Translations under genes and position numbers: made by a program
Part shown: one piece after another, positions 1 through 64,000 of the stretch
How the letters are laid out: each line of letters opens with the position of its first letter
How positions within the stretch are numbered: the stretch's first letter is position 1
NCBI GenBank assembly: GCA_046331705.1
Contig: JAXLQJ010000003.1
Coordinates: 214,897-278,896, forward strand
Length of the DNA stretch: 64,000 nt
Source of the DNA: a bacterium
GTDB taxonomy: Bacteria; JADJOY01
Direction: 5' to 3'
Notes under the pieces: generated by a model
Databases searched by the model: none
Told to the model about the DNA's origin: nothing
The model's input: only the letters and a program-made list of their open reading frames with translations

Positions 1-843
1 GGTCCGCAGGTGATCGATGCCATGGCGAAGCAACGCCGAGCAGACCATCGTCACGTCGGCGCCGACCATCAGCATCTTCAGCACGTCGTCGGCGCCGTGG
101 ATGCCGCTGGTCGCCGCCAAGTCGGCCTTCACCCGTCCCCGCAGGATCGCGATCCAGCGCAGCGGTAGGCGCAACGCCTGCGGCGTCGAGAGCAGCACGT
201 TCGGCTTGACCTCGAGGTGCTCGAGATCGATGTCCGGCTGATAGAAGCGATTGAAGAGCGTGAGCCCGTCCGCGCCGGCCGCGACGAGCCGCCTCGCCAC
301 GTGCGCCAGGCTCGTGAAATACGGGCTCAGCTTGACCGCGAGCGGGATGCGGATCTCGGCGCGCACCGCACGCACGACCTCGAGCAGGTCGTCCTCGATC
401 TCGGCGGCGCTGCGCTCGGGATCGGTGGGGATCGTGTAGAGGTTGAGCTCGACGGCATCCGCGCCCGCCTCCTGCATGAGCCGCGCGTATTGCGTCCACG
501 CGCCGGGGTGGCTGCCGTTGAGGCTCGCGATCACCGGGATGCGCACCGCGTCCTTCACCGCGCGGATGTGCTCCAGGTAGGCCTCGGGGCCGATCGCGAA
601 GTGCAGCGGTTCGGGGAAGAAGCTCTGCGCCTCGGCGAACGAGTCGGTGCCGAAGGTCAGGTGGTGGTGCAGCTCCAGCCGATCACGGCGGATCTGCTCC
701 TCGAACAGCGAGCGCAGCACCAGCGCGCCGGCGCCCGCATCCTCCATGCGACGAACGTTGTCGATCTCGTCGGCGAGCGGCGAGGCCGAGGGAACGAGCG
801 GGCTCGCGAGCGTGTGGCCCAAGTAACGCGTGGTCAGATCCAT
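1..843 (-). CDS. Dihydroorotate dehydrogenase-like (PyrD/PreA family) protein, partial (C-terminus beyond window start)
   Basis: Minus-strand reading frame from ATG at 843..841 (MDLTTRYLGHTLASPLVPSASPLAD...) runs off the window start. Translation has the TIM-barrel DHOD-like profile (e.g. ...GADAVELNLYTIPTD... GADGLTLFNR...). It lies 17 nt downstream of the PFOR stop, so is probably co-transcribed. Confidence 0.7.
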   Translation of the reverse strand, partial: MDLTTRYLGHTLASPLVPSASPLADEIDNVRRMEDAGAGALVLRSLFEEQIRRDRLELHHHLTFGTDSFAEAQSFFPEPLHFAIGPEAYLEHIRAVKDAVRIPVIASLNGSHPGAWTQYARLMQEAGADAVELNLYTIPTDPERSAAEIEDDLLEVVRAVRAEIRIPLAVKLSPYFTSLAHVARRLVAAGADGLTLFNRFYQPDIDLEHLEVKPNVLLSTPQALRLPLRWIAILRGRVKADLAATSGIHGADDVLKMLMVGADVTMVCSALLRHGIDHLRT

Positions 844-859
844 CCGAACGCCCTCCCCT

Positions 860-4453
<3,594 letters not shown>

Positions 4454-4679
4454 GAGCGCTCTCCGAAGATCGACGACGCGACACGAGTGTGCGCGCGTTC
4501 AAACGCGTATCCCGGTGCGCTGTGCAACCAGCGCGCCATCAGCGCCGGCGCGTCACTTTCGCCCGATTCCGCGCGACTCCCTGACGACGCATCCCGAGGA
4601 ACGTCACGGTTGCGTAGCGCGACACGGAACACCCACGCGATGCGGACCCGAGCAGTCCGGTTTCCGGGAACGCGAGCGC

Positions 4680-6221
4680 TCAATCCAGCAGCGATTCGAC
4701 GACGCAGAGCGTCAGGTCCTCCGGTGCCAGACGCGCATCCAAGGCGACCACCGGCGCGGGCTCCGGCGCGTCGGGCGCTTCGAAGCGCGCCGCGGCCCGC
4801 CGGAAGACCGCGACGCCGGCATCGGAGACCGCGGTGGCGTCGCGCTCGCGTTCACGCAAGCGCGCCTCGACCAGCTCGCTCGGCGCGCGCAGGTAGAGCA
4901 CGCGCGCGAACACACCCGCGTCCTCGGCGAGCTTCAGGAACCGCGCGCGCCACGCCGCCACGGGGAACGTCGCATCCAGGATCACCGAGCGCCCTGCGCG
5001 CAGCTGCGCCGCTGCTTGCGCGTGCATCGCGTCGTAGGTCCGGGTCGTCCATTCGGCCGCGTACGGGCCGGAGTCGACGTCGCCGCGCCAATGCTCGGTC
5101 GGCGCCAGACCGAAGAGCCGCTTGCGCAGCAGATCGCTCGACAGCATCACGGCACCGAGGGCGCGCTCGACGGCGTGCGCGACCGTCGACTTGCCGGTGC
5201 CTGGTAGGCCGCACAGGACCAACAGCACGGGCGGAACCAGGTAGCCGGCGGCGAGCGCGAGATAGCGCTCGCTCTCGGCGCGCGCCGCTTCCCGACTGGC
5301 GTCGGGTGCGCTGGCCATCCGCATCGCGGCGACCTTCGCGCGCACCAGCGCCCGGTGCACCTTGTAGAGCGGAAGCACCCGGCCGAACGTGTCGTCGCGG
5401 CTCGCCACGGCGTAGCGATGGGCCAGATAGGAGCCGAACGCGCGGAATCCGCGTGCGTCGAGATCCATCGCCAGGAAGGCGAGATCGGCGGCCACGTCGC
5501 CACAGCGAAACGCCGGCTCGAACTCGATGCAGTCGTAGGCCACCACCCGATCGCGCAGGAAGCACACGTTGCCGGCGTGCAGGTCGCCGTGGCCATCACG
5601 GACGCGTCCTTCGCGGACGCGCTCTGCGAGCAGCGCCGTCGACTCGTCGAGGAGCGCGCCGACCCGCCGCGTGAGCGCCGCATGAAGACGCGGGGCCAGC
5701 TCCACCGGGCATTCGGCGAGGTTGCCGAGCAGCAGCCTCCGCACCGCCTCGGGCGAGCCGTGCACGTCGACGCCAGGACCGGTGGCCGCCGCAGCGTGAA
5801 ATCGCACCAGCAGCTCGACCAGCCGATCGAGGGGTTCGTTCGAGATCTCGCCTGCGTCGAGCAGGCGATCCATCATGCGCTCGTCCGGCAAGCGCTCCAT
5901 CTCGACGGCGTGATCCACCGTGCGTCCCGCGCCGTCGATGCGCAAGCGTCCCGACGGCGTGCGGACGAGCGCCGCCACGCGCCGGTAGATGCCGGGCGCC
6001 AGGCGGGCGTTGAGCCTCACCTCCTCGGCGCAGAAGAAGCGCCGTCGCTCGGCCGTGGAGTAGTCGAGGAACGAGAAGCGGACGGGCTTCTTGACCTTGT
6101 AGACGCGCGAACCGGCGAGGAACACCCACGAGATGTGGGTCTCGCGCAGCTCCACGCGCTCGACGGCATAGGGATACGCGTCGGCGGTGGTGAGCGCGCC
6201 CGGCAGCTCGGCCAAGGGCAT
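4680..6221 (-). CDS. Bifunctional aminoglycoside-phosphotransferase-like / P-loop (AAA_33-like) kinase protein
   Basis: The ORF is listed from 6707, but its N-terminal ~160 aa overlap the usp gene and are low complexity. The start was set at MPLAELPG (ATG at 6221). The N-terminal half carries the APH/choline-kinase catalytic motif HGDLHAGNV. The C-terminal half carries a Walker A motif (GLPGTGKST). Confidence 0.8.
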   Translation of the reverse strand: MPLAELPGALTTADAYPYAVERVELRETHISWVFLAGSRVYKVKKPVRFSFLDYSTAERRRFFCAEEVRLNARLAPGIYRRVAALVRTPSGRLRIDGAGRTVDHAVEMERLPDERMMDRLLDAGEISNEPLDRLVELLVRFHAAAATGPGVDVHGSPEAVRRLLLGNLAECPVELAPRLHAALTRRVGALLDESTALLAERVREGRVRDGHGDLHAGNVCFLRDRVVAYDCIEFEPAFRCGDVAADLAFLAMDLDARGFRAFGSYLAHRYAVASRDDTFGRVLPLYKVHRALVRAKVAAMRMASAPDASREAARAESERYLALAAGYLVPPVLLVLCGLPGTGKSTVAHAVERALGAVMLSSDLLRKRLFGLAPTEHWRGDVDSGPYAAEWTTRTYDAMHAQAAAQLRAGRSVILDATFPVAAWRARFLKLAEDAGVFARVLYLRAPSELVEARLRERERDATAVSDAGVAVFRRAAARFEAPDAPEPAPVVALDARLAPEDLTLCVVESLLD

Positions 6222-6298
6222 GGCGGCACTCGCAGGCGCGGCGCCTCGCTCGGCGAGGGCGCCGCCTGACGGCAGTCGCGCCGAGGGCGCGCGCCGCT

Positions 6299-6757
6299 TC
6301 ACTTCTCGGGGGGCGGACGAACCGTCAGCACTGGACAGGGGCAGCGACGGACGACCTTCTCCGCGACGCTGCCGATCAGGATGTGCGAGACGCCACCGCG
6401 ACCGTGCGTGCCCATCACCACGAGATCGTAGCCGCCCGATTTCGCGAACCCGGCGATCTCGAGATCGGGCGGGCCGGTCAACACGCGCCAATCGGTGGGG
6501 ATCGACTTCGGGATCTTCTCGCCGACGTACTTCTCGAGGTGCGCCTGCGTCTCCTTCACGATCGCCTTCTCGACCTCCAGGCGATCGTAGACCCACGCTT
6601 CGTAGGGGCCGAACTGCTCCGGTACGTGGACCACGTGGATGGCGGTGATCGAGGCGCTCATCTGGTTCGCGAGCGCCACCAACACGTCGAGCGCCGCGTC
6701 CGAGCAACTACTGAAATCCGTCGGGAAGAGGATCTTGCGAATCTGGAAGGTGGTCAT
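6299..6757 (-). CDS. Universal stress protein (UspA family)
   Basis: MTTFQIRKILFPTDFS...GTHGRGGVSHILIGSVAEKVVRRCPCPVLTV. Canonical Usp ATP-binding motif G-x2-G-x9-G(S/T). Start trimmed to MTTF. Confidence 0.9.
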   Translation of the reverse strand: MTTFQIRKILFPTDFSSCSDAALDVLVALANQMSASITAIHVVHVPEQFGPYEAWVYDRLEVEKAIVKETQAHLEKYVGEKIPKSIPTDWRVLTGPPDLEIAGFAKSGGYDLVVMGTHGRGGVSHILIGSVAEKVVRRCPCPVLTVRPPPEK

Positions 6758-7062
6758 CGTGGGCTCCACGCCATGAGAGGCGGTTGAGGCGGCTCGGGGA
6801 ACGCTTGGTAACCCCAATTATCGTGCCACCTGCTGAGTGAGCGAAGCGTCGCACGAAAGCCAGCGCGTACATGCAAGGTTTTTCCGCCGCGCGTGTACGG
6901 GGCAACGGACCCGGCAGTCACGTGATGGTAACCACCCCACTCGAAGAGTTACACGACATCCACGCGAAATCAGAGCGAATCGTACAGGTGGTGCATGGCC
7001 GCCGCTATCTCCCCATGCTATGGGTAGAGTCCTCACCACCACACCCTCTTCCCGGTCGCTCC

Positions 7063-8622
7063 ATGTCGAACTCTCGCTCCCCCTGGCTTCACGAGCTCTT
7101 CGAGCTTCCCGCCGAGATCATCGATCGCTTCTGCCAGATCGTGTTCGACAACGCGCGGCTCTTCGCTGTGGCGGTGAATCCAGCGGGGCGGATTCTGTAC
7201 GTGAATCGGCACCTGGCGTTGACCCTCGGACGCACGCCCGAGTCGCTCGTGGGCGCGCCGGTCGACGAGTTCATCCCCACCGAGGCGCGCGCCGAGATTC
7301 GCGACGTTCTCGAGCGCCTGCTGGCGGCCGGCGAGCCGCGCCATGCCACCAGCCCGATCCAGCGCTCGGACGGCGAGGTGCGGATGGTCGAATGGGACAA
7401 CGCCGTGCTGCGCGGCGGCGACGACCAGCCGCTCTACGTCCTCTCCTTCGGCAACGACGTCACCGAGCGCGAGCAAGCGAATCTCGAGCTCAGCGGCAGC
7501 CTGAATCGCTACCACAACATCCTCGACCATGCGGTCGACCCCATCGTCACCATCGACCAGCAAGGGCTGATCCAGAGCTTCAACCGGGCGGCCGAGCGGG
7601 CCTTCGGCTGGCAGGCGAGCGAGCTGCTCGGGAAGAACGTGTCGCTGTTGATGGATAGCCCGGACGCGGAGCGACACGACGGGTACATCCAGCGCTACGT
7701 GGAGGGCGCACCCGCCCGGATCATCGGCATCGGCCGTGAGGTGATGGGACGCCGCAAGGACGGCACGCTCTTCCCGCTCCATCTCGGGGTGAGCGAGACC
7801 CGCGAGCTCAACGGCGCGCGGCTCTTCACCGGCATCTGCCAGGACCTGACCGAACGCAAGCGCGTCGAGGAGGCGCTGCGGCGCGCGCACAGCGAGCTTC
7901 AGGAAGCGAACGACCGCGTGCTCGAGGAGCAAGCCAAGCAGTTTCGCGCCGAGAAGCTCTCGTCCATCGGCCTGCTGGCGTCGGGCATGGCTCACGAGAT
8001 CAACAATCCACTGATGGGCATCATCAGCTGCGTCAAGGCGCTGCGCGAAGGCACCGTCAGCGCCGAGCGGCGCGAGGATTACTTCGAGGCCGTGCGGGAC
8101 GGCTTGGAGCGCATCCAGCTCACGGTGCGCAGCGTCCTCGACTACGCGCGCCAGCGGGCACCCGCGCCGGAGAACGTCGCGCCCATCGAGCTGATCGAAG
8201 CGTGCCTCCGGCTGCTCGCGCCAGCGATCCGCAAGAAGGATCTGGCGGTCGACACCCGGGTGCCCGACGTCGACCTGATGCTGCACGCCGATCGCTCGCA
8301 GCTCATGCAAGCGCTCACCAACCTGATCCTGAACGCGATCTACGCGCTTCCGCCTCAGGGGCACATCGCCGTGAGCGCGGAGCGCGTCGGGCAACGCATC
8401 GGCCTCACGGTGACCGACGACGGGCCGGGCATCCCCGCCGAGGTCGTGAAGAAGGTCTGCGACCCCTTCTTCACCACCAAGCCGATCGGTGAGGGCACGG
8501 GGCTCGGCCTGGCCGTGACCCTCGAGATCGCCCGCGCGCACCGCGGAGACCTCGAGATCCACAGCTCACCGGGCCAAGGAACCCGGGTGACCTTGTGGCT
8601 ACCGATGCGCGGCAGGCGCTGA
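7063..8622 (+). CDS. PAS-domain sensor histidine kinase
   Basis: Two PAS-like segments are followed by a HisKA H-box (SIGLLASGMAHEINNPL) and HATPase_c N/G boxes (LILNAIYA, DDGPGIP, GTGLGLA). Start set at MSNSRSPW (ATG 7063); the ORF track begins earlier at 6871. Confidence 0.85.
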   Translation: MSNSRSPWLHELFELPAEIIDRFCQIVFDNARLFAVAVNPAGRILYVNRHLALTLGRTPESLVGAPVDEFIPTEARAEIRDVLERLLAAGEPRHATSPIQRSDGEVRMVEWDNAVLRGGDDQPLYVLSFGNDVTEREQANLELSGSLNRYHNILDHAVDPIVTIDQQGLIQSFNRAAERAFGWQASELLGKNVSLLMDSPDAERHDGYIQRYVEGAPARIIGIGREVMGRRKDGTLFPLHLGVSETRELNGARLFTGICQDLTERKRVEEALRRAHSELQEANDRVLEEQAKQFRAEKLSSIGLLASGMAHEINNPLMGIISCVKALREGTVSAERREDYFEAVRDGLERIQLTVRSVLDYARQRAPAPENVAPIELIEACLRLLAPAIRKKDLAVDTRVPDVDLMLHADRSQLMQALTNLILNAIYALPPQGHIAVSAERVGQRIGLTVTDDGPGIPAEVVKKVCDPFFTTKPIGEGTGLGLAVTLEIARAHRGDLEIHSSPGQGTRVTLWLPMRGRR

Positions 8623-8744
8623 GGCGGTCGCGGACGAACCCGCGAGCGTCCGCGGGAGTCGGGGCGAAATGACTGGCAGGGGCGGCAATCTGCCCCGGGA
8701 CGAACGCACCGCTGCGACGACGTGAAGCGGCCGCGTCGGCCGGC

Positions 8745-8969
8745 TCAAACGTCGTGCTTCCGAGCGAGCTGCGGCGGTTTGGGATGCGGCGACGTGGACG
8801 CGCCGCGGGCCCATCGATACGCCGGACAGACCGACCAGTCGAGCGCCGGCTGGTCACACGGCAGATGATCGCTGACGCCGTCGGTCACCACGCGCCCCAG
8901 CAGCCTGCACCAGGTCCGTCCGTCCGCTTCGCGGACGTTGTACGGGCACGGATCGTGGGGCTCGAACAC
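8745..8969 (-). CDS. Hypothetical small Cys-rich protein (74 aa)
   Basis: ORF with four Cys residues (CPYN...C...C...CPAY). GC3 is moderately high. No recognisable family. Competing ORFs overlap it on the other strand. Confidence 0.3.
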   Translation of the reverse strand: MFEPHDPCPYNVREADGRTWCRLLGRVVTDGVSDHLPCDQPALDWSVCPAYRWARGASTSPHPKPPQLARKHDV

Positions 8970-9404
8970 GCAGGGGCTCTCGGTACCTGTTCAAGAGGGT
9001 ACACCCAGCGCGTCGAGACCTCTACCCTGGCTCGCCGAAGAGCGCCAGGCGGATTCGCGCGCCAGGCGGACACGCTCGCGCTCGAGCGAGGCGAGCACAC
9101 GCAGATGAGGCGCCGAGCTCCGGCGCCGGCGGACGACTCCGAGGCGCTCGACGGCGCTGCTGGAATCGAGTGAAGAGGGATCGACGGTCTGCCGCAGGTC
9201 GTTCATCGCTCGCTCTCGCTTTCCCGTCCGTGAGCTACGGCGTTCGGCCGTCTTGGCCCAGATCACGGTTGCGAGCGACAGGGCTTGCAACCATTGCGCC
9301 GACTGCGATGTGTCGCGAGCGTCAAGTTCCAATCGACGCCACACCGCCGACGGTGCGCGCAGCCGAGCCAAAGCGACGCGCCGTAACACGGGCGAGCGTC
9401 ACCG

Positions 9405-10955
9405 TTACGAGCGCGTGACCGAGTCGGGCTGTGTTCGATCGGACGCGATCCACGCGGCGGGCGGAATTGAACCGGCCCGTTCGAGGTACGCATGAATGGC
9501 CCGCGCCGCGCGCCGCCCCGCGCCCATCGCCGAGATCACCGTGGCCGAGCCCGTGACGATGTCGCCGCCCGCGAAGATGCCGGCGATCGACGTCATCTGG
9601 GTCTCGGGATCCGCCACGATGCAGCCATGGCGATCCGTGGCGAGGCCGGGCACCGACGACGCGATGGTCGGGTTCGGCGCGGTGCCGAGCGCGAGGATGA
9701 CCGTATCGACCTCGAGTGGGTACGCCGAGCCCGGAACGGAGATGGGGCGAGCGCGGCCGGACTCGTCCGGCTCGCCGAGCTCCATGCGCTCGACCTCGAG
9801 CGCCACGACGTGTCCGTCCGCATCACCGATCACGCGCACCGGGTTGGTGAGCCAACGAAGCTCGATCCCCTCTTCCTCGGCATGGCGAACCTCCTCCACG
9901 CGCGCGGTGCTCTCGGCGCGCGTGCGCCGGTAGACGATCGCGACCTGGGCGCCGAGTCGGCGCGCCACGCGTGCGGCGTCCATGGCGGTGTTGCCGCAGC
10001 CGATCACCGCCACCCGGCGACCGAGCCCGAGCGGCGTGTCACCGTGGACCGCGCGCCGCGCGCCCATCAGATTCACGCGCGTGAGGAACTCGTTGGCGCT
10101 CATCACCCCCGCGAGTCCCTCGCCTGGAATGCCGAGAAAGCGCGGCGCGCCTGCGCCCGTACCGACGAAGACGGCCTCGAAGCCTTGCTCGCCGAGCAGC
10201 TGCTCGACGGTGAAGAGCTTGCCGATGACGTGGTCGAGCTCGAGCCGCACACCCCGACGGGTCAGCCCGGCGATCTCCCGCTCGACGAGCCACGAGGGTA
10301 AGCGAAAACCCGGGATGCCGTAGCGCAGCACGCCGCCCGGCATGTGCAGCGCCTCGAAGATCGTGACGTCGTGACCGAGGCGCGCGAGGTCGCCGGCGCA
10401 CGCGATGCCCGCAGGCCCCGAGCCGACGATCGCCACCCGATGGCGCGGCTCGCCGGCGGTCCTCGCTGGCGGGACGTTCTCCCGAGCCGCCGCGGTGTCC
10501 CAGCCGCGCTCGAGCGCCAGGTCGGCGACGTAACGCTCCAGACAACCGATCGCCACCGGCTCCTTCTTGAGGCCCAGCACGCACTCGGCCTCGCATTGGC
10601 GCTCCTGGGGGCAGACCCGTCCGCACACCGCGGGAAGGCTGTTGGCGTCCTTGAGAATCGCGTAGGCGGACTCGAGGTCGCCCCGGCCGACGGCCGCGAC
10701 GAAGCCCGGGATGTCGACGGCCACCGGGCAGCCCGCGACGCAATGCGGATGCTTGCAGCCGAGGCAGCGATCGGCCTCGCGCGCGGCGTCGTGAGCGTCG
10801 AAGCCGAGATCCACCTCCTCGAAATCGAGCACGCGCTCGGCAGGCGGCCGCACGTGATGCGGCGTCTGCGTCGCAGGCACGTCGCGCACGGTGCGATGGG
10901 GGCGATCGGCGCTCACGGTGGATGTCCTCGCAGACGACACCCGCGTTCGCTGCAT
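9405..10955 (-). CDS. GltD/SudA-like NAD(P)H-dependent FAD oxidoreductase (glutamate synthase small-subunit family) with N-terminal Fe-S domain
   Basis: [21 protein letters not shown] and [15 protein letters not shown] Fe-S motifs, then two Rossmann GxGxxG motifs ([28 protein letters not shown]). The listed ORF (to 11474) has a non-homologous N-terminal extension. Start placed at internal Met (10955); a GTG near 10920 is an alternative. Confidence 0.8.
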
Positions 10956-11205
10956 CGCACGTACCGGGAGGCCGCAGCCGATGGGACTTGGCCAAACGCG
11001 GCCCAGGCACGGCGCACGCACGCGACGAGCCGTTACCGCAGGGTGCCTTCGTGCGCACGGTCCAGCACACGGGAGCCCGCGCGAATCGCGTGACTCGAGC
11101 GAGATCACGATGGAATCCCACCCGCGGCGCCGCGCACACGCGCATGGAATCGGATCTTGCAGCCCAACTCCGCTCCGGATCTCGGCCTCGAACGGATCTT
11201 CGACC

Positions 11206-12669
11206 ATGCCACTCGACGTGCTCATCCTCGGCGGCGGCGTCACCGGATGCGCCATCGCGCACGCGCTCAGCCGCTTCGAGGTCTCGGTCGGCCTGCTGGA
11301 GCGCGAATGCGAGGTGGGCTTCGGCACCAGCAAAGCGAACAGCGGCATCATCCACGGCGGCCACCACGCGGCGCCGTCGACGCTCAAAGGGCGGCTCGAG
11401 TGGCTCGGCAACCAGATGTGGGGGCCGCTCGCCGACGAGCTGGGATTCGGGTTCCGGCGCATCGGCGAGGTCACCGTCGCGCTCCACGAGGACGAGCGGC
11501 CCGTGCTCGAGCGTCTCCTCGCTCAAGGCCTCGCCAAGGGAGTACCGGGGCTCGCGATCTGGGATCGCGACCGCTTGCGGCGCGAGGAGCCGAACCTGAG
11601 CCGCGACGCCGTGGCCGCGCTCGTGGCGCCCACGACGGGCGTGGTGAACCCGTACGAAGCCTGCTTCGCGCTGGTCGAGAACGCGAGCCACAACGGTGTG
11701 GTGATCCACACGGACTCGCCCGTGACCGCGATTGACGGAGCCGACGGCGACTGGCGGGTCCACACCCCGCGCGCGACGCTGCGCGCGCGCTTCGTGATCA
11801 ACGCCGCGGGGCTCTTCGCCGACCGGGTCGCCGAGATGGCGGGAGTGCGCGACTTCACGATCCGCGCTCGCAAGGGCGAGGAATACCTCCTCGATCGGCG
11901 CCTGGTCGGCATCGTCGCGCACATCGTCTTCCCGTGCCCGACGCCGGTGTCGAAGGGAATCCTGGTGATCCCCACCTACGACGGCACCGTGATGGTCGGC
12001 CCCACCGCGCTCGACACCGAGGACCGCGAGGATCTCACCACCACGGCGGAAGGCGCCGAGCAGGTGTTCCGCTCGGTGCGGCGCCTGGTGCCCGGGATCA
12101 GCGAGCGGGATTGCATCGCCGAGTTCGCCGGCCTGCGGGCCGGCATCGAGGGCGAGGATTTCCGCATCGAGCCGAGCGCCCGCAAGGGCTTCATCCAGGT
12201 GGTCGGCATCCAATCGCCCGGGCTCACCGCCGCGCCCGCGATCGCCGAGCGCGTGCTCGAGATCCTGCGCGGCGAGGGCCTCGCGCTCGTCCCCAAGCGC
12301 GACTACGAGCGCTCCATCGAGCGCCCCATCCACTTCGCGGCGCTCGCCACCGAGGAGCAGGCGGCGCTCGCCGAACGCGATCGGGGCTTCGCGCGCATCG
12401 CGTGTCGGTGCGAGTCGATCACCGAGGCGGAGGTCGTGGAAGCGATCGCACGCGGCGCGCGCACCCTCGACGGAGTGAAGTTCCGGACCCGCGCCGGCAT
12501 GGGACGCTGCCAGGGCGGCTTCTGCACCACGCGGGTGATGGAGCTGCTGGCGCGCGAGCTCGGCGTGCCGCTGACGGCGCTCACCAAGCGCGGCGGCGAA
12601 TCCTGGCTGGTGTGCGAGCGCGACGCAGGCGGCGCTGAAGCGACGCCGCGCGGAGACGCAACGTGCTGA
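11206..12669 (+). CDS. FAD-dependent oxidoreductase, GlpA-like, with C-terminal BFD-like [2Fe-2S] domain
   Basis: Starts [19 protein letters not shown] (FAD GxGxxG). C-terminal motif [11 protein letters not shown]...[12 protein letters not shown] is a BFD-like 2Fe-2S domain. The listed ORF begins at 10891, but that N-terminal part is antisense to the gltD-like gene and low complexity. Confidence 0.85.
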
Positions 12670-13976
12670 CCCAGCCCACCGCGCGTCCGCGCACCGCGTA
12701 CGACGTGGTGGTGATCGGCGCGGGACCAGCGGGGCTCGCCGCCGCGCTGGGCGCGAGCGAGGCCGGCGCCGAGCGCGTGCTGGTGGTCGATCGGGAGCGT
12801 GAGCCGGGCGGGATCCTCAACCAGTGCATCCACAACGGCTTCGGGCTGCACCGGTTCGGCGAAGAGCTCACGGGGCCCGAGTACGCGCAGCGATTTCTCG
12901 GGCTGGTTCGCGAGCGGCGCGTCGAGCTGCTGGTCGACACCCACGTGCTCGACGTCGACGACGCCTGCGGCGTCAAGATCATGAGCGCCGCGACCGGAGT
13001 GCGCACCATCGGCGCGAAAGCCGCCGTCTTGGCGATGGGGGCGCGCGAGCGCACCCGAGGCGCCATCCGCATCGCCGGCACGCGACCGGCCGGCGTGCTC
13101 ACCGCGGGCCTCGCGCAGAAGCTGGTGAATCAGCTCGGCGTGCTGCCCGGCAGGCGGGTGGTGATCCTGGGCTCGGGCGACGTCGGGCTCATCATGGCGC
13201 GCAGGCTGGTGCTGGAAGGAGTCGCGGTGCTGGGCGTCTTCGAGATCCAGCCCCACCCCACCGGCCTCACCCGCAACGTCGTGCAATGCCTTCACGACTT
13301 CGCGATCCCGCTGCACCTCTCGACCACGGTGGTTCGCGTGAGCGGTCGCGACCGCGTCGAGCGCGTCACCGTGGCGCCCGTCGATGCCGAGCTGCGGCCG
13401 GATCTCGACCACGCGTGGGAGATCGCGTGCGACACGCTGCTGGTCTCGGTCGGGCTCATTCCCGAGAACGAGCTCTCCCGCGCGCTCGGCGTGGCGCTCG
13501 ATCCGCTCACCGGTGGGCCGGTGGTCTCGAGCACCCTCGAGACCACCAAGCGCGGCGTCTTCGCGTGCGGCAACGTGGTGCACATCCACGACCTCGTGGA
13601 CTTCGTGAGCGAGGAAGCGGAGGTCGCCGGCCGCGCCGCAGCCGCGCACGCGAACGGCTCCCGTCCGCCGCCCGACAACATCCGGGTGTTGCCCGGCGAG
13701 AACGTCGCGTCGTGCGTGCCGCACACGATCTCGTCGGACCGCGAGCACGTGATCTACCTGCGGGTGAAGCGGTCGTTCGAGAAATGCCTCATCCGACTCG
13801 GCACCGTGATGGAACGTAAGCTCCGTTACGCGGTGCCCGCCGAGACGGTGACGCTCAAGGTTCGACCGCAGGTGCTCCACGCGTTCCACGGCGACGCCCT
13901 CAAGATCGACGTCCTGCCGCGCGCCGACTCCGGCGCCGTCGACGCAGCCGACGTCCACGAACGGCACGTGTCGTGA
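12663..13976 (+). CDS. NAD(P)/FAD-dependent (pyridine nucleotide-disulfide family) oxidoreductase
   Basis: GTG start overlaps the stop of the upstream gene. Two dinucleotide-binding motifs ([28 protein letters not shown]). Confidence 0.85.
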
Positions 13977-14347
13977 CCACGGCGACCACGACCTACCTCT
14001 GCATCGAGTGCCCGCTCGGCTGCCGGCTGGAAGTCGACGACGCCGAAGGCGAGATCGTCGAGGTGCGCGGGTTCTCGTGCAAACGAGGGGCGGAATACGC
14101 GCGCCAGGAGCACGTCGATCCGCGTCGCACCGTGACCACCACGGTCGCGGTGTCGGGAAGCCTGTGGCCGCGCCTGCCCGTCAAGACCGCGCACCCGGTG
14201 CCGAAGTCGCGCGTTCGCGACGTGTGCGCGTGGATGCGCGGAGCACGCGTCGCCGCGCCGGTGGCGCTCGGTCAGATCGTCGCGCGCGACGTGCTGGGCC
14301 TCGGCGTGGACATGGTCGCGACCCGCGACATGCCGAAGCTCGACTGA
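13973..14347 (+). CDS. DUF1667 domain protein
   Basis: GTGA start/stop overlap with the preceding gene. [10 protein letters not shown]...FSCKRG Cys motif typical of DUF1667 proteins that accompany GlpA-like/pyr-redox pairs. Confidence 0.75.
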
Positions 14348-14391
14348 GCGCCGCGCCGCCGGCGTCGCGGCGCCGGCGGGTGCGACGGCGT

Positions 14392-16020
14392 TCAGTCGCC
14401 GTGGGCGCTCGTCCAATCCGTCGTGTCGCCCCCCTCGAAGTCGTCGACGAAGATCCAGGTGAGCTCGGGAAGCGCCGCCAGGCGCTCGCCGAACCGATCG
14501 CCCGCCTGGGGCGCGCCCTCGACGCCCGAGGAGTTCTGCGTCCATTCCTCGCTGCCCGTGACCGTGAGCCCGCTCGCGCTTCCGTAGACGACGTTCACCG
14601 AGCCCGCGTCCACGTTGCCGCCCGAGGGATTGCCCGGCACGCCGATGGCGAGGTCGACGCGGTTGTCGCAATCGAAGTCGCCGGCGGCGAGCGAGGTGCC
14701 GAACTCGTCGCCCGCTCCGGGCTCGCCCGCCATCCCCGGCGTGCCTTGGGTCAGCACGAGGTTGCCCGTGGAGGTGAGCCCGCTCGCGGAGCCGTAGATC
14801 ACTTGCACCAATCCCGCATCCACCAGCTCCTCGCTGGTCGCGTAGTCCTCGTCCGGAACGCCGATGGCGAGGTCGGCATAGCCGTCGCGGTCGAAATCGC
14901 CCGTGGCCAGGCTGTAGGCGAAGCGATCACCGCTCTCCGCCCACGAGGAGATGCCGGCGCTGTCCTGGTCCCAGCGCTGCGAGTTCGAGGTGATCAGACC
15001 CGTGGCCGTGCCGTAGAGCACGTGAACGCAGCCGGCATCGTCCACGCGATCGCTGTCGTACGGCGCGCCGACCGCGAGGTCGTCGCGGCCGTCGTGATTG
15101 AAGTCGCCAGCCGCCAGCGACCATCCGAAGTAGTCGCCGCCCAGACTGACGCCATCGTTGAGATCGTCCTGGCGAAAGAGTTGATCGCCGGTGGCCGAAA
15201 GCCCGGCAGCGCTGCCGTAGAGAACGTGCACCTGGCCGATGTTGCCGAACGAGCCCCAGCCCTCGCCCGGCGCGCCGATCGCCAAGTCGGCGTAACCGTC
15301 GCCATCGAAGTCTCCGCTGGCCACGGCGAAGCCGAAACGGTCGTCTTCCTCGATGTCGTCCGAGATCCCCGAGCTGCGCTGGGACCACATCTGGCTACCG
15401 GTGCTGCCCAAGCCATCCGCGCTGCCGTAGAGGACGTTGACCACGCCCGCCTTGATCCAGTCCCAACCGATGCCCACTTCGACCGGGTACCAGTCGTGCC
15501 ACACCCCGACCGCGAGGTCGTCGAAGCCATCGCCGTCGAAGTCGCCCGTGGCGTCGGCGAACCCGAAGAACTCTTCGTCGTAGCCGTCGCTCGGGATTCC
15601 GCCCGAGTCCTGCGTCCACATCTGGCTGCCGGTGTAGGCCAGCCCGGTGGCGAACCCGTAGATCACGTTGACCGCGCCCGCGCTCGCCGTCGAGCTCAGC
15701 ACCTCGCCGGGCACTCCGACGATCAGATCGGAATGGAGGTTTCCGTCGAAATCGCCGCTCGCGAGACCGTAACCGAACTGGTCGCCGGCTTCGGAGCCAC
15801 CTCCGATTCCGGTCACGTTCTGGTGCCAGATCTGGTCCCCGAAGCTCGAGAGCCCGGCCTCGGTGCCGTAGAGCACGTTCACCGCGCCGGCGTCGGCGGC
15901 TCCGGCGGCATCGTGGGGCGCACCGATGGCGAGCGCTGCACACTGCGCTTTCGCGACCTCCAAGCTGGCGCCGAGCGTGACCAGGATCACGAGCGAGACG
16001 AGAATCGGCCGCGCGCGCAT
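14392..16020 (-). CDS. Secreted FG-GAP repeat protein
   Basis: Signal peptide MRARPILVSLVILVTLGASLEVAKA. More than 7 repeats of GDFDGDG...DLAVGAP...G.VYV.YG (FG-GAP/integrin-alpha beta-propeller repeats). Start trimmed to ATG at 16020. Confidence 0.85.
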   Translation of the reverse strand: MRARPILVSLVILVTLGASLEVAKAQCAALAIGAPHDAAGAADAGAVNVLYGTEAGLSSFGDQIWHQNVTGIGGGSEAGDQFGYGLASGDFDGNLHSDLIVGVPGEVLSSTASAGAVNVIYGFATGLAYTGSQMWTQDSGGIPSDGYDEEFFGFADATGDFDGDGFDDLAVGVWHDWYPVEVGIGWDWIKAGVVNVLYGSADGLGSTGSQMWSQRSSGISDDIEEDDRFGFAVASGDFDGDGYADLAIGAPGEGWGSFGNIGQVHVLYGSAAGLSATGDQLFRQDDLNDGVSLGGDYFGWSLAAGDFNHDGRDDLAVGAPYDSDRVDDAGCVHVLYGTATGLITSNSQRWDQDSAGISSWAESGDRFAYSLATGDFDRDGYADLAIGVPDEDYATSEELVDAGLVQVIYGSASGLTSTGNLVLTQGTPGMAGEPGAGDEFGTSLAAGDFDCDNRVDLAIGVPGNPSGGNVDAGSVNVVYGSASGLTVTGSEEWTQNSSGVEGAPQAGDRFGERLAALPELTWIFVDDFEGGDTTDWTSAHGD

Positions 16021-16146
16021 TTCCGCACCTCCCGAACCTCGTGGCAGAGGCGGATCGGCACGAGGTCCGCGAGATAGACGCTGGAAGAACCGTGCCACAC
16101 CGCGACGACGGCTGCGGGCCGTGCGCGATCGCCGAGCCCGCGTTCG

Positions 16147-18033
16147 CTACGGCTCGGCGGGGCGCGTTGGATCGGTCGAGCTCGCGTCGCCGCGCCGGGA
16201 GGCGTCCCGAACGGAGCGTGATCTCGGAGGCCCGACGGGAAGGCTCACGTGGAAGGCGGCACCGGCGCCGGGCTGCGAGCGCAGCCAGATCCGACCCTCG
16301 TGGCCGAGCACGATCTCGCGCGCGATCTTGAGCCCGAGCCCCATGCCCTTGCGTCGCGAGGTGCTGCCCCGGAAGAACGCGTTGAACACCCGGGCCTGTT
16401 CCTCCCGCGGAATACCGGGGCCTTCGTCCGTGACGGAGAGCACCACCCGCTTCGAGCGCGCGAGCGCCACCTGGACGCGCGCGGTGCTACCGCGCGGCGC
16501 GTGCGCGAGGGCGTTGTCGAGAAGGTTGCCCAGCACCTGCTCGAGCCGATGCCGGTCTCCCCACACCTCGGGCAGCTCGGCTTCGATCGAGACCTCGAGC
16601 CGAACGCCGGCGTCGTGGAAACGCTGCGCCTGCGACGCGACCACCTCCTCGACGAGCGGCCCCACGGCCAGCGCACGACGATTCATCGAGAGCAAGCCGC
16701 GCTCGAAGCTCGAGACGTCGAGCAGGTCCGCGACCAAGCGATCCATGAAGCGCACCGAATCGTCGAGCCGGTGGATCGCGCGCGCTTGCGACTCGTCGTC
16801 GCCCGAGTCCTTGAGCCGCTCGATGTCGAGGGAGAGCGCGTTGAGCGGCCGCCGCAGCTCGTGCGCGACGATGCCGAGGATGCGGTCGCGGTGCTGGGTC
16901 GCGCCCTGAAGCACCGCGAGCACCCGCGCGTTCTGATGGCTCACCGCGAGGCGATTCGCGATCGAGCGGATGAGGCTCTGATCGTCGCCGCTGAACGGCT
17001 GCCGGGCGCGCCCCACCCCGAGCACACCGAAGGGCTGCCCCCGGTCCCGCAGTGGCACCACCGCCAGATGCTCGGCGAGCGGTCCCGCATCGAGCCCCTC
17101 TCCCGCGCCGGCGCGATCGATGGCGGCACGCACCAAGCGCGAATCCGCGCGCGCCAGCGGCTCGGGGTCGATGCCGAGCTCGCTCGCCAGCGCACCGTCC
17201 GGCGGCGTCTGCGCCAGGATCACGCTCGCGTCCGCGCGCCCGTCGCGGGGGGCCAACGCGGTGACCTGATGGACGCGGTCGCTCTTCCAATCCTCCAGGA
17301 TCACCGTGCACGCGTCCGCCCAGGCCGGCACGATCGTGAGCGCCGCGGAGCGCAGCAGCACGTCGCTCGGCTGGAGCGGGCCGAACACCTCGCCGAGCCG
17401 ATCCAGGAGCGCGACACGGCCCGCCGCTTGCTCGATCTCCGACCAGCGTCGTCGCATCGCGTGGAGCGAGCGGCGGAGCTCGCGGGCGCGGCGGTGCGCA
17501 TCGGTCCCCGGATCGCCGCCGCCCTCGGCGAGGGTGTGCGCGGCCAGCGCCTCGAGCGATTCGTCCGAGAGCACCGCCGGCTGCTGCAGGGTGCGGCCGA
17601 GCTCGAGTGTCGTCCCGGAGCCGGGAGTGCTCGTCACGTGGACGTGGTCCAGGACGGCGAGACCCTCGGCGCCAGCGCGCTCGTCCGTCGCGTCGGCGCG
17701 GATCAGCGACGCGAAGGTCGCCGCGAGGTCGGCATGACCCGGGCCGACGTCGCTCACCTCGATCAACAGCATCGGCTCGCGGACCGCCCAGGTCAGGAAG
17801 AAGTCGATGTGAGCGCCGCCGTGACGCAATGCCTGCGCGGCCGCGGCCGCCACCACCGCCGCAAGCGGCTCCCGCTCCTGCGCCGGCATGCCGAGCACCT
17901 CGGCCAAGCGCAACGCACGGCGGCGGGCGAGCGCCACGTCCTCGTCGCTCGCGATCCTGCCCTCGACCAGCGTCACGCTGTCGCGCGCTCGCAGCGCACG
18001 CGCCCTCTGTCGCCTCGGATGCGCTGCCCGCAT
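16147..18033 (-). CDS. Sensor histidine kinase with N-terminal HATPase-like (anti-sigma-like) region and GAF domain
   Basis: HisKA H-box (ILGIVAHELRRPLNAL). HATPase_c (LDNALAHAP, DEGPGIP, GMGLGLKIAREI). Upstream GAF-like segment. Confidence 0.8.
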   Translation of the reverse strand: MRAAHPRRQRARALRARDSVTLVEGRIASDEDVALARRRALRLAEVLGMPAQEREPLAAVVAAAAAQALRHGGAHIDFFLTWAVREPMLLIEVSDVGPGHADLAATFASLIRADATDERAGAEGLAVLDHVHVTSTPGSGTTLELGRTLQQPAVLSDESLEALAAHTLAEGGGDPGTDAHRRARELRRSLHAMRRRWSEIEQAAGRVALLDRLGEVFGPLQPSDVLLRSAALTIVPAWADACTVILEDWKSDRVHQVTALAPRDGRADASVILAQTPPDGALASELGIDPEPLARADSRLVRAAIDRAGAGEGLDAGPLAEHLAVVPLRDRGQPFGVLGVGRARQPFSGDDQSLIRSIANRLAVSHQNARVLAVLQGATQHRDRILGIVAHELRRPLNALSLDIERLKDSGDDESQARAIHRLDDSVRFMDRLVADLLDVSSFERGLLSMNRRALAVGPLVEEVVASQAQRFHDAGVRLEVSIEAELPEVWGDRHRLEQVLGNLLDNALAHAPRGSTARVQVALARSKRVVLSVTDEGPGIPREEQARVFNAFFRGSTSRRKGMGLGLKIAREIVLGHEGRIWLRSQPGAGAAFHVSLPVGPPRSRSVRDASRRGDASSTDPTRPAEP

Positions 18034-18131
18034 GGATCGCGAGACGGAATCACGCGGCTCGCGAGCATGTCAAGGCGGCGTCGCGATCCCGGCGAAGGGG
18101 TCGCGGCGCCACCTCGGATTCGACTCGCGAC

Positions 18132-18596
18132 TCAGAACGGCGGGACGTCCTCGATCCCCGAGAGCTTACCCTGGTCGTGGAACGTCAGCGCCACGCCGTT
18201 CACGGCGACGTGAATGTCGAGCAAGAGACGGTGCGCGTTCTGCTGGAAGGCGCCGCTCGAGTCGCTCTCCACCGGGATCAAGGTCTCGTGCAGGAAATCG
18301 CCGTCGCGATTCGAGTCGAGCGTCGCCCCCAGCACCTGGAACGAGTCGGAACCGATCGGCCGACCGATGACGCCGACGTCGAAGAGGCCCGTGTACGAGG
18401 CCACCACGCCTTCCAATCGGTCCTCGTCCGGGAAGTAGCGAATGGTCATCTGGCCTTCGTCGAACTGGTACACGTAGATCGCGTCGTCGAGGTCGTCGTG
18501 AATCGTGAAGTTGGCTCCCGGATCGTCGCCGCTGCAGGCGGGGACGACCAGGGCGAGCGAAGCGAGAATCGAGCGCAGCAAGAAACGTGACTTCAT
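18132..18596 (-). CDS. Hypothetical lipoprotein/secreted protein
   Basis: MKSRFLLRSILASLALVVPACSGDD signal peptide with Cys (lipobox-like). No known domain. Confidence 0.6.
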   Translation of the reverse strand: MKSRFLLRSILASLALVVPACSGDDPGANFTIHDDLDDAIYVYQFDEGQMTIRYFPDEDRLEGVVASYTGLFDVGVIGRPIGSDSFQVLGATLDSNRDGDFLHETLIPVESDSSGAFQQNAHRLLLDIHVAVNGVALTFHDQGKLSGIEDVPPF

Positions 18597-18944
18597 GTTC
18601 GATGACCTCCGCGCCTCGTGTGCGAATCGCACGGGCGAGGCGCGCTCGGGTTGGATGCGCGAGCCGCCGCGCGGCTCGCGTCACCGGGGTGAGATGAGGC
18701 GCACGACCCGCGACGGCGCCGATGACGCTGCATCCGCGCTCGGGCCGTGACGCGGCCTGCGCCCCGTGCCATCGAGGGTGCACGCGGCATGCCTCGTCGC
18801 CAGATCGAGCGCTGCCCGCGACACCACCGAAATCGTTGCGAGATCCGCGCGGCAGGCCGCGGGGCGGCCCAACGACCCGAGGACGATTCTACAAAGCGCC
18901 ACGCCCGATGCGTGGCGCCTCGCGCCGCGCGACGGGCCGACGAA

Positions 18945-20279
18945 TCAGCCGCGTGAATAGGTGGCAAGCCGGTTGTAGAGGGTCTTGAGGCTGATGCCGA
19001 GGAGCGTCGCGGCGTGCTTCTTGTCGCCGCCGGTGTGCTCGAGCGTCGCGAGGATCAGCCGCCGCTCCACCTCGGCGATCGACGCTCCCACCTCGACGAC
19101 GCTCGCCTCGCCGCGCGCCGGTCCGCCATCGTCGAGCTGGATGCACGCCACACCGATCTCGTCGCGCGCGAGGATGTGCGCACGCTCCATCACGTGCTTC
19201 AGCTGGCGCACGTTGCCGGGCCAGCCATACGCCTCGAGTCGATCGCACGCACCGGCGGCGAGCCGCTTGCGAGTACCGCATTTCGCGTCGAGCGCATCGA
19301 CGAAGAACTGGGCGAGCAGCGCGACGTCACCGGTGCGCTGGCGCAACGGCGGCAGCTCGATCGGGAAGATCAGCAAGCGGTACAGCAAGTCCTCGCGCAG
19401 CTTGCCTTGCGCGACGGCCTTGCGCGGATCGACGTTGGTGGCCGCGACGACGCGCAAGTCGACCACGGTCTCGCCGTCGCCGCCCACGCGCCGTACCGCA
19501 CCCGCTTCGAGCACGCGCAGCAGGCGGACCTGGAGCTCGAGCGGCATCTCCGCGACCTCGTCGAGAAAGAGCGTTCCACCGTGGGCGCGCTCGAAGACTC
19601 CCTTGTGAGTGCGCTCGGCCCCGGTGAAGCTGCCGCGCTCGTGTCCGAAGAGCTCCGATTCGATGAGCGTCGGTGCCAGGGCGCCGCAGTTGATCGGAAC
19701 GAACGGCGCGTGCGCGCGGCGGCTCAGCGCGTGGATGGTTTGCGCGACGAGCTCCTTGCCGGTGCCGGTCTCGCCGGTGACGAGGACCGTCGCGTCGGTG
19801 GGCGCGACGCGCTCGATCAGATCGTAGACGTGCTGCATCGGCGCCGAGGTGCCGATGAGCTTGCCGAACCGACCCAGCTCGCGCAGCTCGTGACGAAGGC
19901 TTCCGATCTCCGCGCTCAAGACGGCGGTGCGACGCGCGCGCTCGAGGATCGAGCGCAACCGCTTCAGATCGAGGGGCTTGGTGAGGTAGTCGACGGCTCC
20001 GCCGCGAAACGCCTCGACGGCGGAATCGACGCTCGAAAACCCGGTGATGAACACGACGTCGACGGCGCGCTGCTGCTCGAGATCGGGCAGCAGCTCGAGC
20101 CCGCTGCCCGAGGGCAGGTCGAGATCGAGCAGCGCCACGTCGATGCGCTCGTTCCGGATGATCTCGCGACCGCTCGCGAGGTCCTCCGCCGCGCAGGTCC
20201 GGAACCCCTGTGCCTCGACCCACTCGGCGAGGGATTCGCGGGCGAGGGCATCGTCGTCCACGATCAACGCGGTAGCCAT
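18945..20279 (-). CDS. Sigma-54-dependent response regulator (NtrC family)
   Basis: Receiver domain (start MATALIVDDD; ATG 20279). AAA+ sigma-54 interaction domain (GETGTGKE, GAFTGA-like ESELFGHERGSFTGA). C-terminal Fis-type HTH. The listed ORF extends upstream to 20561 with a non-homologous leader. Confidence 0.85.
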   Translation of the reverse strand: MATALIVDDDALARESLAEWVEAQGFRTCAAEDLASGREIIRNERIDVALLDLDLPSGSGLELLPDLEQQRAVDVVFITGFSSVDSAVEAFRGGAVDYLTKPLDLKRLRSILERARRTAVLSAEIGSLRHELRELGRFGKLIGTSAPMQHVYDLIERVAPTDATVLVTGETGTGKELVAQTIHALSRRAHAPFVPINCGALAPTLIESELFGHERGSFTGAERTHKGVFERAHGGTLFLDEVAEMPLELQVRLLRVLEAGAVRRVGGDGETVVDLRVVAATNVDPRKAVAQGKLREDLLYRLLIFPIELPPLRQRTGDVALLAQFFVDALDAKCGTRKRLAAGACDRLEAYGWPGNVRQLKHVMERAHILARDEIGVACIQLDDGGPARGEASVVEVGASIAEVERRLILATLEHTGGDKKHAATLLGISLKTLYNRLATYSRG

Positions 20280-20557
20280 CCTCGTCTCCGCCCACCCGCC
20301 CGCCACCAGCGAGCATTCCGCCGGAAACTGTGGCGCAGCGTCGAGCTCGCTCGCCAGTCGGCGGTCGTGCGCGGTGGCGCCACCACGAGTTGCGACGGCA
20401 ACGGCGGTCGTGTGGGCGGCGTCGGCGGCGCCCACCGGACCCGGTGCCAACCCCGGGCGGCACCATTGCCGCCCGAGGTTGGCGAGGGGGTTGAGGTCGA
20501 CGGGATCGACGATTCGCGTGGCAGCGACGGCGCGGCGCGACGACGCGGCGCTGCGGG

Positions 20558-20734
20558 TCACGAGCGCTCCTTCCGGCTGCGCTTGCGGGCGTTCCGGATC
20601 ACCTTCGCGACCGTGGCCTTCACGGCCTCGGCGAGCGGATCGACGGCTGTCTCTGGCGGCGACGGTGGGGCGTCGGCCTGCCGCACGGCATGCTCCGCCG
20701 GGATCTTCTTCGTCTCGTCACGCTCGTCACTCAT
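20558..20734 (-). CDS. Hypothetical small basic protein (58 aa)
   Basis: ATG preceded by GGAGG at -7. High GC3. K/R-rich C-terminus (KVIRNARKRSRKERS). No family recognised. Confidence 0.45.
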   Translation of the reverse strand: MSDERDETKKIPAEHAVRQADAPPSPPETAVDPLAEAVKATVAKVIRNARKRSRKERS

Positions 20735-20966
20735 GGGCCAGCCTCCGCGCTCGCGGGTGCGCGAGATCCGATGACGCGACCACGCGTTTGACGACGGCTT
20801 CGTTCGCAACCGTCGTGCCCGTGGTCGCACGGATCGAAACCTCGAAATCGTTGAGATTCCTGAGCCGCGAACGCCGAACCGGCGTCTCTTCGAGCGCCGT
20901 TTCTACAAACGCGAATGCAACGGGGATCGAGTCGGTCCCGGCGCGGGGACGCTGGCTTCGACCGCG

Positions 20967-22052
20967 TCAGGAGCGCACGTCGGAACGCGCGGGCTCGTCG
21001 ATGGGTAAGCCCAGGCTCCGCGCTTCCTCGATCAAGCGCGCGCGCACCCTGGCACGCAGCTCGTCGTCGACCAGTGCGTGGCGAAGCCCACGCAGGTTCA
21101 GCATCCAGAGCTGCTCGACGGCGAGGCCGAGATGCTGCGCGGCGAGCTGGTGCTCGCGCGTGAGATCGGTGCCGAAGAACGGTGGATCATCGCTACCGAG
21201 GGTGACGGGAACGCCGGCGGCCAGCAGTGCGCGCAGCGGATGCTCTTCGAGATCGCGAAAGCGCGTCAACACGAGATTGGAGCTGAGCGCGACGTCGCAG
21301 CACACGTCGCGCTCGACGAGCAGCCGCAGCGTGTCGGGATCGTCGGCGGCGGCGATGCCGTGCTGAACGCGGCGCGCGCCGAGCGCGAGGACCGCCTCGC
21401 GAACGTGCTCGGCGCCTCCGGTCTCGCCCGCGTGCGCGACGCATCCGAATCCCAGCGCACGCGCACGCTCGAAGTGGCGCTTCGCCAGCACGCGCGGATA
21501 GCCGACCTCCATGCCCGCGAGCCCAATCGCCACCACCGCGCTCGGCACCCCCGACTCGAGCAGCGCCAGCGTCCAATCGCCGCCACCGTCCGGGATCGTC
21601 TCCGCCGGGATGTCCACGATCAGCCGGACGATCGGGCCGCCCTCGCGTTCCTCGCGCGCGAGCTCATCCGCCACGAGCTCCAGCGCGCGGCGCCCACCGA
21701 AGCCGAGTCGCTCGTGGTGATACGGCGTGAAATGCGCCTCCGCGTAGTGGATCCGCTGGCGGCGGCAATCCGCGGCGAAGCGGCGGGCGATCTCGCGATA
21801 GTCACGCTCGGTGCGGAACGCCGCGCACAGGATCATCCAAATCTCGACGAAGCGCGGGAAGTCCGCGATGTCCCGGTAGATCGCCCGCAGCCCCGCTCGA
21901 TCGCGCACCGGCAGCGCCACGCCGTTGCGCGTCGCCATCTCCCATAGCAGCTCCGGCCCCACGGTTCCCTCGAGGTGAACGTGGAGCTCCACCTTCGGCA
22001 TGCGGGCCAGGATCTCGAGGTTCGACGCGCTCGCCGGGTCGTTCGCGGCCAT
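20967..22052 (-). CDS. add: Adenosine deaminase
   Basis: ELHVHLEGT metal-binding motif. ...HAGE... and SSNLVLT... DDP motifs of the adenosine/AMP deaminase family. Start trimmed to MAANDPAS (ATG 22052). Confidence 0.85.
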   Translation of the reverse strand: MAANDPASASNLEILARMPKVELHVHLEGTVGPELLWEMATRNGVALPVRDRAGLRAIYRDIADFPRFVEIWMILCAAFRTERDYREIARRFAADCRRQRIHYAEAHFTPYHHERLGFGGRRALELVADELAREEREGGPIVRLIVDIPAETIPDGGGDWTLALLESGVPSAVVAIGLAGMEVGYPRVLAKRHFERARALGFGCVAHAGETGGAEHVREAVLALGARRVQHGIAAADDPDTLRLLVERDVCCDVALSSNLVLTRFRDLEEHPLRALLAAGVPVTLGSDDPPFFGTDLTREHQLAAQHLGLAVEQLWMLNLRGLRHALVDDELRARVRARLIEEARSLGLPIDEPARSDVRS

Positions 22053-22496
22053 CGAGACGATCCTATCGCCTCCGCCCGCTCGCACCCGAGGATCGCGGCG
22101 CGTCCGAGACGATTCGCTGGCTCGAGCTCGACTGGCGTACTCGTCGGCGGCGGCGAGGGCGGTCAAGGACACCGGCGCACCGTGACAAGCGCGGCAGCGG
22201 ACGTCGCGTGCGGCACCGAGGCCACCAGGACCGATCCGCTGCACCGTTCCGCTCCGCACCCTCGTCACTCGCTGGCCGAGCCCCGCGGCGGGCGCGGCGT
22301 GCTCAGGCTGGACGGAGGCTTGCTCGGGTACCGGTCCGTGCCCCGTGGCGATGGATGCCACCGAGATCGGGACCGTCGCCTTCGACACGAGCTTCGGCTC
22401 GCGCGAAGAGGGCAGTGACTCGGTGAGCGCTCTCGTCGCGCGGAGGTCGCTACCGGGGTTGGTGCGCCGTCGGTCGCGGGCGGTCCGCTGCAGCAG

Positions 22497-23375
22497 TCAC
22501 GCCGGTGACGAGGCGCGCTCGGATCGATCGGCGGCGGCCACCAAGCGGCAGTCCTCGCGCCAGCGCGCGAGCCCGTCGAGCTCCTCTGCGCGAAAGCGCG
22601 GCTGCCGGAGCTCGAGATCCGCGAAGTCGACCTGATGCCCGTCGAACTCCGGTCCTTCGACACAGGCGAAGCGCATCCGACCGCCGACCAGCACGCGGCA
22701 CGATCCGCACATACCCGTGCCGTCCACCATGATCGGGTTGAGGCTCACGACGGTCGGGATGCCACGCGGTCGCGTCAGCTCGGCGCACGCACGCATCATC
22801 GCGAGCGGGCCGACGGCGACCGCGCGATCGATCGCCGGGCCGGCGTCGAGCCGGCGAGCGAGCGCCTCGGTCACCCGACCACGCTCGCCCAGGCTGCCGT
22901 CCTCGGTGACGACGATCAGCTCGTCGCTCGCGGCACGCAACCGATCCTGCCAGAACACCCGCGCGCGATCCCGGAAGCCCACCACGGTGGTGACGCGCGC
23001 GCCCGCCGCCCGGAACGCGCGAATCTGCGGGTAGATCGGCGCCACGCCGAGGCCACCGCCCACCAGCACCACCGCGCGCACGGCGGGCACCTCGCTCGGC
23101 ACGCCGAGCGGACCCGCCAAGGACGCGAGCACGGTCCCCTCGGGCGCGGCCATCATCTCCGCGGTGCTCTTGCCCGCGGCCAGAATCACGAGCGTCACGA
23201 GGCCACCGTCGGCGTCGATGTCGGCCAGGGTGAGTGGGATGCGCTCCGAGCCCTCGTGGAGCCTCACCATCACGAACTGACCGGCGCGCGCGGCCCGCGC
23301 GAGATCGCGCGCCTCGACGTCCCATTGGAACGTGTCGGGCGTGAGCGTCACGCGCCGCAACACTCGCGCAGTCAT
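22497..23375 (-). CDS. FAD/NAD(P)-binding ferredoxin-reductase-like protein with C-terminal [2Fe-2S] (SudB / NfnA / PyrK family)
   Basis: FNR-like fold motifs (RIPLTLADID; VLVGGGLGVAPI) and C-terminal CGSCRV...C cluster motif. Confidence 0.75.
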   Translation of the reverse strand: MTARVLRRVTLTPDTFQWDVEARDLARAARAGQFVMVRLHEGSERIPLTLADIDADGGLVTLVILAAGKSTAEMMAAPEGTVLASLAGPLGVPSEVPAVRAVVLVGGGLGVAPIYPQIRAFRAAGARVTTVVGFRDRARVFWQDRLRAASDELIVVTEDGSLGERGRVTEALARRLDAGPAIDRAVAVGPLAMMRACAELTRPRGIPTVVSLNPIMVDGTGMCGSCRVLVGGRMRFACVEGPEFDGHQVDFADLELRQPRFRAEELDGLARWREDCRLVAAADRSERASSPA

Positions 23376-23496
23376 GCTCGATCTCCACGGCCACCGTCGT
23401 GGCGTGGCAGCGGCGGCCAGGATAGCCGCTCGCGAGCGAACGCATCCTCGGGCAGGAGCGACGCCCGCCCGAGGATGCGAGGGACGACGTGCCGGC

Positions 23497-24582
23497 TCAG
23501 TACCCCATGAGCCCGCGCTTCGGCCGGGCCATCGCCTGCATCTGGGTACCGTCGAAGGTCGGCACGACGACCTTGTTGGGGCCGCCTTGCGTGCCGTGAA
23601 CGAGGACCGGGAAGCGGTCCTCCTGCATGGTCATCACCGGACTCGCGTATCCGAACGTGATCGCGCCGCGCCGGTTCTGGGTGGTGTTGCCCGGCGCGAC
23701 GTGGATGAGGTCCTCGCGGAAGATGTAGAACTCGCCCGGCTTGCAGACCATCGGGACCTTCTCGAGCGGGATCCGCTTCACGTTCTCCACCGTGCACTTG
23801 TTCACGTTCGGTCCCACGTAGGGCGTCATCATCTCCTGCTCGGCTCGCGTCAGGCCGGAGAGCGGCGGCGCCCGGAACGTGTTGGGCTTGGTGGCGCTGA
23901 AGAGGCTCACGAAGGCACGACCGAGGCGCTGCGCCCATCCGAACGCGCGCAGCAAGCCGCACAGCATGCCCCACTGGCTGCGCGAGATCTTCCAGCGGCC
24001 GAGCTGAAGGTGTTCCAGGTTGTACTCTTCGAGGAACGTGCGCGTCGGATACATCGCGAGATCGACGGGCGCAGTGCGCGGCTCGCGCTCGTGATCCCAG
24101 CGCACGTACCACGTGCGCGGGAACGCCCACAGGCAGCCGCTCTCGGGAGTGGCATCGTCGAGCGCCACCCAGATCGCCAACACTGGCACCGGCTTCACCG
24201 GGCCCGGCACGGTCGGCCAGGTCTGGTCGATGCGCCCGTCGCGATGCACACCGGTCGCGGGCGCGCCCGGCGGCTTCGAGAACGTCCACGCCCGCCACAG
24301 CAACACGTCGTTGCCGAGGATGTCGGCGATGCGCTCGACCACGTTGGGGTTCGAGGCGATCTTGAACACCGGCTCGCTGACCATGTGGGCATCCATGGTC
24401 AGGTTCGCCCACGGCGGCCCCTTCGGATCGTCGAGCAACGGCTGAAGCTGCTCACGCAGCTTGGCCATCTCCTCCGGTGTGCAGAGTTGGTAGGGACCGA
24501 TCCAGCCCTCGCGATGAAACTGCTCGATCTCGGCCTGGCTCAGCATGAGCGGGCCCTGGGTGGTTCGGTCGTGGCTGCACAT
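23497..24582 (-). CDS. Phytanoyl-CoA dioxygenase (PhyH) family protein
   Basis: Fe/2OG-dioxygenase PhyH-like profile (HRDG... WVALDDATPESGCL...). Start uncertain: ATG at 24582 (MCSHD...) or 24546 (MLSQAEIEQF). Confidence 0.7.
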   Translation of the reverse strand: MCSHDRTTQGPLMLSQAEIEQFHREGWIGPYQLCTPEEMAKLREQLQPLLDDPKGPPWANLTMDAHMVSEPVFKIASNPNVVERIADILGNDVLLWRAWTFSKPPGAPATGVHRDGRIDQTWPTVPGPVKPVPVLAIWVALDDATPESGCLWAFPRTWYVRWDHEREPRTAPVDLAMYPTRTFLEEYNLEHLQLGRWKISRSQWGMLCGLLRAFGWAQRLGRAFVSLFSATKPNTFRAPPLSGLTRAEQEMMTPYVGPNVNKCTVENVKRIPLEKVPMVCKPGEFYIFREDLIHVAPGNTTQNRRGAITFGYASPVMTMQEDRFPVLVHGTQGGPNKVVVPTFDGTQMQAMARPKRGLMGY

Positions 24583-24687
24583 GGATCTCGTCCTCCGGCG
24601 GATGGGTGAAAAAAGCGAATCGAGTGAGTGCCGCAAACCCGATGCCCAAACGCGGATACCGGCGCGGCGCGCCTGCCGGCAGCGCGC

Positions 24688-27165
24688 TCAGGTCGCCATG
24701 TCGCCGAGCTGGCTTCCGCCCGCGAGCGTGGCGAGGCGCGCGCACGCGACCGCGGCCTGCCCCACGGCGAGCCCGGCGTCGGTGGCCGGTATGCGCTCGG
24801 CGACGAGCACGGAAAGCCCGTCCGACTCGAGCCGATGCTTCAACGATTCCAAAAGGATGCGGTGTACGGTCGCGTTCCCCGACAGGGCCACCGTGGTCAC
24901 CCCGGTGAAGCGCGAGAGACGGGATGCCGCGTCGCCCACGCGGCCCGCGAGCGCGTGTAGAAACGCGAGCGCGATGTGACCTGGATCACGCCCCATCAGG
25001 CGCTCGCGAACCACGTCTCGAATGAGCGGCAGCGTGTCGATGATCGCGAGCGGAATCGCTGCGTGCATGGCGTCGTCACTCGTCGGTGACGATGGCGAGT
25101 TGCGCGTTACGGCACCTTCGGCGGCGAAGGCACTCTCCCCCGGGCCCAGTGCCCGCCGCGCCAGTGCGTCGAGCCTGCGCGCGGGTTCGCCGTCGTAGCC
25201 GCTGCTGCGCGCGAGCCCGAGGATCGCGGCCACGGCGTCGAGCAGCCGCGCGCACGAGGTCGTACGCGGTGCCGCGCGCTCGCCGCGCCGCGATTGGGCT
25301 CGCACCGACGCCAGCACCGCCGGCCCCACCCCGTCGACGACACCGAGCGCCTCGGCCAGCGCGCGATCGGGAAACGCCGCCTCGAGCGCCGACACCGCCA
25401 TCCGCCACGGCTCCCGCAGCGACGCCTCGCCTCCCGGCATCGTGAGCGGCGTGAAGCGCGCCACGCGCCGGCAATCGCGCAGATCTCCGAGCAGGATCTC
25501 GCCGCCCCACAGCGTGCCGTCGGGCCCCACCGCCGCGTCGTCGAGAACGATGCCCAGCACGGCATCGCGAACCCCGTGATCGACGAGCACGCCCGCGAGG
25601 TGCGCGTGATGGTGCTGCACGCCGAGATCCGGCACACCGAGCTCGAGCGCCAGCCGCGTGCTCACGCAATCGGGCTCCAGATCGTGCACGACCAGGTCGG
25701 GCCACACGTCCAGGATGCGCGCGTGGTGTGCGACGCTCGCCACCAGCTCGCCCATGGCGTCCCCGTCGTGAAGGTCGCCCACGTGCGGCAAGAGATGTGC
25801 GCGCCCGCCGCCTGCGAGGACCGGGGCGTTGTCTCGATCCCCCCCGATCGCCAGCACGTTCGTCCGTCCCTCCGGCAGCGCGAACGAGGCCGGCGTCGCG
25901 CCACGACCGAGACGGAGCGGCCGCGGCTTGCCAGCCAGGGGAGCGAGCACGGAATCCACCTGGCGGCGCGCCACCGGCCGATCGTGGATCAGGTAGGCAT
26001 CGGCGACGCCGCCTCCGCTCGTGGGCGCAGCGCCGTCGCCGACCCGCAGCGACGGATGCGCGCCCGGCGCCGCGGCCAGCGCGCACACCCGCGCTTCCGC
26101 GAGCAGCAACACCTCGAGCGGCGTGCTGGGCAGCATGACGCCGATCTCGCCCAGCCCCGGTGCCAGCGCAGCCGCGACGCCGCTCGACTCGCGAAGCGGC
26201 AGCACCACCATCGGCCGCGTCGCTCCCTCGAGCGCCGCGCGATGCTCGCCCACGTCCACGATGGCGCGCGCACGCCGCAGATCCGCCACCACGACCGCGA
26301 ACGGCTCGGTCGGCCGGCCGGTCCGCTCGCGCAGCCGCGCGACCGCAGCCGCGCTGGTCGCATCCACCATCCAGCGAACGGCGCCGTAGCTCTCCACCCC
26401 CACGATCGCGCCACGCCGGAGCAAGCCCGCCGCCGCGCGCAACGGGTCGTCGCGACGGCGCACGCGCTGGCCGAGCTCGCGGTGAGCGGGCTCGGGAAGC
26501 ACCAACCGCAGGCTGGGGCCGCATTCGGGGCACGCGACGTTCTGCGCGTGGAAGCGACGGTCCGTCGGGTTCGCGTATTCCGCGCGACAGCGCGCGCACG
26601 GCTCGAATCGGTCCATCGTGGTGCGGCAGCGATCGTAGGGAAGCTCGACGAGGATCGACGAGCGCGGACCGCACGCGGCGCATTGGGTGAACGCGTAGCG
26701 ATGGCGTCGGTCGCCGGGGTCGAGGATCTCGCGCGCGCACGCGGCGCAGATCGGCCGGTCGGGCGGCATCTCGACGGCCCGCTCGCCGAGCACGCTCGCG
26801 GCGATCCGGAAATCGCGCTCGAGGCCGGGCGGTCGGATCGTGGAGCGCGCCGCGTCGAGCCGCGCGCCTTCGGGTGCCTCGCGCGCCAGCGCCGCCGCGA
26901 ACGACTCGGCGCGTTCGATCCGTCCCTGGACCTCGATCTCCGTCCCCGAGCCCCGATGGCGCACGAATCCCGTGAGCCCGTGGGCCGCGGCAAGCCGCTG
27001 CACGAACGCTCGGAAACCCACGCCTTGAACGAGGCCCTCGATCTCGATCCGGCGGCGCGTTCGCAGGCCGACCGCCGGCGTGCGCTCACCGCCAGGCGCA
27101 GGCCGCGCGGCGCCCGAGGCGAAGCGCGGATCAGCAGGCGGCACGTCCGACGCTCGTCGAGTCAC
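24688..27165 (-). CDS. hypF: [NiFe]-hydrogenase maturation carbamoyltransferase HypF
   Basis: Acylphosphatase-like N-terminus (GLVQGVGFRAFV), two Zn-finger pairs (CAACAREI..., CPECGP), YrdC-like and Kae1-like domains. Proposed GTG start at 27165 overlaps the TGA of the upstream hydrogenase gene (GTGA). Confidence 0.85.
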   Translation of the reverse strand: MTRRASDVPPADPRFASGAARPAPGGERTPAVGLRTRRRIEIEGLVQGVGFRAFVQRLAAAHGLTGFVRHRGSGTEIEVQGRIERAESFAAALAREAPEGARLDAARSTIRPPGLERDFRIAASVLGERAVEMPPDRPICAACAREILDPGDRRHRYAFTQCAACGPRSSILVELPYDRCRTTMDRFEPCARCRAEYANPTDRRFHAQNVACPECGPSLRLVLPEPAHRELGQRVRRRDDPLRAAAGLLRRGAIVGVESYGAVRWMVDATSAAAVARLRERTGRPTEPFAVVVADLRRARAIVDVGEHRAALEGATRPMVVLPLRESSGVAAALAPGLGEIGVMLPSTPLEVLLLAEARVCALAAAPGAHPSLRVGDGAAPTSGGGVADAYLIHDRPVARRQVDSVLAPLAGKPRPLRLGRGATPASFALPEGRTNVLAIGGDRDNAPVLAGGGRAHLLPHVGDLHDGDAMGELVASVAHHARILDVWPDLVVHDLEPDCVSTRLALELGVPDLGVQHHHAHLAGVLVDHGVRDAVLGIVLDDAAVGPDGTLWGGEILLGDLRDCRRVARFTPLTMPGGEASLREPWRMAVSALEAAFPDRALAEALGVVDGVGPAVLASVRAQSRRGERAAPRTTSCARLLDAVAAILGLARSSGYDGEPARRLDALARRALGPGESAFAAEGAVTRNSPSSPTSDDAMHAAIPLAIIDTLPLIRDVVRERLMGRDPGHIALAFLHALAGRVGDAASRLSRFTGVTTVALSGNATVHRILLESLKHRLESDGLSVLVAERIPATDAGLAVGQAAVACARLATLAGGSQLGDMAT

Positions 27166-29057
27166 GGCGCCCCACCGGTGGAGTCGATCGCCGTCACCAC
27201 CGCGGTGCACCAGCGCTCGAGCTCGGCGTCGGACGCGTGCGTGGCATCGGCGCCCTCGCCGATCGCGAGCCCCACGAACCACGCCCGACGCGGCATGCGC
27301 CCGAGCGCACCCATCAACGCCACCCCTTCGGCGACACCGAAGCCGTGCGTCGACGTCACGGTCATCGGGTGCGCGCCGTCGCGCACCGCATCGAGAGGCC
27401 AGCGCACCACCGCGCCGCGCTCACCGCCGCGCACGGCGTCGACCACGATCAACGAGTCGCACCCAGCCGCGAGCTCGGCGAGCTCCGGCCCGGGCTCGCC
27501 GGTCGTCACGATCTCGAGCGCCGGCGCGCCGGGCTCGCTAGCCTCGCGCTCACGCAGCCGCTGAGCCACGACGAGACCCAGCCGATCCGCGCCACTCGCA
27601 CTCCCGACGCACAGCACGCGTACCGAGCGGGCCGCGAGCGAGATCGGATCCGCGGCGCGCGAGACCATCCCCGTGGGCGCGCTCGCGTCGTCCCCGTGGG
27701 CCGCGACTCGCTCGCGGTCACCGTCGCCGGCGATCCGCTCCGCGGCGCCCGCGGCAGGAAGTCGATCGATCGTGAGCGTCAAGAAATGCGTCGCGCACGA
27801 GATGCACGGGTCGTAGTTCCGGATCACCACCTCACACGCGTGGGTCGCGTCGGCATGCGCGAGCTCGAGCAGATCGGGCGCGAGATCGCGCAGGTCGCGC
27901 TCGATGGTCGCCTGATTCTGCGAGGTCGGCGGCACGATGCGGACGCTCTTCACGAGCCCCTCGTCGTCGAGCTCGAAGCGATGGAAGAGCGTTCCGCGCG
28001 GCGCCTCGGTCGCGCCGTACCCCACGCCCGCGCGGGGCGCGGCGGCGACGTACGGGACCTCGGGCGGCCGATACGCGGTCACGATGCGCAGCGCCTCCTC
28101 CACCGCGAAGAGCAGCTCGAGGCTCCGCGCGATGGCACCTTGCGCGGGATCGACGCACGGCACCGTGAAGCCGATCGCACGCGCGGCGCTCCGCGCCGTC
28201 TCGCCGAGCTTGTCGAAGGCGAGGCTCACCCGCGCGATCGGACCCACCAGGTAGGCACCGCGGCCGCGGATGCGCGCGTGAAGCGCCGTGGAATGCTCGA
28301 CCTGCACCTCCTCGAAGGTCTGCTCCCAATCGGCGACCGCCACGTCCAGACCGGCCGACGACACGAGCCGCCCTTCGTTGAGCGGGTACTCGCGGGGATG
28401 CCACAACGACACCAGCTCGACGTCGTCCAGCCGGCGGGGCCGGACCTCGAAGCGCACGACCCACGCCAAGAGCTCGAGGGCGCGCTCGCGCGCCCGCTCC
28501 AGCTCGGGCAGCAGCGCGTTCAGCTCGGCGCGGGTCGGCACCCGCGTGAAGCCGCCGGGACGAGCCGAGACCGGATGGATCGCGCGCCCGCCCAGCACCT
28601 CCAGGAGGCGGTTGCCGAGGCGACGCAGCGCCAGCGCCCGCTCCACGTCCGCGGGATGATCGGCGGCCATCTCGACGACGCTCGGATAACCCAATGCGTC
28701 GGGCGCCGCGAGCATCGCCACGTGCAGCGCGTGGCTCTCGATCCACTCGCCGCAGTAGAAGAGCCGGCGCAGCTCGCGCACCTCGGGCGAGATCGCGACG
28801 CCGAGGATCGACTCGAGCGCGTGGAGCGCGCTCATCTGATACGCGACCGGGCAGATGCCGCAGATCCGCGCCACGATGTCCGCCACTTCCAGGTAGCTGC
28901 GCCCCCGCAGCAATCCCTCGAAGAAGCGCGGCGGCTCGTGGATCGTGAGCCGCGCCTCGCGCACCACGCCACCCTCGATGGTCAAGTGGAGCGCGCCCTC
29001 GCCTTCCACGCGCGCGAGGTGCTCGACGCGGATGGTGCGTCGCTCACGCGAGGCCAT
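27162..29057 (-). CDS. [NiFe]-hydrogenase large (alpha) subunit, group 3b-like, fused in-frame to a hydrogenase maturation endopeptidase-like domain
   Basis: N-terminal L1 motif RICGICPVAY. L2 motif DPCISCATH at about residue 416-424. About 40-aa linker, then a HycI/HoxW-like segment (VRVLCVGSASGADRLG..., DSLIVVDAV, STHGFG). One uninterrupted 631-aa ORF. Confidence 0.85.
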   Translation of the reverse strand: MASRERRTIRVEHLARVEGEGALHLTIEGGVVREARLTIHEPPRFFEGLLRGRSYLEVADIVARICGICPVAYQMSALHALESILGVAISPEVRELRRLFYCGEWIESHALHVAMLAAPDALGYPSVVEMAADHPADVERALALRRLGNRLLEVLGGRAIHPVSARPGGFTRVPTRAELNALLPELERARERALELLAWVVRFEVRPRRLDDVELVSLWHPREYPLNEGRLVSSAGLDVAVADWEQTFEEVQVEHSTALHARIRGRGAYLVGPIARVSLAFDKLGETARSAARAIGFTVPCVDPAQGAIARSLELLFAVEEALRIVTAYRPPEVPYVAAAPRAGVGYGATEAPRGTLFHRFELDDEGLVKSVRIVPPTSQNQATIERDLRDLAPDLLELAHADATHACEVVIRNYDPCISCATHFLTLTIDRLPAAGAAERIAGDGDRERVAAHGDDASAPTGMVSRAADPISLAARSVRVLCVGSASGADRLGLVVAQRLREREASEPGAPALEIVTTGEPGPELAELAAGCDSLIVVDAVRGGERGAVVRWPLDAVRDGAHPMTVTSTHGFGVAEGVALMGALGRMPRRAWFVGLAIGEGADATHASDAELERWCTAVVTAIDSTGGAP

Positions 29058-29820
29058 CGGCCACCTCTCGGAACGGACGCAGGGCGCCGGTGATGCCGCG
29101 GAACTGACGCGCCACGTCCGCAGCGGGGATGCCCATCGCGACGTAGCGATTCGCCAGGGTGCGCGGCTCGGCGCCTTCGCTGGGACCGAAGCAGCCGTAG
29201 CAATCGCGACCCATGGATGGGCAGAGCGCGCCGCAACCGGTGCGCGTGACCGGTCCCAGGCACGGCAGGCCGCGCGTCACCACCACGCAGGTGCGGCCGA
29301 GCCGCTTGCAGTCGAGACAGAGATCGTGAGTCGGCAGATGCGGTCGCACGCCGCGCAGCACCTGGCCGAGCACCGTCGCCAGCTCGCCGGCGTCGATCGG
29401 ACAACCCGAGATCTCGAAGTCGACCTTCACGTGCTCGGCGATGGGCGTCGACGTGGAGAGAGCCTGGATCCACTCGGGACGCGGATAGACGAGGCGCTTC
29501 CACGCCTCGACGTCCGCCCAGTTGCGCAACGCCTGAATCCCGCCCGCGGTCGCGCACGCGCCGATCGTCACCAGCGTGCGCGAGGCACGACGGATCTCGA
29601 GGATGCGCTCGACGTCGGCGGCGGTGGTGACGCTGCCCTCGACGAAGCCGAGCTCGTAAGGTCCCTCGAGGACGCGGCTCGACGCCTCGAGGAAGTGGGC
29701 GATCTCGACCTGACGCGCGAGCTCGAGCAGCCGCTCCTCCAGGTTCAGGAACGCCACCTGGCAACCGTCGCAGGACGCGAGCTTGAAGAGCGCGACCCGC
29801 GGGCGCGACGCGGCAGCCAT
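29044..29820 (-). CDS. [NiFe]-hydrogenase small (delta) subunit, group 3b type
   Basis: ALFKLASCDGCQ, IGACATAGG, CLDCKRLGRTCVVVTRGLPCLGPVTRTGCGALCP Cys motifs like sulfhydrogenase HydD. ATG 29820 overlaps the TGA of the gamma subunit (ATGA). Confidence 0.9.
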   Translation of the reverse strand: MAAASRPRVALFKLASCDGCQVAFLNLEERLLELARQVEIAHFLEASSRVLEGPYELGFVEGSVTTAADVERILEIRRASRTLVTIGACATAGGIQALRNWADVEAWKRLVYPRPEWIQALSTSTPIAEHVKVDFEISGCPIDAGELATVLGQVLRGVRPHLPTHDLCLDCKRLGRTCVVVTRGLPCLGPVTRTGCGALCPSMGRDCYGCFGPSEGAEPRTLANRYVAMGIPAADVARQFRGITGALRPFREVADGLA

Positions 29821-30646
29821 CAGAACCCCTCCGCGCCGAACCAGCGCCGCACCTCGGGATACGCGACGATCGGTCCGTCGCGGCACACGAACAGCGAGCC
29901 GATCTGGCAATGCCCGCAATGCCCCAGGCCGCAGCGCATGTTGCGCTCGAGCGAGAGGTAGATGGAGGCCGGATCGAGGCCCGCGAGCCGCAGCTTCTGG
30001 ATCGCGAGCCGCATCATGATCTCGGGCCCGCACATCAGCACCGCCGTGCGGCCGGGCTCGACCTCGATCTCGTCGAAGAGATCGAGCGGCACGCCCACGT
30101 GATACCGCCAGGTCTTGTCCGGCCGATCGACGGTGAGCAGCACCCGCGTGTTGGGCGTGTCCTTCCAGCGATCGAAGCGCTCGCGATAGAGCAAGTCCTG
30201 GGGCGTCTTCACGCCGTGCACGATCGTCAGCCGGCCATAGGACGCGCGCCGGCGGATCATGTACTCGACGGCGCCCCTCACCGGAGCGCAACCCAGGCCG
30301 CCGGTCACCACCACCACGTCGTGACCGACGATGGCGTCGAGCGGCCACGGCTTGCCGTAGGGACCGCGCAGCCCCAGCACGTCGCCCTTCTCCACCGATT
30401 CGAGGGCGCTGGTGATGCGCCCCACGATCCGCACCGTGTGGTCGAAGCCGTCGCGGTCGGCGGGATCGGACGAGATCGAGATCGGCACCTCGCCCGCCCC
30501 GAAGACGTACAGCATGTTGAACTGGCCGGGCTGGAACGCGAAGCGCTCGTGGACGGCGGGGTCCACGAAACGCATGCGGAACGTGAAGATCCCCTCGGCG
30601 TCGGGCCGCTTCTCGACGATTCGCGCCGGGTGGATGCGGTACGGGT

Positions 30647-30650
<4 letters not shown>
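29820..30650 (-). CDS. Hydrogenase gamma subunit (FAD/NAD(P)-binding, [2Fe-2S])
   Basis: Oxidoreductase FAD/NAD-binding fold and C-terminal CGLGHCGHCQ motif like HydG. GTG start at 30650 overlaps the TGA of the beta subunit. Confidence 0.85.
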
Positions 30651-31750
<1,100 letters not shown>

Positions 31751-31793
31751 GGCCAGAGGCGCTGCGACGGACTCGAGCGGCGCCCCCGGTCCT

Positions 31794-31812
31794 GGTGCAA
31801 TCCACACACCGG
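31794..31812 (-). promoter_or_regulatory. Candidate sigma-54 (-24/-12) promoter for hydrogenase operon
   Basis: Minus-strand reading gives cCGGtgtgtggaTTGCAcc: GG-N10-GC spacing with an exact TTGCA -12 element and a weak -24 element. About 45 nt upstream of hydB ATG. Confidence 0.25.
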
Positions 31813-32129
31813 CACGGGAAGACCGCTGCGGCTCGGCCGCCCGCGACGCGGTCGATCGGATTCCATTCGCGCCCATTCCCTCCGGCTGCGCGCTTCCGCC
31901 CAGACGTCGAGGACGCGACCGCAGGATTCGCTTCGGTGCGTGGGCGAATGCCGCTGGCCCGCCCCGCGCCGGCGCGAGCGCCACCGAACGCCAACGGGAC
32001 CGGGATCACGCGCTCGCGGCGCGCGCGGTCGCGCGAAACCGATAGCCGGATTCCCGGACAGGGTCGGCGACAATTCCGCGGGTGGGTGTCGTTCGCGTGA
32101 GCGGATCGGATCCCTTGGACGGCCAAACA

Positions 32130-32172
32130 CGTAACGGGCTCGTAACGGGCATAGCCAACGCGTTACCCTGCA
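32130..32172. promoter_or_regulatory. Repeat triad: CGTAACGGGC x2 (tandem) plus inverted GTTACCC copy
   Basis: cgtaacgggc t cgtaacgggc atagccaacgc gttaccctgc. About 380 nt upstream of the hydrogenase operon start, between it and the divergent/adjacent genes. Confidence 0.4.
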
Positions 32173-32226
32173 TCGCCCCCGCGAGGATCGAGCGCGGCTT
32201 CGCTCGGTGACGAGGGTGACCCGCCA

Positions 32227-32877
32227 TCACCGCAAGCCCTGCGAGCTTCCGTGCGCTACCAACAACCGATGGTCCTCGGCGAGCGTCGCCAGGAGGTAGC
32301 GACCGACGCGCGAATAGCGAGGCGCATCACCGAGATCGGTGAGCGCGCGCCCCAATTCTCCCAGACAATCGCCTGCATGTACGCCCAAGAGCTTGACCTG
32401 GACGTCGGTTGCGCTGGCCGCCTCGAGGATCCTCCCATCGCCCAGATAGCGCGCGGTGATCCCCGCGAGATTGGCGAGCAGCAACGCTTCGCGCGGCCGG
32501 GTCCCGTCGAGCGGCAACGCGACCAAGGCGGCGGCGTCGTGTCGCGCCTGTGCGGCAGCGTCCTTGCACACCAGCGACACCTGTGCGTTCCGGTCGTGCA
32601 GCCAAGCCCTGAACTCCTTCGACCATTGCTTCGCAGCGCCAGGTTCGAGGATGTCCAGCAGATCGTCGGTCTCTGCCGTCGCCCTCGCATGGCCTCCTCT
32701 CGTCCATCGATCCCTGAGCGATCGCAGGCGCTCCGGGGTGGGTGCCTCCGCGGTCAGCTCACCGACCACGGCGTACGCGCGGGCACGGTGCTGGTGGAAG
32801 GCGACCAGAGCGCGAGGGCTACCGAGCGGCACGGTGGGTGGGGTTGCCAAGGTTTCTCTCGAATGAAGGATGAACAT
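32227..32877 (-). CDS. Hypothetical protein
   Basis: 216-aa ORF (MFILHSRETLATPP...) with high GC3 and no recognisable domain. Divergent from the NtrC-family regulator. Confidence 0.5.
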   Translation of the reverse strand: MFILHSRETLATPPTVPLGSPRALVAFHQHRARAYAVVGELTAEAPTPERLRSLRDRWTRGGHARATAETDDLLDILEPGAAKQWSKEFRAWLHDRNAQVSLVCKDAAAQARHDAAALVALPLDGTRPREALLLANLAGITARYLGDGRILEAASATDVQVKLLGVHAGDCLGELGRALTDLGDAPRYSRVGRYLLATLAEDHRLLVAHGSSQGLR

Positions 32878-32954
32878 GGTGCTCGGCACTGGAATCAAGT
32901 CGCGTGCCGGAGCCCGAAGGCATCGAGCGGGATGCCTGGATACGAGGGGATGCG

Positions 32955-34340
<1,386 letters not shown>

Positions 34341-34474
34341 TCCGCCGCTCCCCCGGCACCGAGCGCGCCGTGCGGGCGCGCTGGCCGCTCCGTGCGCGTT
34401 CGCGCCCTCGGTGGCGTGCTCGGCCCGACCTCGCGCGCCATCGCCTCGGCACGGATCGGCGCGGAAAAGAGCGC

Positions 34475-34511
34475 GCGCAGAGCGCGTGATATCGTACGCC
34501 GCGCTCTGCGC
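34475..34511. promoter_or_regulatory. Perfect 12-bp inverted repeat (GCGCAGAGCGCG-N13-CGCGCTCTGCGC)
   Basis: Lies between the regulator stop (34340) and ATG 34535. The loop contains GATATC. Confidence 0.5.
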
Positions 34512-34534
34512 CCTCACCATCACGAGGTCAGGTC

Positions 34535-37435
34535 ATGGATCGGATGCTCCCGGCACGGGTGTCTCCTGCGTCGCGCTCGCTCGTCGTGATCTTCATCGCG
34601 CTCGCGGTGCTCTGCTGCACGAGCGCATGCGGCGGCGACAGCGGCGGCTCGAGCGCGGCGGATGCGCGCGTCGCCGACCTCGCGAGCGCCGGCGGCAACG
34701 GTCCGCGCGCCGTCTATCTGCCGGTGAGCAAGAAGGCGCTCAACTTTCCCTTCCCGCACGATGCGTTCACCCTCGTCGATCCATCCACGCCGAGCGGGCG
34801 CCGCCTCAACCTGCCACTCGAGGGCGATACGGCCCTCGAGATCCGCATTCGCGAGCTGCTGAACGCCCAGGATGGTTTCGATCCGCTCACACCGATGCAG
34901 CTCAGCTTCGACGAGCCCGTGGATCTCGCCACGCTGGCGGTGAACCGCGACGCCGACCCGACCAACGACACCGTCTTCGTCCTCAACGTCGATCCACGCA
35001 GCCCGCGCTTCGGCGAGCGCGTCGCGATGGATCTCGGCCAGGGCAATTACCCGATCGAACGACCGCCGCGCAGCTACTTCCCGAACGATCCCCTGAAGGA
35101 CGTGGGGCAATACGAGTTCCCCGCGGACAATCGCGAGGACTTCTACGAGGACCGCAGCGACACGTTCATCATGCGGCCGATCGCGCCGCTCGCGCCGTCG
35201 AGCACCCACGCGGTGATCTTCACCCGCGGCGTGCGCGGCGAGGACGGCGAGCCGCTGCGCTCACCGCACGCCCCGCACGTGGCCCTCGACAGCCAATACG
35301 CCGACCTCGACCGAGCGCTGCCGATCCTCGCTGGACTCGGCGTCGACCCCAGCGACATCGCCTACGCTTACACCTTCACCACCGGCACGCCCACCCACGA
35401 GCTCGAGCAGGTGGAGTCGGGACTGATGCGCGGCGAAGGTCCGCTCGGCTACCTGCGCGACCGCTTTCCGGTGAACCTCACGTTGCTGCCGTTCTCGAAG
35501 CAGCCCGGTGACGATTTCCTCGACTACCAGGGCAACGACCAGCTCCTCGACCCGCCCATCGTGAAGCTGGTGGCGAACATCGCCATCCCGCTCTTCGGCG
35601 GAGGCTCGGGCGATCTCATCCAGGCGGCCATCGACCAGCTCTCCGATCTCACCAGCATCCGCTACTTCGTCCAGGGCACTTATCGAAGCCCGTTCTTCCT
35701 GGGCAACGCCGACGTCGCGTTCCAGCCCGAGGAGATCTCGGGCGAACGCGAGCTGCGCGCCGATCAGACCGACGACGTGCCGTGGTTCCTCGCGGTGCCC
35801 AAGCCCACCGAGCGCAACGGCTTCGCCCAGCCGCCGTACCCGGTGTGCATCTTCCAGCACCCCAACTCCACGAGCCGCCTGATCGCGCTGGCGATCTCGA
35901 GCGTGCTCTCGGATTTCGGCTTCGCCACCATCGGCATCGACGCCGCCGAGAACGGGCCCATCGCGCCTTACGCCACCGATCAGCTGCTCGAGCTCATCAC
36001 CAGCGGTGACACCTCGAGCGTGCCGCTCGCCGGCCTCCTCGGGATCATCCTGGACGGCGTCGGCAACGCCGCCGAGGGCATCGCGTTCGTGGACGTGTTC
36101 GCCGGCACCGGCCGGACACCCGACATCGACTTCAACGGCGACGGACAGATCTCCTCGGGCGAGGAGACGTACACCGGTGACATTCCCACGGTCCGAGACG
36201 TGTTTCGCCAGACGGTGGTGGACTCGTTGCAGCTCACGCGAATCCTGCGCTCGTTCGGCCAGGACCGCAACCACAACGGCAAGCTCGACCCCGACGAGGG
36301 CGACTTCGACGGCGACGGCATCGTCGACGTGGGCGGAGCGAACGCCGAGCTGGTGGCAGGCGCCGAATCGCTCGGCACGTTCATGACGTCGCCCTTCCTG
36401 GCGATCAGCCGCGACGTGGATCGGGCTGCGCTCAACGTGCCCGGCGGTGGCGCCATCGATTTCGTCTCGCGGATCGACTTCTCGGTGGTGAATCAGCTCT
36501 TCGTGCAGCTCTTCGGCCCGGCCGTGGTGGGCCGTCCGTCGAAGTCGGGCGGCGGCATCGATCTCACGCTGATCAACGACACCGGCGACGAGCGCTCGGC
36601 AGCACGCGTCGGCCCCGTCGCGATACCGCCCGGCACGGTGGTGCGGCTCGTCAACCTGGACAAGCCCGACCTGGCGCCGCGCACCGTGGACGCGAACGCC
36701 GACGGCACCTTCATGATCACCTTCCCCGCCGATCCCGGGAACCGCCTCGAGGTCTCGTTCAGCGGCCCCACCGGCGAATCGCTGGGCTTGCCGAGTTACC
36801 GCTTCACCAGCGAGCGGCAGGGGTTCGGCGTGTTGCGCAACACCCCCTCGCTGCGCACCTTCGCCACCATCACCCAAACGCTCTTCGGCTCCGGCGACGG
36901 CGCCAACTACGCCACCCATTGGACCGGCGATCCGCTTCCCGGCCGCAATCCCAAGCAGGCGCTCATCCAGCTCGATCCCGCGGACTTCACGGTGCCCACC
37001 TCGACCGGGCTCACGCTGGCGCGGGCGGCCAACCTGATCAGCCCCGAGCGCATGGCGGACCTCGTCTCCAAGAACGTGGCCGTGGGCACCATCCCCGAGC
37101 TGGGGATCCACATGAAGATCCCCGAGCTGCCGCTCGCCGCCGGCAACGAGTCCGAATATCCAGGCCTCGACTACGACCTCACGCGCACCTTCCCGTTCGA
37201 GAACCGCGTTCCTGGCTCGGGGCTGGCGCTCCATCTGGCCGACAACCACGAGTACCTCTTCGCCGCGAGCCAGGGCGAGAGCGGTCCCGTGGGCGCCTGG
37301 CTCACGATCGCCGCCCAGGCGCAGATCGGCATCTTCCTGGAGCGCGGCGAGGTGGTGATCCCCTTCCGCGATCTCATCGACGAGCTGCGCGCCAAGGGAC
37401 GCGACATCCCGCGAATCCCGGGCGTCGACCCCTGA
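34535..37435 (+). CDS. Large secreted protein of unknown function (966 aa)
   Basis: Signal peptide MDRMLPARVSPASRSLVVIFIALAVLCCTSAC. Several DxDGDG / DPDEGDFDGDG calcium-binding-like motifs. No catalytic family recognised. Confidence 0.7.
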   Translation: MDRMLPARVSPASRSLVVIFIALAVLCCTSACGGDSGGSSAADARVADLASAGGNGPRAVYLPVSKKALNFPFPHDAFTLVDPSTPSGRRLNLPLEGDTALEIRIRELLNAQDGFDPLTPMQLSFDEPVDLATLAVNRDADPTNDTVFVLNVDPRSPRFGERVAMDLGQGNYPIERPPRSYFPNDPLKDVGQYEFPADNREDFYEDRSDTFIMRPIAPLAPSSTHAVIFTRGVRGEDGEPLRSPHAPHVALDSQYADLDRALPILAGLGVDPSDIAYAYTFTTGTPTHELEQVESGLMRGEGPLGYLRDRFPVNLTLLPFSKQPGDDFLDYQGNDQLLDPPIVKLVANIAIPLFGGGSGDLIQAAIDQLSDLTSIRYFVQGTYRSPFFLGNADVAFQPEEISGERELRADQTDDVPWFLAVPKPTERNGFAQPPYPVCIFQHPNSTSRLIALAISSVLSDFGFATIGIDAAENGPIAPYATDQLLELITSGDTSSVPLAGLLGIILDGVGNAAEGIAFVDVFAGTGRTPDIDFNGDGQISSGEETYTGDIPTVRDVFRQTVVDSLQLTRILRSFGQDRNHNGKLDPDEGDFDGDGIVDVGGANAELVAGAESLGTFMTSPFLAISRDVDRAALNVPGGGAIDFVSRIDFSVVNQLFVQLFGPAVVGRPSKSGGGIDLTLINDTGDERSAARVGPVAIPPGTVVRLVNLDKPDLAPRTVDANADGTFMITFPADPGNRLEVSFSGPTGESLGLPSYRFTSERQGFGVLRNTPSLRTFATITQTLFGSGDGANYATHWTGDPLPGRNPKQALIQLDPADFTVPTSTGLTLARAANLISPERMADLVSKNVAVGTIPELGIHMKIPELPLAAGNESEYPGLDYDLTRTFPFENRVPGSGLALHLADNHEYLFAASQGESGPVGAWLTIAAQAQIGIFLERGEVVIPFRDLIDELRAKGRDIPRIPGVDP

Positions 37436-37531
37436 CCGCCGCCGCGCGCCGAGTGAAGCTCGCGAGCGGCGCGCGAGCCGGCGGGGCGGATCGCCGAGCT
37501 CGACCGTTCGCGAGGCGCGAAAGCGAGAGCC

Positions 37532-38353
37532 TCACGAACGGATGAAGTCGGCGATCACGCGATAGATCCAACGTCCGCGGCCGTATTCGTAGTCGTGTCC
37601 GCCGTGCGGCACCGCCACGAAGCGCGCGGCGGGGATCGCTCGTGCCACGCGCTCGCCCATCTCGAAGGGGACCACCGGATCGGCGTCGCCGTGGATCACG
37701 AGCGTCGGGACAGCGATCCGGCTCGTCTTCGCCAGCGTGTCGAAGCGATCCCGCAACAACAGCCGCACGGGCAGAAACGGCACCCTCCGCGCCGCGACGT
37801 CCGGAACCGAGGTGAACGGCGCCTGCAGGACGAGCCGCGACGCGAAGCCGCGGGCGGCCATCTCCGCGGCCACACCCGTGCCCAGCGAGAACCCCCATAG
37901 CGCCGTGCGCTCACGCGCGATGCCCTCGCCGGAAAGCCACCGAATCACCGCCGCCGCGTCGGCATAGAGCCCGGGCTCGCTCGGGCGCGCACCCGCCGAG
38001 GCCCCATACCCCCGATACTCCACCAGCACCGCGCCGCAGCCGAGGCTTCGAAGCTCGGCACCGATCGCTTGGTTCCAGCCGACGACCTCGCCGTTGCCGT
38101 GAAACTGCACCACGACCGGCGCCTCGGCATCGGGTGGGTCGAACACGATGGCATGGACCGCAACCCCGTCGTCCGCGACCAGCTCCACACGCCGCGCACC
38201 CACGGCCAACGGGCCGGCGTCCGTCGTCGGTGCGGGAAAGACGAGGCGCCGCGCCCCGACGAACGCGGACACGAGCATCAAGCCGTAGGCGATCGCGCCC
38301 CACCGCAGCACCCGGATGGCGAGGCGCGCGGCGCCGGAACGTTCGTCGGCCAT
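37532..38353 (-). CDS. Alpha/beta hydrolase
   Basis: GFSLG nucleophile elbow (GxSxG). TM-like N-terminus. HGDAD and PHGGHDY motifs. Confidence 0.8.
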   Translation of the reverse strand: MADERSGAARLAIRVLRWGAIAYGLMLVSAFVGARRLVFPAPTTDAGPLAVGARRVELVADDGVAVHAIVFDPPDAEAPVVVQFHGNGEVVGWNQAIGAELRSLGCGAVLVEYRGYGASAGARPSEPGLYADAAAVIRWLSGEGIARERTALWGFSLGTGVAAEMAARGFASRLVLQAPFTSVPDVAARRVPFLPVRLLLRDRFDTLAKTSRIAVPTLVIHGDADPVVPFEMGERVARAIPAARFVAVPHGGHDYEYGRGRWIYRVIADFIRS

Positions 38354-38728
38354 GGGGAGCTCGCGATTCAGACCGGTGCGAACGGATCATCGCGGGCACG
38401 GCGTCAGCCGAGGCAGCGACCGCACGCGCTTCCGAGCACTCGAGACCACCGTCCACCGGCCGAGTATCGGGTCGAGCCCAGGAAGCGTGGGCCGCGCGAC
38501 AACACGCACGACCCAGCGCGCCGCGGAATCGTACCCCGCCGGCGCTTGCTCGACGAGACCGCGCTCCCCGGCGCTCACCCGCGCCGGCGACGCCGTGCGC
38601 GCGGCGCGCGGCGTCGCGCACGGCGGTGGCCCGCCGCGATCTCGATCCGTTCCGCAGGCATTCGGGGCAGTCCGCGTTAGGATCGAGCGACCCCGGCGCG
38701 TGACTCGCTGCACCCATGGTGCTCGCCC

Positions 38729-39352
38729 ATGAAGACGTTGCATCGACCCGATCTCTTCTGTTGGTCCACGTTCGACGAGAGCCGAAACGTCGACTTCCAC
38801 GGCTGGGCCTGGACCCGCGCGGACGGCAACGTCCTCATCGATCCCTTGCCGCTGAGCGCCCACGACGAGGCGCACCTCCGCGAGCTGGGCGGAGCCGCAT
38901 GGGTGGTGGTCACGAACTCCGATCACACGCGCGCGGCGCGCGAGCTCGCGGCACGCTTCGGCGCGGCCCTCGCGGGACCCGCAGCCGAGCGTGACTCGTT
39001 CCCGTTCCCGTGCGATCGCTGGCTCGCCGATGGCGACGAGCTGGTCCCCGGGCTCACCGCGCTCGCGCTCGATGGCTCGAAGACGCCAGGCGAGCTGGCG
39101 CTGCTCATCGAGGACACCACGCTCGTGACCGGCGACCTCGTGCGCGCCCATCGCGGCGGACGGCTGATGCTGCTGCCGGATGCGAAGCTCGCCGACAAGG
39201 CGCGCGCCGTGGCCTCGGTTCGCGCGCTGGTCGCCGATCATCCCGCCATCGATGCGGTGCTGGTCGGCGACGGATGGCCGGTGTTTCGGGACGGGCAGCA
39301 ACGACTTCGCGAGCTGGTGGCGTCGCTGCCACCGCTCGAGGCGCGCTCGTGA
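38729..39352 (+). CDS. MBL-fold metallo-hydrolase
   Basis: VVVTNSDHTRAAREL (HxHxDH-like degenerate motif) and an MBL profile. The stop TGA overlaps the GTG of the next gene. Confidence 0.7.
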   Translation: MKTLHRPDLFCWSTFDESRNVDFHGWAWTRADGNVLIDPLPLSAHDEAHLRELGGAAWVVVTNSDHTRAARELAARFGAALAGPAAERDSFPFPCDRWLADGDELVPGLTALALDGSKTPGELALLIEDTTLVTGDLVRAHRGGRLMLLPDAKLADKARAVASVRALVADHPAIDAVLVGDGWPVFRDGQQRLRELVASLPPLEARS

Positions 39353-40131
39353 AGTGGGGGGATCTCAAGGACGCCTTGGGCAAGCTGGCGGGCGGAGCGC
39401 GGACGCCCGTCACGAACGCGGCGCCTGCCGCCGGCACCGTCGCAAACCTCGACGCGCTGCGCGAGAGACTGCGCGCCAGCGACGAAGGCACCCGGCTCGC
39501 CGCCATCGACGCGCTCGAACGCTTGGCGGCGCTGACGCCGGAGCAACATTGGCCGGTGATCGACCTGCTGGTCGGCTTCGTGCGCGATCGGTGCCCGTAT
39601 CTGGCCGCGGACGCGAGCGCGGGTCCGGCGCGCGACGTCCAGCGCGTGATCCAGGTCATCGGCCAGCGCCGACATGTGGAGTCCGAGCGGCTCCCGCTCG
39701 GACTCTTCCAGGTGGATCTGCGCAACGCCGACTTCAGCGAAGCCCGCCTCGACCGCGCGGATTTCTCGCGTGCTCACCTGGAATCGGCGGACTTCACGGG
39801 CGCCAAGCTCGCCGGCGCCAACTTCCAGGAGAGCTTCCTCGACGACGCCCACTTCATGAACGCGACGCTCACCGGCGCGAATTTCCTGGCCGCGGACTTG
39901 CGTCGGGCGAACTTCACGGGCGCCACGCTGCGCACGGTGCATCTCGAGGAGGCAAGCCTCGAGGAGGCGGTGCTGGTGGGCGTGCGCCTCGACGGCGCGG
40001 TGCTCACGGGCGCCAACCTCGCCGGCGCCCACCTCGAGGGAGCCGATCTGGCCGGCGCCGTGGGACTCACGAGAGAGCAGCTCACCGGCACCACCACCGA
40101 CGCCCGCACGGTGCTGCCTCATCTGGACTGA
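39349..40131 (+). CDS. Pentapeptide-repeat protein
   Basis: About 25 consecutive A(D/N)LxxA(N/D)FxxA pentapeptide repeats (e.g. ADFSEARLDRADFSRAHLESADFTGAKLAGANF...). GTG start in GTGA overlap. Confidence 0.8.
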   Translation: MKWGDLKDALGKLAGGARTPVTNAAPAAGTVANLDALRERLRASDEGTRLAAIDALERLAALTPEQHWPVIDLLVGFVRDRCPYLAADASAGPARDVQRVIQVIGQRRHVESERLPLGLFQVDLRNADFSEARLDRADFSRAHLESADFTGAKLAGANFQESFLDDAHFMNATLTGANFLAADLRRANFTGATLRTVHLEEASLEEAVLVGVRLDGAVLTGANLAGAHLEGADLAGAVGLTREQLTGTTTDARTVLPHLD

Positions 40132-41084
40132 TGCCTTCGGCCGCCCTACCCGCCGAGATCCTGTGGATCGAGCCGCTCTCCCCGAGCTTTCCCCACTCGT
40201 GCAACGCGTACGCGGTCTGGGAGGGCGACGGCACCTGGACGTGGATCGATCCCGGCGCCGCGGGTGACGAGAACCTGGCGCGCACCGAGACCGAGCTCGC
40301 GCGCCTCGGGCTGCCGCTGGCGAAGCTCGGCCGCATCCTCGTCACCCATCCGCACGTGGACCATCTCTCCGCCGCGGGCGCGCTCGCGGCCCGCGGGGTG
40401 CGGGTGCCCGTGCACTGCCACCCCGACGCCGTCGCGTGCGCCCGCGATCTCGCCACCCTGATCGCGAGCTTCGACTTCGACGTGGCGCTCGCGCGGCTGC
40501 CGGACGAACGAGAGCGGACCGAAGCCGTCCTCGAGCGGATGCGCACGATGATCTTCGCGATGCACGCGCCGTTCGTGGCCACCGATCCGCTGCCCACGCT
40601 TCACGACGGCGCGGTGATCGCCACCGGTCCCTTCGAGTGGAGGTGCCTCCACACGCCGGGCCACGCCCCGGGCCACGTCGCCTTCCACGAGCACCGCCAG
40701 GGATTGCTGGTGAGCGGCGACCTGGTCGGCCCGACACTCGCGTGGCACAGCCCGAGCTCGGGCGGCGCCGCCGGCTACCTCGCGAGCTTGGAGCGCTTGC
40801 AAGCGCTCGATCTTCGGGTATTGCTCCCGTCGCACGGCGAGCCCAATCTCGAGCCCACGTCGCACATCACCAAGATGCTGAAGCGCCTCGTCGACCGCGA
40901 AAGCCGCCTCCTCGACGTGCTCGCGCGCGGCACCCGTCGCTACGCCTCGCTCTACGACGAGGTGAACGCCGACCCCGATCACATCCGGCTCTTTCCCCTC
41001 GCCCCCATGCTCGAAGGGCATCTCGAGCGGCTGGCGGCCCTCGGCGAGATCGTCGAGGACGACGGCGTCTTCTCGCGCACATGA
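40131..41084 (+). CDS. MBL-fold metallo-hydrolase
   Basis: THPHVDHLSAAG (HxHxDH motif) and HTPGHAPGH. ATG overlaps the preceding TGA (TGATG). Confidence 0.85.
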   Translation: MPSAALPAEILWIEPLSPSFPHSCNAYAVWEGDGTWTWIDPGAAGDENLARTETELARLGLPLAKLGRILVTHPHVDHLSAAGALAARGVRVPVHCHPDAVACARDLATLIASFDFDVALARLPDERERTEAVLERMRTMIFAMHAPFVATDPLPTLHDGAVIATGPFEWRCLHTPGHAPGHVAFHEHRQGLLVSGDLVGPTLAWHSPSSGGAAGYLASLERLQALDLRVLLPSHGEPNLEPTSHITKMLKRLVDRESRLLDVLARGTRRYASLYDEVNADPDHIRLFPLAPMLEGHLERLAALGEIVEDDGVFSRT

Positions 41085-41974
41085 GCCTCACCCCCCGCGA
41101 ACGCGTGCAGCTCGTGGTGTGGCGCCGCGGCATCGAGCTCGGCTCCGTGGCGCGCACCGCGGCGCGCGGGCTCGAGATGCGCGGGCTCGGCGTCACCACC
41201 CACGCGTACGGACCCCATCGCCTCGAGCAACTCGATCGAATCGCCGCCCCCAGCGCAGCCGGCGACGCACCGATCCTCGTCTACGTCCACGGCGGCGGTT
41301 GGGTGTGCGGCGTGCGCAGCCTCTATCGCTGCGACCTGGCGCCCTTCGCCCGCGCCGGGCACGTGGTGTTCAACCTGGACTATCCGCTGGCGCCCGAAGC
41401 GCCGTTTCCCCGCGCGCTCGAAAGCGTGATCCGCGCCCTCGCGTGGATTCGCGAGCGCGAGCCGGGCGCGGAGCGGGTGGCCCTCGCCGGCGACTCGGCG
41501 GGCGGCAACCTGGTGACGATGGCGGCGGCCGTGCTCACCAATCCGGCGCTCTTCGAGCTCGTCGATCCAGCGCTCGCCGATCTCACGCTGCCTGAGATCG
41601 ACAAGGTCGTGTCGATCTACGGCGTGATGGACCGCTTCACCTGGCTCGAGCACCGCTTTCCAGCGGCGCGGCTCTTCATGACCTGCTACGGCGGCGCCGC
41701 CGCGTACGAGCGTGAGGTCCGGCCCGACAACTGCCTCACCCCGCTCGACCTCACCTTCCAGCACCTGCCGCCGATCTTCGTGGTCGCCGCGGGCAGAGAT
41801 CCGCTCTGCGTGTCGAGCCAGATCTTCCACCAGGCGCTCGCGAGCCGCGGGTTTCCGGTTCGCTACCAGCTCTATCCCGACGAGGCCCACGGCTTCCTCA
41901 ACATGCCGTGGCGCAAGGCGAGCCATCGCCTCAAGCGCGACATGCTCGCTTTCCTCGCGTCCGCTCCAGCCTAG
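41081..41974 (+). CDS. Alpha/beta hydrolase (esterase/lipase, HSL-like)
   Basis: HGGGW oxyanion motif, GDSAGG nucleophile elbow, catalytic His near the C-terminus. ATGA overlap with the upstream gene. Confidence 0.85.
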   Translation: MSLTPRERVQLVVWRRGIELGSVARTAARGLEMRGLGVTTHAYGPHRLEQLDRIAAPSAAGDAPILVYVHGGGWVCGVRSLYRCDLAPFARAGHVVFNLDYPLAPEAPFPRALESVIRALAWIREREPGAERVALAGDSAGGNLVTMAAAVLTNPALFELVDPALADLTLPEIDKVVSIYGVMDRFTWLEHRFPAARLFMTCYGGAAAYEREVRPDNCLTPLDLTFQHLPPIFVVAAGRDPLCVSSQIFHQALASRGFPVRYQLYPDEAHGFLNMPWRKASHRLKRDMLAFLASAPA

Positions 41975-42151
41975 GGCAAGCGTTCTCGCTGCCGCGCGAA
42001 GGGATGGCCGCGGCGAGGCGACGGCGACGCCGCGGCGCAGCGACCGTTCACGAGCGCTTGCGATCGTGAGATGGAGAAACAACCGGGGGCTCGTTTCCGA
42101 GCCCCCGGTCCGTGATTCTCCGTCGGCTGTGCCGAGGATCGTTCGCGCGGG

Positions 42152-44755
42152 CTACGGCCGCGTGCAGCCGCCGGGCGTTGCCGTGTTGCAATCGTCGTCG
42201 AGGCCGTTGCGCGGGATCTCCGTCGCACCGGGATTCACGGCGGCGTTGCCGTCGTCGCAGTCTGCAGCTGCGCCGTTCGGACACGTGGCATCACCCGGGT
42301 TGCCGTAGCCGTCACCATCGTTGTCGACGCAGGTGACGTCCGGCGTGCCGGGATTGCAGTCGTCGTCGAGGCCGTTGCCAGGCACCTCGACGGCGCCGGG
42401 ATTCACCGCGGCATTGCCGTCGTTGCAATCGGTGGCGCCGCCCGCCGGGCAGCTCGCGTCGCCGGGGTCGCCGTAGCCGTCACCATCGTTGTCGACGCAG
42501 GTGACGTCCGGCGTGCCCGGGTTGCAGTCGTCGTCGAGGCCGTTGCCCGGCACTTCCACGGCGCCGGGATTCACCGCGGCATTGCCGTCGTTGCAGTCGG
42601 TGGCGGCGCCGTTGGAACACGCCGCACTTCCGGGATTGCCGTAGCCGTCGCCGTCGTTGTCGACGCAGGTGTTGCCGATCGGCGTGTAGAGCACCGACTG
42701 GGCGTTGGTGAGCGTCGCGGCGTTGTTGTGGGGCGCGAGGTGGAAACGGAGGTTGCCGCCCTCGCCGATGCCGACCGTGGGCGTGAGGCCGGTGTTGCCG
42801 GAACCGTAGTTGAAACGAATCGTGCCGTCGGCGTTGAGGATGGTTTCGAAGTTGACGGGCGCCGAACCCGAGTAGGTCTGCCCGACCCAGCGAAACACGA
42901 CGCTCGAAGCCGAGGCCGTGATGTAGATGTCCTCGCCGGCCTGCGCGCTCGAATCGGTGCGCAGATCATCCCACAGCGCCGCGACGATCGGGCGCGCCTG
43001 GAGGTCGGCGTCCGCGTTGGTGTAGTCGGTGTTCGAGCCCTGGAAGTCGAGGATGCCGTTCGAGCACACCCACACGCTGGTGCGGCTGGTGCCGAAGTAG
43101 TCGAACGCGAACGGCAGCGTGTACGACCAGCACGAGTCGTCGGCGTGCCAGCCCTGCGCCGTGCCGCCGCCCAGGAGCTGCTGCGAGGTGAGCGACTGGG
43201 TGTAGTAGGGCACGATGACCGTGAAGTTGACCGCGTTGCTGGCGCCCGCGGAAGTGGTCACGACCACCGGATTGGCGCCGGGATTGAGGCCGTTCGGCGC
43301 CGTCGCGGTGATCGCGCTGTCCGACCACGAGCCCACGGCGGCGGTGATGCCGTTGAAGGTGACCGAGCCGGTGCCCTGGCTCGCGCCGAAGCTCGCACCC
43401 GAGATCACGACCGTGTCGCCCGATGCGCCGGCGGTCGGCGACAGGTAGTAGACGTGCGGTCCGAGAACGCTCGCCGTGAGCGCTTGATAGGCGTTGATGC
43501 GGCCGCCCGTGAGCACCTTCCCGGCGAGGCCCGGCTTCGAGTCGGTCGTGAGCAGGATGCGGCTCTTGACCTCGGCGGCGGTCAAGCTCGGGGTCTGCGA
43601 CCAGAGCAGCGCCGCCAATCCGGAGACGTGAGGTGTGGCCATCGAGGTCCCGGAGATCGTGCCGTAGCTTCCCTGGCTGATCGGGTACGTGCTCAGGATG
43701 TTGACGCCCGGAGCCGCGACGTCGACCGTGGTGGCGCCGTAGCTCGAGAACGAGGCGAGCGCGTCGTTGTGGTCGGTGGCGGCCACGGCGATCACGTTCG
43801 CGTTCGGGTAGTTCGATGGGTAATTGGGGACCGAGTCGTTGTTCGACGCGGCGTTCCCGGCCGCCGCGATGAACAGGATGCCGGCGTTCTCGGCGGCGGT
43901 GAGCGCGTCTTGAAAGCTCTGGTCGTAGCCGCCGCCACCCCACGAGTTGCTGGTGAGCTTCACGCCGTGGGACGTCGTGTACTGCATGCATTCGGTGGCG
44001 TCGGCGATCGAGCCCGAGCCGCCCGAGTTCAGGAACTTGCAGGGCAGGATCTTCACGTTCCACGCGACACCGACCACGCCGACGCCGTTGTTGCCGACGG
44101 CGCCGATGGTGCCGGCGGTGTGCGTGCCGTGATAGTGGTCGTCCATCGGATCACCGCTGCCGGTGATCGCGTTGATGCCGTGGACGTCGTCGACGTAGCC
44201 ATCGCCCTCGTCGTCGATGCCGTTGCCGGCGATCTCGCCCGGGTTGGTCCAGACGTTCGCGGCGAGGTCCGGGTGGTTGTAGTCGAGGCCGGTGTCGATG
44301 TCTCCCACCAGCACCGTGCTCGACCCGGTGGTGATGTTCCACGCCTCCGGCGCGTCGATGTCCGCATCGGCGGTGCCGCCCGTCTGTCCGGTGTTGTTGA
44401 GCCCGTAGAGCTGCGAATAGCTGGGGTCGTTGGGAGTCGCGAGGATGTGGACGATGTGGTTCGGCTCGGCGTACTGGACGAGCGGGTTCTTGCTGAGCGA
44501 CGCGATCGACGCCTCGGTGTCCTTGACCTTGAGCCGATGGACGTCGTTGATCCAGTAGTGCTTCACGACGCTGGCGCCTTCGGCTGCGAGCACGGACTGG
44601 ATCTGGTTCGCCTGGGTGCCGGACTTGAAGCGCACCAGCACCTCACCGGGCACGTACTCCGGCGCCGCCGACTTGGCGCTCGCCAGGCTCGCCAAGGCCG
44701 TCGTCAGCAACACCACCACCCAAGACCAACACGCTCGTCTTCCATGACGGATCAT
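42152..44755 (-). CDS. Secreted S8 (subtilisin) peptidase with C-terminal Myxococcus-type cysteine-rich repeats
   Basis: Signal peptide. I9 propeptide-like region. Catalytic motifs DTG (VGDIDTGL), HGTHTAG, GTSMATPHVSG. Three tandem copies of the about 54-aa CVDNDGDGYG(N/D)PGD..C..G...DCNDGNAAVNPGA.E.PGNGLDDDCN repeat. Confidence 0.9.
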   Translation of the reverse strand: MIRHGRRACWSWVVVLLTTALASLASAKSAAPEYVPGEVLVRFKSGTQANQIQSVLAAEGASVVKHYWINDVHRLKVKDTEASIASLSKNPLVQYAEPNHIVHILATPNDPSYSQLYGLNNTGQTGGTADADIDAPEAWNITTGSSTVLVGDIDTGLDYNHPDLAANVWTNPGEIAGNGIDDEGDGYVDDVHGINAITGSGDPMDDHYHGTHTAGTIGAVGNNGVGVVGVAWNVKILPCKFLNSGGSGSIADATECMQYTTSHGVKLTSNSWGGGGYDQSFQDALTAAENAGILFIAAAGNAASNNDSVPNYPSNYPNANVIAVAATDHNDALASFSSYGATTVDVAAPGVNILSTYPISQGSYGTISGTSMATPHVSGLAALLWSQTPSLTAAEVKSRILLTTDSKPGLAGKVLTGGRINAYQALTASVLGPHVYYLSPTAGASGDTVVISGASFGASQGTGSVTFNGITAAVGSWSDSAITATAPNGLNPGANPVVVTTSAGASNAVNFTVIVPYYTQSLTSQQLLGGGTAQGWHADDSCWSYTLPFAFDYFGTSRTSVWVCSNGILDFQGSNTDYTNADADLQARPIVAALWDDLRTDSSAQAGEDIYITASASSVVFRWVGQTYSGSAPVNFETILNADGTIRFNYGSGNTGLTPTVGIGEGGNLRFHLAPHNNAATLTNAQSVLYTPIGNTCVDNDGDGYGNPGSAACSNGAATDCNDGNAAVNPGAVEVPGNGLDDDCNPGTPDVTCVDNDGDGYGDPGDASCPAGGATDCNDGNAAVNPGAVEVPGNGLDDDCNPGTPDVTCVDNDGDGYGNPGDATCPNGAAADCDDGNAAVNPGATEIPRNGLDDDCNTATPGGCTRP
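42160..42700. repeat. Tandem about 162-bp repeats (3.3 copies) inside the subtilisin gene
   Basis: Near-identical DNA units (...ccgtagccgtcaccatcgttgtcgacgcaggtgacgtccggcgtgcc...) recur with a 162-nt period. Confidence 0.8.
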
Positions 44756-44941
44756 GCGCCCCTCCCCTTCGATTGTGAGCGGATTCTCGCGACGGTGCGA
44801 CTCGACGATGCTACGCCCCGGTGACGAACGGGGTCAATCCAGCAACCGTCGAGTGGCGCAATTCCGCGGCGGCACGGCCCATCCAACACCAGTTCGAGGG
44901 CCGCGCTTGCCGCGGCGTGCCGCTGTCGTTATTGTAAAAAT

Positions 44942-45424
44942 ATGCAAGAACTGCCAACCCAATGCCCCGCGGAAGCTGCTGGGAAGACCTGCTGCATCGA
45001 GCACTTTCGCGAGACCCTGCAAGTGCTCGGCAAGCGGATGACCGATGAGCGGCGCGTGCTCATGCGGGCCATCTGCTCGATCGAAGGCCATTTTCGACCG
45101 GAAGACCTGGAACAGATCCTGCTAGCGAACGGGTACTCGATCTCGCTGCCGACCATCTACCGGAACCTGCCGGTGCTGATCGAGGCGGGGATCATCCGGC
45201 GCACCGACGCGCAGGACGCGCAAGAGGGAAGCCAGTACGAGCACATCTGGGGTCACGAGCACCACGATCACCTGGTCTGCGTACGTTGCCGAAAGCTCAT
45301 CGAATTCCAGTATCCGGCCATCGACGCACTCCAGGAAGTCGTCGCGCGCGAGCACGGATTCGACCTCATCAACCATCGCCTCGAGCTGCTGGGAGTGTGC
45401 GCCGATTGCCGGGCGGCGATCTGA
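44942..45424 (+). CDS. fur: Fur-family transcriptional regulator
   Basis: FRETLQVLGKRMTDERRVLMRAI DNA-binding N-terminus. HHDHLVCVRCRKL...CADC metal sites. Confidence 0.85.
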   Translation: MQELPTQCPAEAAGKTCCIEHFRETLQVLGKRMTDERRVLMRAICSIEGHFRPEDLEQILLANGYSISLPTIYRNLPVLIEAGIIRRTDAQDAQEGSQYEHIWGHEHHDHLVCVRCRKLIEFQYPAIDALQEVVAREHGFDLINHRLELLGVCADCRAAI

Positions 45425-45458
45425 CGGCGCGGCGTAGGTCCTCGGAAAGGTCTTGAGA

Positions 45459-45716
45459 ATGAGTGTCAAATCGAGTCTCGATGGTCACGCCACCCTCGAT
45501 CAGATCGCTGCCGGGCAGACCGCGATCGTGATCCAGATCGGCGAGTCGAGCGAGGTGCGCGAGCACCTGGCGGCGCGTGGAATCGGGCCGGGCGTACCCG
45601 TAAAAGTCCTCAAGACCGGCGACCCCCTGCTGGTCGCCGTCGACCAATCGCGCTGGGCGATCGGCCGACTCCACGCCCGCGCGGTCGCCGTGGTCCCCGA
45701 CGGACACGAGCCATGA
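45459..45716 (+). CDS. feoA: FeoA family protein
   Basis: SH3-like FeoA (TLDQIAAGQTAIVIQIGESSEVREHLAARGIGPGVPVKVLKTG). GGAAAGG SD 8 nt before ATG 45459. The ORF track starts at an upstream TTG. Confidence 0.8.
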   Translation: MSVKSSLDGHATLDQIAAGQTAIVIQIGESSEVREHLAARGIGPGVPVKVLKTGDPLLVAVDQSRWAIGRLHARAVAVVPDGHEP

Positions 45717-45943
45717 CGCCACTCTCCGAGCTCTCCCCGGGCCAGAGCGGCACCATCGCGGGCTTCCGCGACTACGGCCCCCTCGTCCAGCGGATGATGA
45801 GCCTGGGCGTTTTGGAAGGGAACGAGGTCAAGGTGATCCGCCTCGCTCCTGCCGGCGACCCGATCCAAGTCGAGGTGCTCGGCTACTCGCTCTCGCTCCG
45901 GCGCAGCGAGGCGGCCCTGATCGACATCGAGAACGTGCGATGA
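45713..45943 (+). CDS. feoA: FeoA family protein (second copy)
   Basis: LSELSPGQSGTIAGFRDYGPLVQRMMSLGVLEGNEVKVIRLAPAGDPIQVEV. Overlaps the previous stop. Confidence 0.8.
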   Translation: MTPLSELSPGQSGTIAGFRDYGPLVQRMMSLGVLEGNEVKVIRLAPAGDPIQVEVLGYSLSLRRSEAALIDIENVR

Positions 45944-48183
45944 CGGCCCCCGCAACCACTCCCGCGGCGACGCCGCACCCGCCGATGCCGCCCGCCCACG
46001 CGAGCACGACCGCGCGGCGCGCGACCGTCGTCGTGATCGGCAACCCGAACACCGGCAAGAGCACCATCTTCACCGCGCTCACCGGCGTTCGCCAGAAGGT
46101 GGCGAACTATCCGGGCGTCACCGTCGAGAAGCGCTCCGGACACCTGAGCATCGGCGACGTCGAGATCGAGCTGGTCGACCTGCCCGGCACCTACTCACTC
46201 GCGGCGCACAGCCCGGACGAGATGGTGACCGTGGACGTCCTCTTCGGCGGGCTTGCGGGGATGGCGCACCCGGACGCCGTGCTGGTGGTGGCCGACGCGT
46301 CGAACCTGCGTCGCAATCTCTACCTGGCGAGCCAGGTGCTCGAGCTCGGCGTGCCGGTGGTGGTCGCGCTCAACATGGTGGACGTGGCCAAGGCGCGCGG
46401 CATCGAGATCGACGCGACGGCGCTGGGCGCGCGGCTCGGCGCCACCGTGGTCCCCATGGTCGCGAGCCACGATCAGGGGCTCGACGAGCTGCGCGCGGCG
46501 CTGGCGGCGGTGGCGAGCGGGCGAGTCGGCTCGCCCGGCGTCCACGTTCTCCCCGAGCTCGTCGAGCAGGCCGAGCGCATCCGCGCCCAGGTCGTCGCGA
46601 ATGGCCATGCGGTGAAGCGCTACGAGATCGAGCGCGGGCTGATCGACGCCGGCGCGTTCGCCGAGACGCGCCTCATCGAGCGTGCCGGCGAGGGGTTGCG
46701 CGCCGAGCTCGAGGCCACGCGGGCGGCGCTCGGCGGCGGCCGGCCGCTGGCGGCGCTCGAGGCGCAGCGACGCTACGGCTGGATCGCGCGCCAGCTCGAC
46801 GGTGTCGAGCGCCGCGCGCCGGCGCCGCGCACGTGGACCGATCGCATCGACGCCATCATCACCCACAAAGTCTGGGGCTCGCTGGTCTTCATCGGCGTCA
46901 TGGGCGCCGTCTTCCAGTCGGTGTTCTCGTGGGCGACGCCGCTCATGGACGTCATCGACGGCGCGTTCAAGGACCTCGCCACGGCGGTCGGCGCAGCGCT
47001 GCCGCCGGGAGCGCTGGCGAGCCTCGTCACCGATGGCGCGATCGCGGGCGTCGGCAGCGTGCTCGTCTTCCTGCCGCAGATCCTGATCCTGTTTCTCTTC
47101 ATCGGGATCCTCGAGGACTCCGGGTACATGTCGCGCGCCGCGTTCCTGATGGATCGGGTGATGCGATTCTCGGGGCTCTCCGGCCAGTCGTTCATCCCCA
47201 TGCTGTCGAGCTTCGCCTGCGCCGTGCCGGGGATCATGGCCACGCGCGTGATCGCCGACCGTCGCGACCGCTTCGCGACCATCCTGGTGGCGCCGCTGAT
47301 GTCCTGCTCGGCGCGCCTTCCCGTCTACACGGTGCTGATCGCGGCGTTCATCCCACACCGGCATTTCCTGGGAGGCTGGCTCGGCCTGCAGGGGCTCGTG
47401 ATGCTGAGCCTCTACCTGCTCGGCATCGTGCTCGCGGTGGTCGCCGCGTCGCTCTTCAAGCGCACCGTGCTCAAGGGGCCCACTCCCACGTTCTTGATGG
47501 AGCTTCCCGCCTACAAATGGCCGCGGCCGCGTGCGATGGCGCTGCGCCTCCTGGAGCGCGCCAAGGTGTTCGTGCTGCGCGCGGGCACCGTGATCTTCTC
47601 GGTCAGCGTCGTGGTGTGGGCGCTCTCGTATTTCCCGCGCTCGCCGTCGATCCACGCGGACTTCGAGGCCCGGCGCGTCGCGGCGACCGCCGAGAACGCC
47701 GCCGGCGAGGCGCGCGAGCGAGCGCTCGCCGCGCTCGACGCTGCCGAGGACGCGACGTATCTCGAGCAGAGCGTGTTCGGGCGAATCGGGCATGCCATCG
47801 AGCCCGTGTTCCGGCCGCTCGGCTGGGATTGGCGGGTGGCGATGGCCGCGATCGCCTCCTTCCCGGCGCGCGAGGTGGTGATCTCGGTGCTCGGCACCAC
47901 CTACGCGCTCGGCAAGGACGTCGACGAGGGCTCGGACACGCTGCGCACGGCGTTGCAGCAAGCGCGCTGGCCAGACGGGCGGCCCGTCTTCACCGCCGCG
48001 TCCGCGCTGGGGCTCATGGTCTTCTTCGCGCTCTGCCTGCAATGCGCCGCCACCGTCGCGACCATCCGACGCGAGACGCAGTCGTGGAAGTGGCCCGCGT
48101 TCGCATGGACGTACATGACCGTGCTCGCCTACCTCGGCGCGCTGCTGACCTACCAGATCGGCTCGCGGCTGGCGGCGAGCTGA
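45940..48183 (+). CDS. feoB: Ferrous iron transport protein FeoB
   Basis: G-protein domain (IGNPNTGKST, DLPGTYSL, NMVD) followed by a polytopic membrane domain. ATGA overlap with feoA. Confidence 0.9.
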   Translation: MTAPATTPAATPHPPMPPAHASTTARRATVVVIGNPNTGKSTIFTALTGVRQKVANYPGVTVEKRSGHLSIGDVEIELVDLPGTYSLAAHSPDEMVTVDVLFGGLAGMAHPDAVLVVADASNLRRNLYLASQVLELGVPVVVALNMVDVAKARGIEIDATALGARLGATVVPMVASHDQGLDELRAALAAVASGRVGSPGVHVLPELVEQAERIRAQVVANGHAVKRYEIERGLIDAGAFAETRLIERAGEGLRAELEATRAALGGGRPLAALEAQRRYGWIARQLDGVERRAPAPRTWTDRIDAIITHKVWGSLVFIGVMGAVFQSVFSWATPLMDVIDGAFKDLATAVGAALPPGALASLVTDGAIAGVGSVLVFLPQILILFLFIGILEDSGYMSRAAFLMDRVMRFSGLSGQSFIPMLSSFACAVPGIMATRVIADRRDRFATILVAPLMSCSARLPVYTVLIAAFIPHRHFLGGWLGLQGLVMLSLYLLGIVLAVVAASLFKRTVLKGPTPTFLMELPAYKWPRPRAMALRLLERAKVFVLRAGTVIFSVSVVVWALSYFPRSPSIHADFEARRVAATAENAAGEARERALAALDAAEDATYLEQSVFGRIGHAIEPVFRPLGWDWRVAMAAIASFPAREVVISVLGTTYALGKDVDEGSDTLRTALQQARWPDGRPVFTAASALGLMVFFALCLQCAATVATIRRETQSWKWPAFAWTYMTVLAYLGALLTYQIGSRLAAS

Positions 48184-48193
48184 GGAGCACCCC

Positions 48194-48385
48194 GTGGCTG
48201 GGCAGGAATGGATCGCGTTGGGCGTCGTGGTCGGCGTGGTGGCGCTGCAGTGCTGGTCGATGGTGCGCCACCGCCGCGACGCGCGACGATCGCCAGGCGC
48301 TTGCGGCAGCTGCTCCGCGTGCCCGGGCGATTCCGCAGCCGCGCGGCCTTCGATCCCGCGGACCGTCGGCGGTGCCTGCCACTGA
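48194..48385 (+). CDS. FeoB-associated Cys-rich membrane peptide
   Basis: Single TM helix (WIALGVVVGVVALQCW), then a basic stretch and a CGSCSAC motif, as in the FeoB-associated Cys-rich membrane protein family. Immediately downstream of feoB. Confidence 0.6.
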   Translation: MAGQEWIALGVVVGVVALQCWSMVRHRRDARRSPGACGSCSACPGDSAAARPSIPRTVGGACH

Positions 48386-48731
48386 CCGCGGCCGAGCCCG
48401 CGGCGCGCTCCTGACGTGCCTCGTCGCCGCCTGCGCGCCGACGAGCGCGCCGATGACGCTGGCACAGGTTCGCGAGATCGTGATCGGACGAACCACGCGC
48501 GCGGAGCTGGTGGCAGCGCTCGGCCCGCCCGCCGAGACGCGCGACGACACCCTGATCTGGAGCGAGTCGCGCCGACCCTGGCTCGGCCCGGCGCGGACGC
48601 GCCAGCTGACGATCCGGCTCGACGCCGCGGGCCGCGTGAAGACCTACGAGCTCGAGAGCGACTTTCCCGGCGATTCCACGGAACCCGAGAGCGGGATCGC
48701 CGTCAAACCGGATCGCCCTTCGGGTGATTGA
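48372..48731 (+). CDS. Putative small lipoprotein
   Basis: Frame continues from a GTG at 48372. Signal peptide with lipobox LVAAC (VPATDRGRARGALLTCLVAACAPTS...). High GC3. The start is tentative and overlaps the previous small gene by about 14 nt. Confidence 0.35.
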   Translation: MPATDRGRARGALLTCLVAACAPTSAPMTLAQVREIVIGRTTRAELVAALGPPAETRDDTLIWSESRRPWLGPARTRQLTIRLDAAGRVKTYELESDFPGDSTEPESGIAVKPDRPSGD

Positions 48732-49821
48732 ACGCCTGGTTGAAGCGCCCGGCGAGCTGCTCGGCGACGGGATACACCGCGCGCTGGAGCCGGTGCGGCA
48801 CGAAATACTGCGGCCACAAGAGCCGCTTCCAGCGGGCGCGAGCTCGCGGGGTCACGGCGTGGCGGCGGATTCGCGCCACCGCCGCGGGCTCGAGGGGGGT
48901 GGCACCTTCCACCAGGCGATACGTGGGCTCGCTCCCGCCCGAGGCGAGGCCGAGGTGCGCGACGCCTCGCCACGGATAGTCGAGCACGTCGCACCAGAAG
49001 CGATCTCCGCTCGCGACGTCGCGGTGCGCGACCACCCGGTCGATCCGCACCGGCACCGTGAAGTGAGGGCCGAGGCCGGAGCCGAGAAAGCTGCCGCCGC
49101 CCAGGGAGAGCGCCGGCCGCACGAGCCGCGCCGCGGCGGCGACCACGCGATCGAGGACGTCCGCGCGACGGTGAAAGTCGCCCTTGGTGGAGGAGTAGAG
49201 CGCGCCGTAGAGATTCTTGGTCGCCGCGGTGATTCCGCACTCCCAGTGGTATTTCGGCGCATAGGCATTGATCACGAGCACGTTGGGATCGAGCAACGTC
49301 GTCGGCACGTCGAGCGGTGCCGCGAGCCCAGCGACGCTCACCCGCGCACGCTCGCCGCGGCTCAGGCTCTCGAAGCTCGCTCCTTCCTCCAGCAACAGCT
49401 CGTCGTAGCCACGCGCCTTGAGCAAGCGCGTGTCGGCTCGGCAAGCGCGCTGGTCGCCCTCGGCCACCACCGCCACGCCGCCACGCGCCCTCACCCAGCG
49501 GATGAGACCACGGACGAGATCCGGATCGGTGAAGGAACCCGGGCAACCGGGCAGGCCACCGCCCAGGTTCACCTTGATCAGGACCCGCTGTCCCTCGCGC
49601 ACGAGGGCGGCGGCGTCGAGCGCAGCGAGCGCCCGCTCGACGGCCTCGTGGGGCGCCAGCGCCGAGAACGGTCCGCACCACAGCCGCGGGTCGTCGCGGC
49701 CCGCGGGGCTCTCGACTTCCTTCCCTTCCCATTGACCGCGCTTGCGCTCGAGGTCCACCCACGGCACCAGCGCGCGGCCGTATTCCTCACGCAGTCCCTT
49801 CTCGGCTTCGTCTCTGGCCAT
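48703..49821 (-). CDS. DUF362 domain protein
   Basis: RVLIKVNLGGG (DUF362 hallmark VxIKPNL) and conserved Cys. Confidence 0.7.
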   Translation of the reverse strand: MARDEAEKGLREEYGRALVPWVDLERKRGQWEGKEVESPAGRDDPRLWCGPFSALAPHEAVERALAALDAAALVREGQRVLIKVNLGGGLPGCPGSFTDPDLVRGLIRWVRARGGVAVVAEGDQRACRADTRLLKARGYDELLLEEGASFESLSRGERARVSVAGLAAPLDVPTTLLDPNVLVINAYAPKYHWECGITAATKNLYGALYSSTKGDFHRRADVLDRVVAAAARLVRPALSLGGGSFLGSGLGPHFTVPVRIDRVVAHRDVASGDRFWCDVLDYPWRGVAHLGLASGGSEPTYRLVEGATPLEPAAVARIRRHAVTPRARARWKRLLWPQYFVPHRLQRAVYPVAEQLAGRFNQAFNHPKGDPV

Positions 49822-49935
49822 CGTGTCGGGCTCCCTCTATATGAGATAGCACCGCTCGCGCGACGAGCGGTGCCCCTTTCCACCCTCTCGCTCGGCTGCC
49901 AGCGGCGACGCGCGGCGCGCCGCTCGGAGCCTCCG

Positions 49936-50700
49936 ATGCTCGATCCCCGGTTCCGCCTCTTCGCCGAGGAGCTCGCCGAGCTCGCCGGCGACGTCATCCG
50001 CCGCTACTACCGATCGAGCGTCCAGGTACACGAGAAATCCGACGCGACTCCCGTGACGCAGGCCGACCGCGAGGCCGAAGCGGTCATGCGCGATCGGATC
50101 GTGCAGTGCTTTCCCGACCACGGCGTGCTCGGCGAGGAGCACGGCGAGGTCAACCCGGGCGCCGACTATCGCTGGGTCCTCGATCCGGTCGACGGCACCA
50201 AGAGCTTCGTCCTCGGCATCCCGATGTTCGTGACGCTGATCGCGCTGGAATACCGTGGGCAACCGATCCTGGGCGTCATCGACCAACCCGTGCTGCGCGA
50301 ACGGGTGATCGGCGACGGCCGCGAGACGCGGCTCAACGGGCGTCCGGTCCGCGCCCGGCCTTGCGGCGCGCTCGAGAACGCGTATCTCCTCGCGACCGAT
50401 CCGCTGCTCGTCGAGAAGCACTTCGGCACCCGCGGCTTCGACCGTCTCACCCACGCCGTCAAATGCTTCCGCGCCATCGGCGACGGCTACTCCTACGGGC
50501 TGCTCGCTGCAGGCTTCGCCGACGTCGTGCTGGATCCGATCATGAACCCGTGGGACGTGGCGGCGCTGATTCCCGTGGTGCGGGGTGCCGGCGCGGTGAT
50601 CAGCGACTGGCACGGCGACGATCCGGTGGGCAAGGCAAGCACCGTCGCGGCGAGCGCCGCGATCCATCCGCGCGTGATCGAGATCCTGAACCGCCCCTGA
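49936..50700 (+). CDS. Inositol monophosphatase family protein (HisN/SuhB-like)
   Basis: IMPase motifs GEE...WVLDPVDGT and WDVAA. Start at MLDPRF; the listed ORF from 48724 is an antisense extension. Confidence 0.85.
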   Translation: MLDPRFRLFAEELAELAGDVIRRYYRSSVQVHEKSDATPVTQADREAEAVMRDRIVQCFPDHGVLGEEHGEVNPGADYRWVLDPVDGTKSFVLGIPMFVTLIALEYRGQPILGVIDQPVLRERVIGDGRETRLNGRPVRARPCGALENAYLLATDPLLVEKHFGTRGFDRLTHAVKCFRAIGDGYSYGLLAAGFADVVLDPIMNPWDVAALIPVVRGAGAVISDWHGDDPVGKASTVAASAAIHPRVIEILNRP

Positions 50701-50719
50701 CGGGCGCGCGATCCCACGC

Positions 50720-51490
50720 TCAACCTTCCGCGAATCGCGCCGCGACGCTGCGCACCAGCTCGGGAAGGAGCTCGACGCAGTCGCCTTCCAGACGCACCGT
50801 CGCGACGTCGTCGTGCGCCGTCGGACCGCGGTTCACGATCACGTAGGGCGCGCCGCGCCGACGCGCGGCCAACGGCACCAGCGCCGCCGGCTGCACCTCC
50901 AGCGTCGAGCCGACCGCCAGCACCGCGTCGGCTCGCTCGGCGGCGGCGAACGCGCGCTGGGTCTCGCGCTCGGGCATGGATTGCCCGAACGAGATGGTGG
51001 CGCTCTTCACCAAGCCGCCGCAGCCACACCGCGGCGCCCGGCGCGTGCGCCGGAACTCCTCCATCCACGGCCCGGGCTCGCTGCGCGCGCCGCAGCTCAG
51101 GCATTCGATCCAGCGATTGGTGCCGTGGATCTCCACGACGCGATCGCCGCGGCTTCCCGCATCCTGGTGCAGGCCGTCGATGTTCTGCGTCACCAGCAGC
51201 TCCACCCGTCCCTGCCGCTCGAGCTCGACGATCGCGTGATGCGCGGCGTTCGGGCGCGCATCGCGGAACTGGTCCCAGGACTCGAGCTTGAAATCCCAAT
51301 GCTCGGCGCGCGCCTCCTCCGAGGCGAGGAAGTCCTGGAAGTAGACCGGCTTGCGTCGTTTCCACACGCCGTTCGGCCCGCGGAAATCCGCGATGCCGGA
51401 ACCGGTCGAGATTCCCGCGCCGGTGAACACCAAGAGGCGGCGCGCCCGCGCCAGCACGTCCGCTGCACGCTCGAGATCCGAGTCGCTCAT
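50720..51490 (-). CDS. NAD-dependent protein deacylase (SIR2 family)
   Basis: GAGIST..GIADFRG, TQNIDGLH, Zn-ribbon CLSCG...CGCGG. Start trimmed to MSDSDLER. Confidence 0.85.
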   Translation of the reverse strand: MSDSDLERAADVLARARRLLVFTGAGISTGSGIADFRGPNGVWKRRKPVYFQDFLASEEARAEHWDFKLESWDQFRDARPNAAHHAIVELERQGRVELLVTQNIDGLHQDAGSRGDRVVEIHGTNRWIECLSCGARSEPGPWMEEFRRTRRAPRCGCGGLVKSATISFGQSMPERETQRAFAAAERADAVLAVGSTLEVQPAALVPLAARRRGAPYVIVNRGPTAHDDVATVRLEGDCVELLPELVRSVAARFAEG

Positions 51491-51598
51491 CGTCGCCTTC
51501 TCCGCGTGGACGGCCACGGATCTCACCGTCGCGCCACGCGACGGCGCGAGGCGCGACTCGACCCGCTCCCGTCTGCTACCGTTTCGCCCTCACGCGCC

Positions 51599-52549
51599 AT
51601 GAATCGAAACAGCCCGTCCGCCTCGCCCGTCGAGACCCATTACGCCGAGTTCTTCGGCGCCATCGCCGACATGGCGCCAGGGCTTCTGCACCTGCACTAC
51701 GGCGTCTGCGATTCCGCACCCACCACACCGTGGCACGCGTTTCGCGCGCTGGCTCACGGCCCCGCCGCGCTCCTCGACGCCCTCTGGGACGCCGGCGAGG
51801 TGGCGCGGCTGCCGGCGGGAGCGCGCGGCCTCGATCTCGGCTGCGGGTTGGGCGGCACCTCGAGCGAGCTGGCGAGGCGATTCGGCCTGCGCATGGCGGC
51901 GATGGATCGCACGCGCTCGCAAGCGCGCCGCGCCCACCAGCGTCTGCGCCGACTGCCCCACGGCGATCGGGTCGCGGTGGCACAGGCGAGCGGAGTCGCC
52001 CTGCCCTTCGCGTCCCGCGCGTTCCAGCTGGCGGTGACCATCGAGGTGCTCTTCCATGTCGCCGACAAGCCCGCGGTCTTCGCCGAGGTGGCGCGCGTCC
52101 TCGCGCCAGGCGGCTGCTGGCTGATCGTCGACCAGGAGAACCACGATGCCGGCAACGGCCTGAGCGAGCTCTTCCACTTCGCCGAGCGGGGCGACATCGA
52201 GCGCTTGGGCGCCCGCGTCGGCCTCGCGCTCGCGCGCGAGGTGGACCTCTCGCCGGGCGTGGCGCGCTGGATGGGGCTCTACGCCCGCATGGCCGCGCCA
52301 GCGTGGCAAGCGGCGCTGGTGCCGCTGGCGCTGGCGCGCGGTGGCCCGGCGCTGGCTCGGCGATACCTGCGCGGGATCCGCACCTACGAGCAGCTGGTGC
52401 TCGAGAACGCCGCACGCAGTGGGCTCGTCGCCCCCGACGCCAGCGCCCGCGGCGCGATCCGGCGTCTCAGGCTTCACACCCAGCGCTGCCTGGAGGACGG
52501 CAGCGTGGCCTACAAGATCTGGGTGCTGCGCCGGGACGGCGCGAGCTGA
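51599..52549 (+). CDS. Class I SAM-dependent methyltransferase
   Basis: Motif I LDLGCGLGGTS. Start at MNRNSPSAS. Confidence 0.75.
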   Translation: MNRNSPSASPVETHYAEFFGAIADMAPGLLHLHYGVCDSAPTTPWHAFRALAHGPAALLDALWDAGEVARLPAGARGLDLGCGLGGTSSELARRFGLRMAAMDRTRSQARRAHQRLRRLPHGDRVAVAQASGVALPFASRAFQLAVTIEVLFHVADKPAVFAEVARVLAPGGCWLIVDQENHDAGNGLSELFHFAERGDIERLGARVGLALAREVDLSPGVARWMGLYARMAAPAWQAALVPLALARGGPALARRYLRGIRTYEQLVLENAARSGLVAPDASARGAIRRLRLHTQRCLEDGSVAYKIWVLRRDGAS

Positions 52550-52586
52550 CGAGCGCGCCCGGCGCCGGCGCCCCCGACCGGATTCG

Positions 52587-54275
52587 TCATGCGGCGAGCG
52601 AAGCCGCGCGTGGCGGGGCGCTCGGATAGCGCGCGGCGATCTGGGCCGCGAAGCGCGCGTCGACCCAGCGATGGGCGAGCGCGAACAGTCGGTGCAGGCG
52701 CGGGTGGCTTTCCACCAGATGCTGCTGGTAGGCGAGCAACGGCTCGCGCTCGGAGAGCTCGTACTCGGGCGTGCCGTCGAAGAAGAGCGGCGCCCACAGG
52801 CTCAGTCGCTCGCGCCGTGCGCGGTCGTCGAGGGCCTCGAGGAGGTCCATCGCCTCGCGCGCGTCCATCGTCGCGTGGCGGAAGAACGGCTGGTTGGTGC
52901 GACCATCGTTCCAGTCCTCGAGCGCGAAGCGCGCGCGCGATTCCGGGCTCAGCAGCGGCACGCCCTCCATGCGCGTGTTGAGCAGCGCGAGCAGGTAGAA
53001 ATCGGGGCGCGTGCGCTCCAGAAACCGATACGTCTCCTCGATCGTGGCGCGGGTCTCGCCCGGAAAGCCGAGCACCAGCGTCACGATGGTCGACACGCCG
53101 AGCTCGCGACACGCGAGCAGCGCCTGCGCGTTCTTCTCGACCGTCTGCCGCTTGTTCATCGCGTCGAGGATCGCCTGGCTGCCCGACTCGGCGCCGATGT
53201 GGACCTGCGCCAGCCCCGCGTCGCGCATCCGCGGCAGCAGATCGTCCGTCACGAGGTCGTCGCCGCGCGCGTAGCAGATCCATCGCACGCGCAACCGGCG
53301 GCGCTCGATCTCGTCGCAGAGCTCGCGAATCCGCGAGCGCGGCACGGTGAAGAGCGAATCGAAGCAGCTCACCACCTCGACACCGAGCTCCTTCACGTAG
53401 CGTTCCCATTCGTCGGCGATGCGCTTGGCGCTCTTGATCCGAAACGACGTGTCGTCGAACAGGAACGGGAAGTTGCAGAACTCGCACCGATACGGGCAGC
53501 CGCGCACCGATTCGTAGCGAACCATCCGCAGCCGCCGCCCGCCGCGCCGTGCCCACCCGGCCCAGTCGGCGCTGGGCAGCGCGTCGAGGCTTCGTCCTTC
53601 CGGTCGGTGCGCGCGCACCACCAGGCAGCCAGCGCGCGATTCCACCGCATACGCTTCGGAGGGCGGGAACGCGCGGTAGCCCGAGCGAATCCACGCCGCC
53701 AGCGCGGGCACCAGGACCTCTCCGTACCCCACCGCGAGCACGTCGACTCCGGCCAGCGGCTGCCAGCGGCCGTGCAGCAACCCCACGAGCGCGCCGCCCA
53801 GCACCACGCGCACGCCCGGTCGCGCCACCAGCCGCACCAGGGGCTCGAGCTCGCTCAGATCGCGAATGAGCGTGGTCGAGACGAGCACGCAAGCGTGCTC
53901 GGCCAGCAACCGCTCGCGGGTGTCCGCGTTCGCGAAGAGCTCGCTCAGCGTGACGCTGGTGGTCGCGAGTCCCTCGGCCTCGAGAAGCCCGGCGAGCACG
54001 ACCTCGGTGAGCGTCGGCGTCTCGGCCTCCAGGCGCTTGGCGAAGAATCGTTCCACGTCCGGGCACCACGCGGCGTCGCGCGGCAGCGCGCGCTGCGCGA
54101 GCGCGTGCGTCAGGAAGAGCTCGATGGGCGTGAGCTTGACCTTGAGGTCGAGCAGGCTGCGCGAGCTCGCGACGTATTGCGCGCGCTGCTTGCGGAGCTC
54201 GGCCCACACCGACGCGTGCGATCCCGCGATCAGCGAGCCGGTCACCAGCAGCACGCGTTGGTCCCGAGCGGTCAT
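52587..54275 (-). CDS. B12-binding domain radical SAM protein (class B rSAM), 562 aa
   Basis: N-terminal B12-binding-like Rossmann region. CPYRCEFCN (CxxxCxxC) radical SAM cluster. The listed ORF continues upstream (to 55061) only as an out-of-frame read-through over the ABC ATPase gene. Start set at MTARDQRVLL (ATG 54275). Confidence 0.85.
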   Translation of the reverse strand: MTARDQRVLLVTGSLIAGSHASVWAELRKQRAQYVASSRSLLDLKVKLTPIELFLTHALAQRALPRDAAWCPDVERFFAKRLEAETPTLTEVVLAGLLEAEGLATTSVTLSELFANADTRERLLAEHACVLVSTTLIRDLSELEPLVRLVARPGVRVVLGGALVGLLHGRWQPLAGVDVLAVGYGEVLVPALAAWIRSGYRAFPPSEAYAVESRAGCLVVRAHRPEGRSLDALPSADWAGWARRGGRRLRMVRYESVRGCPYRCEFCNFPFLFDDTSFRIKSAKRIADEWERYVKELGVEVVSCFDSLFTVPRSRIRELCDEIERRRLRVRWICYARGDDLVTDDLLPRMRDAGLAQVHIGAESGSQAILDAMNKRQTVEKNAQALLACRELGVSTIVTLVLGFPGETRATIEETYRFLERTRPDFYLLALLNTRMEGVPLLSPESRARFALEDWNDGRTNQPFFRHATMDAREAMDLLEALDDRARRERLSLWAPLFFDGTPEYELSEREPLLAYQQHLVESHPRLHRLFALAHRWVDARFAAQIAARYPSAPPRAASLAA

Positions 54276-54304
54276 GGCGTGGTCCGGGCCGCGGATGGCG
54301 GTGG

Positions 54305-55002
54305 TCAGGACGCCTGCGGTCCCGACACCAGGCGGCCGTCGGAGAGAACGTAGCGAGTGGAAGTGCGCTCGACCACACGCGGATCGTGGGTGGCGACGAG
54401 GAACGTGGTGCCGTGGCGCTGGTTGAGGGCCGCCATGGTGTCGAGCAACGCCAAGCCGGTGGTGTGGTCGAGATTCGCCGTGGGCTCGTCGCCGAGGACG
54501 ATCGGCGGCTCCTTCACCAGCGCCCGCGCCACCGCGACGCGCTGCTGCTCGCCTCCCGAGAGCTCCGTCGGTCGCGCCGCCGCTCGATGCGCGACGCCCA
54601 GCTCGTCGAGCCAGCGCCGCGCGCGCTCGGCGCGCTCCCGCGACGCGATCCCGAGGAGCGCCAGCGGCAGCTCGACGTTCTCCTGCGCGGTCAGCACGTC
54701 GATGAGGTTGTAGCTCTGGAAGACGAAGCCGATGGAACGCTTGCGGAACAGGGCGCGCGCCGCTGCGCCGAGCGCCGAGACCTCCGCGCTTCCGACCCGC
54801 ACCGAGCCGGCGTCCGGCCGATCGAGCCCGCCGATCAGGTTGAGCAACGTCGTCTTGCCCGAGCCCGAGGGCCCGACCAGCGCCGCGAACGAGCCTGGCT
54901 CCACCGCGAAGCTCACGTCGTCGACCACGCGTGCGCCGCCGTAGCTCCGCACCACGCCGCGAACCTCGATTCTCGCGCTCCGTCCGCCGTCGCTCACGTG
55001 CA
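54305..55002 (-). CDS. ABC transporter ATP-binding protein (LolD/MacB-type)
   Basis: Walker A GPSGSGKTT, signature LSGGEQQRVAVARAL, Walker B IVLGDEPTANLD, H-loop ATHD. Confidence 0.9.
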
Positions 55003-55017
55003 TCCTCCTTCGCGTCG

Positions 55018-56280
55018 TCAGCGATGGCGCAGCGCCGCGACCGGCTCGAGACGCCACGCACGCCACGCCGGCAGCACCGCCGCGATCAGGCCCGCACCGA
55101 GCACCACCGACGCGGCGATCACCACCTGACTCGCCTCGAAGCGCCCGCGCACCCCATCGCCGATCGAGAAGCCGCCCACCGAGAACGCCGCCGCGGCGTC
55201 GAGGCCGGGGATGCCGGCGCGCGTGAGATGGATGGCCACCGCGGCGCCGAGCACCGCACCCATCAGCACGCCGATCCCCAGCAGCCACGCCGCCTGCGCG
55301 AGCACCAGACCCACGAGCGCGCGCGGGCTCGCGCCGAGAGCTCCCACCGTGCCCAGATCGCGCAGCCGTTCCTCGAGGCCGAGCCACAGGATGTCGGCGA
55401 CCGCGAGCGCCACCAACAGCACCTCCAGCACCAGGAAGACCCGGTACACCGCGACGTTCACGTTGACGTAGTCGACGATCGCCGGCGACACGGAGGTCCA
55501 CGGCTCCGCGAAGAGCGCGGGCGTGCCGGGAAGCCCTGCACCGACTCGCGATACCGCTGCGGGTAGGTGCTCGAGCGAGCGTTCGGCGGGCGGCAACGCC
55601 AGCGCCACCTCGTGGACCAAGCCGTGCGCGTCGAGCAGGGTCTCGGCGAGTCCGCGCGGCGCGAGCACCACGAACGCCTCGACGTCGCGGGAGGCCGCGC
55701 GGAAAAGACCCGCGACCCGCGCTCGCGCTCCGCGCGGCAAGCCGAAGCGATCCCTGGCGACCAGCTCCAGCAGGTCGCCGGGATGCAAGCCCAAGGCTTC
55801 CGCCTGGACGGAGCTGAGCAGCACCGGCGCGGGTTCGTCGCCGCCCGCTGGCGCGCGCTCGAGCGCATCGAGCTCCGCCACGTCGGGCGAGAGCCGCGCC
55901 TCGGCGGCGGCGTCGATGCCGTAGAGAAACGCAGCGCGCTCCGAGCCCTCGGCGCCAACCAGCACCGGCACGATCACGCGCGTGGTGACGCGCGCGCCAC
56001 TTCCGAGCGTGGCGGCGAGCCGAGCCAGCGCAGGCTCGGGATCGAAGACGTCGGCGGTGCGGCGCGACGCGACGTCGCGACTCGAGGTGATGATCACGTC
56101 GCCGAGCAGCGTGCCGGTGGCCCGATCGAAGAGATACTCGGCGAACCCCGCGAGCGCGGCGAGCACGATCGCCACCACCGCGGTGCCGATCGCCACCGAG
56201 GCGATCGCCAGGCAGGCGCGCTTCGGCCGGCCCCACACCAGCCGCCACGCGAGCCCCAGCAACGCCGTCGCCTCCGTCAT
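55018..56280 (-). CDS. ABC transporter permease, FtsX/LolC/E-like
   Basis: 420 aa. N-terminal TM helix, large periplasmic loop, C-terminal three-TM FtsX domain. Start MTEATALL; the listed ORF to 57468 is an antisense extension. Confidence 0.8.
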   Translation of the reverse strand: MTEATALLGLAWRLVWGRPKRACLAIASVAIGTAVVAIVLAALAGFAEYLFDRATGTLLGDVIITSSRDVASRRTADVFDPEPALARLAATLGSGARVTTRVIVPVLVGAEGSERAAFLYGIDAAAEARLSPDVAELDALERAPAGGDEPAPVLLSSVQAEALGLHPGDLLELVARDRFGLPRGARARVAGLFRAASRDVEAFVVLAPRGLAETLLDAHGLVHEVALALPPAERSLEHLPAAVSRVGAGLPGTPALFAEPWTSVSPAIVDYVNVNVAVYRVFLVLEVLLVALAVADILWLGLEERLRDLGTVGALGASPRALVGLVLAQAAWLLGIGVLMGAVLGAAVAIHLTRAGIPGLDAAAAFSVGGFSIGDGVRGRFEASQVVIAASVVLGAGLIAAVLPAWRAWRLEPVAALRHR

Positions 56281-57539
56281 GCCGCGCGCAACGCTTCCAC
56301 CGGATCGAGGGTCGCGATGCGGCGCGCCGGCCACCATCCCGCAGCCGGCCCGACCACCAGCGCGAGCACCGTGCCGAGCGCGACCTCGGCGGGGCCGATG
56401 TAGGCACGGATGATCGGCGGCATCACCTGCCCCGCGACCTCGAGCGTCTTGGCGGACGCCGAGAAGTCGAGGCCATGGTGCGCGAGAAACCACGAGACCG
56501 GCACGCTCAGCACGATCCCGGCGAGCGCACCGAGCGCACTCGTGATCCACGCCTCGAGCTGGATCAGCCAATCGAGATCGCGCGGCTCGAGGCCGAGCGC
56601 GGTGAGCACGCCCAGCTCGCGGGTTCGATCGATGATACCGAGCACGAAGGTGTTCGCGACCCCGATGGTCTGCACGATCACCAGGATCGCCACCAGCAGA
56701 TACACCGCGCGCCGCTGGACCTCGGTGATCCCTTCGACGTCGGGCGCGGTGTCTCGCCACGACACCACGGTGAGCGACGCATCGCGAAGCGCGCCCTTCA
56801 CCAGCGACAACCGCCCCAGCACCTCCTCGGCGGAGAGCGCTCGGTCGAGCTCGATGCCCCACGCGGTCACGCACCGTTCGCCGACGAGCGCTTGCAGGTC
56901 CTCGAGCGCGAGCGCCACGGTGAAACGATCGCCGGGTCCGCCGTCGCCGCGCGCTGCCGGCGCCAGCGTCGCCGCCACGGCGATCTCTCCGCCGCGCGCA
57001 TCGCGAAGCCGGAGGCGCGTCCGGCCACCGCGATCCACACCCAGCCGCGCCGCCAGCTCCGGTGAGACACGGCCTGCGACCGCGGCGGGCCGCGCTGCAG
57101 CGCCGCTCGCGGGCGTGGCGCGGAACCCGACGCGCGTCGCCTCCAGCCGAACCGGCGCCTGATCGCGCGGGCCCTCCACCAGCGCGGGCCATTCCAGGAT
57201 CGCCGTCCAGCGCGCGCCGAAGCTCGCCGCCCGCGTCGCATCGAGGGGTGCTGGCTCCTCGGGAAAGCGCAAGCGCGGATCTCGGGAGCGATGGTGCCCC
57301 GGCCGTTCGACTCGCCCGAGCCCGTGGGCGGCATCGCTGGTCAAGCCGAGCAAGGTCTCGTGGCTCCAGCGCTGCAAGCCGAGCGAGAGCGCCACCGCCA
57401 CCACGCCGAGCGCGTTGGCGACGACCAGCACTCCCGTCCGGCGCCGGTGCGCGAGCACGCCGCGCCACGCCACGCCAGCGAGCGCGGCGAACGGCAGCCG
57501 GCGCACGCGGACCGTCTCGTCAGAGGTAGCGACGGACAT
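56277..57539 (-). CDS. ABC transporter permease, FtsX/LolC/E-like (second)
   Basis: 420 aa with the same architecture. ATGA overlap with the downstream permease. Confidence 0.8.
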   Translation of the reverse strand: MSVATSDETVRVRRLPFAALAGVAWRGVLAHRRRTGVLVVANALGVVAVALSLGLQRWSHETLLGLTSDAAHGLGRVERPGHHRSRDPRLRFPEEPAPLDATRAASFGARWTAILEWPALVEGPRDQAPVRLEATRVGFRATPASGAAARPAAVAGRVSPELAARLGVDRGGRTRLRLRDARGGEIAVAATLAPAARGDGGPGDRFTVALALEDLQALVGERCVTAWGIELDRALSAEEVLGRLSLVKGALRDASLTVVSWRDTAPDVEGITEVQRRAVYLLVAILVIVQTIGVANTFVLGIIDRTRELGVLTALGLEPRDLDWLIQLEAWITSALGALAGIVLSVPVSWFLAHHGLDFSASAKTLEVAGQVMPPIIRAYIGPAEVALGTVLALVVGPAAGWWPARRIATLDPVEALRAA

Positions 57540-58128
57540 GCCGGCGATATTCCTCGTGCGCCGCGCCGAAGCGCGCCGCCAGCGAACGATCCTCCTCGGC
57601 AGCGAGCTGGTGGAATCCCGCGACCAGCAGCAGCACGCAGAGCGCGCACGCGAGGCTCGGATTCCAGAGCCATTCGCCGAGCAGGAACACGATGGAGCTC
57701 ACGTAGACGGGATGGCGCGAGCGGGCGAAGGGGCCGCGAGTCACGAGGTCGACGGGCGCGAGCGGGCCAGTTTCCTCCAGGCCGACGCGCAACGCACGCC
57801 CCATCGCGAGCTGCGATCCGACCATGCCGAGATGGCCGACCACGGCGATCGCCCATCCCACTGCCGCCGGCGGGGCGACCAGGGGACGGCCGAGCGGCGA
57901 GGCCCCAAACGCCGGGCTCGTGAAATGGGCGACCACCGCGCTCGCCCATGCGAGCGAGACCACGCCCATCGCGGCCTGGATCCGGCGGTGGCGCGAGGCC
58001 CGCGGCCGGCGCCACCGCGCGTGCGGAAACGCGCCGAAGCGCAGTCGGTACACCAGGCTCGTGCCGAGAAATCCGGCGAACACGTGCCAGACGACGAACG
58101 CCAGCTCGAGGCGCGCGAGAAGGTCCAT
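57520..58128 (-). CDS. Isoprenylcysteine carboxyl methyltransferase (ICMT)/phospholipid methyltransferase family membrane protein
   Basis: Multi-TM. C-terminal RHPVYVSSIVFLLGEWLW...EE..L...FG..Y..Y motif typical of the ICMT/PEMT family. Start MDLLARLE (ATG 58128). 3' end overlaps the permease start by 20 nt. Confidence 0.7.
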   Translation of the reverse strand: MDLLARLELAFVVWHVFAGFLGTSLVYRLRFGAFPHARWRRPRASRHRRIQAAMGVVSLAWASAVVAHFTSPAFGASPLGRPLVAPPAAVGWAIAVVGHLGMVGSQLAMGRALRVGLEETGPLAPVDLVTRGPFARSRHPVYVSSIVFLLGEWLWNPSLACALCVLLLVAGFHQLAAEEDRSLAARFGAAHEEYRRHVRRYL

Positions 58129-58318
58129 GCCGGTCGTGAGGGGCCCGCCGCAACGCCACCGCAGGCCCGCGCAAGGATGGGGGATCGACGTCGGGGTCTC
58201 AAGCGATCCCACCGCACACCGTCACGCGCGCCGAAGACGACGTGGCGTTGGCGAGCGCTCACGGCGCGGGGTACCATCGACCGGTCGACCCTCGCTCGGG
58301 TCGGCGAAGGGAGATTCG

Positions 58319-59671
58319 ATGCGTCTCGCCCTGATCTCGCCGAAAGGACCGCTCTACCGGCACCGCGGCGGCATCTTCAAGAAGTCGTTGCGCTACGCGC
58401 CGTTGACGCTGGTCACGCTGTCGGCGCTCGTGCCCGACGACGTCTCCGCGGAGATCACGATCATCGACGAAGGCATCGAGGACGTTCCGCTCGATCTCGA
58501 GGCGGACCTCATCGGCATGACCGTGATCACGGGCTCGTCGCCGCGCGCCTACGAGCTGGCCGACCATTTCCGCGGCCGCGGCATCCCGGTGGTGCTGGGC
58601 GGCCCGCACGTGACGCTCGTCCCCGAGGACGCGGAGCCGCACGCGGACGCGATCGTCACCGGCTACGCCGAGGACACCTGGCCCCAGCTGCTGCGCGACT
58701 TCGCCGCCGGGCGGATGGCGCCGCGATACACGCAAGCGGCGGACTTCCAGCTCACCCACGAGAACCTGCGCTTCCCGCGACGCGAGCTGCACAAGAGCAA
58801 GAACTACATCACCACCGCCGTGGTCGAGGCCACCCGCGGCTGCATCCACGACTGCGATTTCTGCGTGGTCCCCTCGGCGTGGGGCCGCCGCCCCTTCGAG
58901 AAGCCCGTCGAGCACGTCGTCGAGGACGTGCGGCGCACCCGCGCCCGCCACGTGATCTTCATCGACCTCAACCTCATCTCGCATCCCGATTACGCGAAGG
59001 AGCTCTTCGCGGCGCTGATCCCGCTCGGCATCCGCTGGTACGGCCTGTCGACGACGCGCATCACGCGCGACCCGGAGTTGCTCGACCTCACGGTCCGCAG
59101 CGGTTGCAGGGGGCTCTTGCTCGGCTTCGAGACGCTCTCCCACGACAACCTGCGCTCGAGCAAGAAGGGCTTCAACGACCCGCGGAACTACAAGGACATC
59201 GTGAAGAAGCTCCACGAGCGCGGCATCTCGATCAACGGCACGTTCGTGTTCGGGCTGGACGAGGATACGCCCGAGATCTTCCAGCGCACGGCGGAGTTCG
59301 TGATCGACGCCGCGATCGACCTGCCGCGCTTCGCCGTCGCCACGCCATTCCCGGGCACCACGCTCTTCAAGCGCTTGGAGGCGGAGGGGCGGATCCTGAC
59401 CCGCGACTTCAGCCTCTACGACGGCCAGCACGTCGTGTTCCAGCCCGCGCGCATGACTCCCGAGCAGCTCATCGAGGGTCATACCGAGGTCTGGAAGCGG
59501 GTCTACAGCGTGAGCTCGATCGCGCGGCGGATCGCGTCGTCGCGGGTACAGATACCGCTCTCGATCGCGGCGAACTGGGGCTATCGCTTCTACGGCCAGA
59601 ACCTGCATCGCTATTACAACTGCGACTGGTTCGTCGGACGCGAGCGGGGCGCCGAGCGCATGGCCGCTTGA
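58319..59671 (+). CDS. B12-binding domain radical SAM protein with DUF4070-like C-terminus, 450 aa
   Basis: B12-binding-like N-terminus (IGMTVITGSS). CIHDCDFCV radical SAM motif. C-terminal ...YYNCDW region. SD GAAGGGAG before ATG 58319. Confidence 0.85.
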   Translation: MRLALISPKGPLYRHRGGIFKKSLRYAPLTLVTLSALVPDDVSAEITIIDEGIEDVPLDLEADLIGMTVITGSSPRAYELADHFRGRGIPVVLGGPHVTLVPEDAEPHADAIVTGYAEDTWPQLLRDFAAGRMAPRYTQAADFQLTHENLRFPRRELHKSKNYITTAVVEATRGCIHDCDFCVVPSAWGRRPFEKPVEHVVEDVRRTRARHVIFIDLNLISHPDYAKELFAALIPLGIRWYGLSTTRITRDPELLDLTVRSGCRGLLLGFETLSHDNLRSSKKGFNDPRNYKDIVKKLHERGISINGTFVFGLDEDTPEIFQRTAEFVIDAAIDLPRFAVATPFPGTTLFKRLEAEGRILTRDFSLYDGQHVVFQPARMTPEQLIEGHTEVWKRVYSVSSIARRIASSRVQIPLSIAANWGYRFYGQNLHRYYNCDWFVGRERGAERMAA

Positions 59672-59871
59672 ACGGTCGGCGCGGGATGGTGCCGGACACC
59701 CGGCCGGACACCCGGCGGCGGTCCGCGCGCAGCGCCGCGCTCGCGCCGCCGCGCGATGCCCCGCAATCCCGACGCGAATCTCGACCCCGAGTCGACGCTC
59801 GCCCAGCGAACGCCGACGCCCGTGGCTGCCGCCCGCCAGCGACGCACCTCGACTGATCGCCATCCGCGCCC

Positions 59872-60864
59872 GTGTCCTCGTCCTCATTCTCGATTCCGCC
59901 CGCGAGCGACGGAGCCCTCGCTCGCGCCACCACGCGGGTTCCGCCGCGACGGTTCGCGGACCCGGAGGTCGTGGTCCAGTCCTGGTACGTCGCCGCACGC
60001 TCGCGCGCGCTGCGGGTCGGCGCCGTCGCGCGCAGCAATCCGTGCGGCCGGCCGCTGGTGCTGTGGCGCGGCGTCGACGGCCAGGTGCGGGCTGCGGACG
60101 CGCACTGCCCACACCTGGGTGCGCACCTCGGGCACGGCTCGGTGACGGGCAACGATCTCGTCTGCGCGCTTCACCACTTCCGGTTTCGCGACGACGGCGT
60201 GCTGGTGGAGGCGCCCGCGCTCACGGTGCGACCGAATTGCCGCCTGCGGACGTATCCGACCACCGAGCGCTGGGGCTTCGTCTGGATCTGGCACGGACCG
60301 GAAGCGCTCCATCCGCTGCCCGGCCCCGCCGAGACGGAACGGCTGCGGACGCTGGTGCTGCCCCCGCAGCGCTTCACGTGTCACCACCACCTGATCGCGG
60401 TCAACGCGTGCGACACGCTTCACCTCGGCCCGTTGCACGGCCTCGAGCTCGCGACGCCGCCCGAGGTATCCATCGCCGATGCTCATCGCGCCGAGATGCG
60501 CCTCGTCGGGCGCTTCACCGCGGCGTGGAAACGCAAGCTCACCGGCGGTGACTCGGCAGACTTCGACGCACGCTTCGTGGTCAGCGGCGGCAACATTTGC
60601 TGGGTGAGCGTGGCGGCTCCCGTGCCGTTCCAGGTGCTGTTCGCCGGCAGGCCCGAGGGTCCGGGGCGCTCGCGCACCCAGTCGTTCGTGTTCTTCCCGC
60701 CGGGCAGCGTACGCCGCGCGCCGTCGATCCTCGGCCTCTTGGTGTTGTTGCTGCGGCGCGATCACCAGCTCCTCGAGGATCTGGCGTTCCGGCGCGGATT
60801 CACCAGCGGCGACCGAATCTTGGAAGCATTCGTCCGACACATCGACGCCATGCCGGTGGGATGA
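59872..60864 (+). CDS. Rieske [2Fe-2S] domain protein (ring-hydroxylating oxygenase alpha-like)
   Basis: Rieske motif CPHLGAHLG...CALHHF (CxH-x16-CxxH). The listed GTG start at 59872 may be slightly upstream of the true start. Confidence 0.75.
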   Translation: MSSSSFSIPPASDGALARATTRVPPRRFADPEVVVQSWYVAARSRALRVGAVARSNPCGRPLVLWRGVDGQVRAADAHCPHLGAHLGHGSVTGNDLVCALHHFRFRDDGVLVEAPALTVRPNCRLRTYPTTERWGFVWIWHGPEALHPLPGPAETERLRTLVLPPQRFTCHHHLIAVNACDTLHLGPLHGLELATPPEVSIADAHRAEMRLVGRFTAAWKRKLTGGDSADFDARFVVSGGNICWVSVAAPVPFQVLFAGRPEGPGRSRTQSFVFFPPGSVRRAPSILGLLVLLLRRDHQLLEDLAFRRGFTSGDRILEAFVRHIDAMPVG

Positions 60865-60967
60865 AGCGGCGCGTCGCAACCTGCCACACACGCGTTGCGT
60901 CGCGACACGAGGCTGCAACACCGATCCGCCCGAGCCGGGGGGCGTCCGCGTCGCGCCCGTCCACAGC

Positions 60968-60990
60968 TCTGAAATCACGAGACTTTTCAG
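60968..60990. promoter_or_regulatory. AT-rich inverted repeat CTGAAATCACGAGACTTTTCAG
   Basis: A 6-7-bp AT-rich palindrome in a 72%-GC genome. About 135 nt upstream of the small ORF at 61126. Confidence 0.4.
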
Positions 60991-61125
60991 CGTGTCGGAT
61001 CGGCAGCCCACGCGCAGCCGTTGGCCCGTCGTTTGCTCTACCGCTCTCCCGGATCCTCCCTGCGATCCCAGGCGCGCTCGCGGCGCTTCCTTCGAGGAGC
61101 GACGCCGACGCGCCGGAGAGAAGCC

Positions 61126-61311
61126 ATGTACCGAGTCGAGCTGATCGACGGACGTGTCGAATGGATGGACGCGGACGCCGTCGCCCACTACGCGGGCATC
61201 ATCAAGGCGTTCGTCCTCGACGAGCCCACCGACTTCGAGGGCGAGCTCGACAGGCTGTTCGCCGAGATCGAACCCCGGACGGCCGCACGAACCAGCGCGC
61301 GCGCGTCCTGA
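61126..61311 (+). CDS. Hypothetical small acidic protein (61 aa)
   Basis: ATG preceded by GGAGAG at -11. MYRVELIDGRVEWMDADAVAHYAGIIKAFVLDEPTDFEGELDRLFAEIEPRTAARTSARAS. High GC3. Confidence 0.5.
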   Translation: MYRVELIDGRVEWMDADAVAHYAGIIKAFVLDEPTDFEGELDRLFAEIEPRTAARTSARAS

Positions 61312-61440
61312 GCAGCACCCGCCGCCGCGTGCGTGCAGCACGGTGCGCGCGCGCCACCGGTATCGTCGGCGTTCGTGCATTGCTGAGCGCGCGAACGAAT
61401 TCGCGCTAGGATCACCGCCCCTCGCTCCTTCGAGGTCGCG

Positions 61441-64000
61441 GTGAAACGAAGCGCGCGCACGCTGGTCTTGTTCACGGGTCTCGTCGTCTGCGGGTCGGTG
61501 CCCGCGGCGGCCTTCGAGATCGCGTCCCAGTCGCATCACTTGGATCGGTTCCGGCTCGAGCCCGCCGAGCCGCTGGTGATCCGCTTCGATCGCTCGCTCG
61601 CACGCGCGTCGGTGGCGAGCGACTCGATTCGGATCCTCTGCACCGATCGCTCCGGGGTGGTACGCGTCGCCGGCACCACCACGCTCGACTCGACCACCGC
61701 CGTCGACGACACGCTGCGCTTCGCGCCGAGCGGAGGTGGCTTCGCGTTCGGGCGGCCACACCGCATCGTTCTCGCGCCCGAGCTGCGCGGAGCCGACGGA
61801 TCCGTGCTCACGGGGGCGCTCCCCCGCGGCGACGTGTTCGTGCCGAACAAGCCGAGCAACCTCTCGGAAGAGCTGCTCGAGGTCTCGAGCGCGCTCATTG
61901 GCTACGACGTGAAGAGCCCCGAGAAGACCGACCCGAACGATCCGCTGCAGATCCCGGGCATCTCCACCACCGAGGCCTGGAAGCGCTCGATCGGCCGTCC
62001 CGACGTGCTGATCGCGGTGCTGGACGACGGGCTCGAGAGTTACGGCTCGCGCTCGTTGCGCGAAAGCCTCTTCCTGAATCGCGGCGAGCTGCCACTGCCG
62101 GCGAACGCCAGCGACTACGACGCGAATCACGACGGCCGATTCAACGCCGACGACTACGCCGGCGACCCGCGCGTCGGCGATCACGACCACGACGGGCGCC
62201 CCGACGCCGAGGACCTCATGACGGCCTTCTCGGACGGCGTCGACGACGACGGCAACGGGCTCGTGGACGACGTGAGCGGCTGGGACTTCTTCCGCAATCG
62301 TCCGCGGGCGCTCGGCGTCCGCGAGTTCCCGGAGGGCACGCACGGTCAGGGACGCGCCGAAGAAGCGGTCGGCGCGCCTGGCGACACCGGTGCCGTGCCG
62401 GGCGGATGCCCGGATTGCTCGCTGCTGATGGTGCGCGTGAGCGACACGATCCTGGTGGAGGGAAATCTGTTCGCGGCCGGCCTGCGCTACGCCACGGCCA
62501 TGGGTGCGCGCGTGGTGCTGGCGGCCGTGGGCGGCGTCGACAATCCGCGGGCGCTCGCCGAGGCCGTGCAGGCGGCGAACGACGCGGGAATGCTGCTGGT
62601 GGTCGCGTCGGGCGACGAGCTGAGCTTCCACCACAACTACCCGGCGGCGTTGCCGGGCACCTATCAGGTGAAGTCGATCTTTCCGCTCCCGTTCGGCGCC
62701 CCACATTACGTGGAGACCTACTGCACGAACTGGGGCGCGCACATGGACGCGGCGGTGAGCTCCAGCAATTGCAGCTCGGAAGCCACCGGCAACACCGTGG
62801 GGCTCTTCGGCGCGCTGCTGTCGCGGGCGCGCGACTTGGGGATCGAGCTCTCGGGCGGCGAGCTGCGGCAGATCCTGAACGGGACCGCCGACGACATCGC
62901 GTCGTCGTGCGTCTCGCTGACCGGCTCGTCCTGCCAGCCCGGCTTCGACGCGCATTTCGGCTACGGTCGCCCGAACGGCCGGCGTGCGATGGACGTCTTG
63001 GGCGATCCGACGCGAGCCGAGCCCGCGCGGATCCCCCCGGCCGTCGAGATTCAGGCACCCGGCTGGTTCGACATCGTCGATCCGCGCGCACGCCCGTCGC
63101 TCGACGTGAGCGGCACGATCGCGGCGCGCGGCCGACCCTTCGACTACGCGCTGGAGGCGGCCACGGGTGTCGAGCCTCGCGACGAGCAGTTCCGCGTGTT
63201 CGCGTCGGGGTCGGGACGCGATGCGTTCGACGGCACCTTCGGCAGCATCGATCTCGCGGCGCTCTTCGGCGGTGCGCCGCCCACGGGCGCGGTGGCGAAG
63301 CCGGACGATCCCACGGTCACGCTCCGCGTCCGGGTCACGGCCGGTGATGGGACGCGGGGCGAGATTCGGCGCGCCGTCGGCGTGCACTCGGACCCCGACG
63401 CGTTGCCGTCGTTTCCCAAGAGCCTCGGCAGCTCCGGCGAGTCGTCGGCCTTGCTGGTGGACCTGGGCGGTGGTCCGCCGGGGCAACTCGACCTGGTGCT
63501 CGCCACCAGCGACGGCTTGGTTCACGCGTTTCGGCGCGATTCGAGCGGTGCCGGATGGAACGAGGCCACGGGCTTTCCCGTCTCGCTTCCGGCGGCGATC
63601 GAAGGCGGCATCACCGACGGCGCGATCGCGTCCGCGGCCTACGGCGATCTCTACGGCGACGGCACGGGCTACGCGATCGTGGTCGCGACGGTGAGCGGCC
63701 GGATCTACGCCATCCACCCGCGCGGCGCCGCGCACCTCGACGCGGCGGGAAAGCCGAGCCCGTTCCTGCCGGGCTTCCCGGTGGAGGCGCTGGCGGGCGA
63801 TCGCTCGAGCTCGCGCGCCTATGCGCACGGCACCGCCTTCATCGCGACGCCCACGCTCGCCGATCTCGACGGCGACGGCTCGCTCGAGATCATCGCCGCG
63901 AGCTTCGACCAGCGGCTCTACGCGTTCCATCCGCGCGACGGCGACGGGGACGGCCGCGCGGACCCCGCCACCGGCTTCCCCGTGCTGCTGCGCAGCGATG
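61441..64000 (+). CDS. Secreted S8-family (subtilisin-like) peptidase, divergent, partial (3' end beyond window)
   Basis: GTG start after an in-frame stop at 61384. Signal peptide VKRSARTLVLFTGLVVCGSVPAAAFE. S8-like motifs IAVLDDGL (Asp), EGTHGQG (His), CSSEATGNTVGLFGALL (Ser region). The frame stays open for more than 2.5 kb to the window end. The C-terminal region is rich in GDG/FG-GAP-like repeats. Confidence 0.6.
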   Translation, partial: MKRSARTLVLFTGLVVCGSVPAAAFEIASQSHHLDRFRLEPAEPLVIRFDRSLARASVASDSIRILCTDRSGVVRVAGTTTLDSTTAVDDTLRFAPSGGGFAFGRPHRIVLAPELRGADGSVLTGALPRGDVFVPNKPSNLSEELLEVSSALIGYDVKSPEKTDPNDPLQIPGISTTEAWKRSIGRPDVLIAVLDDGLESYGSRSLRESLFLNRGELPLPANASDYDANHDGRFNADDYAGDPRVGDHDHDGRPDAEDLMTAFSDGVDDDGNGLVDDVSGWDFFRNRPRALGVREFPEGTHGQGRAEEAVGAPGDTGAVPGGCPDCSLLMVRVSDTILVEGNLFAAGLRYATAMGARVVLAAVGGVDNPRALAEAVQAANDAGMLLVVASGDELSFHHNYPAALPGTYQVKSIFPLPFGAPHYVETYCTNWGAHMDAAVSSSNCSSEATGNTVGLFGALLSRARDLGIELSGGELRQILNGTADDIASSCVSLTGSSCQPGFDAHFGYGRPNGRRAMDVLGDPTRAEPARIPPAVEIQAPGWFDIVDPRARPSLDVSGTIAARGRPFDYALEAATGVEPRDEQFRVFASGSGRDAFDGTFGSIDLAALFGGAPPTGAVAKPDDPTVTLRVRVTAGDGTRGEIRRAVGVHSDPDALPSFPKSLGSSGESSALLVDLGGGPPGQLDLVLATSDGLVHAFRRDSSGAGWNEATGFPVSLPAAIEGGITDGAIASAAYGDLYGDGTGYAIVVATVSGRIYAIHPRGAAHLDAAGKPSPFLPGFPVEALAGDRSSSRAYAHGTAFIATPTLADLDGDGSLEIIAASFDQRLYAFHPRDGDGDGRADPATGFPVLLRSD

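Follow-up and report, generated by a model that had tools for sequence, protein, structure and literature searches.

The substrates of the E. coli maturation endopeptidases HybD and HycI (peptidase family A31) are group 1 and group 4 enzymes, and to our knowledge no fusion of either protease to its substrate exists. In both pairs, HybC/HybD and HycE/HycI, recognition of the substrate depends on nickel and the cofactor and not on the tail of the large subunit (PMC5299533, PMC6769069). Within group 3b, the Hyh enzyme of T. kodakarensis and the SHI enzyme of P. furiosus (PDB 5yxy, 5ija, 9e15, 9nez) are cut after the histidine of the DPCxxCxxH motif. In particular, P. furiosus SHI alpha has a precursor of 428 amino acids and a mature chain of 424, which ends at the histidine equivalent to His424 of the protein described here, and the tail of immature T. 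kodakarensis HyhL is a beta strand. In the archaeal 3b systems the protease is free and able to act on more than a single hydrogenase (PMC7654741). Bacterial 3b operons with a separate PF01750 gene (L006, L007, L009, L010, L015, L016) likewise keep the two functions in separate cistrons, the first of which has its stop codon behind a tail of 9-52 amino acids.

In the 64,000-nucleotide stretch of bacterial DNA analysed here (the window), the two modules are encoded as one chain. A preliminary description had claimed one uninterrupted open reading frame (ORF) of 631 amino acids; translation bears this out, and the fusion of hyhL with an endopeptidase gene is confirmed (Table 1). All the motifs quoted earlier were found, namely RICGICPVAY (residues 64-73), DPCISCATH (416-424), VRVLCVGSASGADRLG (479-494), DSLIVVDAV (534-542) and STHGFG (569-574), but the protease-like region, which had been placed about 40 residues past the large subunit, begins 55 residues after His424. 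HyhL (residues 1-424) is followed by a 9-amino-acid tail, a linker of 44 amino acids predicted to be disordered and the endopeptidase domain (478-631); the predicted mass of the precursor is 67.7 kDa. The genes hyhB, hyhG and hyhS lie directly upstream of hyhL on the same strand. The separate-protease operons encode the same four subunits in the same gene order, and in L009, a stand-alone sister locus, hypF comes next, as it does here and in the fused loci L003 and L005. Their proteases belong to the same subfamily as the fused domain (GSPxGxDRxG ... VDA ... SSHGFG), and their large subunits are 55-63% identical to the fused one and share the core of its 9-amino-acid tail; they differ in having two cistrons, whereas the fusion is one ORF with a linker of 22-55 amino acids.

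Table 1. Positions of the fusion gene, its modules and motifs, and the neighbouring genes in the window
Feature	Position	Strand	Details
hypF carbamoyltransferase	24688..27165	minus	HypF domains; likely GTG start at 27165 overlapping the fusion stop (GTGA)
hyhL::endopeptidase fusion, single ORF	27162..29057	minus	631 aa, ATG start; stop codon 27162-27164
Hydrogenase maturation endopeptidase domain, peptidase family A31 (HybD/HycI/HoxW type)	27165..27626	minus	residues 478-631
His571 in STHGFG	27345..27347	minus	equivalent to HybD His93, metal-ligand position (1cfz alignment)
Asp540 in VVDAV	27438..27440	minus	equivalent to HybD Asp62, metal-ligand position (1cfz alignment)
Asp491 in GADRLG	27585..27587	minus	equivalent to HybD Glu16 / HycI Asp16, metal-ligand position (1cfz alignment)
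Linker	27627..27758	minus	residues 434-477; predicted disordered, pLDDT <50
Assembly-peptide tail FLTLTIDRL	27759..27785	minus	residues 425-433, conserved 9 aa
[NiFe]-hydrogenase large-subunit module, group 3b type	27786..29057	minus	residues 1-424, ends at His424; predicted mature mass 46.7 kDa
L2 motif DPCISCATH	27786..27812	minus	residues 416-424; ligands Cys418, Cys421; expected scissile bond His424/Phe425
L1 motif RICGICPVAY	28839..28868	minus	residues 64-73; Ni-Fe ligands Cys66, Cys69
hyhS, hydrogenase small subunit	29044..29820	minus	258 aa; PF01058; 3' end shares 14 nt with the start of hyhL
hyhG, FAD/NAD(P)-binding diaphorase subunit	29820..30650	minus	276 aa; PF00175, PF10418, PF00970
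hyhB, Fe-S subunit	30647..31750	minus	about 367 aa, start codon uncertain; PF17179 Fer4_22

An open frame alone is poor evidence at this locus because DNA with a GC content of 72-75% is full of long stop-free stretches; the six frames of the window contain 144 that are at least 207 codons long, and an antisense ORF of 618 amino acids spans the same gene as the fusion. The fusion is judged to be coding because GC3 in its frame (0.77-0.97 across the tail, linker and protease domain) is of the coding type and continuous over the junction, because the product matches Pfam and NCBIfam profiles, and because four further assemblies show the modules joined in the same frame.

Judging from profiles, PDB and fold matches and operon make-up, the large subunit is of group-3b type. 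It matches Pfam PF00374. Among the NCBIfam models, ShyA (249 bits) and HydA (229 bits) match it best, with Vhu/Frh behind them; since neither score comes anywhere near the cut-off for archaeal equivalogs (700 and 880), the protein is a 3b-type relative and not an equivalog of the archaeal enzymes. The top PDB match is P. furiosus SHI alpha (E 3e-61), which is also the best fold match: a model of the module calculated with AF2 (pLDDT mostly >90) aligns with 9nf0/9nez/9e15 at a TM of 0.89-0.91 in Foldseek. In fold alignments, the T. kodakarensis and P. furiosus enzymes, which are archaeal and carry a tail of only 4 amino acids, are 26-32% identical to the fused protein. The columns of the L1 and L2 motifs do not vary among 97 aligned homologues. 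The large subunit had been described as a complete group-3-type protein, which agrees with its 424 residues, the ShyA/HydA matches, the SHI alpha fold and the hyhB-hyhG-hyhS-hyhL operon.

The 9-amino-acid tail is present in every fused lineage and constitutes the whole C-terminal extension of unfused relatives, whose proteins end in FLRLEMEET*, FLTVNMHRA* or FLRLDVDRG*. Residues 427-433 are modelled by AF2 as a beta strand, like the tail of immature T. kodakarensis HyhL. Among the fused lineages, the linker is conserved in neither sequence nor length: the distance from the histidine to the first protease strand is 55 amino acids here, 40 in L001/L003 and 22 in L005, and linker dN/dS is 0.29-1.8. 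A linker of 22-55 amino acids, compared with the approx. 11 that simple stop loss would leave, looks selected for reach, which would fit autoprocessing.

The C-terminal domain matches PF01750 HycI (26.4 bits, cut-off 23) and NCBIfam TIGR00072 (50.4 bits, cut-off 47.45, residues 481-600). The HyaD/HybD subfamily models score below cut-off (26.6 vs 151.8), and the domain is therefore a member of the superfamily outside that subfamily. A full-database phmmer search returned 1049 homologues at E<=1e-3, nearly all of them stand-alone proteases, and the best 120 matches of a profile search all bear PF01750 or are named hydrogenase maturation protease. Modelled separately (residues 475-625), the domain reaches a pLDDT of 84-95, compared with only 50-83 within the full-length model. 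Its best Foldseek matches are 1cfz (E. coli HybD) and 5ija (T. kodakarensis HybD per PDB), with 2kml, 5ttx, 2e85 and 5zby also at the top (target-normalised TM 0.57-0.70). E. coli HybD and HycI, represented among these by 1cfz and 2e85, thus share with the fused domain the fold and a Glu/Asp-Asp-His metal site, although a pairwise search finds their sequence similarity only at an E of about 0.09. From the HybD structure (Fritsche et al. 1999), we take Glu/Asp16, Asp62 and His93 in HybD numbering to be the metal ligands. Alignment with HybD places D491, D540 and H571 at all three of these positions; they are invariant or 98% conserved across 87 family members, and each of the four fused lineages has kept them. 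Taken together, the profile matches, the fold and the ligands place the domain in the HybD/HycI/HoxW endopeptidase family, which supports the earlier assignment.

Outside the metal site, the fused domains have drifted. Of the 31 positions with at least 80% conservation among 83 stand-alone relatives, they retain 19-24, compared with a median of 30 for those relatives, and they do not match the closest stand-alone subfamily at its conserved DRPG, GW and IGxG positions. In particular, DRPG, near-invariant in stand-alone proteases, has degenerated to GEPG, DQPV or MAPA, and W495 is replaced by L and G483 by C, while free proteases retain Trp495, Gly483 and DRPG. We know of no catalytic role for the DRPG, W495 or G483 positions, and superfamily membership therefore stands; judged by their sequences, the fused forms make up an unusual, relaxed branch of the endopeptidase superfamily. 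The protease part is, by its dN/dS of 0.27 in the closest informative pair, under purifying selection. On the same measure its constraint is relaxed and clearly looser than that on the hydrogenase part: dN/dS is 0.27-0.57 for the protease domain, while the large-subunit part of those pairs gives 0.05-0.38, or 0.05-0.15 in comparisons over the full-length subunit, and in the closest informative pair the protease part is constrained no more tightly than the linker (0.29). The residues by which the protease docks seem free to drift, as if the tether replaced binding affinity, and this too would fit autoprocessing.

The bacteria with the fusion form a small clade, uncultured and of high GC content, and all fused members are metagenome-assembled genomes. 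The fused loci are those of the window, L008 (98% identity), L001/L004, L003 and L005; the frame is kept in all of them, and the protease part diverges down to 45% identity. How common such fusions are had been left uncertain; they account for 2 clusters among the 120 best for the large subunit and for 2 representatives among the 150 best for the protease, and are thus rare and confined to one clade. We found no papers on a hyhL-endopeptidase fusion, and GenBank names the fused protein only "hydrogenase maturation protease"; a substrate-protease fusion of this type is apparently rare and undescribed in the literature. The fused protease domains group together as one clade in 162 of 200 bootstrap replicates, and every one of them carries G483C and W495L, which indicates that the fusion has arisen once. 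In the loci with the nearest stand-alone proteases (L006, L007, L009, L010, L015), the protease gene directly follows hyhL; it overlaps hyhL by 4 nt (ATGA) in L006 and L009 and by 16 nt in L015, and is separated from it by a few nucleotides in L007 and L010. One small indel would therefore create the fusion, and its origin is, to judge from these junctions, mutationally trivial.

The same arrangement means that a single indel error could join two neighbouring genes overlapping by 4-16 nt, and a lost stop or indel confined to this assembly had to be considered. In L005, a long-read assembly to judge by its contig name (tig00020885), hyhL does contain a frameshift at another place. However, the fusion recurs in five independent assemblies from different projects, representing four lineages, with linkers that differ in sequence and length beyond any point error, and codon-position GC is coding-like throughout; the missed stop or frameshift suspected earlier can be dismissed, and an artefact is extremely improbable. 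It is also improbable, if less so, that a separate protease is additionally or mainly made from a start within the linker and that the long ORF is incidental read-through. The ancestral layout of two translationally coupled genes would suit such a start, and codon 464, which is 15 codons ahead of the first protease strand, is an in-frame ATG. Yet it lacks a preceding Shine-Dalgarno-like sequence, L001, L003 and L005 conserve no start that has one, and, since no stop codon separates the modules, the fused product would be made in any case.

Somewhat more plausible, though still unlikely, is that the protease domain is dead or decaying and serves as a long assembly peptide, a chaperone-like element or a permanent tail, with any processing carried out by an endopeptidase encoded elsewhere. 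The relaxed constraint, close to that of the linker in the closest pair, and the loss of 7-12 of the 31 family-conserved positions, DRPG, W495 and G483 among them, would agree with this, as would the tolerance of long non-functional tails by the nearest unfused relatives (19 amino acids in P0008 and a low-complexity 52 in P0060). Against it, the three metal-ligand residues all persist, as do the glycine-rich motifs, in four lineages despite divergence to 45% identity, approx. 155 protease codons are free of stops and frameshifts in every fused lineage, and the domain is still confidently modelled as a HybD fold. Moreover, no second protease gene was found in the 64-kb window or beside the operon, whereas unfused relatives have one beside theirs.

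We favour a functional protease: the locus probably represents a vertically inherited fusion of hyhL, encoding a putative cytosolic NAD(P)-linked 3b catalytic subunit, with its cognate endopeptidase gene, and the tethered protease would cut after His424. Cleavage is expected because of the purifying selection, the retained tail, the end of SHI alpha, the lack of a second protease in the window and the tail-independent docking of related enzymes. Published two-hybrid and pull-down experiments show that the protease binds to the large subunit loaded with its cofactor and not to the tail (PMC5299533, PMC6769069), so a long tail should not prevent recognition. In the proposed pathway, which follows the one established for the family, the Hyp machinery would insert Fe(CN)2CO first and Ni second, with the active site kept open by the tail, and the Ni-loaded large subunit would be recognised by the tethered protease domain and cut after His424. 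The mature 46.7-kDa HyhL would thereby be released, close over its cofactor and pair with HyhS, while the 21-kDa fragment of tail, linker and protease would also be released and may process further precursors in trans. The fusion would supply every substrate molecule with a protease of its own, present at a very high local concentration, and a protease guaranteed by its tether would explain the drift of residues conserved in free-standing proteases.

Processing of the fused precursor in cis, or by itself, as first suggested from the ORF, is a reasonable reading. It is possible, but rather doubtful, that the protein is the first autoprocessing [NiFe]-hydrogenase, in which Ni insertion triggers an obligatorily intramolecular, essentially single-turnover cut by its own C-terminal domain. 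If so, the fused protein would amount to a naturally occurring complex of protease and substrate, trapped by their covalent linkage. The fusion could help to reveal the workings of the last step of hydrogenase assembly.

Protease and scissile bond share one chain in polyprotein-type fusions and in GPR, the spore germination protease (family A25), as they do here. GPR (7c4x) is a weak Foldseek match of the fused domain, at rank 43, and we claim no homology beyond the common fold. GPR activates itself by removing its own propeptide; unlike in GPR, the cut proposed for the fusion would activate the other module, the hydrogenase.

The hydrogenase-endopeptidase fusion is encoded by an uninterrupted ORF of 631 codons, in which every large-subunit and protease motif quoted in the preliminary description was found. 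On its own, the open frame proves little, because the window is rich in GC (0.65-0.78) and its six frames contain 144 stop-free stretches of 207 codons or more. That the frame is coding over its whole length is shown by a steady third-position GC content (0.77-1.00 over codons 1-631, with no change of phase at the junction), by matches to both modules, and by the recurrence of the architecture in other assemblies. In particular, Pfam families PF00374 and PF01750 (HycI; 26.4 bits vs a cut-off of 23) are matched, NCBIfam models of ShyA/HydA-type large subunits match residues 9-427, and TIGR00072 ("hydrogenase maturation protease") matches residues 481-600 (50.4 bits vs 47.45). The protein is present in GenBank as MFN7950855.1, "MAG: hydrogenase maturation protease [bacterium]"; the sequence is therefore already public, and the architecture is absent from its annotation. 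An antisense ORF, one of the 144 stop-free stretches, mirrors the entire fusion gene; it was rejected as a gene and regarded as a high-GC artefact, as codon-position GC backs the minus strand.

Features of the window and of related loci (nucleotide positions unless residues are indicated)
Feature	Location	Strand	Remarks
Fusion ORF	27162-29057	-	631 codons, ATG start
RICGICPVAY	residues 64-73		fusion protein
DPCISCATH	residues 416-424		fusion protein
VRVLCVGSASGADRLG	residues 479-494		fusion protein
DSLIVVDAV	residues 534-542		fusion protein
STHGFG	residues 569-574		fusion protein
Antisense ORF	27237-29093	+	618 aa
hyhB, Fe-S protein	upstream of hyhL	-	PF17179
hyhG, FAD/NAD-binding protein	upstream of hyhL	-	PF00175/PF10418
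hyhS, hydrogenase small subunit	upstream of hyhL	-	PF01058
PhyH-family dioxygenase-like ORF	23497-24636	-	379 aa
ORF without Pfam match	22450-23445	-	331 aa
ORF without Pfam match	32227-32877	-	216 aa
Equivalent ORF in L001	3125-3775		73% identity to 216-aa ORF
ORF at same place in L008	340-963		similar length
Sigma-54-dependent response regulator	32904-34340	+	
Sigma-54-dependent response regulator	18945-20561	-	
Pyruvate:ferredoxin/flavodoxin oxidoreductase	860-4498	-	1212 aa, single chain
ORF with strong coding signal	34490-37435	+	981 aa
Subtilase (Peptidase_S8)	42152-44833	-	
hyhL-protease of L005	2497-4459		frameshifted near 2950-3530
hyhL of L015	4001-5323		P0008
hyhL of L016	982-2412		P0060

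Of at least 8000 large-subunit homologues, the best 120 include only two long clusters, P0001 (631 aa, 98% identity) and P0002 (626 aa, 73% identity). The remaining ones measure 420-476 aa and stop 9 residues past the histidine of the DPCxxCxxH motif (…CATHFLRLEMEET*, …FLTVNMHRA*, …FLRLDVDRG*) or, rarely, later. When the C-terminal 168 aa were compared exhaustively with 1.84 billion representatives by phmmer, 1049 matches were obtained, and a hydrogenase part occurs in only two of the best 150 of these, P0002 and P0122. The latter, which might pass for an N-terminally extended stand-alone protease, is a fragment of the fused protein of locus L005 (in a record titled "Deltaproteobacteria bacterium"); its length of 239 aa is artefactual, and its first residues, MCIRDS, lie at a contig end and are taken to be an adapter-derived leader. 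Three loci, all of them fused (L003, L005 and L004, which lies on the same contig as L001), were recovered when one genome per species was scanned with an alignment of three fused-clade sequences, and L008 is an additional assembly with the fusion (98% identity), so that five assemblies from four lineages carry it. A profile search with the protease domains found no fused protein among its best 120 matches, which are all stand-alone (129-201 aa). Likewise, two JGI metagenome scans recovered no further fused members, and in all four distant loci found there the large-subunit gene is followed by a protease gene of its own. How common the fusion is, a point on which the preliminary description was uncertain, can now be answered: it is real, rare, and confined to one clade.

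The fused proteins share a common order, HyhL, DPCISCATH, F(L/V)xLT(I/V)(D/E), linker, and R(V)(L/V)CVG…GADRLGL. Their linkers are mutually unalignable, and the spacing between the histidine and the first protease strand varies (55, 40, 40, and 22 residues), which rules out sequencing error as the source of the fusion; the earlier concern over a missed stop or frameshift is met by five assemblies that keep the frame across such linkers. In L005, the C-terminal half of hyhL and the protease domain are intact, and a frameshift further upstream splits hyhL into two overlapping ORFs. This frameshift is likely to be an indel error, because the contig name (tig00020885) points to long-read data, though a pseudogene is possible.

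The C-terminal region, in which the preliminary description saw the hallmarks of hydrogenase maturation endopeptidases, aligns with these proteases down to the metal-binding residues. Residues 415-631 were modelled with AF2 from 86 sequences; pLDDT values are 84-95 at residues 475-625 and below 50 at residues 424-472. A Foldseek search of the PDB with the protease domain ranked HybD of E. coli (1cfz) and of T. kodakarensis (5ija) first, followed by other HybD and HycI structures. In a pairwise alignment to HybD, D491, D540, and H571 correspond to Glu16, Asp62, and His93, which we take, from the HybD structure, to be the metal ligands. Across 87 family members, these residues are either invariant or conserved at 98%, and none of the four fused lineages has lost any of them.

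The genes preceding hyhL on the same strand complete the hyhB-hyhG-hyhS-hyhL set of a soluble group-3b enzyme, and the 64-kb window holds a single large subunit and a single protease domain. The next gene downstream is hypF, whose probable GTG start overlaps the stop codon of the fusion. Unlike in L006, L007, and L009, loci with a separate protease gene, hypA-E are not adjacent to hypF. The stretch directly after hypF contains the PhyH-family dioxygenase-like ORF and the 331-aa ORF.

Hydrogenase endopeptidases cleave after the histidine of DPCxxCxxH once nickel has been inserted. In the PDB, the P. furiosus 3b subunit is represented by a 428-aa precursor and by a 424-aa mature chain ending at this histidine. 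The protease docks on the cofactor-loaded large subunit rather than on the tail (PMC5299533, PMC6769069), and the tail of immature T. kodakarensis HyhL adopts a beta-strand conformation that keeps the site open (PMC6769069). The fused protein retains the 9-aa tail, and a full-length AF2 model, whose protease part is based on only three sequences, shows residues 427-433 as a strand and the linker (438-477) as disordered. From the family cleavage rules, the retained strand, and the disordered linker, we infer that a 67.7-kDa precursor would be translated and loaded by Hyp proteins, after which the C-terminal domain would cleave the His424|Phe425 bond, either within one chain or between chains, with predicted products of 46.7 kDa (HyhL) and 21.0 kDa. 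A separate protease translated from the internal ATG 464 is unlikely: this start is not conserved, no Shine-Dalgarno-like sequence precedes it, and the linker contains no conserved start preceded by such a sequence.

Selection constrains the protease part far less than the hydrogenase part. Between L001 and L003, dN/dS is 0.05 for the large subunit, 0.29 for the linker, and 0.27 for the protease, and between the window and L001 it is 0.15, 0.67, and 0.48, respectively; these ratios are rough because dS is compressed at a GC3 near 0.9, and the window and L008 differ at just 15 codons, too few for an estimate. Moreover, 31 positions show at least 80% conservation among 83 stand-alone relatives; of these, the fused domains keep 19-24, compared with a median of 30 and a minimum of 24 in the relatives themselves, and the near-invariant DRPG motif has been lost from the fused domains. 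Such drift would also be expected of a dead domain in slow decay once it was no longer needed; however, the ligand triad and an unbroken frame have been retained over deep divergence, which makes decay unlikely and favors relaxation. The drift fits a relaxation in which the tether takes the place of binding affinity, and the fusion is probably functional, with its protease domain maturing HyhL.

The nearest stand-alone proteases are encoded directly after 3b hyhL, with an ATGA overlap in L006 and in L009 (where hypF-hypC-hypD-hypE follow) and gaps of 11 nt in L007 and 5 nt in L010. In L015, the hyhL frame enters the protease gene by 16 nt, giving a 19-aa tail; in L016, a 52-aa low-complexity tail, which contains the direct repeat AAPAASPSEPR(G/S)GARGQ, adjoins the start of the protease gene through an ATGA overlap. 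These extended tails of the nearest unfused hyhL genes look like fusion intermediates or secondary splits. As such junctions overlap or adjoin, a one-base indel would switch between the split and fused states. Loss of the stop from an L009-type junction would leave approx. 11 residues between the histidine and strand 1, the observed minimum being 22. In a neighbour-joining tree, the four fused protease domains are monophyletic in 162 of 200 bootstraps, most frequently with P0352, the protease of L009, as sister, and G483C and W495L are common to all four. The simplest history is that the genes fused once and the fusion was then inherited vertically.

The families of the two modules are well known, and their maturation process can be found in textbooks; the covalent architecture is the new part. 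No natural fusion of a large subunit with its endopeptidase was found in the searchable literature, which covers subscription journals incompletely and thus offers absence of evidence only, and the words "fused" and "fusion" are both absent from a 2025 review of maturation; the fusion is provisionally regarded as undescribed. The last checkpoint in the maturation of [NiFe]-hydrogenases, endoproteolysis, is poorly understood, the catalytic class of the protease being unclear. Sequence and fold searches of the PDB found no structure of a protease-substrate complex, and a precursor mutated in its ligands would be a ready tethered complex for structural studies. The minimum spacing limits docking models, as the protease N-terminus must reach the scissile bond within approx. 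22 residues, and the fusion shows that an assembly peptide of 207 residues is possible. It is also a natural experiment on whether tethering relaxes selection on the substrate-binding surface, and a self-contained large subunit could reduce the accessory genes required when soluble NAD(P)-linked hydrogenases are produced in a heterologous host. Obligate self-processing, if true, would raise the significance of the fusion; if the domain is inactive, it is a mere curiosity in gene-boundary evolution.

Sigma-54-dependent response regulators lie on both sides of the hydrogenase region, and the plus-strand one has a counterpart at the equal position in L001. Upstream of hyhB, no -24/-12 sigma-54 consensus was detected when up to one mismatch was allowed. 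The 216-aa ORF between the plus-strand activator and hyhB has its equivalent in L001, and an ORF of similar length lies at the same place in L008; the 216-aa ORF is a conserved neighbour of the fused operon that could encode an accessory or regulatory protein. Elsewhere in the window, the single-chain oxidoreductase is a possible low-potential electron source in an organism with a soluble hydrogenase. The 981-aa ORF has a GC3 of 0.90 and a best Pfam E-value of 0.18, and the subtilase combines a fervidolysin-type prodomain and a TIG domain with MopE-like putative metal-binding repeats at its C-terminus.

Follow-up and report, generated by a model that had tools for sequence, protein, structure and literature searches.

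The window, that is, the whole 64-kb stretch of DNA that was analyzed, comes from an uncultured, high-G+C bacterium whose closest named relatives are metagenome-assembled genomes labeled Deltaproteobacteria or Myxococcota. Positions 38729–41974 hold four genes on the plus strand: gene 1 (38729–39352), encoding a 207-residue MBL-fold protein of the Pfam family Lactamase_B_5 (PF14597); gene 2 (39349–40131), encoding a 260-residue, apparently cytoplasmic pentapeptide-repeat protein (Pfam Pentapeptide, 101 bits); gene 3 (40131–41084), encoding a 317-residue MBL-fold metallo-hydrolase (Pfam Lactamase_B, 90 bits); and gene 4 (41081–41974), encoding a 297-residue family IV (hormone-sensitive-lipase, HSL, type) carboxylesterase (Pfam Abhydrolase_3, 115 bits). 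The four open reading frames and their three overlapping junctions lay exactly where a previous sequence-only reading had placed them. Gene 2 starts with a GTG at 39349 and gene 1 ends at 39352, giving a 4-nt overlap (GTGA); the stop codon of gene 2 (TGA, 40129–40131) shares one nucleotide with the ATG of gene 3 at 40131 (TGATG); and the ATG of gene 4 at 41081 overlaps by 4 nt the end of gene 3, whose stop lies at 41084 (ATGA). The same four starts were chosen by a composition-only gene caller written for this analysis, and those of genes 2 and 3 were backed by identical publicly annotated proteins of 260 (P0121) and 317 (P0241) residues, respectively. The N-terminus MKW(G/S)(D/E)LKGA was conserved in all gene 2 orthologs, and in two relatives (L005 and L084) the gene starts with an ATG at the position equivalent to the GTG in the window. 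Hydrophobic N-termini, which are present in the flanking 966-residue protein and S8 protease, were absent from all four proteins, which look cytoplasmic.

Upstream, a divergent intergenic region of 375 nt on the ORF map (38354–38728) separates gene 1 from a minus-strand gene (37532–38353) for a 273-residue alpha/beta hydrolase (Pfam Hydrolase_4/Abhydrolase_1). The latter is a variable neighbor outside the unit, present among the relatives only in L002 and L081 and not found in L003–L005 or L143; upstream of gene 1 is the 966-residue gene in L003–L005 and a pilin-like gene in L143. Neither a sigma-70-like consensus nor an Rfam element was found in the 375-nt region, which is presumed, purely from its geometry, to be the operon promoter region. 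Downstream, the interval that separates gene 4 from the S8 protease gene, which is convergent with it, contains a G+C-rich hairpin (42070–42124) with a 12-bp core (42082–42093/42098–42109) and a minimum free energy of −41.2 kcal/mol on the plus and −39.6 kcal/mol on the minus strand (z = −6.4 and −6.9 against shuffled sequences). This hairpin was missed by a consensus terminator scan, and its T-rich tail stands out better on the minus strand; we consider it a candidate bidirectional terminator. A consensus scan inside the four genes yielded no promoter-like sites and no plus-strand terminator-like sites. Judging from this geometry, it is plausible that the four co-directional, overlapping genes form a single transcription unit, with transcription probably starting in the 375-nt region 5' of gene 1 and ending at the hairpin. 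Ribosomes ending one gene may then reinitiate on the following gene, whose start overlaps; termination–reinitiation at such overlaps has been demonstrated in other organisms.

The overlaps had also been taken to imply stoichiometric co-expression. This claim was not supported: such overlaps are frequent in the window, and the only conserved one is that between genes 1 and 2. With a rough gene call, an overlapped start (−4 or −1) was possible at 11 of the 27 co-directional junctions in the window, and at 8 of 24 when the cluster's own three junctions were left out. Similar runs are seen elsewhere in the window, at −14, −1 and −4 for the hydrogenase genes and at −4 and −4 for the Feo genes. Gene-pair overlap is ≈15% in most prokaryote groups (PMC6728339). 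GTGA alone is a weak signal, because third codon positions are ≈90% G+C here. The overlaps in the cluster exceed chance only modestly.

The complete quartet was found only in the nearest relatives, where the flanking genes are broadly collinear as well. While a single transcription unit is plausible, as the operon proposal had it, co-conservation of the quartet is confined to these genomes, and the genes are separable by indels between genes 2 and 3 and after gene 3. The sequence-only reading had named a lack of co-conservation elsewhere, together with independent expression, as evidence against a module; as the quartet occurs only in the closest, collinear relatives, the former is largely what we observed. 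The 4-nt overlap of genes 1 and 2 was kept at seven loci (the window, L001–L005 and L084) despite differences in the junction sequence (TCGTGAAGT vs. CCGATGAAGT), and in the more distant relative L143 the two genes are adjacent with an 18-nt spacer, gene 2 being only 49% identical. Genes 2 and 3, which overlap by 1 nt in the window, lie 9 nt apart in L001 and L002, 14 nt apart in L003 and 38 nt apart in L143; in L005 and L084, a three-gene insertion parts them by 4.35–4.49 kb. The −4 nt junction of genes 3 and 4 was limited to the window, L001, L002 and L087; in L003 and L005 the two genes are separated by spacers of positive length. They remain adjacent in five relatives. L143 is collinear with the window for the 966-residue gene, genes 1–3, Inositol_P and SIR2, and lacks gene 4, the S8 protease, Fur and Feo genes, and DUF362. 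One related genome is missing an 8.8-kb block that has gene 4 at its edge. In a sister lineage (gene 1 77% identical), gene 1 is followed, with a 1-nt overlap, by a gene for a 499-residue Ala-rich protein, and in another lineage (76%) it has no same-strand partner. On L141, an error-prone 1x long-read contig, the 223 nt preceding a gene 2 homolog contain no gene 1. The quartet is a lineage-specific composite and an ordinary operon, not a dedicated module; its recurring core is gene 1 followed by gene 2, and gene 3 is a looser third member.

The gene 1 product matched Lactamase_B_5 with 307 bits (cut-off 28.4) and has a non-canonical TNSDH motif where HxHxDH is expected. Its homologs form more than 3100 clusters, mostly 60–75% identical, and in an alignment of 79 sequences, 54 positions were conserved in at least 97%. 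The family representative PDB 2P97, a structural-genomics "hypothetical protein," was a close full-length match (E = 3.8e-85, ≈70% identical by eye) that shares the TNSDH, GSKTPGE, TGD and GDGW motifs. In 75 other genomes the Lactamase_B_5 gene was solitary, with no gene homologous to gene 2, 3 or 4 inside 7 kb and no neighbor family common to these loci; a downstream pentapeptide gene was seen only in the window's clade.

The link between genes 1 and 2 could reflect simple inheritance within one clade. A broader alternative is pure genome compaction, in which all the genes, 1 and 2 included, are functionally unrelated and the overlaps arose by start/stop drift in a gene-dense, high-G+C genome. 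We regard this as unlikely, though it deserves serious consideration: comparable overlaps are possible at a third of the window's remaining co-directional junctions, GTGA arises easily at such third codon positions, every locus with the arrangement belongs to one collinear clade, gene 1 has other or no downstream partners in sister lineages, and Lactamase_B_5 is solitary elsewhere. However, the gene 1–gene 2 overlap survived both the change in junction sequence and the switch from GTG to ATG, with gene 2 down to 65% identity, while all other junctions around the cluster were hit by indels in the same clade. In addition, subunits of complexes are statistically overrepresented among gene pairs with short conserved overlaps (PMC10666635).

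The AF2 model of the gene 2 product (mean pLDDT 90.1) has a four-helix, HEAT-like N-terminal domain (residues 27–105, 39427–39663, plus strand; helices 27–41, 46–62, 64–81 and 95–105) capping a beta-helix, in which the pentapeptide repeat segment (39694–40068, plus strand) is modeled as strands with a period of 5 and a pLDDT of 97–98. The N-terminal domain had no Pfam match. With residues 25–116 as the sole query, 182 clusters were retrieved, mostly pentapeptide proteins, with multi-stretch matches also in true HEAT_2 proteins; the neighbors of these wider HEAT-like pentapeptide proteins are unrelated to the present cluster. The widespread but uncharacterized "YjbI-annotated" pentapeptide proteins comprise a membrane anchor, a HEAT-like domain (motif RLGGIYALERIA...DH...VLTAFVRE), repeats and a GLTxEQL C-terminal cap. 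Gene 2 shares with them the N-domain motif, the repeat region and the cap (GLTREQL...T.LP), at 30–44% identity over 73–87% of its length. Unlike that family, which has no MBL or esterase neighbors, gene 2 and its orthologs are shorter (257–262 residues) and lack the N-terminal hydrophobic segment, and are therefore probably soluble.

Gene 3 encodes the full di-metal motif set (HPHVDH, residues 73–78; TPGH, 175–178; D197 in a GDL motif; H235 in an SHG motif). The top PDB matches were the uncharacterized MBL-fold proteins 6AO1 and 2ZO4. With these, 5U8O and the LACTB2-like branch it shares the MBL fold, the HxHxDH/H/D/H set and a similar length, but the E-values to the three structures were only 1e-13 to 1e-15, and the search output assigned them no physiological substrate. 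Identity as a B3 beta-lactamase, glyoxalase II, AidB or PqsE was excluded by score (NCBIfam: B3 beta-lactamase 34.5 vs. a cut-off of 240; AidB lactonase 26 vs. 360). Homologs at 56–58% identity sit in genomic contexts unrelated to the quartet. Gene 4, with esterase Est8 (4YPV) as its top PDB match, has the HGGG oxyanion motif (residue 70), GDSAG nucleophile elbow (137), DPL Asp (240) and HGF His (270) of family IV carboxylesterases (Est8, EST2, Aes), but reached the cut-off of none of the named NCBIfam subfamilies (LipP1 118 vs. 350; GESAG 87 vs. 430; acetyl esterase 79 vs. 389; chloramphenicol hydrolase 75.5 vs. 500; UilS 15.9 vs. 400). Genes 3 and 4 appear catalytically competent, with an intact di-metal site and an intact Ser–Asp–His triad, respectively.

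The sequence-only reading had suggested a resistance or detoxification module, in which a Qnr/MfpA/AlbG-like DNA mimic shields gyrase/topoisomerase or gives self-immunity, and the MBL proteins and esterase inactivate a lactone-, ester- or quinolone-like toxin. [quoted passage not shown] Foldseek matched it only to pentapeptide-repeat structures, with QnrB1, MfpA and AlbG among many, and the enzymes of genes 3 and 4 look active. Pentapeptide-repeat proteins are also known to serve self-resistance in myxobacteria (PMC5982219). The acidic repeat domain (net charge −9, pI 4.65) fits a DNA mimic but does not discriminate. However, designed solenoids and proteins from cyanobacteria were better structural matches than Qnr, and the scores were 6–10 fold under the MfpA and Qnr family cut-offs (NCBIfam: Qnr 38 vs. 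240; MfpA 36.5 vs. 360) and likewise far under that of SmQnr (39 vs. 460). The size of the beta-helix did not bear out the proposal either: it has ≈6.25 coils in the model, compared to the eight described for MfpA, EfsQnr, AlbG and PENT and eight or more in the topoisomerase-targeting group, and its C-terminal helix has 4 residues, in place of the 11–12-residue dimerization helix; the Qnr loops are also missing (PMC8145042). The ≈80-residue HEAT-like domain is an addition relative to that group and recurs in a large family whose genomic surroundings are unrelated.

The surroundings of the cluster likewise spoke against resistance or self-immunity. The 64-kb window contains no PKS/NRPS or other biosynthetic cluster, no topoisomerase gene and no mobile-element gene; its only exporter-like genes, an ABC ATPase and FtsX permeases (54305–56918), are ≈12 kb away, and PADLOC gave no matches for the four proteins or the upstream hydrolase. 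Gene 2 differs from the topoisomerase-targeting group in having no adjacent biosynthetic cluster or exporter (PMC5982219). It also has no mfpB-type GTPase partner. As gene 3 also scores under the B3 beta-lactamase and AidB cut-offs, gene 4 under that of chloramphenicol hydrolase, and the quartet is not conserved beyond the nearest relatives, a resistance module is highly unlikely.

We give slightly less credence still to a lactone or quorum-signal degradation unit, in which gene 3 would be an MBL-type lactonase and the esterase of gene 4 would act on the ring-opened or acylated product. The two genes have intact active sites and stay together in five relatives, and gene 3 has weak, sub-threshold similarity to AidB lactonase and PqsE thioesterase, but the AidB and UilS scores fall far short, the gene 3 homologs at 56–58% identity have no esterase neighbor, each of the four proteins looks cytoplasmic, and the scanned window proteins included neither a signal synthase nor a receptor. 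The least probable reading is an RNA- or nucleotide-directed function, in which gene 3 resembles the endoribonuclease LACTB2 and the acidic, rod-like pentapeptide beta-helix mimics nucleic acid to regulate it: distant gene 3 homologs have NUDIX fusions or PF17778, a winged-helix domain of the LACTB2 type, and some are named "endoribonuclease LACTB2" by JGI, but these names are automatic annotations, gene 3 itself had no PF17778 match at E ≤ 0.01, and the gene 2–gene 3 junction is the least conserved.

The explanation that we favor, with some reserve, is that genes 1–4 are a probably co-transcribed cluster, a lineage-specific composite built on the gene 1–gene 2 core, and not a dedicated resistance module, with a tentative role in metabolite hydrolysis. 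The enzymes might hydrolyze small ester, thioester or lactone-type metabolites, and the pentapeptide protein might act as a binding partner or regulator of the Lactamase_B_5 protein rather than as a topoisomerase-protecting DNA mimic.

The four plus-strand open reading frames described in the sequence-only reading were all found in the window where they had been placed, with GTGA (−4 nt), TGATG (−1 nt) and ATGA (−4 nt) junctions between consecutive genes. Gene 1 (38729–39352) encodes a Lactamase_B_5 protein (Pfam, 307 bits), gene 2 (39349–40131) a pentapeptide-repeat protein (101 bits), gene 3 (40131–41084) a Lactamase_B hydrolase of the MBL fold (90 bits) and gene 4 (41081–41974) an Abhydrolase_3 esterase (115 bits). 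The start sites are backed by identical public proteins of 260 aa for gene 2 (P0121) and 317 aa for gene 3 (P0241), and the same four starts were picked by a composition-only gene caller written for this analysis. All gene 2 orthologues have the N-terminus MKW(G/S)(D/E)LKGA in common, and in two of these the codon at that position is ATG. Scans for sigma-70 promoters and consensus terminators revealed neither a promoter-like nor a plus-strand terminator-like site inside genes 1–4, and the window yielded no matches in Rfam and tRNA scans. A G+C-rich hairpin at 42070–42124 (−41 kcal/mol, z = −6.4), in the interval that separates gene 4 from the S8 protease gene convergent with it, was missed by the consensus terminator scan because its T-tract is weak. 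A hydrophobic N-terminus, present in the flanking 966-aa protein and the S8 protease, was found in none of the four proteins. The cluster is real and probably co-expressed, but as an operon it is ordinary.

The overlaps are not very unusual and alone say little about function. In a rough gene call of the window, which has a G+C content of ≈70%, an overlapped start at −4 or −1 nt was possible at 11 of 27 co-directional junctions, and at 8 of 24 when the three junctions of the cluster were left out. Similar runs occur at the feoA–feoA–feoB genes (−4 and −4 nt) and the hydrogenase genes (−14, −1 and −4 nt), the latter showing such runs to be normal for the genome. The NiFe hydrogenase cluster itself (24688–31984, minus strand) comprises HypF, the large subunit, the small subunit and an Fe–S protein, and its large subunit appears to be a fusion with a HycI-like maturation protease domain. 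In most groups of prokaryotes, ≈15% of gene pairs overlap (Huber et al., PMC6728339), and such overlaps lead to tight termination–reinitiation coupling that is lost with spacers of ≈20 nt (Huber et al., PMC10666635). Since published overlaps give coupling of this kind (PMC6728339, PMC10666635), translational coupling across genes 1–4 is plausible by analogy.

The four genes had also been proposed to form a module, for which a synteny search should find the same quartet in other genomes. Co-occurrence was found only in close, collinear relatives. Among 80 species-level gene 1 loci drawn from genome contigs, homologues of genes 2–4 were present only in the five nearest (L001–L005), which also keep the flanking 966-aa gene, the S8 protease gene and Fur. 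The other 75 loci, from cyanobacteria, Myxococcota, Gammaproteobacteria and Alphaproteobacteria, have a gene 1 that is 60–73% identical to that of the window; at all 75, homologues of genes 2–4 were absent within 7 kb of gene 1, and clustering of the neighbours revealed no partner family in common beyond genus-level synteny.

Even among the close relatives, most of the spacing varies. L087, a contig from the window's species, has the same −1 and −4 nt at the gene 2–3 and gene 3–4 junctions, the gene 1–2 junction lying outside the contig. The gene 1–2 overlap is −4 nt in each of L001–L005 and in L084, another close relative, and was retained despite the junction sequence varying between loci. 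Genes 2 and 3 are separated by +9 nt in L001 and L002 and by +14 nt in L003, followed by gene 3–4 distances of −4 nt in L001 and L002 and roughly +36 to +57 nt in L003; the L004 contig ends inside gene 2. In L005, the gene 2–3 distance is 4.35 kb, with three inserted genes, and the gene 3–4 distance roughly +16 to +37 nt. L084 has the same insertion (4.49 kb) and ends inside gene 3. This insertion, seen in one sub-lineage (L005, 2633–7502; L084, 2018–6739), carries a minus-strand HTH_3 regulator, a cNMP-binding pyridine-nucleotide-disulfide oxidoreductase and an unknown protein of ≈770 aa.

In L143, a more distant relative, genes 1, 2 and 3 are 78%, 49% and 56% identical to those of the window and separated by +18 and +38 nt; there is no gene 4, and an Inositol_P gene follows at +25 nt. 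We considered this locus, in which the immediate flanks differ, as independent support for a trio of genes 1–3 and dropped that reading when tblastn showed that its collinearity with the window is on a larger scale, extending over the 966-aa gene, genes 1–3, Inositol_P (window 49951–50691), SIR2 (50753–51475) and a 610-aa gene (62836–63999). The trio is thus inherited gene order. Between gene 3 and Inositol_P, the window has an extra block of ≈8.8 kb (41081–≈49900, corresponding to 4155–4180 in L143) of which gene 4 is the first gene; it further contains an S8 protease with MopE-like repeats, Fur, two FeoA, FeoB and DUF362. The block is either an insertion in the window's lineage or a deletion in L143.

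The search was also anchored on gene 3. A metagenome scan gave 54 loci, in which the only gene 3 matches closer than 35% identity were L087, L088 (58%) and L089 (65%); neither L088 nor L089 has genes 1, 2 or 4. Gene 3 homologues in other organisms (56–58% identity) adjoin SRPBCC cyclase-like, GerE or unrelated genes. In sister lineages where gene 1 is 76–77% identical, the downstream gene is a 499-aa Ala-rich protein or there is no same-strand partner. One such locus (L149, 3481–4980; gene 1 77% identical) has Lactamase_B_5 and then the 499-aa protein, with a 1-nt overlap; the Ala-rich protein, which has a single hydrophobic segment and is without a Pfam match, stands where the pentapeptide protein would. 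On L141, an error-prone 1x long-read contig, a gene 2 homologue with 52% identity, split by a frameshift, lies at 224–966; the 223 nt upstream of it contain no gene 1, and a homologue of the 966-aa gene, itself fragmented, lies in convergent orientation to it. L141 is possibly an exception to the gene 1–gene 2 pairing, or else an assembly artefact. Overall, the quartet was seen only in the window's species, in L001–L003 and, interrupted, in L005, and not in L143, at the 75 Lactamase_B_5 loci or at the gene 3 homologue loci. It is a lineage-specific juxtaposition, in which the only stable adjacency is that of genes 1 and 2; L141 may be an exception even there.

The most persistent upstream neighbour of genes 1 and 2 is the 966-aa gene (L003, L004, L005, L084, L143 and L141). 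Its product (window 34535–37435) is a putative lipoprotein without a Pfam domain, its sole match being a weak one to VolA/Pla-1 phospholipases. In L004, the gene ends ≈16–20 nt ahead of gene 1, suggesting that the transcription unit may begin at the 966-aa gene in the relatives. The two are separated in the window and L002 by a divergent gene for an alpha/beta hydrolase (window 37532–38353).

Gene 3 matches PF00753 (89.7 bits against a cut-off of 22.7) and has a complete metal-ligand set: HPHVDH at 73–78, TPGH at 175–178, D197 (GDL) and H235 (SHG). Its likeness is only to MBL-fold proteins that are uncharacterised, 6AO1 and 2ZO4 among them, and a likeness to LACTB2 is seen in its distant homologues. 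Its scores fell well below the NCBIfam cut-offs for subclass B3 beta-lactamase (34.5 versus 240) and GloB, the glyoxalase II (34.5 versus 200.8), and it scored 26 for the AidB lactonase, versus a cut-off of 360. Gene 4 matches PF07859 (115 bits against a cut-off of 25), with HGGG at 70 (oxyanion), GDSAG at 137 (nucleophile), DPL at 240 (Asp) and HGF at 270 (His); it is a generic family IV/HSL-type esterase.

The gene 2 product had been likened to Qnr, MfpA and AlbG, which would make it a DNA mimic in a resistance or self-immunity module. That it is a member of the pentapeptide-repeat superfamily is clear: it matches PF00805 with 101 bits (cut-off 20.2) and has 25 unbroken pentapeptides at residues 116–240, or ≈6.25 coils. 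An AF2 model from a 55-sequence alignment (mean pLDDT 90) shows disordered residues 1–26, a four-helix domain (27–105), the repeats (116–240) and a short C-terminal helix. [quoted passage not shown] The net charge of the repeat domain is −9.

The closer likeness did not hold up. NCBIfam scores for gene 2 were 38 for Qnr (cut-off 240), 36.5 for MfpA (360), 39 for SmQnr (460) and 28–36 for QnrA/B/C/D/E/S/VC (425–500), placing it about 6–10 fold under the cut-offs for the topoisomerase-protecting class. MfpA, EfsQnr, AlbG and PENT have eight coils and a C-terminal dimerisation helix of 11–12 residues that forms a head-to-head dimer (PMC8145042), whereas the predicted beta-helix of gene 2 has only ≈6.25 coils, shorter than in DNA mimics, and its C-terminal helix in the monomer model comprises only 4 residues (242–245), which speaks against a dimerisation helix of that kind. 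The genomic setting did not favour the module either. Self-resistance pentapeptide proteins of myxobacteria adjoin biosynthetic clusters and exporters (PMC5982219). A scan of the window's proteins over 64 kb found no PKS/NRPS, microcin, topoisomerase or transposase genes, and its only ABC-transporter genes (ABC/FtsX, 54305–56918) lie ≈12 kb from the cluster, so that no biosynthetic cluster, exporter or mobile element adjoins genes 1–4, which are not co-conserved elsewhere. A PADLOC scan of the four proteins and the upstream hydrolase detected no defence families; the window also encodes PFOR, redox enzymes, two-component and sigma-54 regulators, the NiFe hydrogenase with HypF, Feo and radical SAM enzymes. 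The results do not support a resistance module. A lack of co-conservation and a short beta-helix, the outcomes that the sequence-only reading itself had named as speaking against it, are largely what was found.

Gene 2 has features in common with a different set of pentapeptide proteins. Its true orthologues form only nine clusters (59–100% identity). The next tier (≤45% identity) consists of 300–450-aa proteins with a membrane segment, an N-domain motif, repeats and a GLTxEQL cap; the N-domain motif, RLGGIYALERIA...DH...VLTAFVRE, and the cap are common to gene 2 and these proteins. Searched alone, the N-domain matched 182 clusters. Ten of the matches were scanned and included six pentapeptide proteins (257–467 aa) as well as two true HEAT_2 proteins with multiple repeats. 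From these sequence matches, we refer to the domain as HEAT-like; a single-sequence AF2 prediction of it had a pLDDT of 57.5, too low for a fold search. The domain (window 39427–39663, gene 2 residues 27–105; also in P0130–P0240 and P0326–P0473) is without a Pfam model. It precedes pentapeptide repeats in hundreds of protein clusters, usually after a membrane segment, and the family appears to be large and undescribed. No MBL or esterase neighbours were found for the broader homologues P0130, P0131, P0137 and P0165. The one paper found to link a pentapeptide protein with an MBL and an operon deals with a secreted YjbI of Caulobacter and is unrelated.

Gene 1 matches PF14597 over its full length (307.4 bits against 28.4; profile positions 1–199 of 199), and PDB 2P97 is a close full-length match (E = 3.8e-85). 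The canonical HxHxDH of the di-zinc MBL site is not present in gene 1, which has TNSDH at residues 62–66 instead. Conservation of T62, N63, S64 and H66 is 97% or higher over 79 family members, showing that the motif is a family trait rather than decay. Other conserved residues are H5, D22, D38, H45, D46, H49, E87, K118, E122, D136 and D181. The family, with more than 3100 clusters, is conserved to an unusual degree, being 60–75% identical between the window bacterium, Nostoc/Scytonema, Myxococcota, and Gamma- and Alphaproteobacteria (L006–L080). We found no functional literature on 2P97, PF14597 or Ava_3068. PF14597, with its high identity across phyla and its non-canonical, family-wide TNSxH motif, and the family with the HEAT-like N-domain may both merit a specialist's attention.

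Taken as it stands, the cluster is a compact operon that one uncultured lineage has built from known domain families, and it shows no hint of resistance, defence or natural-product biology. It is of little import and serves mainly as a caution: in high-G+C genomes, start/stop overlaps are routine, and a pentapeptide-repeat gene beside hydrolases does not imply a Qnr-like function. What is best supported is a stable, overlap-coupled pairing, within the window's clade, of Lactamase_B_5 with the HEAT-like pentapeptide protein. Given the enrichment of overlaps among subunits of complexes (PMC10666635), the pair is compatible with a putative protein–protein partnership. We think it quite improbable that the two proteins form a physical complex in which the role of the soluble pentapeptide beta-helix is to regulate, inhibit or target a non-canonical MBL-fold enzyme that is deeply conserved. 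If they do, this would be the first function for a pentapeptide class with hundreds of members and for the uncharacterised PF14597 family.

Follow-up and report, generated by a model that had tools for sequence, protein, structure and literature searches.

Within the 64,000-nucleotide stretch of DNA that was analysed (the window), the region at ~51.6–60.9 kb is best explained as an accessory island encoding a slimmed-down, exporter-coupled and lineage-specific variant of an unnamed pathway, which would methylate and oxygenate a membrane-associated, probably lipid-like substrate; we give this reading a probability of about 0.5. The island combines three enzymes of a widespread, unstudied modification pathway with a lipoprotein-exporter-like pump and two methyltransferases. 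The three enzymes (the radical SAM enzymes rSAM1 and rSAM2 and a Rieske oxygenase) form a core derived, in slimmed-down form, from a widespread tailoring cluster that is horizontally mobile.

The gene calls were verified by GC3 frame analysis and by Pfam and NCBIfam scans, and every gene listed in the initial annotation was found to be real and placed as described there. The host is an uncultured high-GC bacterium, and the NCBI product names for the window proteins are generic only. The features of the region are as follows.

51599..52549, plus strand: MT1, class I SAM-dependent methyltransferase, 316 aa (Methyltransf_11, 61.6 bits)
52587..54275, minus strand: rSAM1, 562 aa, with CPYRCEFC (Radical_SAM, 86.5 bits; B12-binding, 37.4 bits, cut-off 32.1)
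54305..55003, minus strand: ABC ATPase, ~232 aa, start uncertain (ABC_tran, 119 bits)
55018..56280, minus strand: FtsX_b permease, 420 aa (FtsX, 37.8 bits)
56277..57539, minus strand: FtsX_a permease, 420 aa (FtsX, 58.2 bits)
57520..58128, minus strand: PEMT-family integral-membrane methyltransferase, 202 aa (Pfam PEMT, 32.1 bits, cut-off 25)
58129..58318: divergent intergenic region separating rSAM2 from the PEMT operon; contains promoter-like TTGGCG-N18-TACCAT
58319..59671, plus strand: rSAM2, 450 aa, with CIHDCDFC (B12-binding, 45.5 bits; Radical_SAM, 68.3 bits; DUF4070, 28.5 bits, cut-off 22)
59872..60864, plus strand: Rieske protein, ~330 aa, start uncertain (Rieske, 59.4 bits)
61126..61311, plus strand: 61-aa ORF (orf61), supported by conservation against an 80%-identity relative
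From 61441, extending past the window end, plus strand: S8 peptidase (full protein, 1331 aa)

The minus-strand genes are tightly packed and co-directional, as had been proposed, with the PEMT gene first, followed by the two permeases, the ATPase and rSAM1 last; MT1 is convergent with rSAM1. The PEMT gene overlaps FtsX_a by 20 nt, confirming an overlap noted earlier, and FtsX_a and FtsX_b share a 4-nt ATGA overlap. The gaps between FtsX_b and the ATPase gene and between the latter and rSAM1 are 14 and 29 nt, respectively, and no terminator-like site was found between the minus-strand genes up to rSAM1. The likely start of the membrane methyltransferase is the ATG at 58128, in agreement with the NCBI call, and its overlap with the permease is kept in relatives. 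In the divergent intergenic region, the TTGGCG-N18-TACCAT element, ~50 nt upstream of the rSAM2 ATG, is conserved in an alignment of four relatives and is a putative promoter; a sigma-70 consensus scan of this region gave no match.

According to its Radical_SAM and B12-binding domains, rSAM1 is a class B (cobalamin-dependent) radical SAM enzyme. Its top NCBIfam match was the PhpK family (154 bits, cut-off 600), and the top folds for its AF2 model (pLDDT 85.5) were TsrM, TokK, MgmA, AprD4, OxsB and CysS, so that the predicted structure mainly resembles methyltransferases (TsrM, TokK, MgmA and CysS). All three domains of rSAM2 exceeded the Pfam cut-offs, giving an "HpnP-like" three-domain architecture; the correct accession of DUF4070 is PF13282, not PF13311 as given previously. 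The Rieske protein is a non-haem-iron oxygenase of the alpha-subunit type, carrying the motifs CPH...CALHH and DTLHLGPLH (D-x2-H-x4-H), and its nearest relatives are SxtT/SxtDIOX, KshA and DdmC. MT1 matched Methyltransf_11/25/23, and its nearest solved relatives are MitM, sarcosine/dimethylglycine methyltransferase and phosphoethanolamine N-methyltransferases. The membrane methyltransferase had been labelled ICMT/PEMT; the PEMT assignment held, but the ICMT score (19.7 bits) was below the cut-off of 24.

The ABC ATPase is of the FtsE/LolD/MacB type. It scored 202 bits on the LolD model (cut-off 308), and its scores on the FtsE, DevA and DarD models were similar and likewise under cut-off. In the TM profile, each permease has 1+3 hydrophobic/TM segments around a ~230-aa loop, which is presumably periplasmic; neither permease matched Pfam MacB_PCD. 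FtsX_b scored 73.9 bits on the lolCE model (cut-off 362) and weakly matched the LolF and LolE chains over its full length. FtsX_a is a divergent paralogue of FtsX_b, with 33% identity over the last 119 residues only, and has only five relatives (61–100% identity), the next match being at 30%. The transporter is a two-permease/one-ATPase type VII ABC transporter of LolCDE-like architecture, without a membrane-fusion protein. In support of the initial annotation, the scores of the proteins stayed below the curated cut-offs for every characterised family tested, namely LolCDE, HpnR, HpnJ, BchE, PhpK, SdmA and DarD.

The two radical SAM enzymes and the Rieske oxygenase, presented earlier as part of a candidate novel system, are not an orphan novelty: they belong to a conserved cluster of wide distribution, and the partners usual for it are absent from the window. 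The three recur together across ~ten phyla, and full-length rSAM1 homologues (35–50% identity) were found in ~ten phyla. Orthologues of rSAM2 with 55–63% identity adjoin rSAM1 in other phyla, and in Gemmatimonadota, among others, the two genes are immediate divergent neighbours. A mobilisable IncF plasmid from Citrobacter portucalensis carries a related cluster and an rSAM2 orthologue of 57% identity. The wider cluster is uncharacterised, and literature searches found no description of it. At its centre are a GH3-like amide synthetase and a GNAT protein; further partners are fatty acid (FA)-desaturase-type enzymes, a P450, PAP2 and a third rSAM. Neighbours were counted at those 46 of the 75 distant rSAM1 loci that had at least 8 kb of sequence on each side: GH3 and GNAT each occurred at 34/46, the desaturase-type enzymes at 27/46, Rieske at 25/46, the third rSAM at 19/46, rSAM2 at 17/46, P450 at 16/46 and PAP2 at 15/46. 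Fusions of rSAM1 to PAP2 (P0093) and to P450 (P0096) were also found. No transporter family recurred in more than six distant loci, suggesting that the product is normally retained in the cell. In the window, tblastn at 1e-6 detected no GH3, GNAT, third rSAM, desaturase, PAP2 or P450; the scaffold-building enzyme is therefore lacking, and the island's substrate may not be the one used by the wider cluster.

The coupling of radical SAM enzymes to an exporter, as initially proposed, is supported by the tight layout, but its conservation is confined to a small clade. The ATPase, both permeases, PEMT and MT1 join the rSAMs only in approximately five close lineages, those with at least 75% rSAM1 identity (MT1 adjoins rSAM1 only in close relatives, whose MT1 is 70–82% identical). 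The housekeeping flanks are equally syntenic there, and the transporter link could therefore reflect nothing more than shared ancestry. FtsX, PEMT or MT1 genes were found near rSAM1 in 0/75 distant loci, with no adjacent FtsX/ABC transporter, and only a weak ABC-ATPase match (33–46% identity), 8–10 kb off, in 5/75. Independent scatter, which the initial annotation had named as grounds for abandoning the proposal, was therefore seen for the exporter, both methyltransferases, orf61 and the S8 peptidase, but not for rSAM1, rSAM2 and the Rieske protein. It is conceivable, if on the unlikely side, that an unrelated module for efflux or resistance, or a Lol-like one, was inserted as the PEMT-FtsX-FtsX-ABC block at a variable hotspot between rSAM1 and rSAM2 and is co-transcribed with rSAM1 by accident. 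The block sits exactly in the rSAM2/rSAM1 divergent junction known from other phyla, the FtsX-FtsX-ABC gene order is generic (it also occurs in locus L085), the ATPase gene is absent from the same position in one close lineage (L001/L002, two independent assemblies), and the region is variable, with extra genes in L001 and no island in L087/L088. Against such chance juxtaposition stand the overlaps and short gaps running through to rSAM1 without a terminator-like site, and the PEMT-permease-rSAM arrangement is maintained over 61–88% protein identity in all five lineages. Furthermore, the permeases have no orthologues outside the clade, which fits a module specialised for the island and not a roving resistance cassette.

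The other alternatives concern the product. One, which casts orf61 as a RiPP precursor, the S8 peptidase as the enzyme that cuts off its leader and the FtsX-ABC transporter as the exporter of the product, is largely refuted. It is true that orf61 is a real, SD-preceded gene, located 262 nt beyond the Rieske gene on the downstream side; the first ~50 codons of orf61 are conserved against the 80%-identity relative with largely synonymous changes, its tail is variable, and the flanking intergenic DNA is not conserved. However, it has no Cys and an acidic or Ala-rich tail, a search of 1.8 billion representatives gave only four real relatives, and no distant locus has one close to rSAM1. In the more distant relative L087/L088, the order is inositol monophosphatase, orf61 and S8 with no island between, and in L086 another gene follows orf61. 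The S8 protein, which carries FG-GAP repeats, belongs to a widespread family (~1340 aa) with unrelated neighbours elsewhere, including a 43%-identity homologue beside the dcw/ftsZ cluster; beyond S8 in the 80% relative lie DnaB and ribosomal proteins. Hence orf61 and the S8 peptidase, previously counted as parts of one system, are backbone genes that neighbour the island, and the RiPP reading is unsupported. A secreted non-lipid small molecule or peptide whose scaffold or precursor is encoded elsewhere in the genome is less easily dismissed, though rather improbable. Its model is darobactin, where a radical SAM enzyme and an FtsX-type ABC exporter are encoded together. The substrates that GH3 enzymes conjugate also include small aromatic acids, and the solved relatives of MT1, MitM and sarcosine/dimethylglycine methyltransferase, act on small molecules. 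The ATPase/DarD (184.6 bits), rSAM1/ApyD (110 bits) and wider-cluster P450/ApyO (136 bits) scores point the same way but are far under the cut-offs of 375, 750 and 525, the likeness to the RiPP enzymes ApyD and ApyO being at superfamily level. In addition, no credible small ORF was found in the intergenic regions of the island, Pfam/NCBIfam scans detected no RRE, SPASM or leader-peptidase domain, and the wider cluster has many membrane-embedded enzymes and no conserved exporter. Tailoring of a polycyclic triterpenoid (hopanoid or sterol) by an HpnP/HpnR-like C-methylase (rSAM2) and an SdmA/KshA-like oxidase (the Rieske protein), with transport to the outer membrane, is very unlikely. Myxobacterial homologues without squalene cyclase are on record (PMC10697835). 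In NCBIfam the Rieske protein matched best to SdmA, a sterol C4-methyl oxidase, and KshA is among its nearest solved relatives, but the SdmA score was only 59 bits against a cut-off of 600, and rSAM2 reached 68/650 for HpnR and 85/578 for HpnJ. Moreover, cyclase or isoprenoid genes were found for 0/30 window proteins scanned, the conserved partners are GH3, GNAT, PAP2 and desaturases instead of terpenoid enzymes, and the cluster occurs on a plasmid of Citrobacter, a genus that is not known for hopanoids or sterols.

Of the two readings offered initially, the lipid-type one is the better. In the preferred lipid-type pathway, a membrane-associated amphiphile, most likely an N-acyl-amino-acid-type or related lipid, would be C-methylated at unactivated carbons by rSAM1 and rSAM2 and then hydroxylated by the Rieske oxygenase, after which the PEMT-type and class I enzymes would N- or O-methylate it. 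The transporter would pull the amphiphile out of the inner membrane and pass it to the outer membrane or release it from the cell. The site of action of type VII ABC transporters is the periplasmic side, whereas radical SAM and Rieske enzymes are cytoplasmic, so a flipping step would be needed. Also counted against this pathway were the loss of the ATPase in one lineage, the absence of GH3 and GNAT, the likeness to ApyD/ApyO and the existence of non-methylases among class B radical SAM enzymes (AprD4, OxsB and BchE). Counted as hints of a membrane or lipid substrate were the translational coupling of the PEMT-family enzyme to a permease, the fusions of rSAM1 to PAP2 and to P450, the lack of a recurring transporter family in the distant loci and the frequent partnership with membrane di-iron desaturase-family enzymes and PAP2. 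The bacterial GH3 enzyme OlsH makes N-acyl-ornithine, and its operon also holds the phospholipid-N-methyltransferase-like OlsG (PMC12493201, PMC12971839).

Because the G+C content of the window is approximately 70%, mechanical ORF lists were full of spurious frames. The gene model for 51.6-64.0 kb was built from third-position GC profiles and start-site inspection and was backed by Pfam and NCBIfam scans, and the gene inventory that the initial annotation had read from sequence was borne out. The NCBI calls for this region (MFN7950876-884) include the same 202-aa methyltransferase and 61-aa ORF, under generic names only. The genes are as follows, with identities from Pfam/NCBIfam unless stated:

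51599-52549, plus strand, MT1, class I methyltransferase
52587-54275, minus strand, rSAM1, class B radical-SAM enzyme
54305-55003, minus strand, ABC ATPase
55018-56280, minus strand, FtsX_b (permease b), FtsX-type permease
56277-57539, minus strand, FtsX_a (permease a), FtsX-type permease
57520-58128, minus strand, PEMT, membrane methyltransferase
58319-59671, plus strand, rSAM2, class B radical-SAM enzyme with DUF4070
59872-60864, plus strand, Rieske oxygenase
61126-61311, plus strand, orf61, 61-aa protein (also called by NCBI)
61441 to beyond the window end, plus strand, S8 peptidase

The genes from MT1 to the Rieske oxygenase are referred to here as the island. Its minus-strand genes follow closely on one another: the first two junctions overlap, by 20 nt and by ATGA, and the next two have gaps of 14 and 29 nt. 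Within 51-64 kb, the repeats were GC-rich noise only, and the promoter and terminator counts equaled the shuffled expectation. An Rfam search of the window returned neither a cobalamin riboswitch nor any other family, and no PADLOC anti-phage system model was completed, the matches being generic methyltransferase, radical-SAM, and ATPase domains. A TTGGCG-N18-TACCAT sequence approximately 50 nt upstream of the rSAM2 start (window 58245-58275) is kept in four relatives and may be the rSAM2 promoter; it was unflagged by a generic sigma-70 scan.

Class B radical-SAM enzymes were recognized by a CxxxCxxC motif in the radical-SAM barrel together with an N-terminal B12-binding Rossmann domain. Both features were found in rSAM1 (CPYRCEFC; Radical_SAM, 86.5 bits; B12-binding, 37.4 bits against a cut-off of 32.1) and in rSAM2 (CIHDCDFC; Radical_SAM, 68.3 bits; B12-binding, 45.5 bits). 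The two proteins share 23% identity over the core and are distant paralogues. All three domains of HpnP-like proteins (PF02310, PF04055, and DUF4070, whose correct Pfam identifier is PF13282 rather than the PF13311 cited initially) scored above the gathering threshold in rSAM2, and DUF4070 was missing from rSAM1. The AlphaFold model of rSAM1 was confident (pLDDT 85.5) and matched the solved cobalamin radical-SAM enzymes TsrM, TokK, MgmA, AprD4, OxsB, and CysS; these model matches place rSAM1 in class B and name no substrate.

Membership of an NCBIfam equivalog or subfamily was defined as a score at or above the curated cut-off. rSAM1 scored 154 bits on the PhpK model (cut-off 600) and 103 bits on TIGR04072, the ladderane-associated radical-SAM model (cut-off 360). 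The scores of rSAM1 and rSAM2 were 108 and 85 bits for BchE (cut-off 481), 99 and 85 bits for HpnJ (cut-off 578), and 57 and 68 bits for HpnR (cut-off 650). The island proteins fall far short of all the curated NCBIfam models tested. No squalene-hopene or other cyclase was present among the window proteins scanned. HpnP-like proteins form multiple uncharacterized clades of unknown function, some of them myxobacterial and without a squalene cyclase (Hoshino et al. 2023, PMC10697835). rSAM2 and a third radical-SAM enzyme of the wider cluster described below share the B12-binding, Radical_SAM, and DUF4070 architecture of these proteins (PMC10697835). Hopanoid genes are absent from the vicinity of rSAM2, which falls short of the HpnR and HpnJ models; in the wider cluster, its partners are GH3, GNAT, and oxygenase genes.

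The Rieske protein was examined for the alpha-subunit motifs CxH...CxxH and D-x2-H-x4-H. It contains CPH...CALHH for the cluster and DTLHLGPLH for mononuclear iron, scores 59.4 bits on Pfam Rieske, and has SxtT, KshA, and DdmC as its nearest relatives, indicating a complete alpha-type Rieske monooxygenase; on the SdmA equivalog model it scored 59 bits against a cut-off of 600. The membrane methyltransferase is a real gene, as first proposed, but its ICMT label had to be replaced: only the PEMT gathering score was reached (PF04191, 32.1 bits versus 25; ICMT PF04140, 19.7 versus 24), so the protein belongs to the PEMT family.

The transporter block consists of two different FtsX-type permeases of approximately 420 aa and one ATPase, without a membrane-fusion protein, a composition like that of LolCDE, which with the homodimeric LolDF is among the closest known systems. 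As in LolCDE, each permease has 1+3 hydrophobic segments around a large loop of approximately 230 aa; the two permeases are 33% identical, limited to the last 119 residues. The best NCBIfam matches were LolD and lolCE, and permease b aligned full-length, although weakly, to the LolF and LolE chains. An AF2 model of permease a built from five sequences had a pLDDT of 43.8, a confidence too low for judging a periplasmic Sabre/Porter fold with a LolA-binding hook. The scores were far under the equivalog cut-offs (ATPase on LolD, 202 versus 308 bits; permeases on lolCE, 73.9 and 49.6 versus 362 bits), and the MacB_PCD domain suggested as a check was undetected by Pfam in either permease. In further contrast to LolCDE, these genes sit among methyltransferases and radical-SAM enzymes in an accessory island, and the ATPase gene is dispensable at the locus in one lineage. 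In the darobactin operon darABCDE, too, a radical-SAM gene runs in the same direction as those for an ABC ATPase and an FtsX-type permease, and the island ATPase matches the DarD model, although below its cut-off (184.6 versus 375 bits); the island differs in having no precursor gene, class B cobalamin rather than SPASM-type radical-SAM enzymes, two permeases, and no membrane-fusion component. DevBCA-type exporters and MacAB-TolC belong to the type VII ABC systems and transport lipids or amphiphiles from the periplasmic side. The ATPase also matches DevA of the glycolipid exporter below the cut-off (191 versus 296 bits), whereas the island lacks a membrane-fusion gene and has two paralogous permeases separate from the ATPase.

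Seven close relatives of rSAM1 share 76-99% identity with it, and beyond these come hundreds of full-length homologues at 35-50%. A locus scan with one genome per species gave 80 loci from many phyla, 75 of them distant from the window clade. The groups represented include Acidobacteriota, Gemmatimonadota, Planctomycetota, Bacteroidota, Bdellovibrionota, Burkholderiales, Gammaproteobacteria, Elusimicrobiota, Calditrichia, Spirochaetota, and Myxococcota, and the cultured organisms Massilia glaciei, Marivirga aurantiaca, and Parachitinimonas caeni are among the carriers. All window proteins were compared with these loci by tblastn. MT1, both permeases, PEMT, and orf61 were seen only in five close lineages (L003-L007), whose housekeeping flanks are likewise syntenic (SIR2, inositol monophosphatase, DUF362, FeoB), and were absent from the 75 distant loci. 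The ABC ATPase had a weak match in 5 of the 75 (33-46% identity), 8-10 kb from rSAM1, and no transporter family was conserved in the distant loci. What recurred there were rSAM2 orthologues (55-63% identity) and Rieske homologues (26-42%).

Neighbors were counted by clustering the ORFs of all loci and scanning representatives, with the 46 loci that have at least 8 kb on each side as the denominator; clusters c16, c20-c22, c24, c25, c28, and c29 were discarded as alternative-frame artefacts of high-GC genes. A GH3-like amide synthetase and a GNAT-like protein of approximately 377 aa each occurred in 34 of the 46 loci, followed by FA-desaturase-family enzymes (27), Rieske proteins (25), a third B12/DUF4070 radical-SAM enzyme (19), rSAM2 (17), P450 (16), and PAP2 (15). 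DUF4440/SnoaL-like proteins, an AurF-like di-iron oxygenase, a hexapeptide transferase, and FG-GAP/ASPIC proteins with an RnfD-like membrane domain were rarer. A typical order in Gemmatimonadota is GH3, GNAT, rSAM3, and rSAM2 on one strand and, divergently, rSAM1 and Rieske on the other; in the window, the PEMT-FtsX-FtsX-ABC block occupies exactly this divergent rSAM2/rSAM1 junction. The wider cluster was recognized by an orthologue of rSAM1 lying close to orthologues of rSAM2, Rieske, or both, and the window carries this combination. Its 64 kb contain no GH3, GNAT, third radical-SAM, desaturase, PAP2, or P450 gene, and GH3 and GNAT are also absent within 10 kb in an 80%-identity relative.

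A related cluster was found by tblastn of plasmids, on a mobilizable IncFIB/IncFII plasmid of Citrobacter portucalensis 64A:C (NZ_CP134684.1, 52126-63512). Its order is GH3, an rSAM2 orthologue (57%), the third radical SAM, GNAT, two radical-SAM genes, PAP2, a DUF4440-like gene, another radical SAM, and an FA desaturase. Its radical-SAM genes number five, none of them rSAM1. The cluster is the only one of its kind in PLSDB and is absent from complete E. coli genomes; no rSAM1 orthologue was found on plasmids. This plasmid cluster offers a tractable entry point for experiments. The wider cluster was undescribed in the literature searched (GH3, radical SAM, Rieske, desaturase, PAP2, P450, aminolipid). 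It is a more interesting lead than the island itself, in which a class B radical-SAM tailoring cluster is joined to a type VII ABC transporter. Some rSAM1-family proteins are natural fusions, with PAP2 (P0093, 786 aa) or cytochrome P450 (P0096, 817 aa), and in 23 loci the end of a P450 gene is no more than a few bases from where rSAM1 starts. A protein of approximately 925 aa that is often found in the wider cluster (L064, 4325-7102; L033, 4342-7119) has the odd combination of an RnfD/NqrB-like polytopic membrane domain, FG-GAP repeats, and ASPIC/UnbV.

The link between the exporter and the tailoring genes was then weighed. In its favor, the overlaps and short gaps are retained in all five close lineages, over 61-88% identity. 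Two further loci (L087 and L088) carry an inositol monophosphatase 61-65% identical to the window gene at 49870-50700, then orf61, and then the S8 peptidase (55%), with nothing in between. Measured against this backbone, the ~10.4-kb segment that runs from SIR2 to the Rieske gene is therefore an indel. The island behaves as a block indel, which counts for the exporter link, as does the confinement of permease orthologues to the window clade, the next match being 30% identical. Counting against the link, all the evidence stems from a single shallow clade, and a metagenome scan with the permease alignment returned one locus of the same lineage as L006 and no new lineages. Two independent assemblies of the 80%-identity relative have no ATPase gene between permease b and rSAM1 (L001 ~9955-10001, L002 ~1871-1917); both permease genes remain, and in L002, whose permease a is truncated by the contig end, permease b is an intact 418-aa ORF. 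The FtsX-FtsX-ABC order is also generic, adjoining a LolA-like TP_0789 protein in another locus (L085). The exporter link is clade-specific. If it is no more than a juxtaposition, there is nothing unusual about the window itself, and the wider cluster is what has value; if it is real, a Lol-like type VII ABC transporter would be dedicated to a tailored lipid and not to lipoproteins.

The initial annotation had offered two readings of the region, tailoring and export of a lipid or lipoprotein-anchored molecule, or a RiPP system with orf61 as the precursor and the S8 enzyme as the leader peptidase. A RiPP system was taken to need a precursor gene traveling with the modifying enzymes, together with an RRE or a leader-peptidase component. 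The Pfam and NCBIfam scans gave no match to RRE or SPASM, and the intergenic regions of the island hold no credible small ORFs. orf61 is a real gene of a tiny family: phmmer, run exhaustively against 1.8 billion representatives, gave four genuine relatives. The family sequence (MYRVELIDGR...Y.G.IKAFVLD, followed by a variable acidic or Ala-rich tail) has no cysteine. It occurs with the S8 gene apart from any radical-SAM genes, is absent from the 75 distant rSAM1 loci, and has another, different downstream neighbor in L086. The S8/FG-GAP peptidase, 1331 aa in full, is a member of a widespread family of approximately 1340 aa; a 43% homologue adjoins the dcw/ftsZ cluster, and DnaB and ribosomal proteins lie beyond S8 in the 80%-identity relative. 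The RiPP reading was accordingly rejected. Both genes belong to the backbone and are not part of the island system. Of the two readings, the lipid-type interpretation is favored. In two lineages, the window clade and L087/L088, the S8/FG-GAP peptidase gene follows immediately after orf61.

A lipid-like, membrane-associated substrate is favored. Enzymes that are embedded in membranes or act on lipids are frequent neighbors of the three core genes, rSAM1, rSAM2, and Rieske (the FA-desaturase family, PAP2, which is sometimes fused to rSAM1, and GH3), and the window shows translational coupling of a PEMT-family membrane enzyme to the Lol-like permease pair. There is a precedent in OlsH, a bacterial GH3 enzyme that has been shown to make N-acyl-ornithine and whose operon also encodes the N-methyltransferase OlsG, a relative of phospholipid N-methyltransferases (PMC12493201, PMC12971839). 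Like the OlsH-OlsG-OlsI operon of Singulisphaera acidiphila (PMC12493201), the wider cluster is built around a GH3-family enzyme, and the PEMT of the window parallels OlsG. In contrast, an OlsI-type hydrolase is lacking, GH3 is missing from the window, radical-SAM enzymes play no part in the Ols pathway, and the GH3 of the wider cluster scored 27.7 bits on the OlsH model (cut-off 620) and is not an OlsH orthologue.

The observations consist of gene identities and linkages only, and from these we infer the chemistry, substrate, and export. In the favored reading, the two class B radical-SAM enzymes would C-methylate a lipid-like substrate, the Rieske enzyme would hydroxylate it, and PEMT and MT1 would add N- or O-methyl groups, after which the product would be extracted from the inner membrane in an ATP-driven step. 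Cobalamin radical-SAM enzymes methylate unactivated carbons, but some class B members are not methylases, which is a weak point of the methylation step. Two others are that scaffold-building genes are missing from the window and that the export model needs a flipping step.

A more far-reaching proposal, which we consider possible but on balance unlikely, is that the three core genes mark an unrecognized pathway, found in many phyla and horizontally mobile. In it, the GH3 synthetase and GNAT would build an N-acyl-amino-acid-type lipid, whose heavy C-methylation and oxygenation would fall to as many as five cobalamin radical-SAM enzymes together with several oxygenases, and the window would be a derived version that has recruited its own LolCDE-like machine to carry the product to the outer membrane. 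To our knowledge, most cobalamin radical-SAM clades are without a known substrate. If the proposal is true, "HpnP-like" radical-SAM clades would gain a non-hopanoid substrate. "HpnP-like" proteins of unknown substrate complicate the reading of 2-methylhopanes as biomarkers (PMC10697835). A conserved, non-terpenoid gene context has now been found for rSAM2-type proteins, and the substrate question is directly testable because cultured or plasmid-borne carriers exist.

The remaining window genes encode PFOR, sensor kinases, sigma-54 activators, NiFe hydrogenase with HypF, FeoAB, and similar proteins. NiFe-hydrogenase-related genes on the minus strand at 24688-32005 (HypF carbamoyltransferase, a large-subunit fragment with a HycI-like protease domain, and a 4Fe-4S protein) are flanked by sigma-54 activators and sensor kinases and are unrelated to the island. 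A 981-aa ORF on the plus strand at 34490-37435 has a GC3 of 0.90, a strong indication of coding, and matches no Pfam domain at E <= 1e-4. On the left flank of the island, L001 (13511-15315) has two extra genes (126 aa; 475-aa PQQ_2) between SIR2 and inositol monophosphatase, corresponding to window 50700-50720, so this flank is a variable spot. At 42152-48183, a second, different S8 peptidase with a fervidolysin-like prodomain, a TIG domain, and MopE-type metal-binding repeats lies next to feoB; its synteny is kept in relatives, and the L001 counterpart also has feoA and a Fur-family gene.
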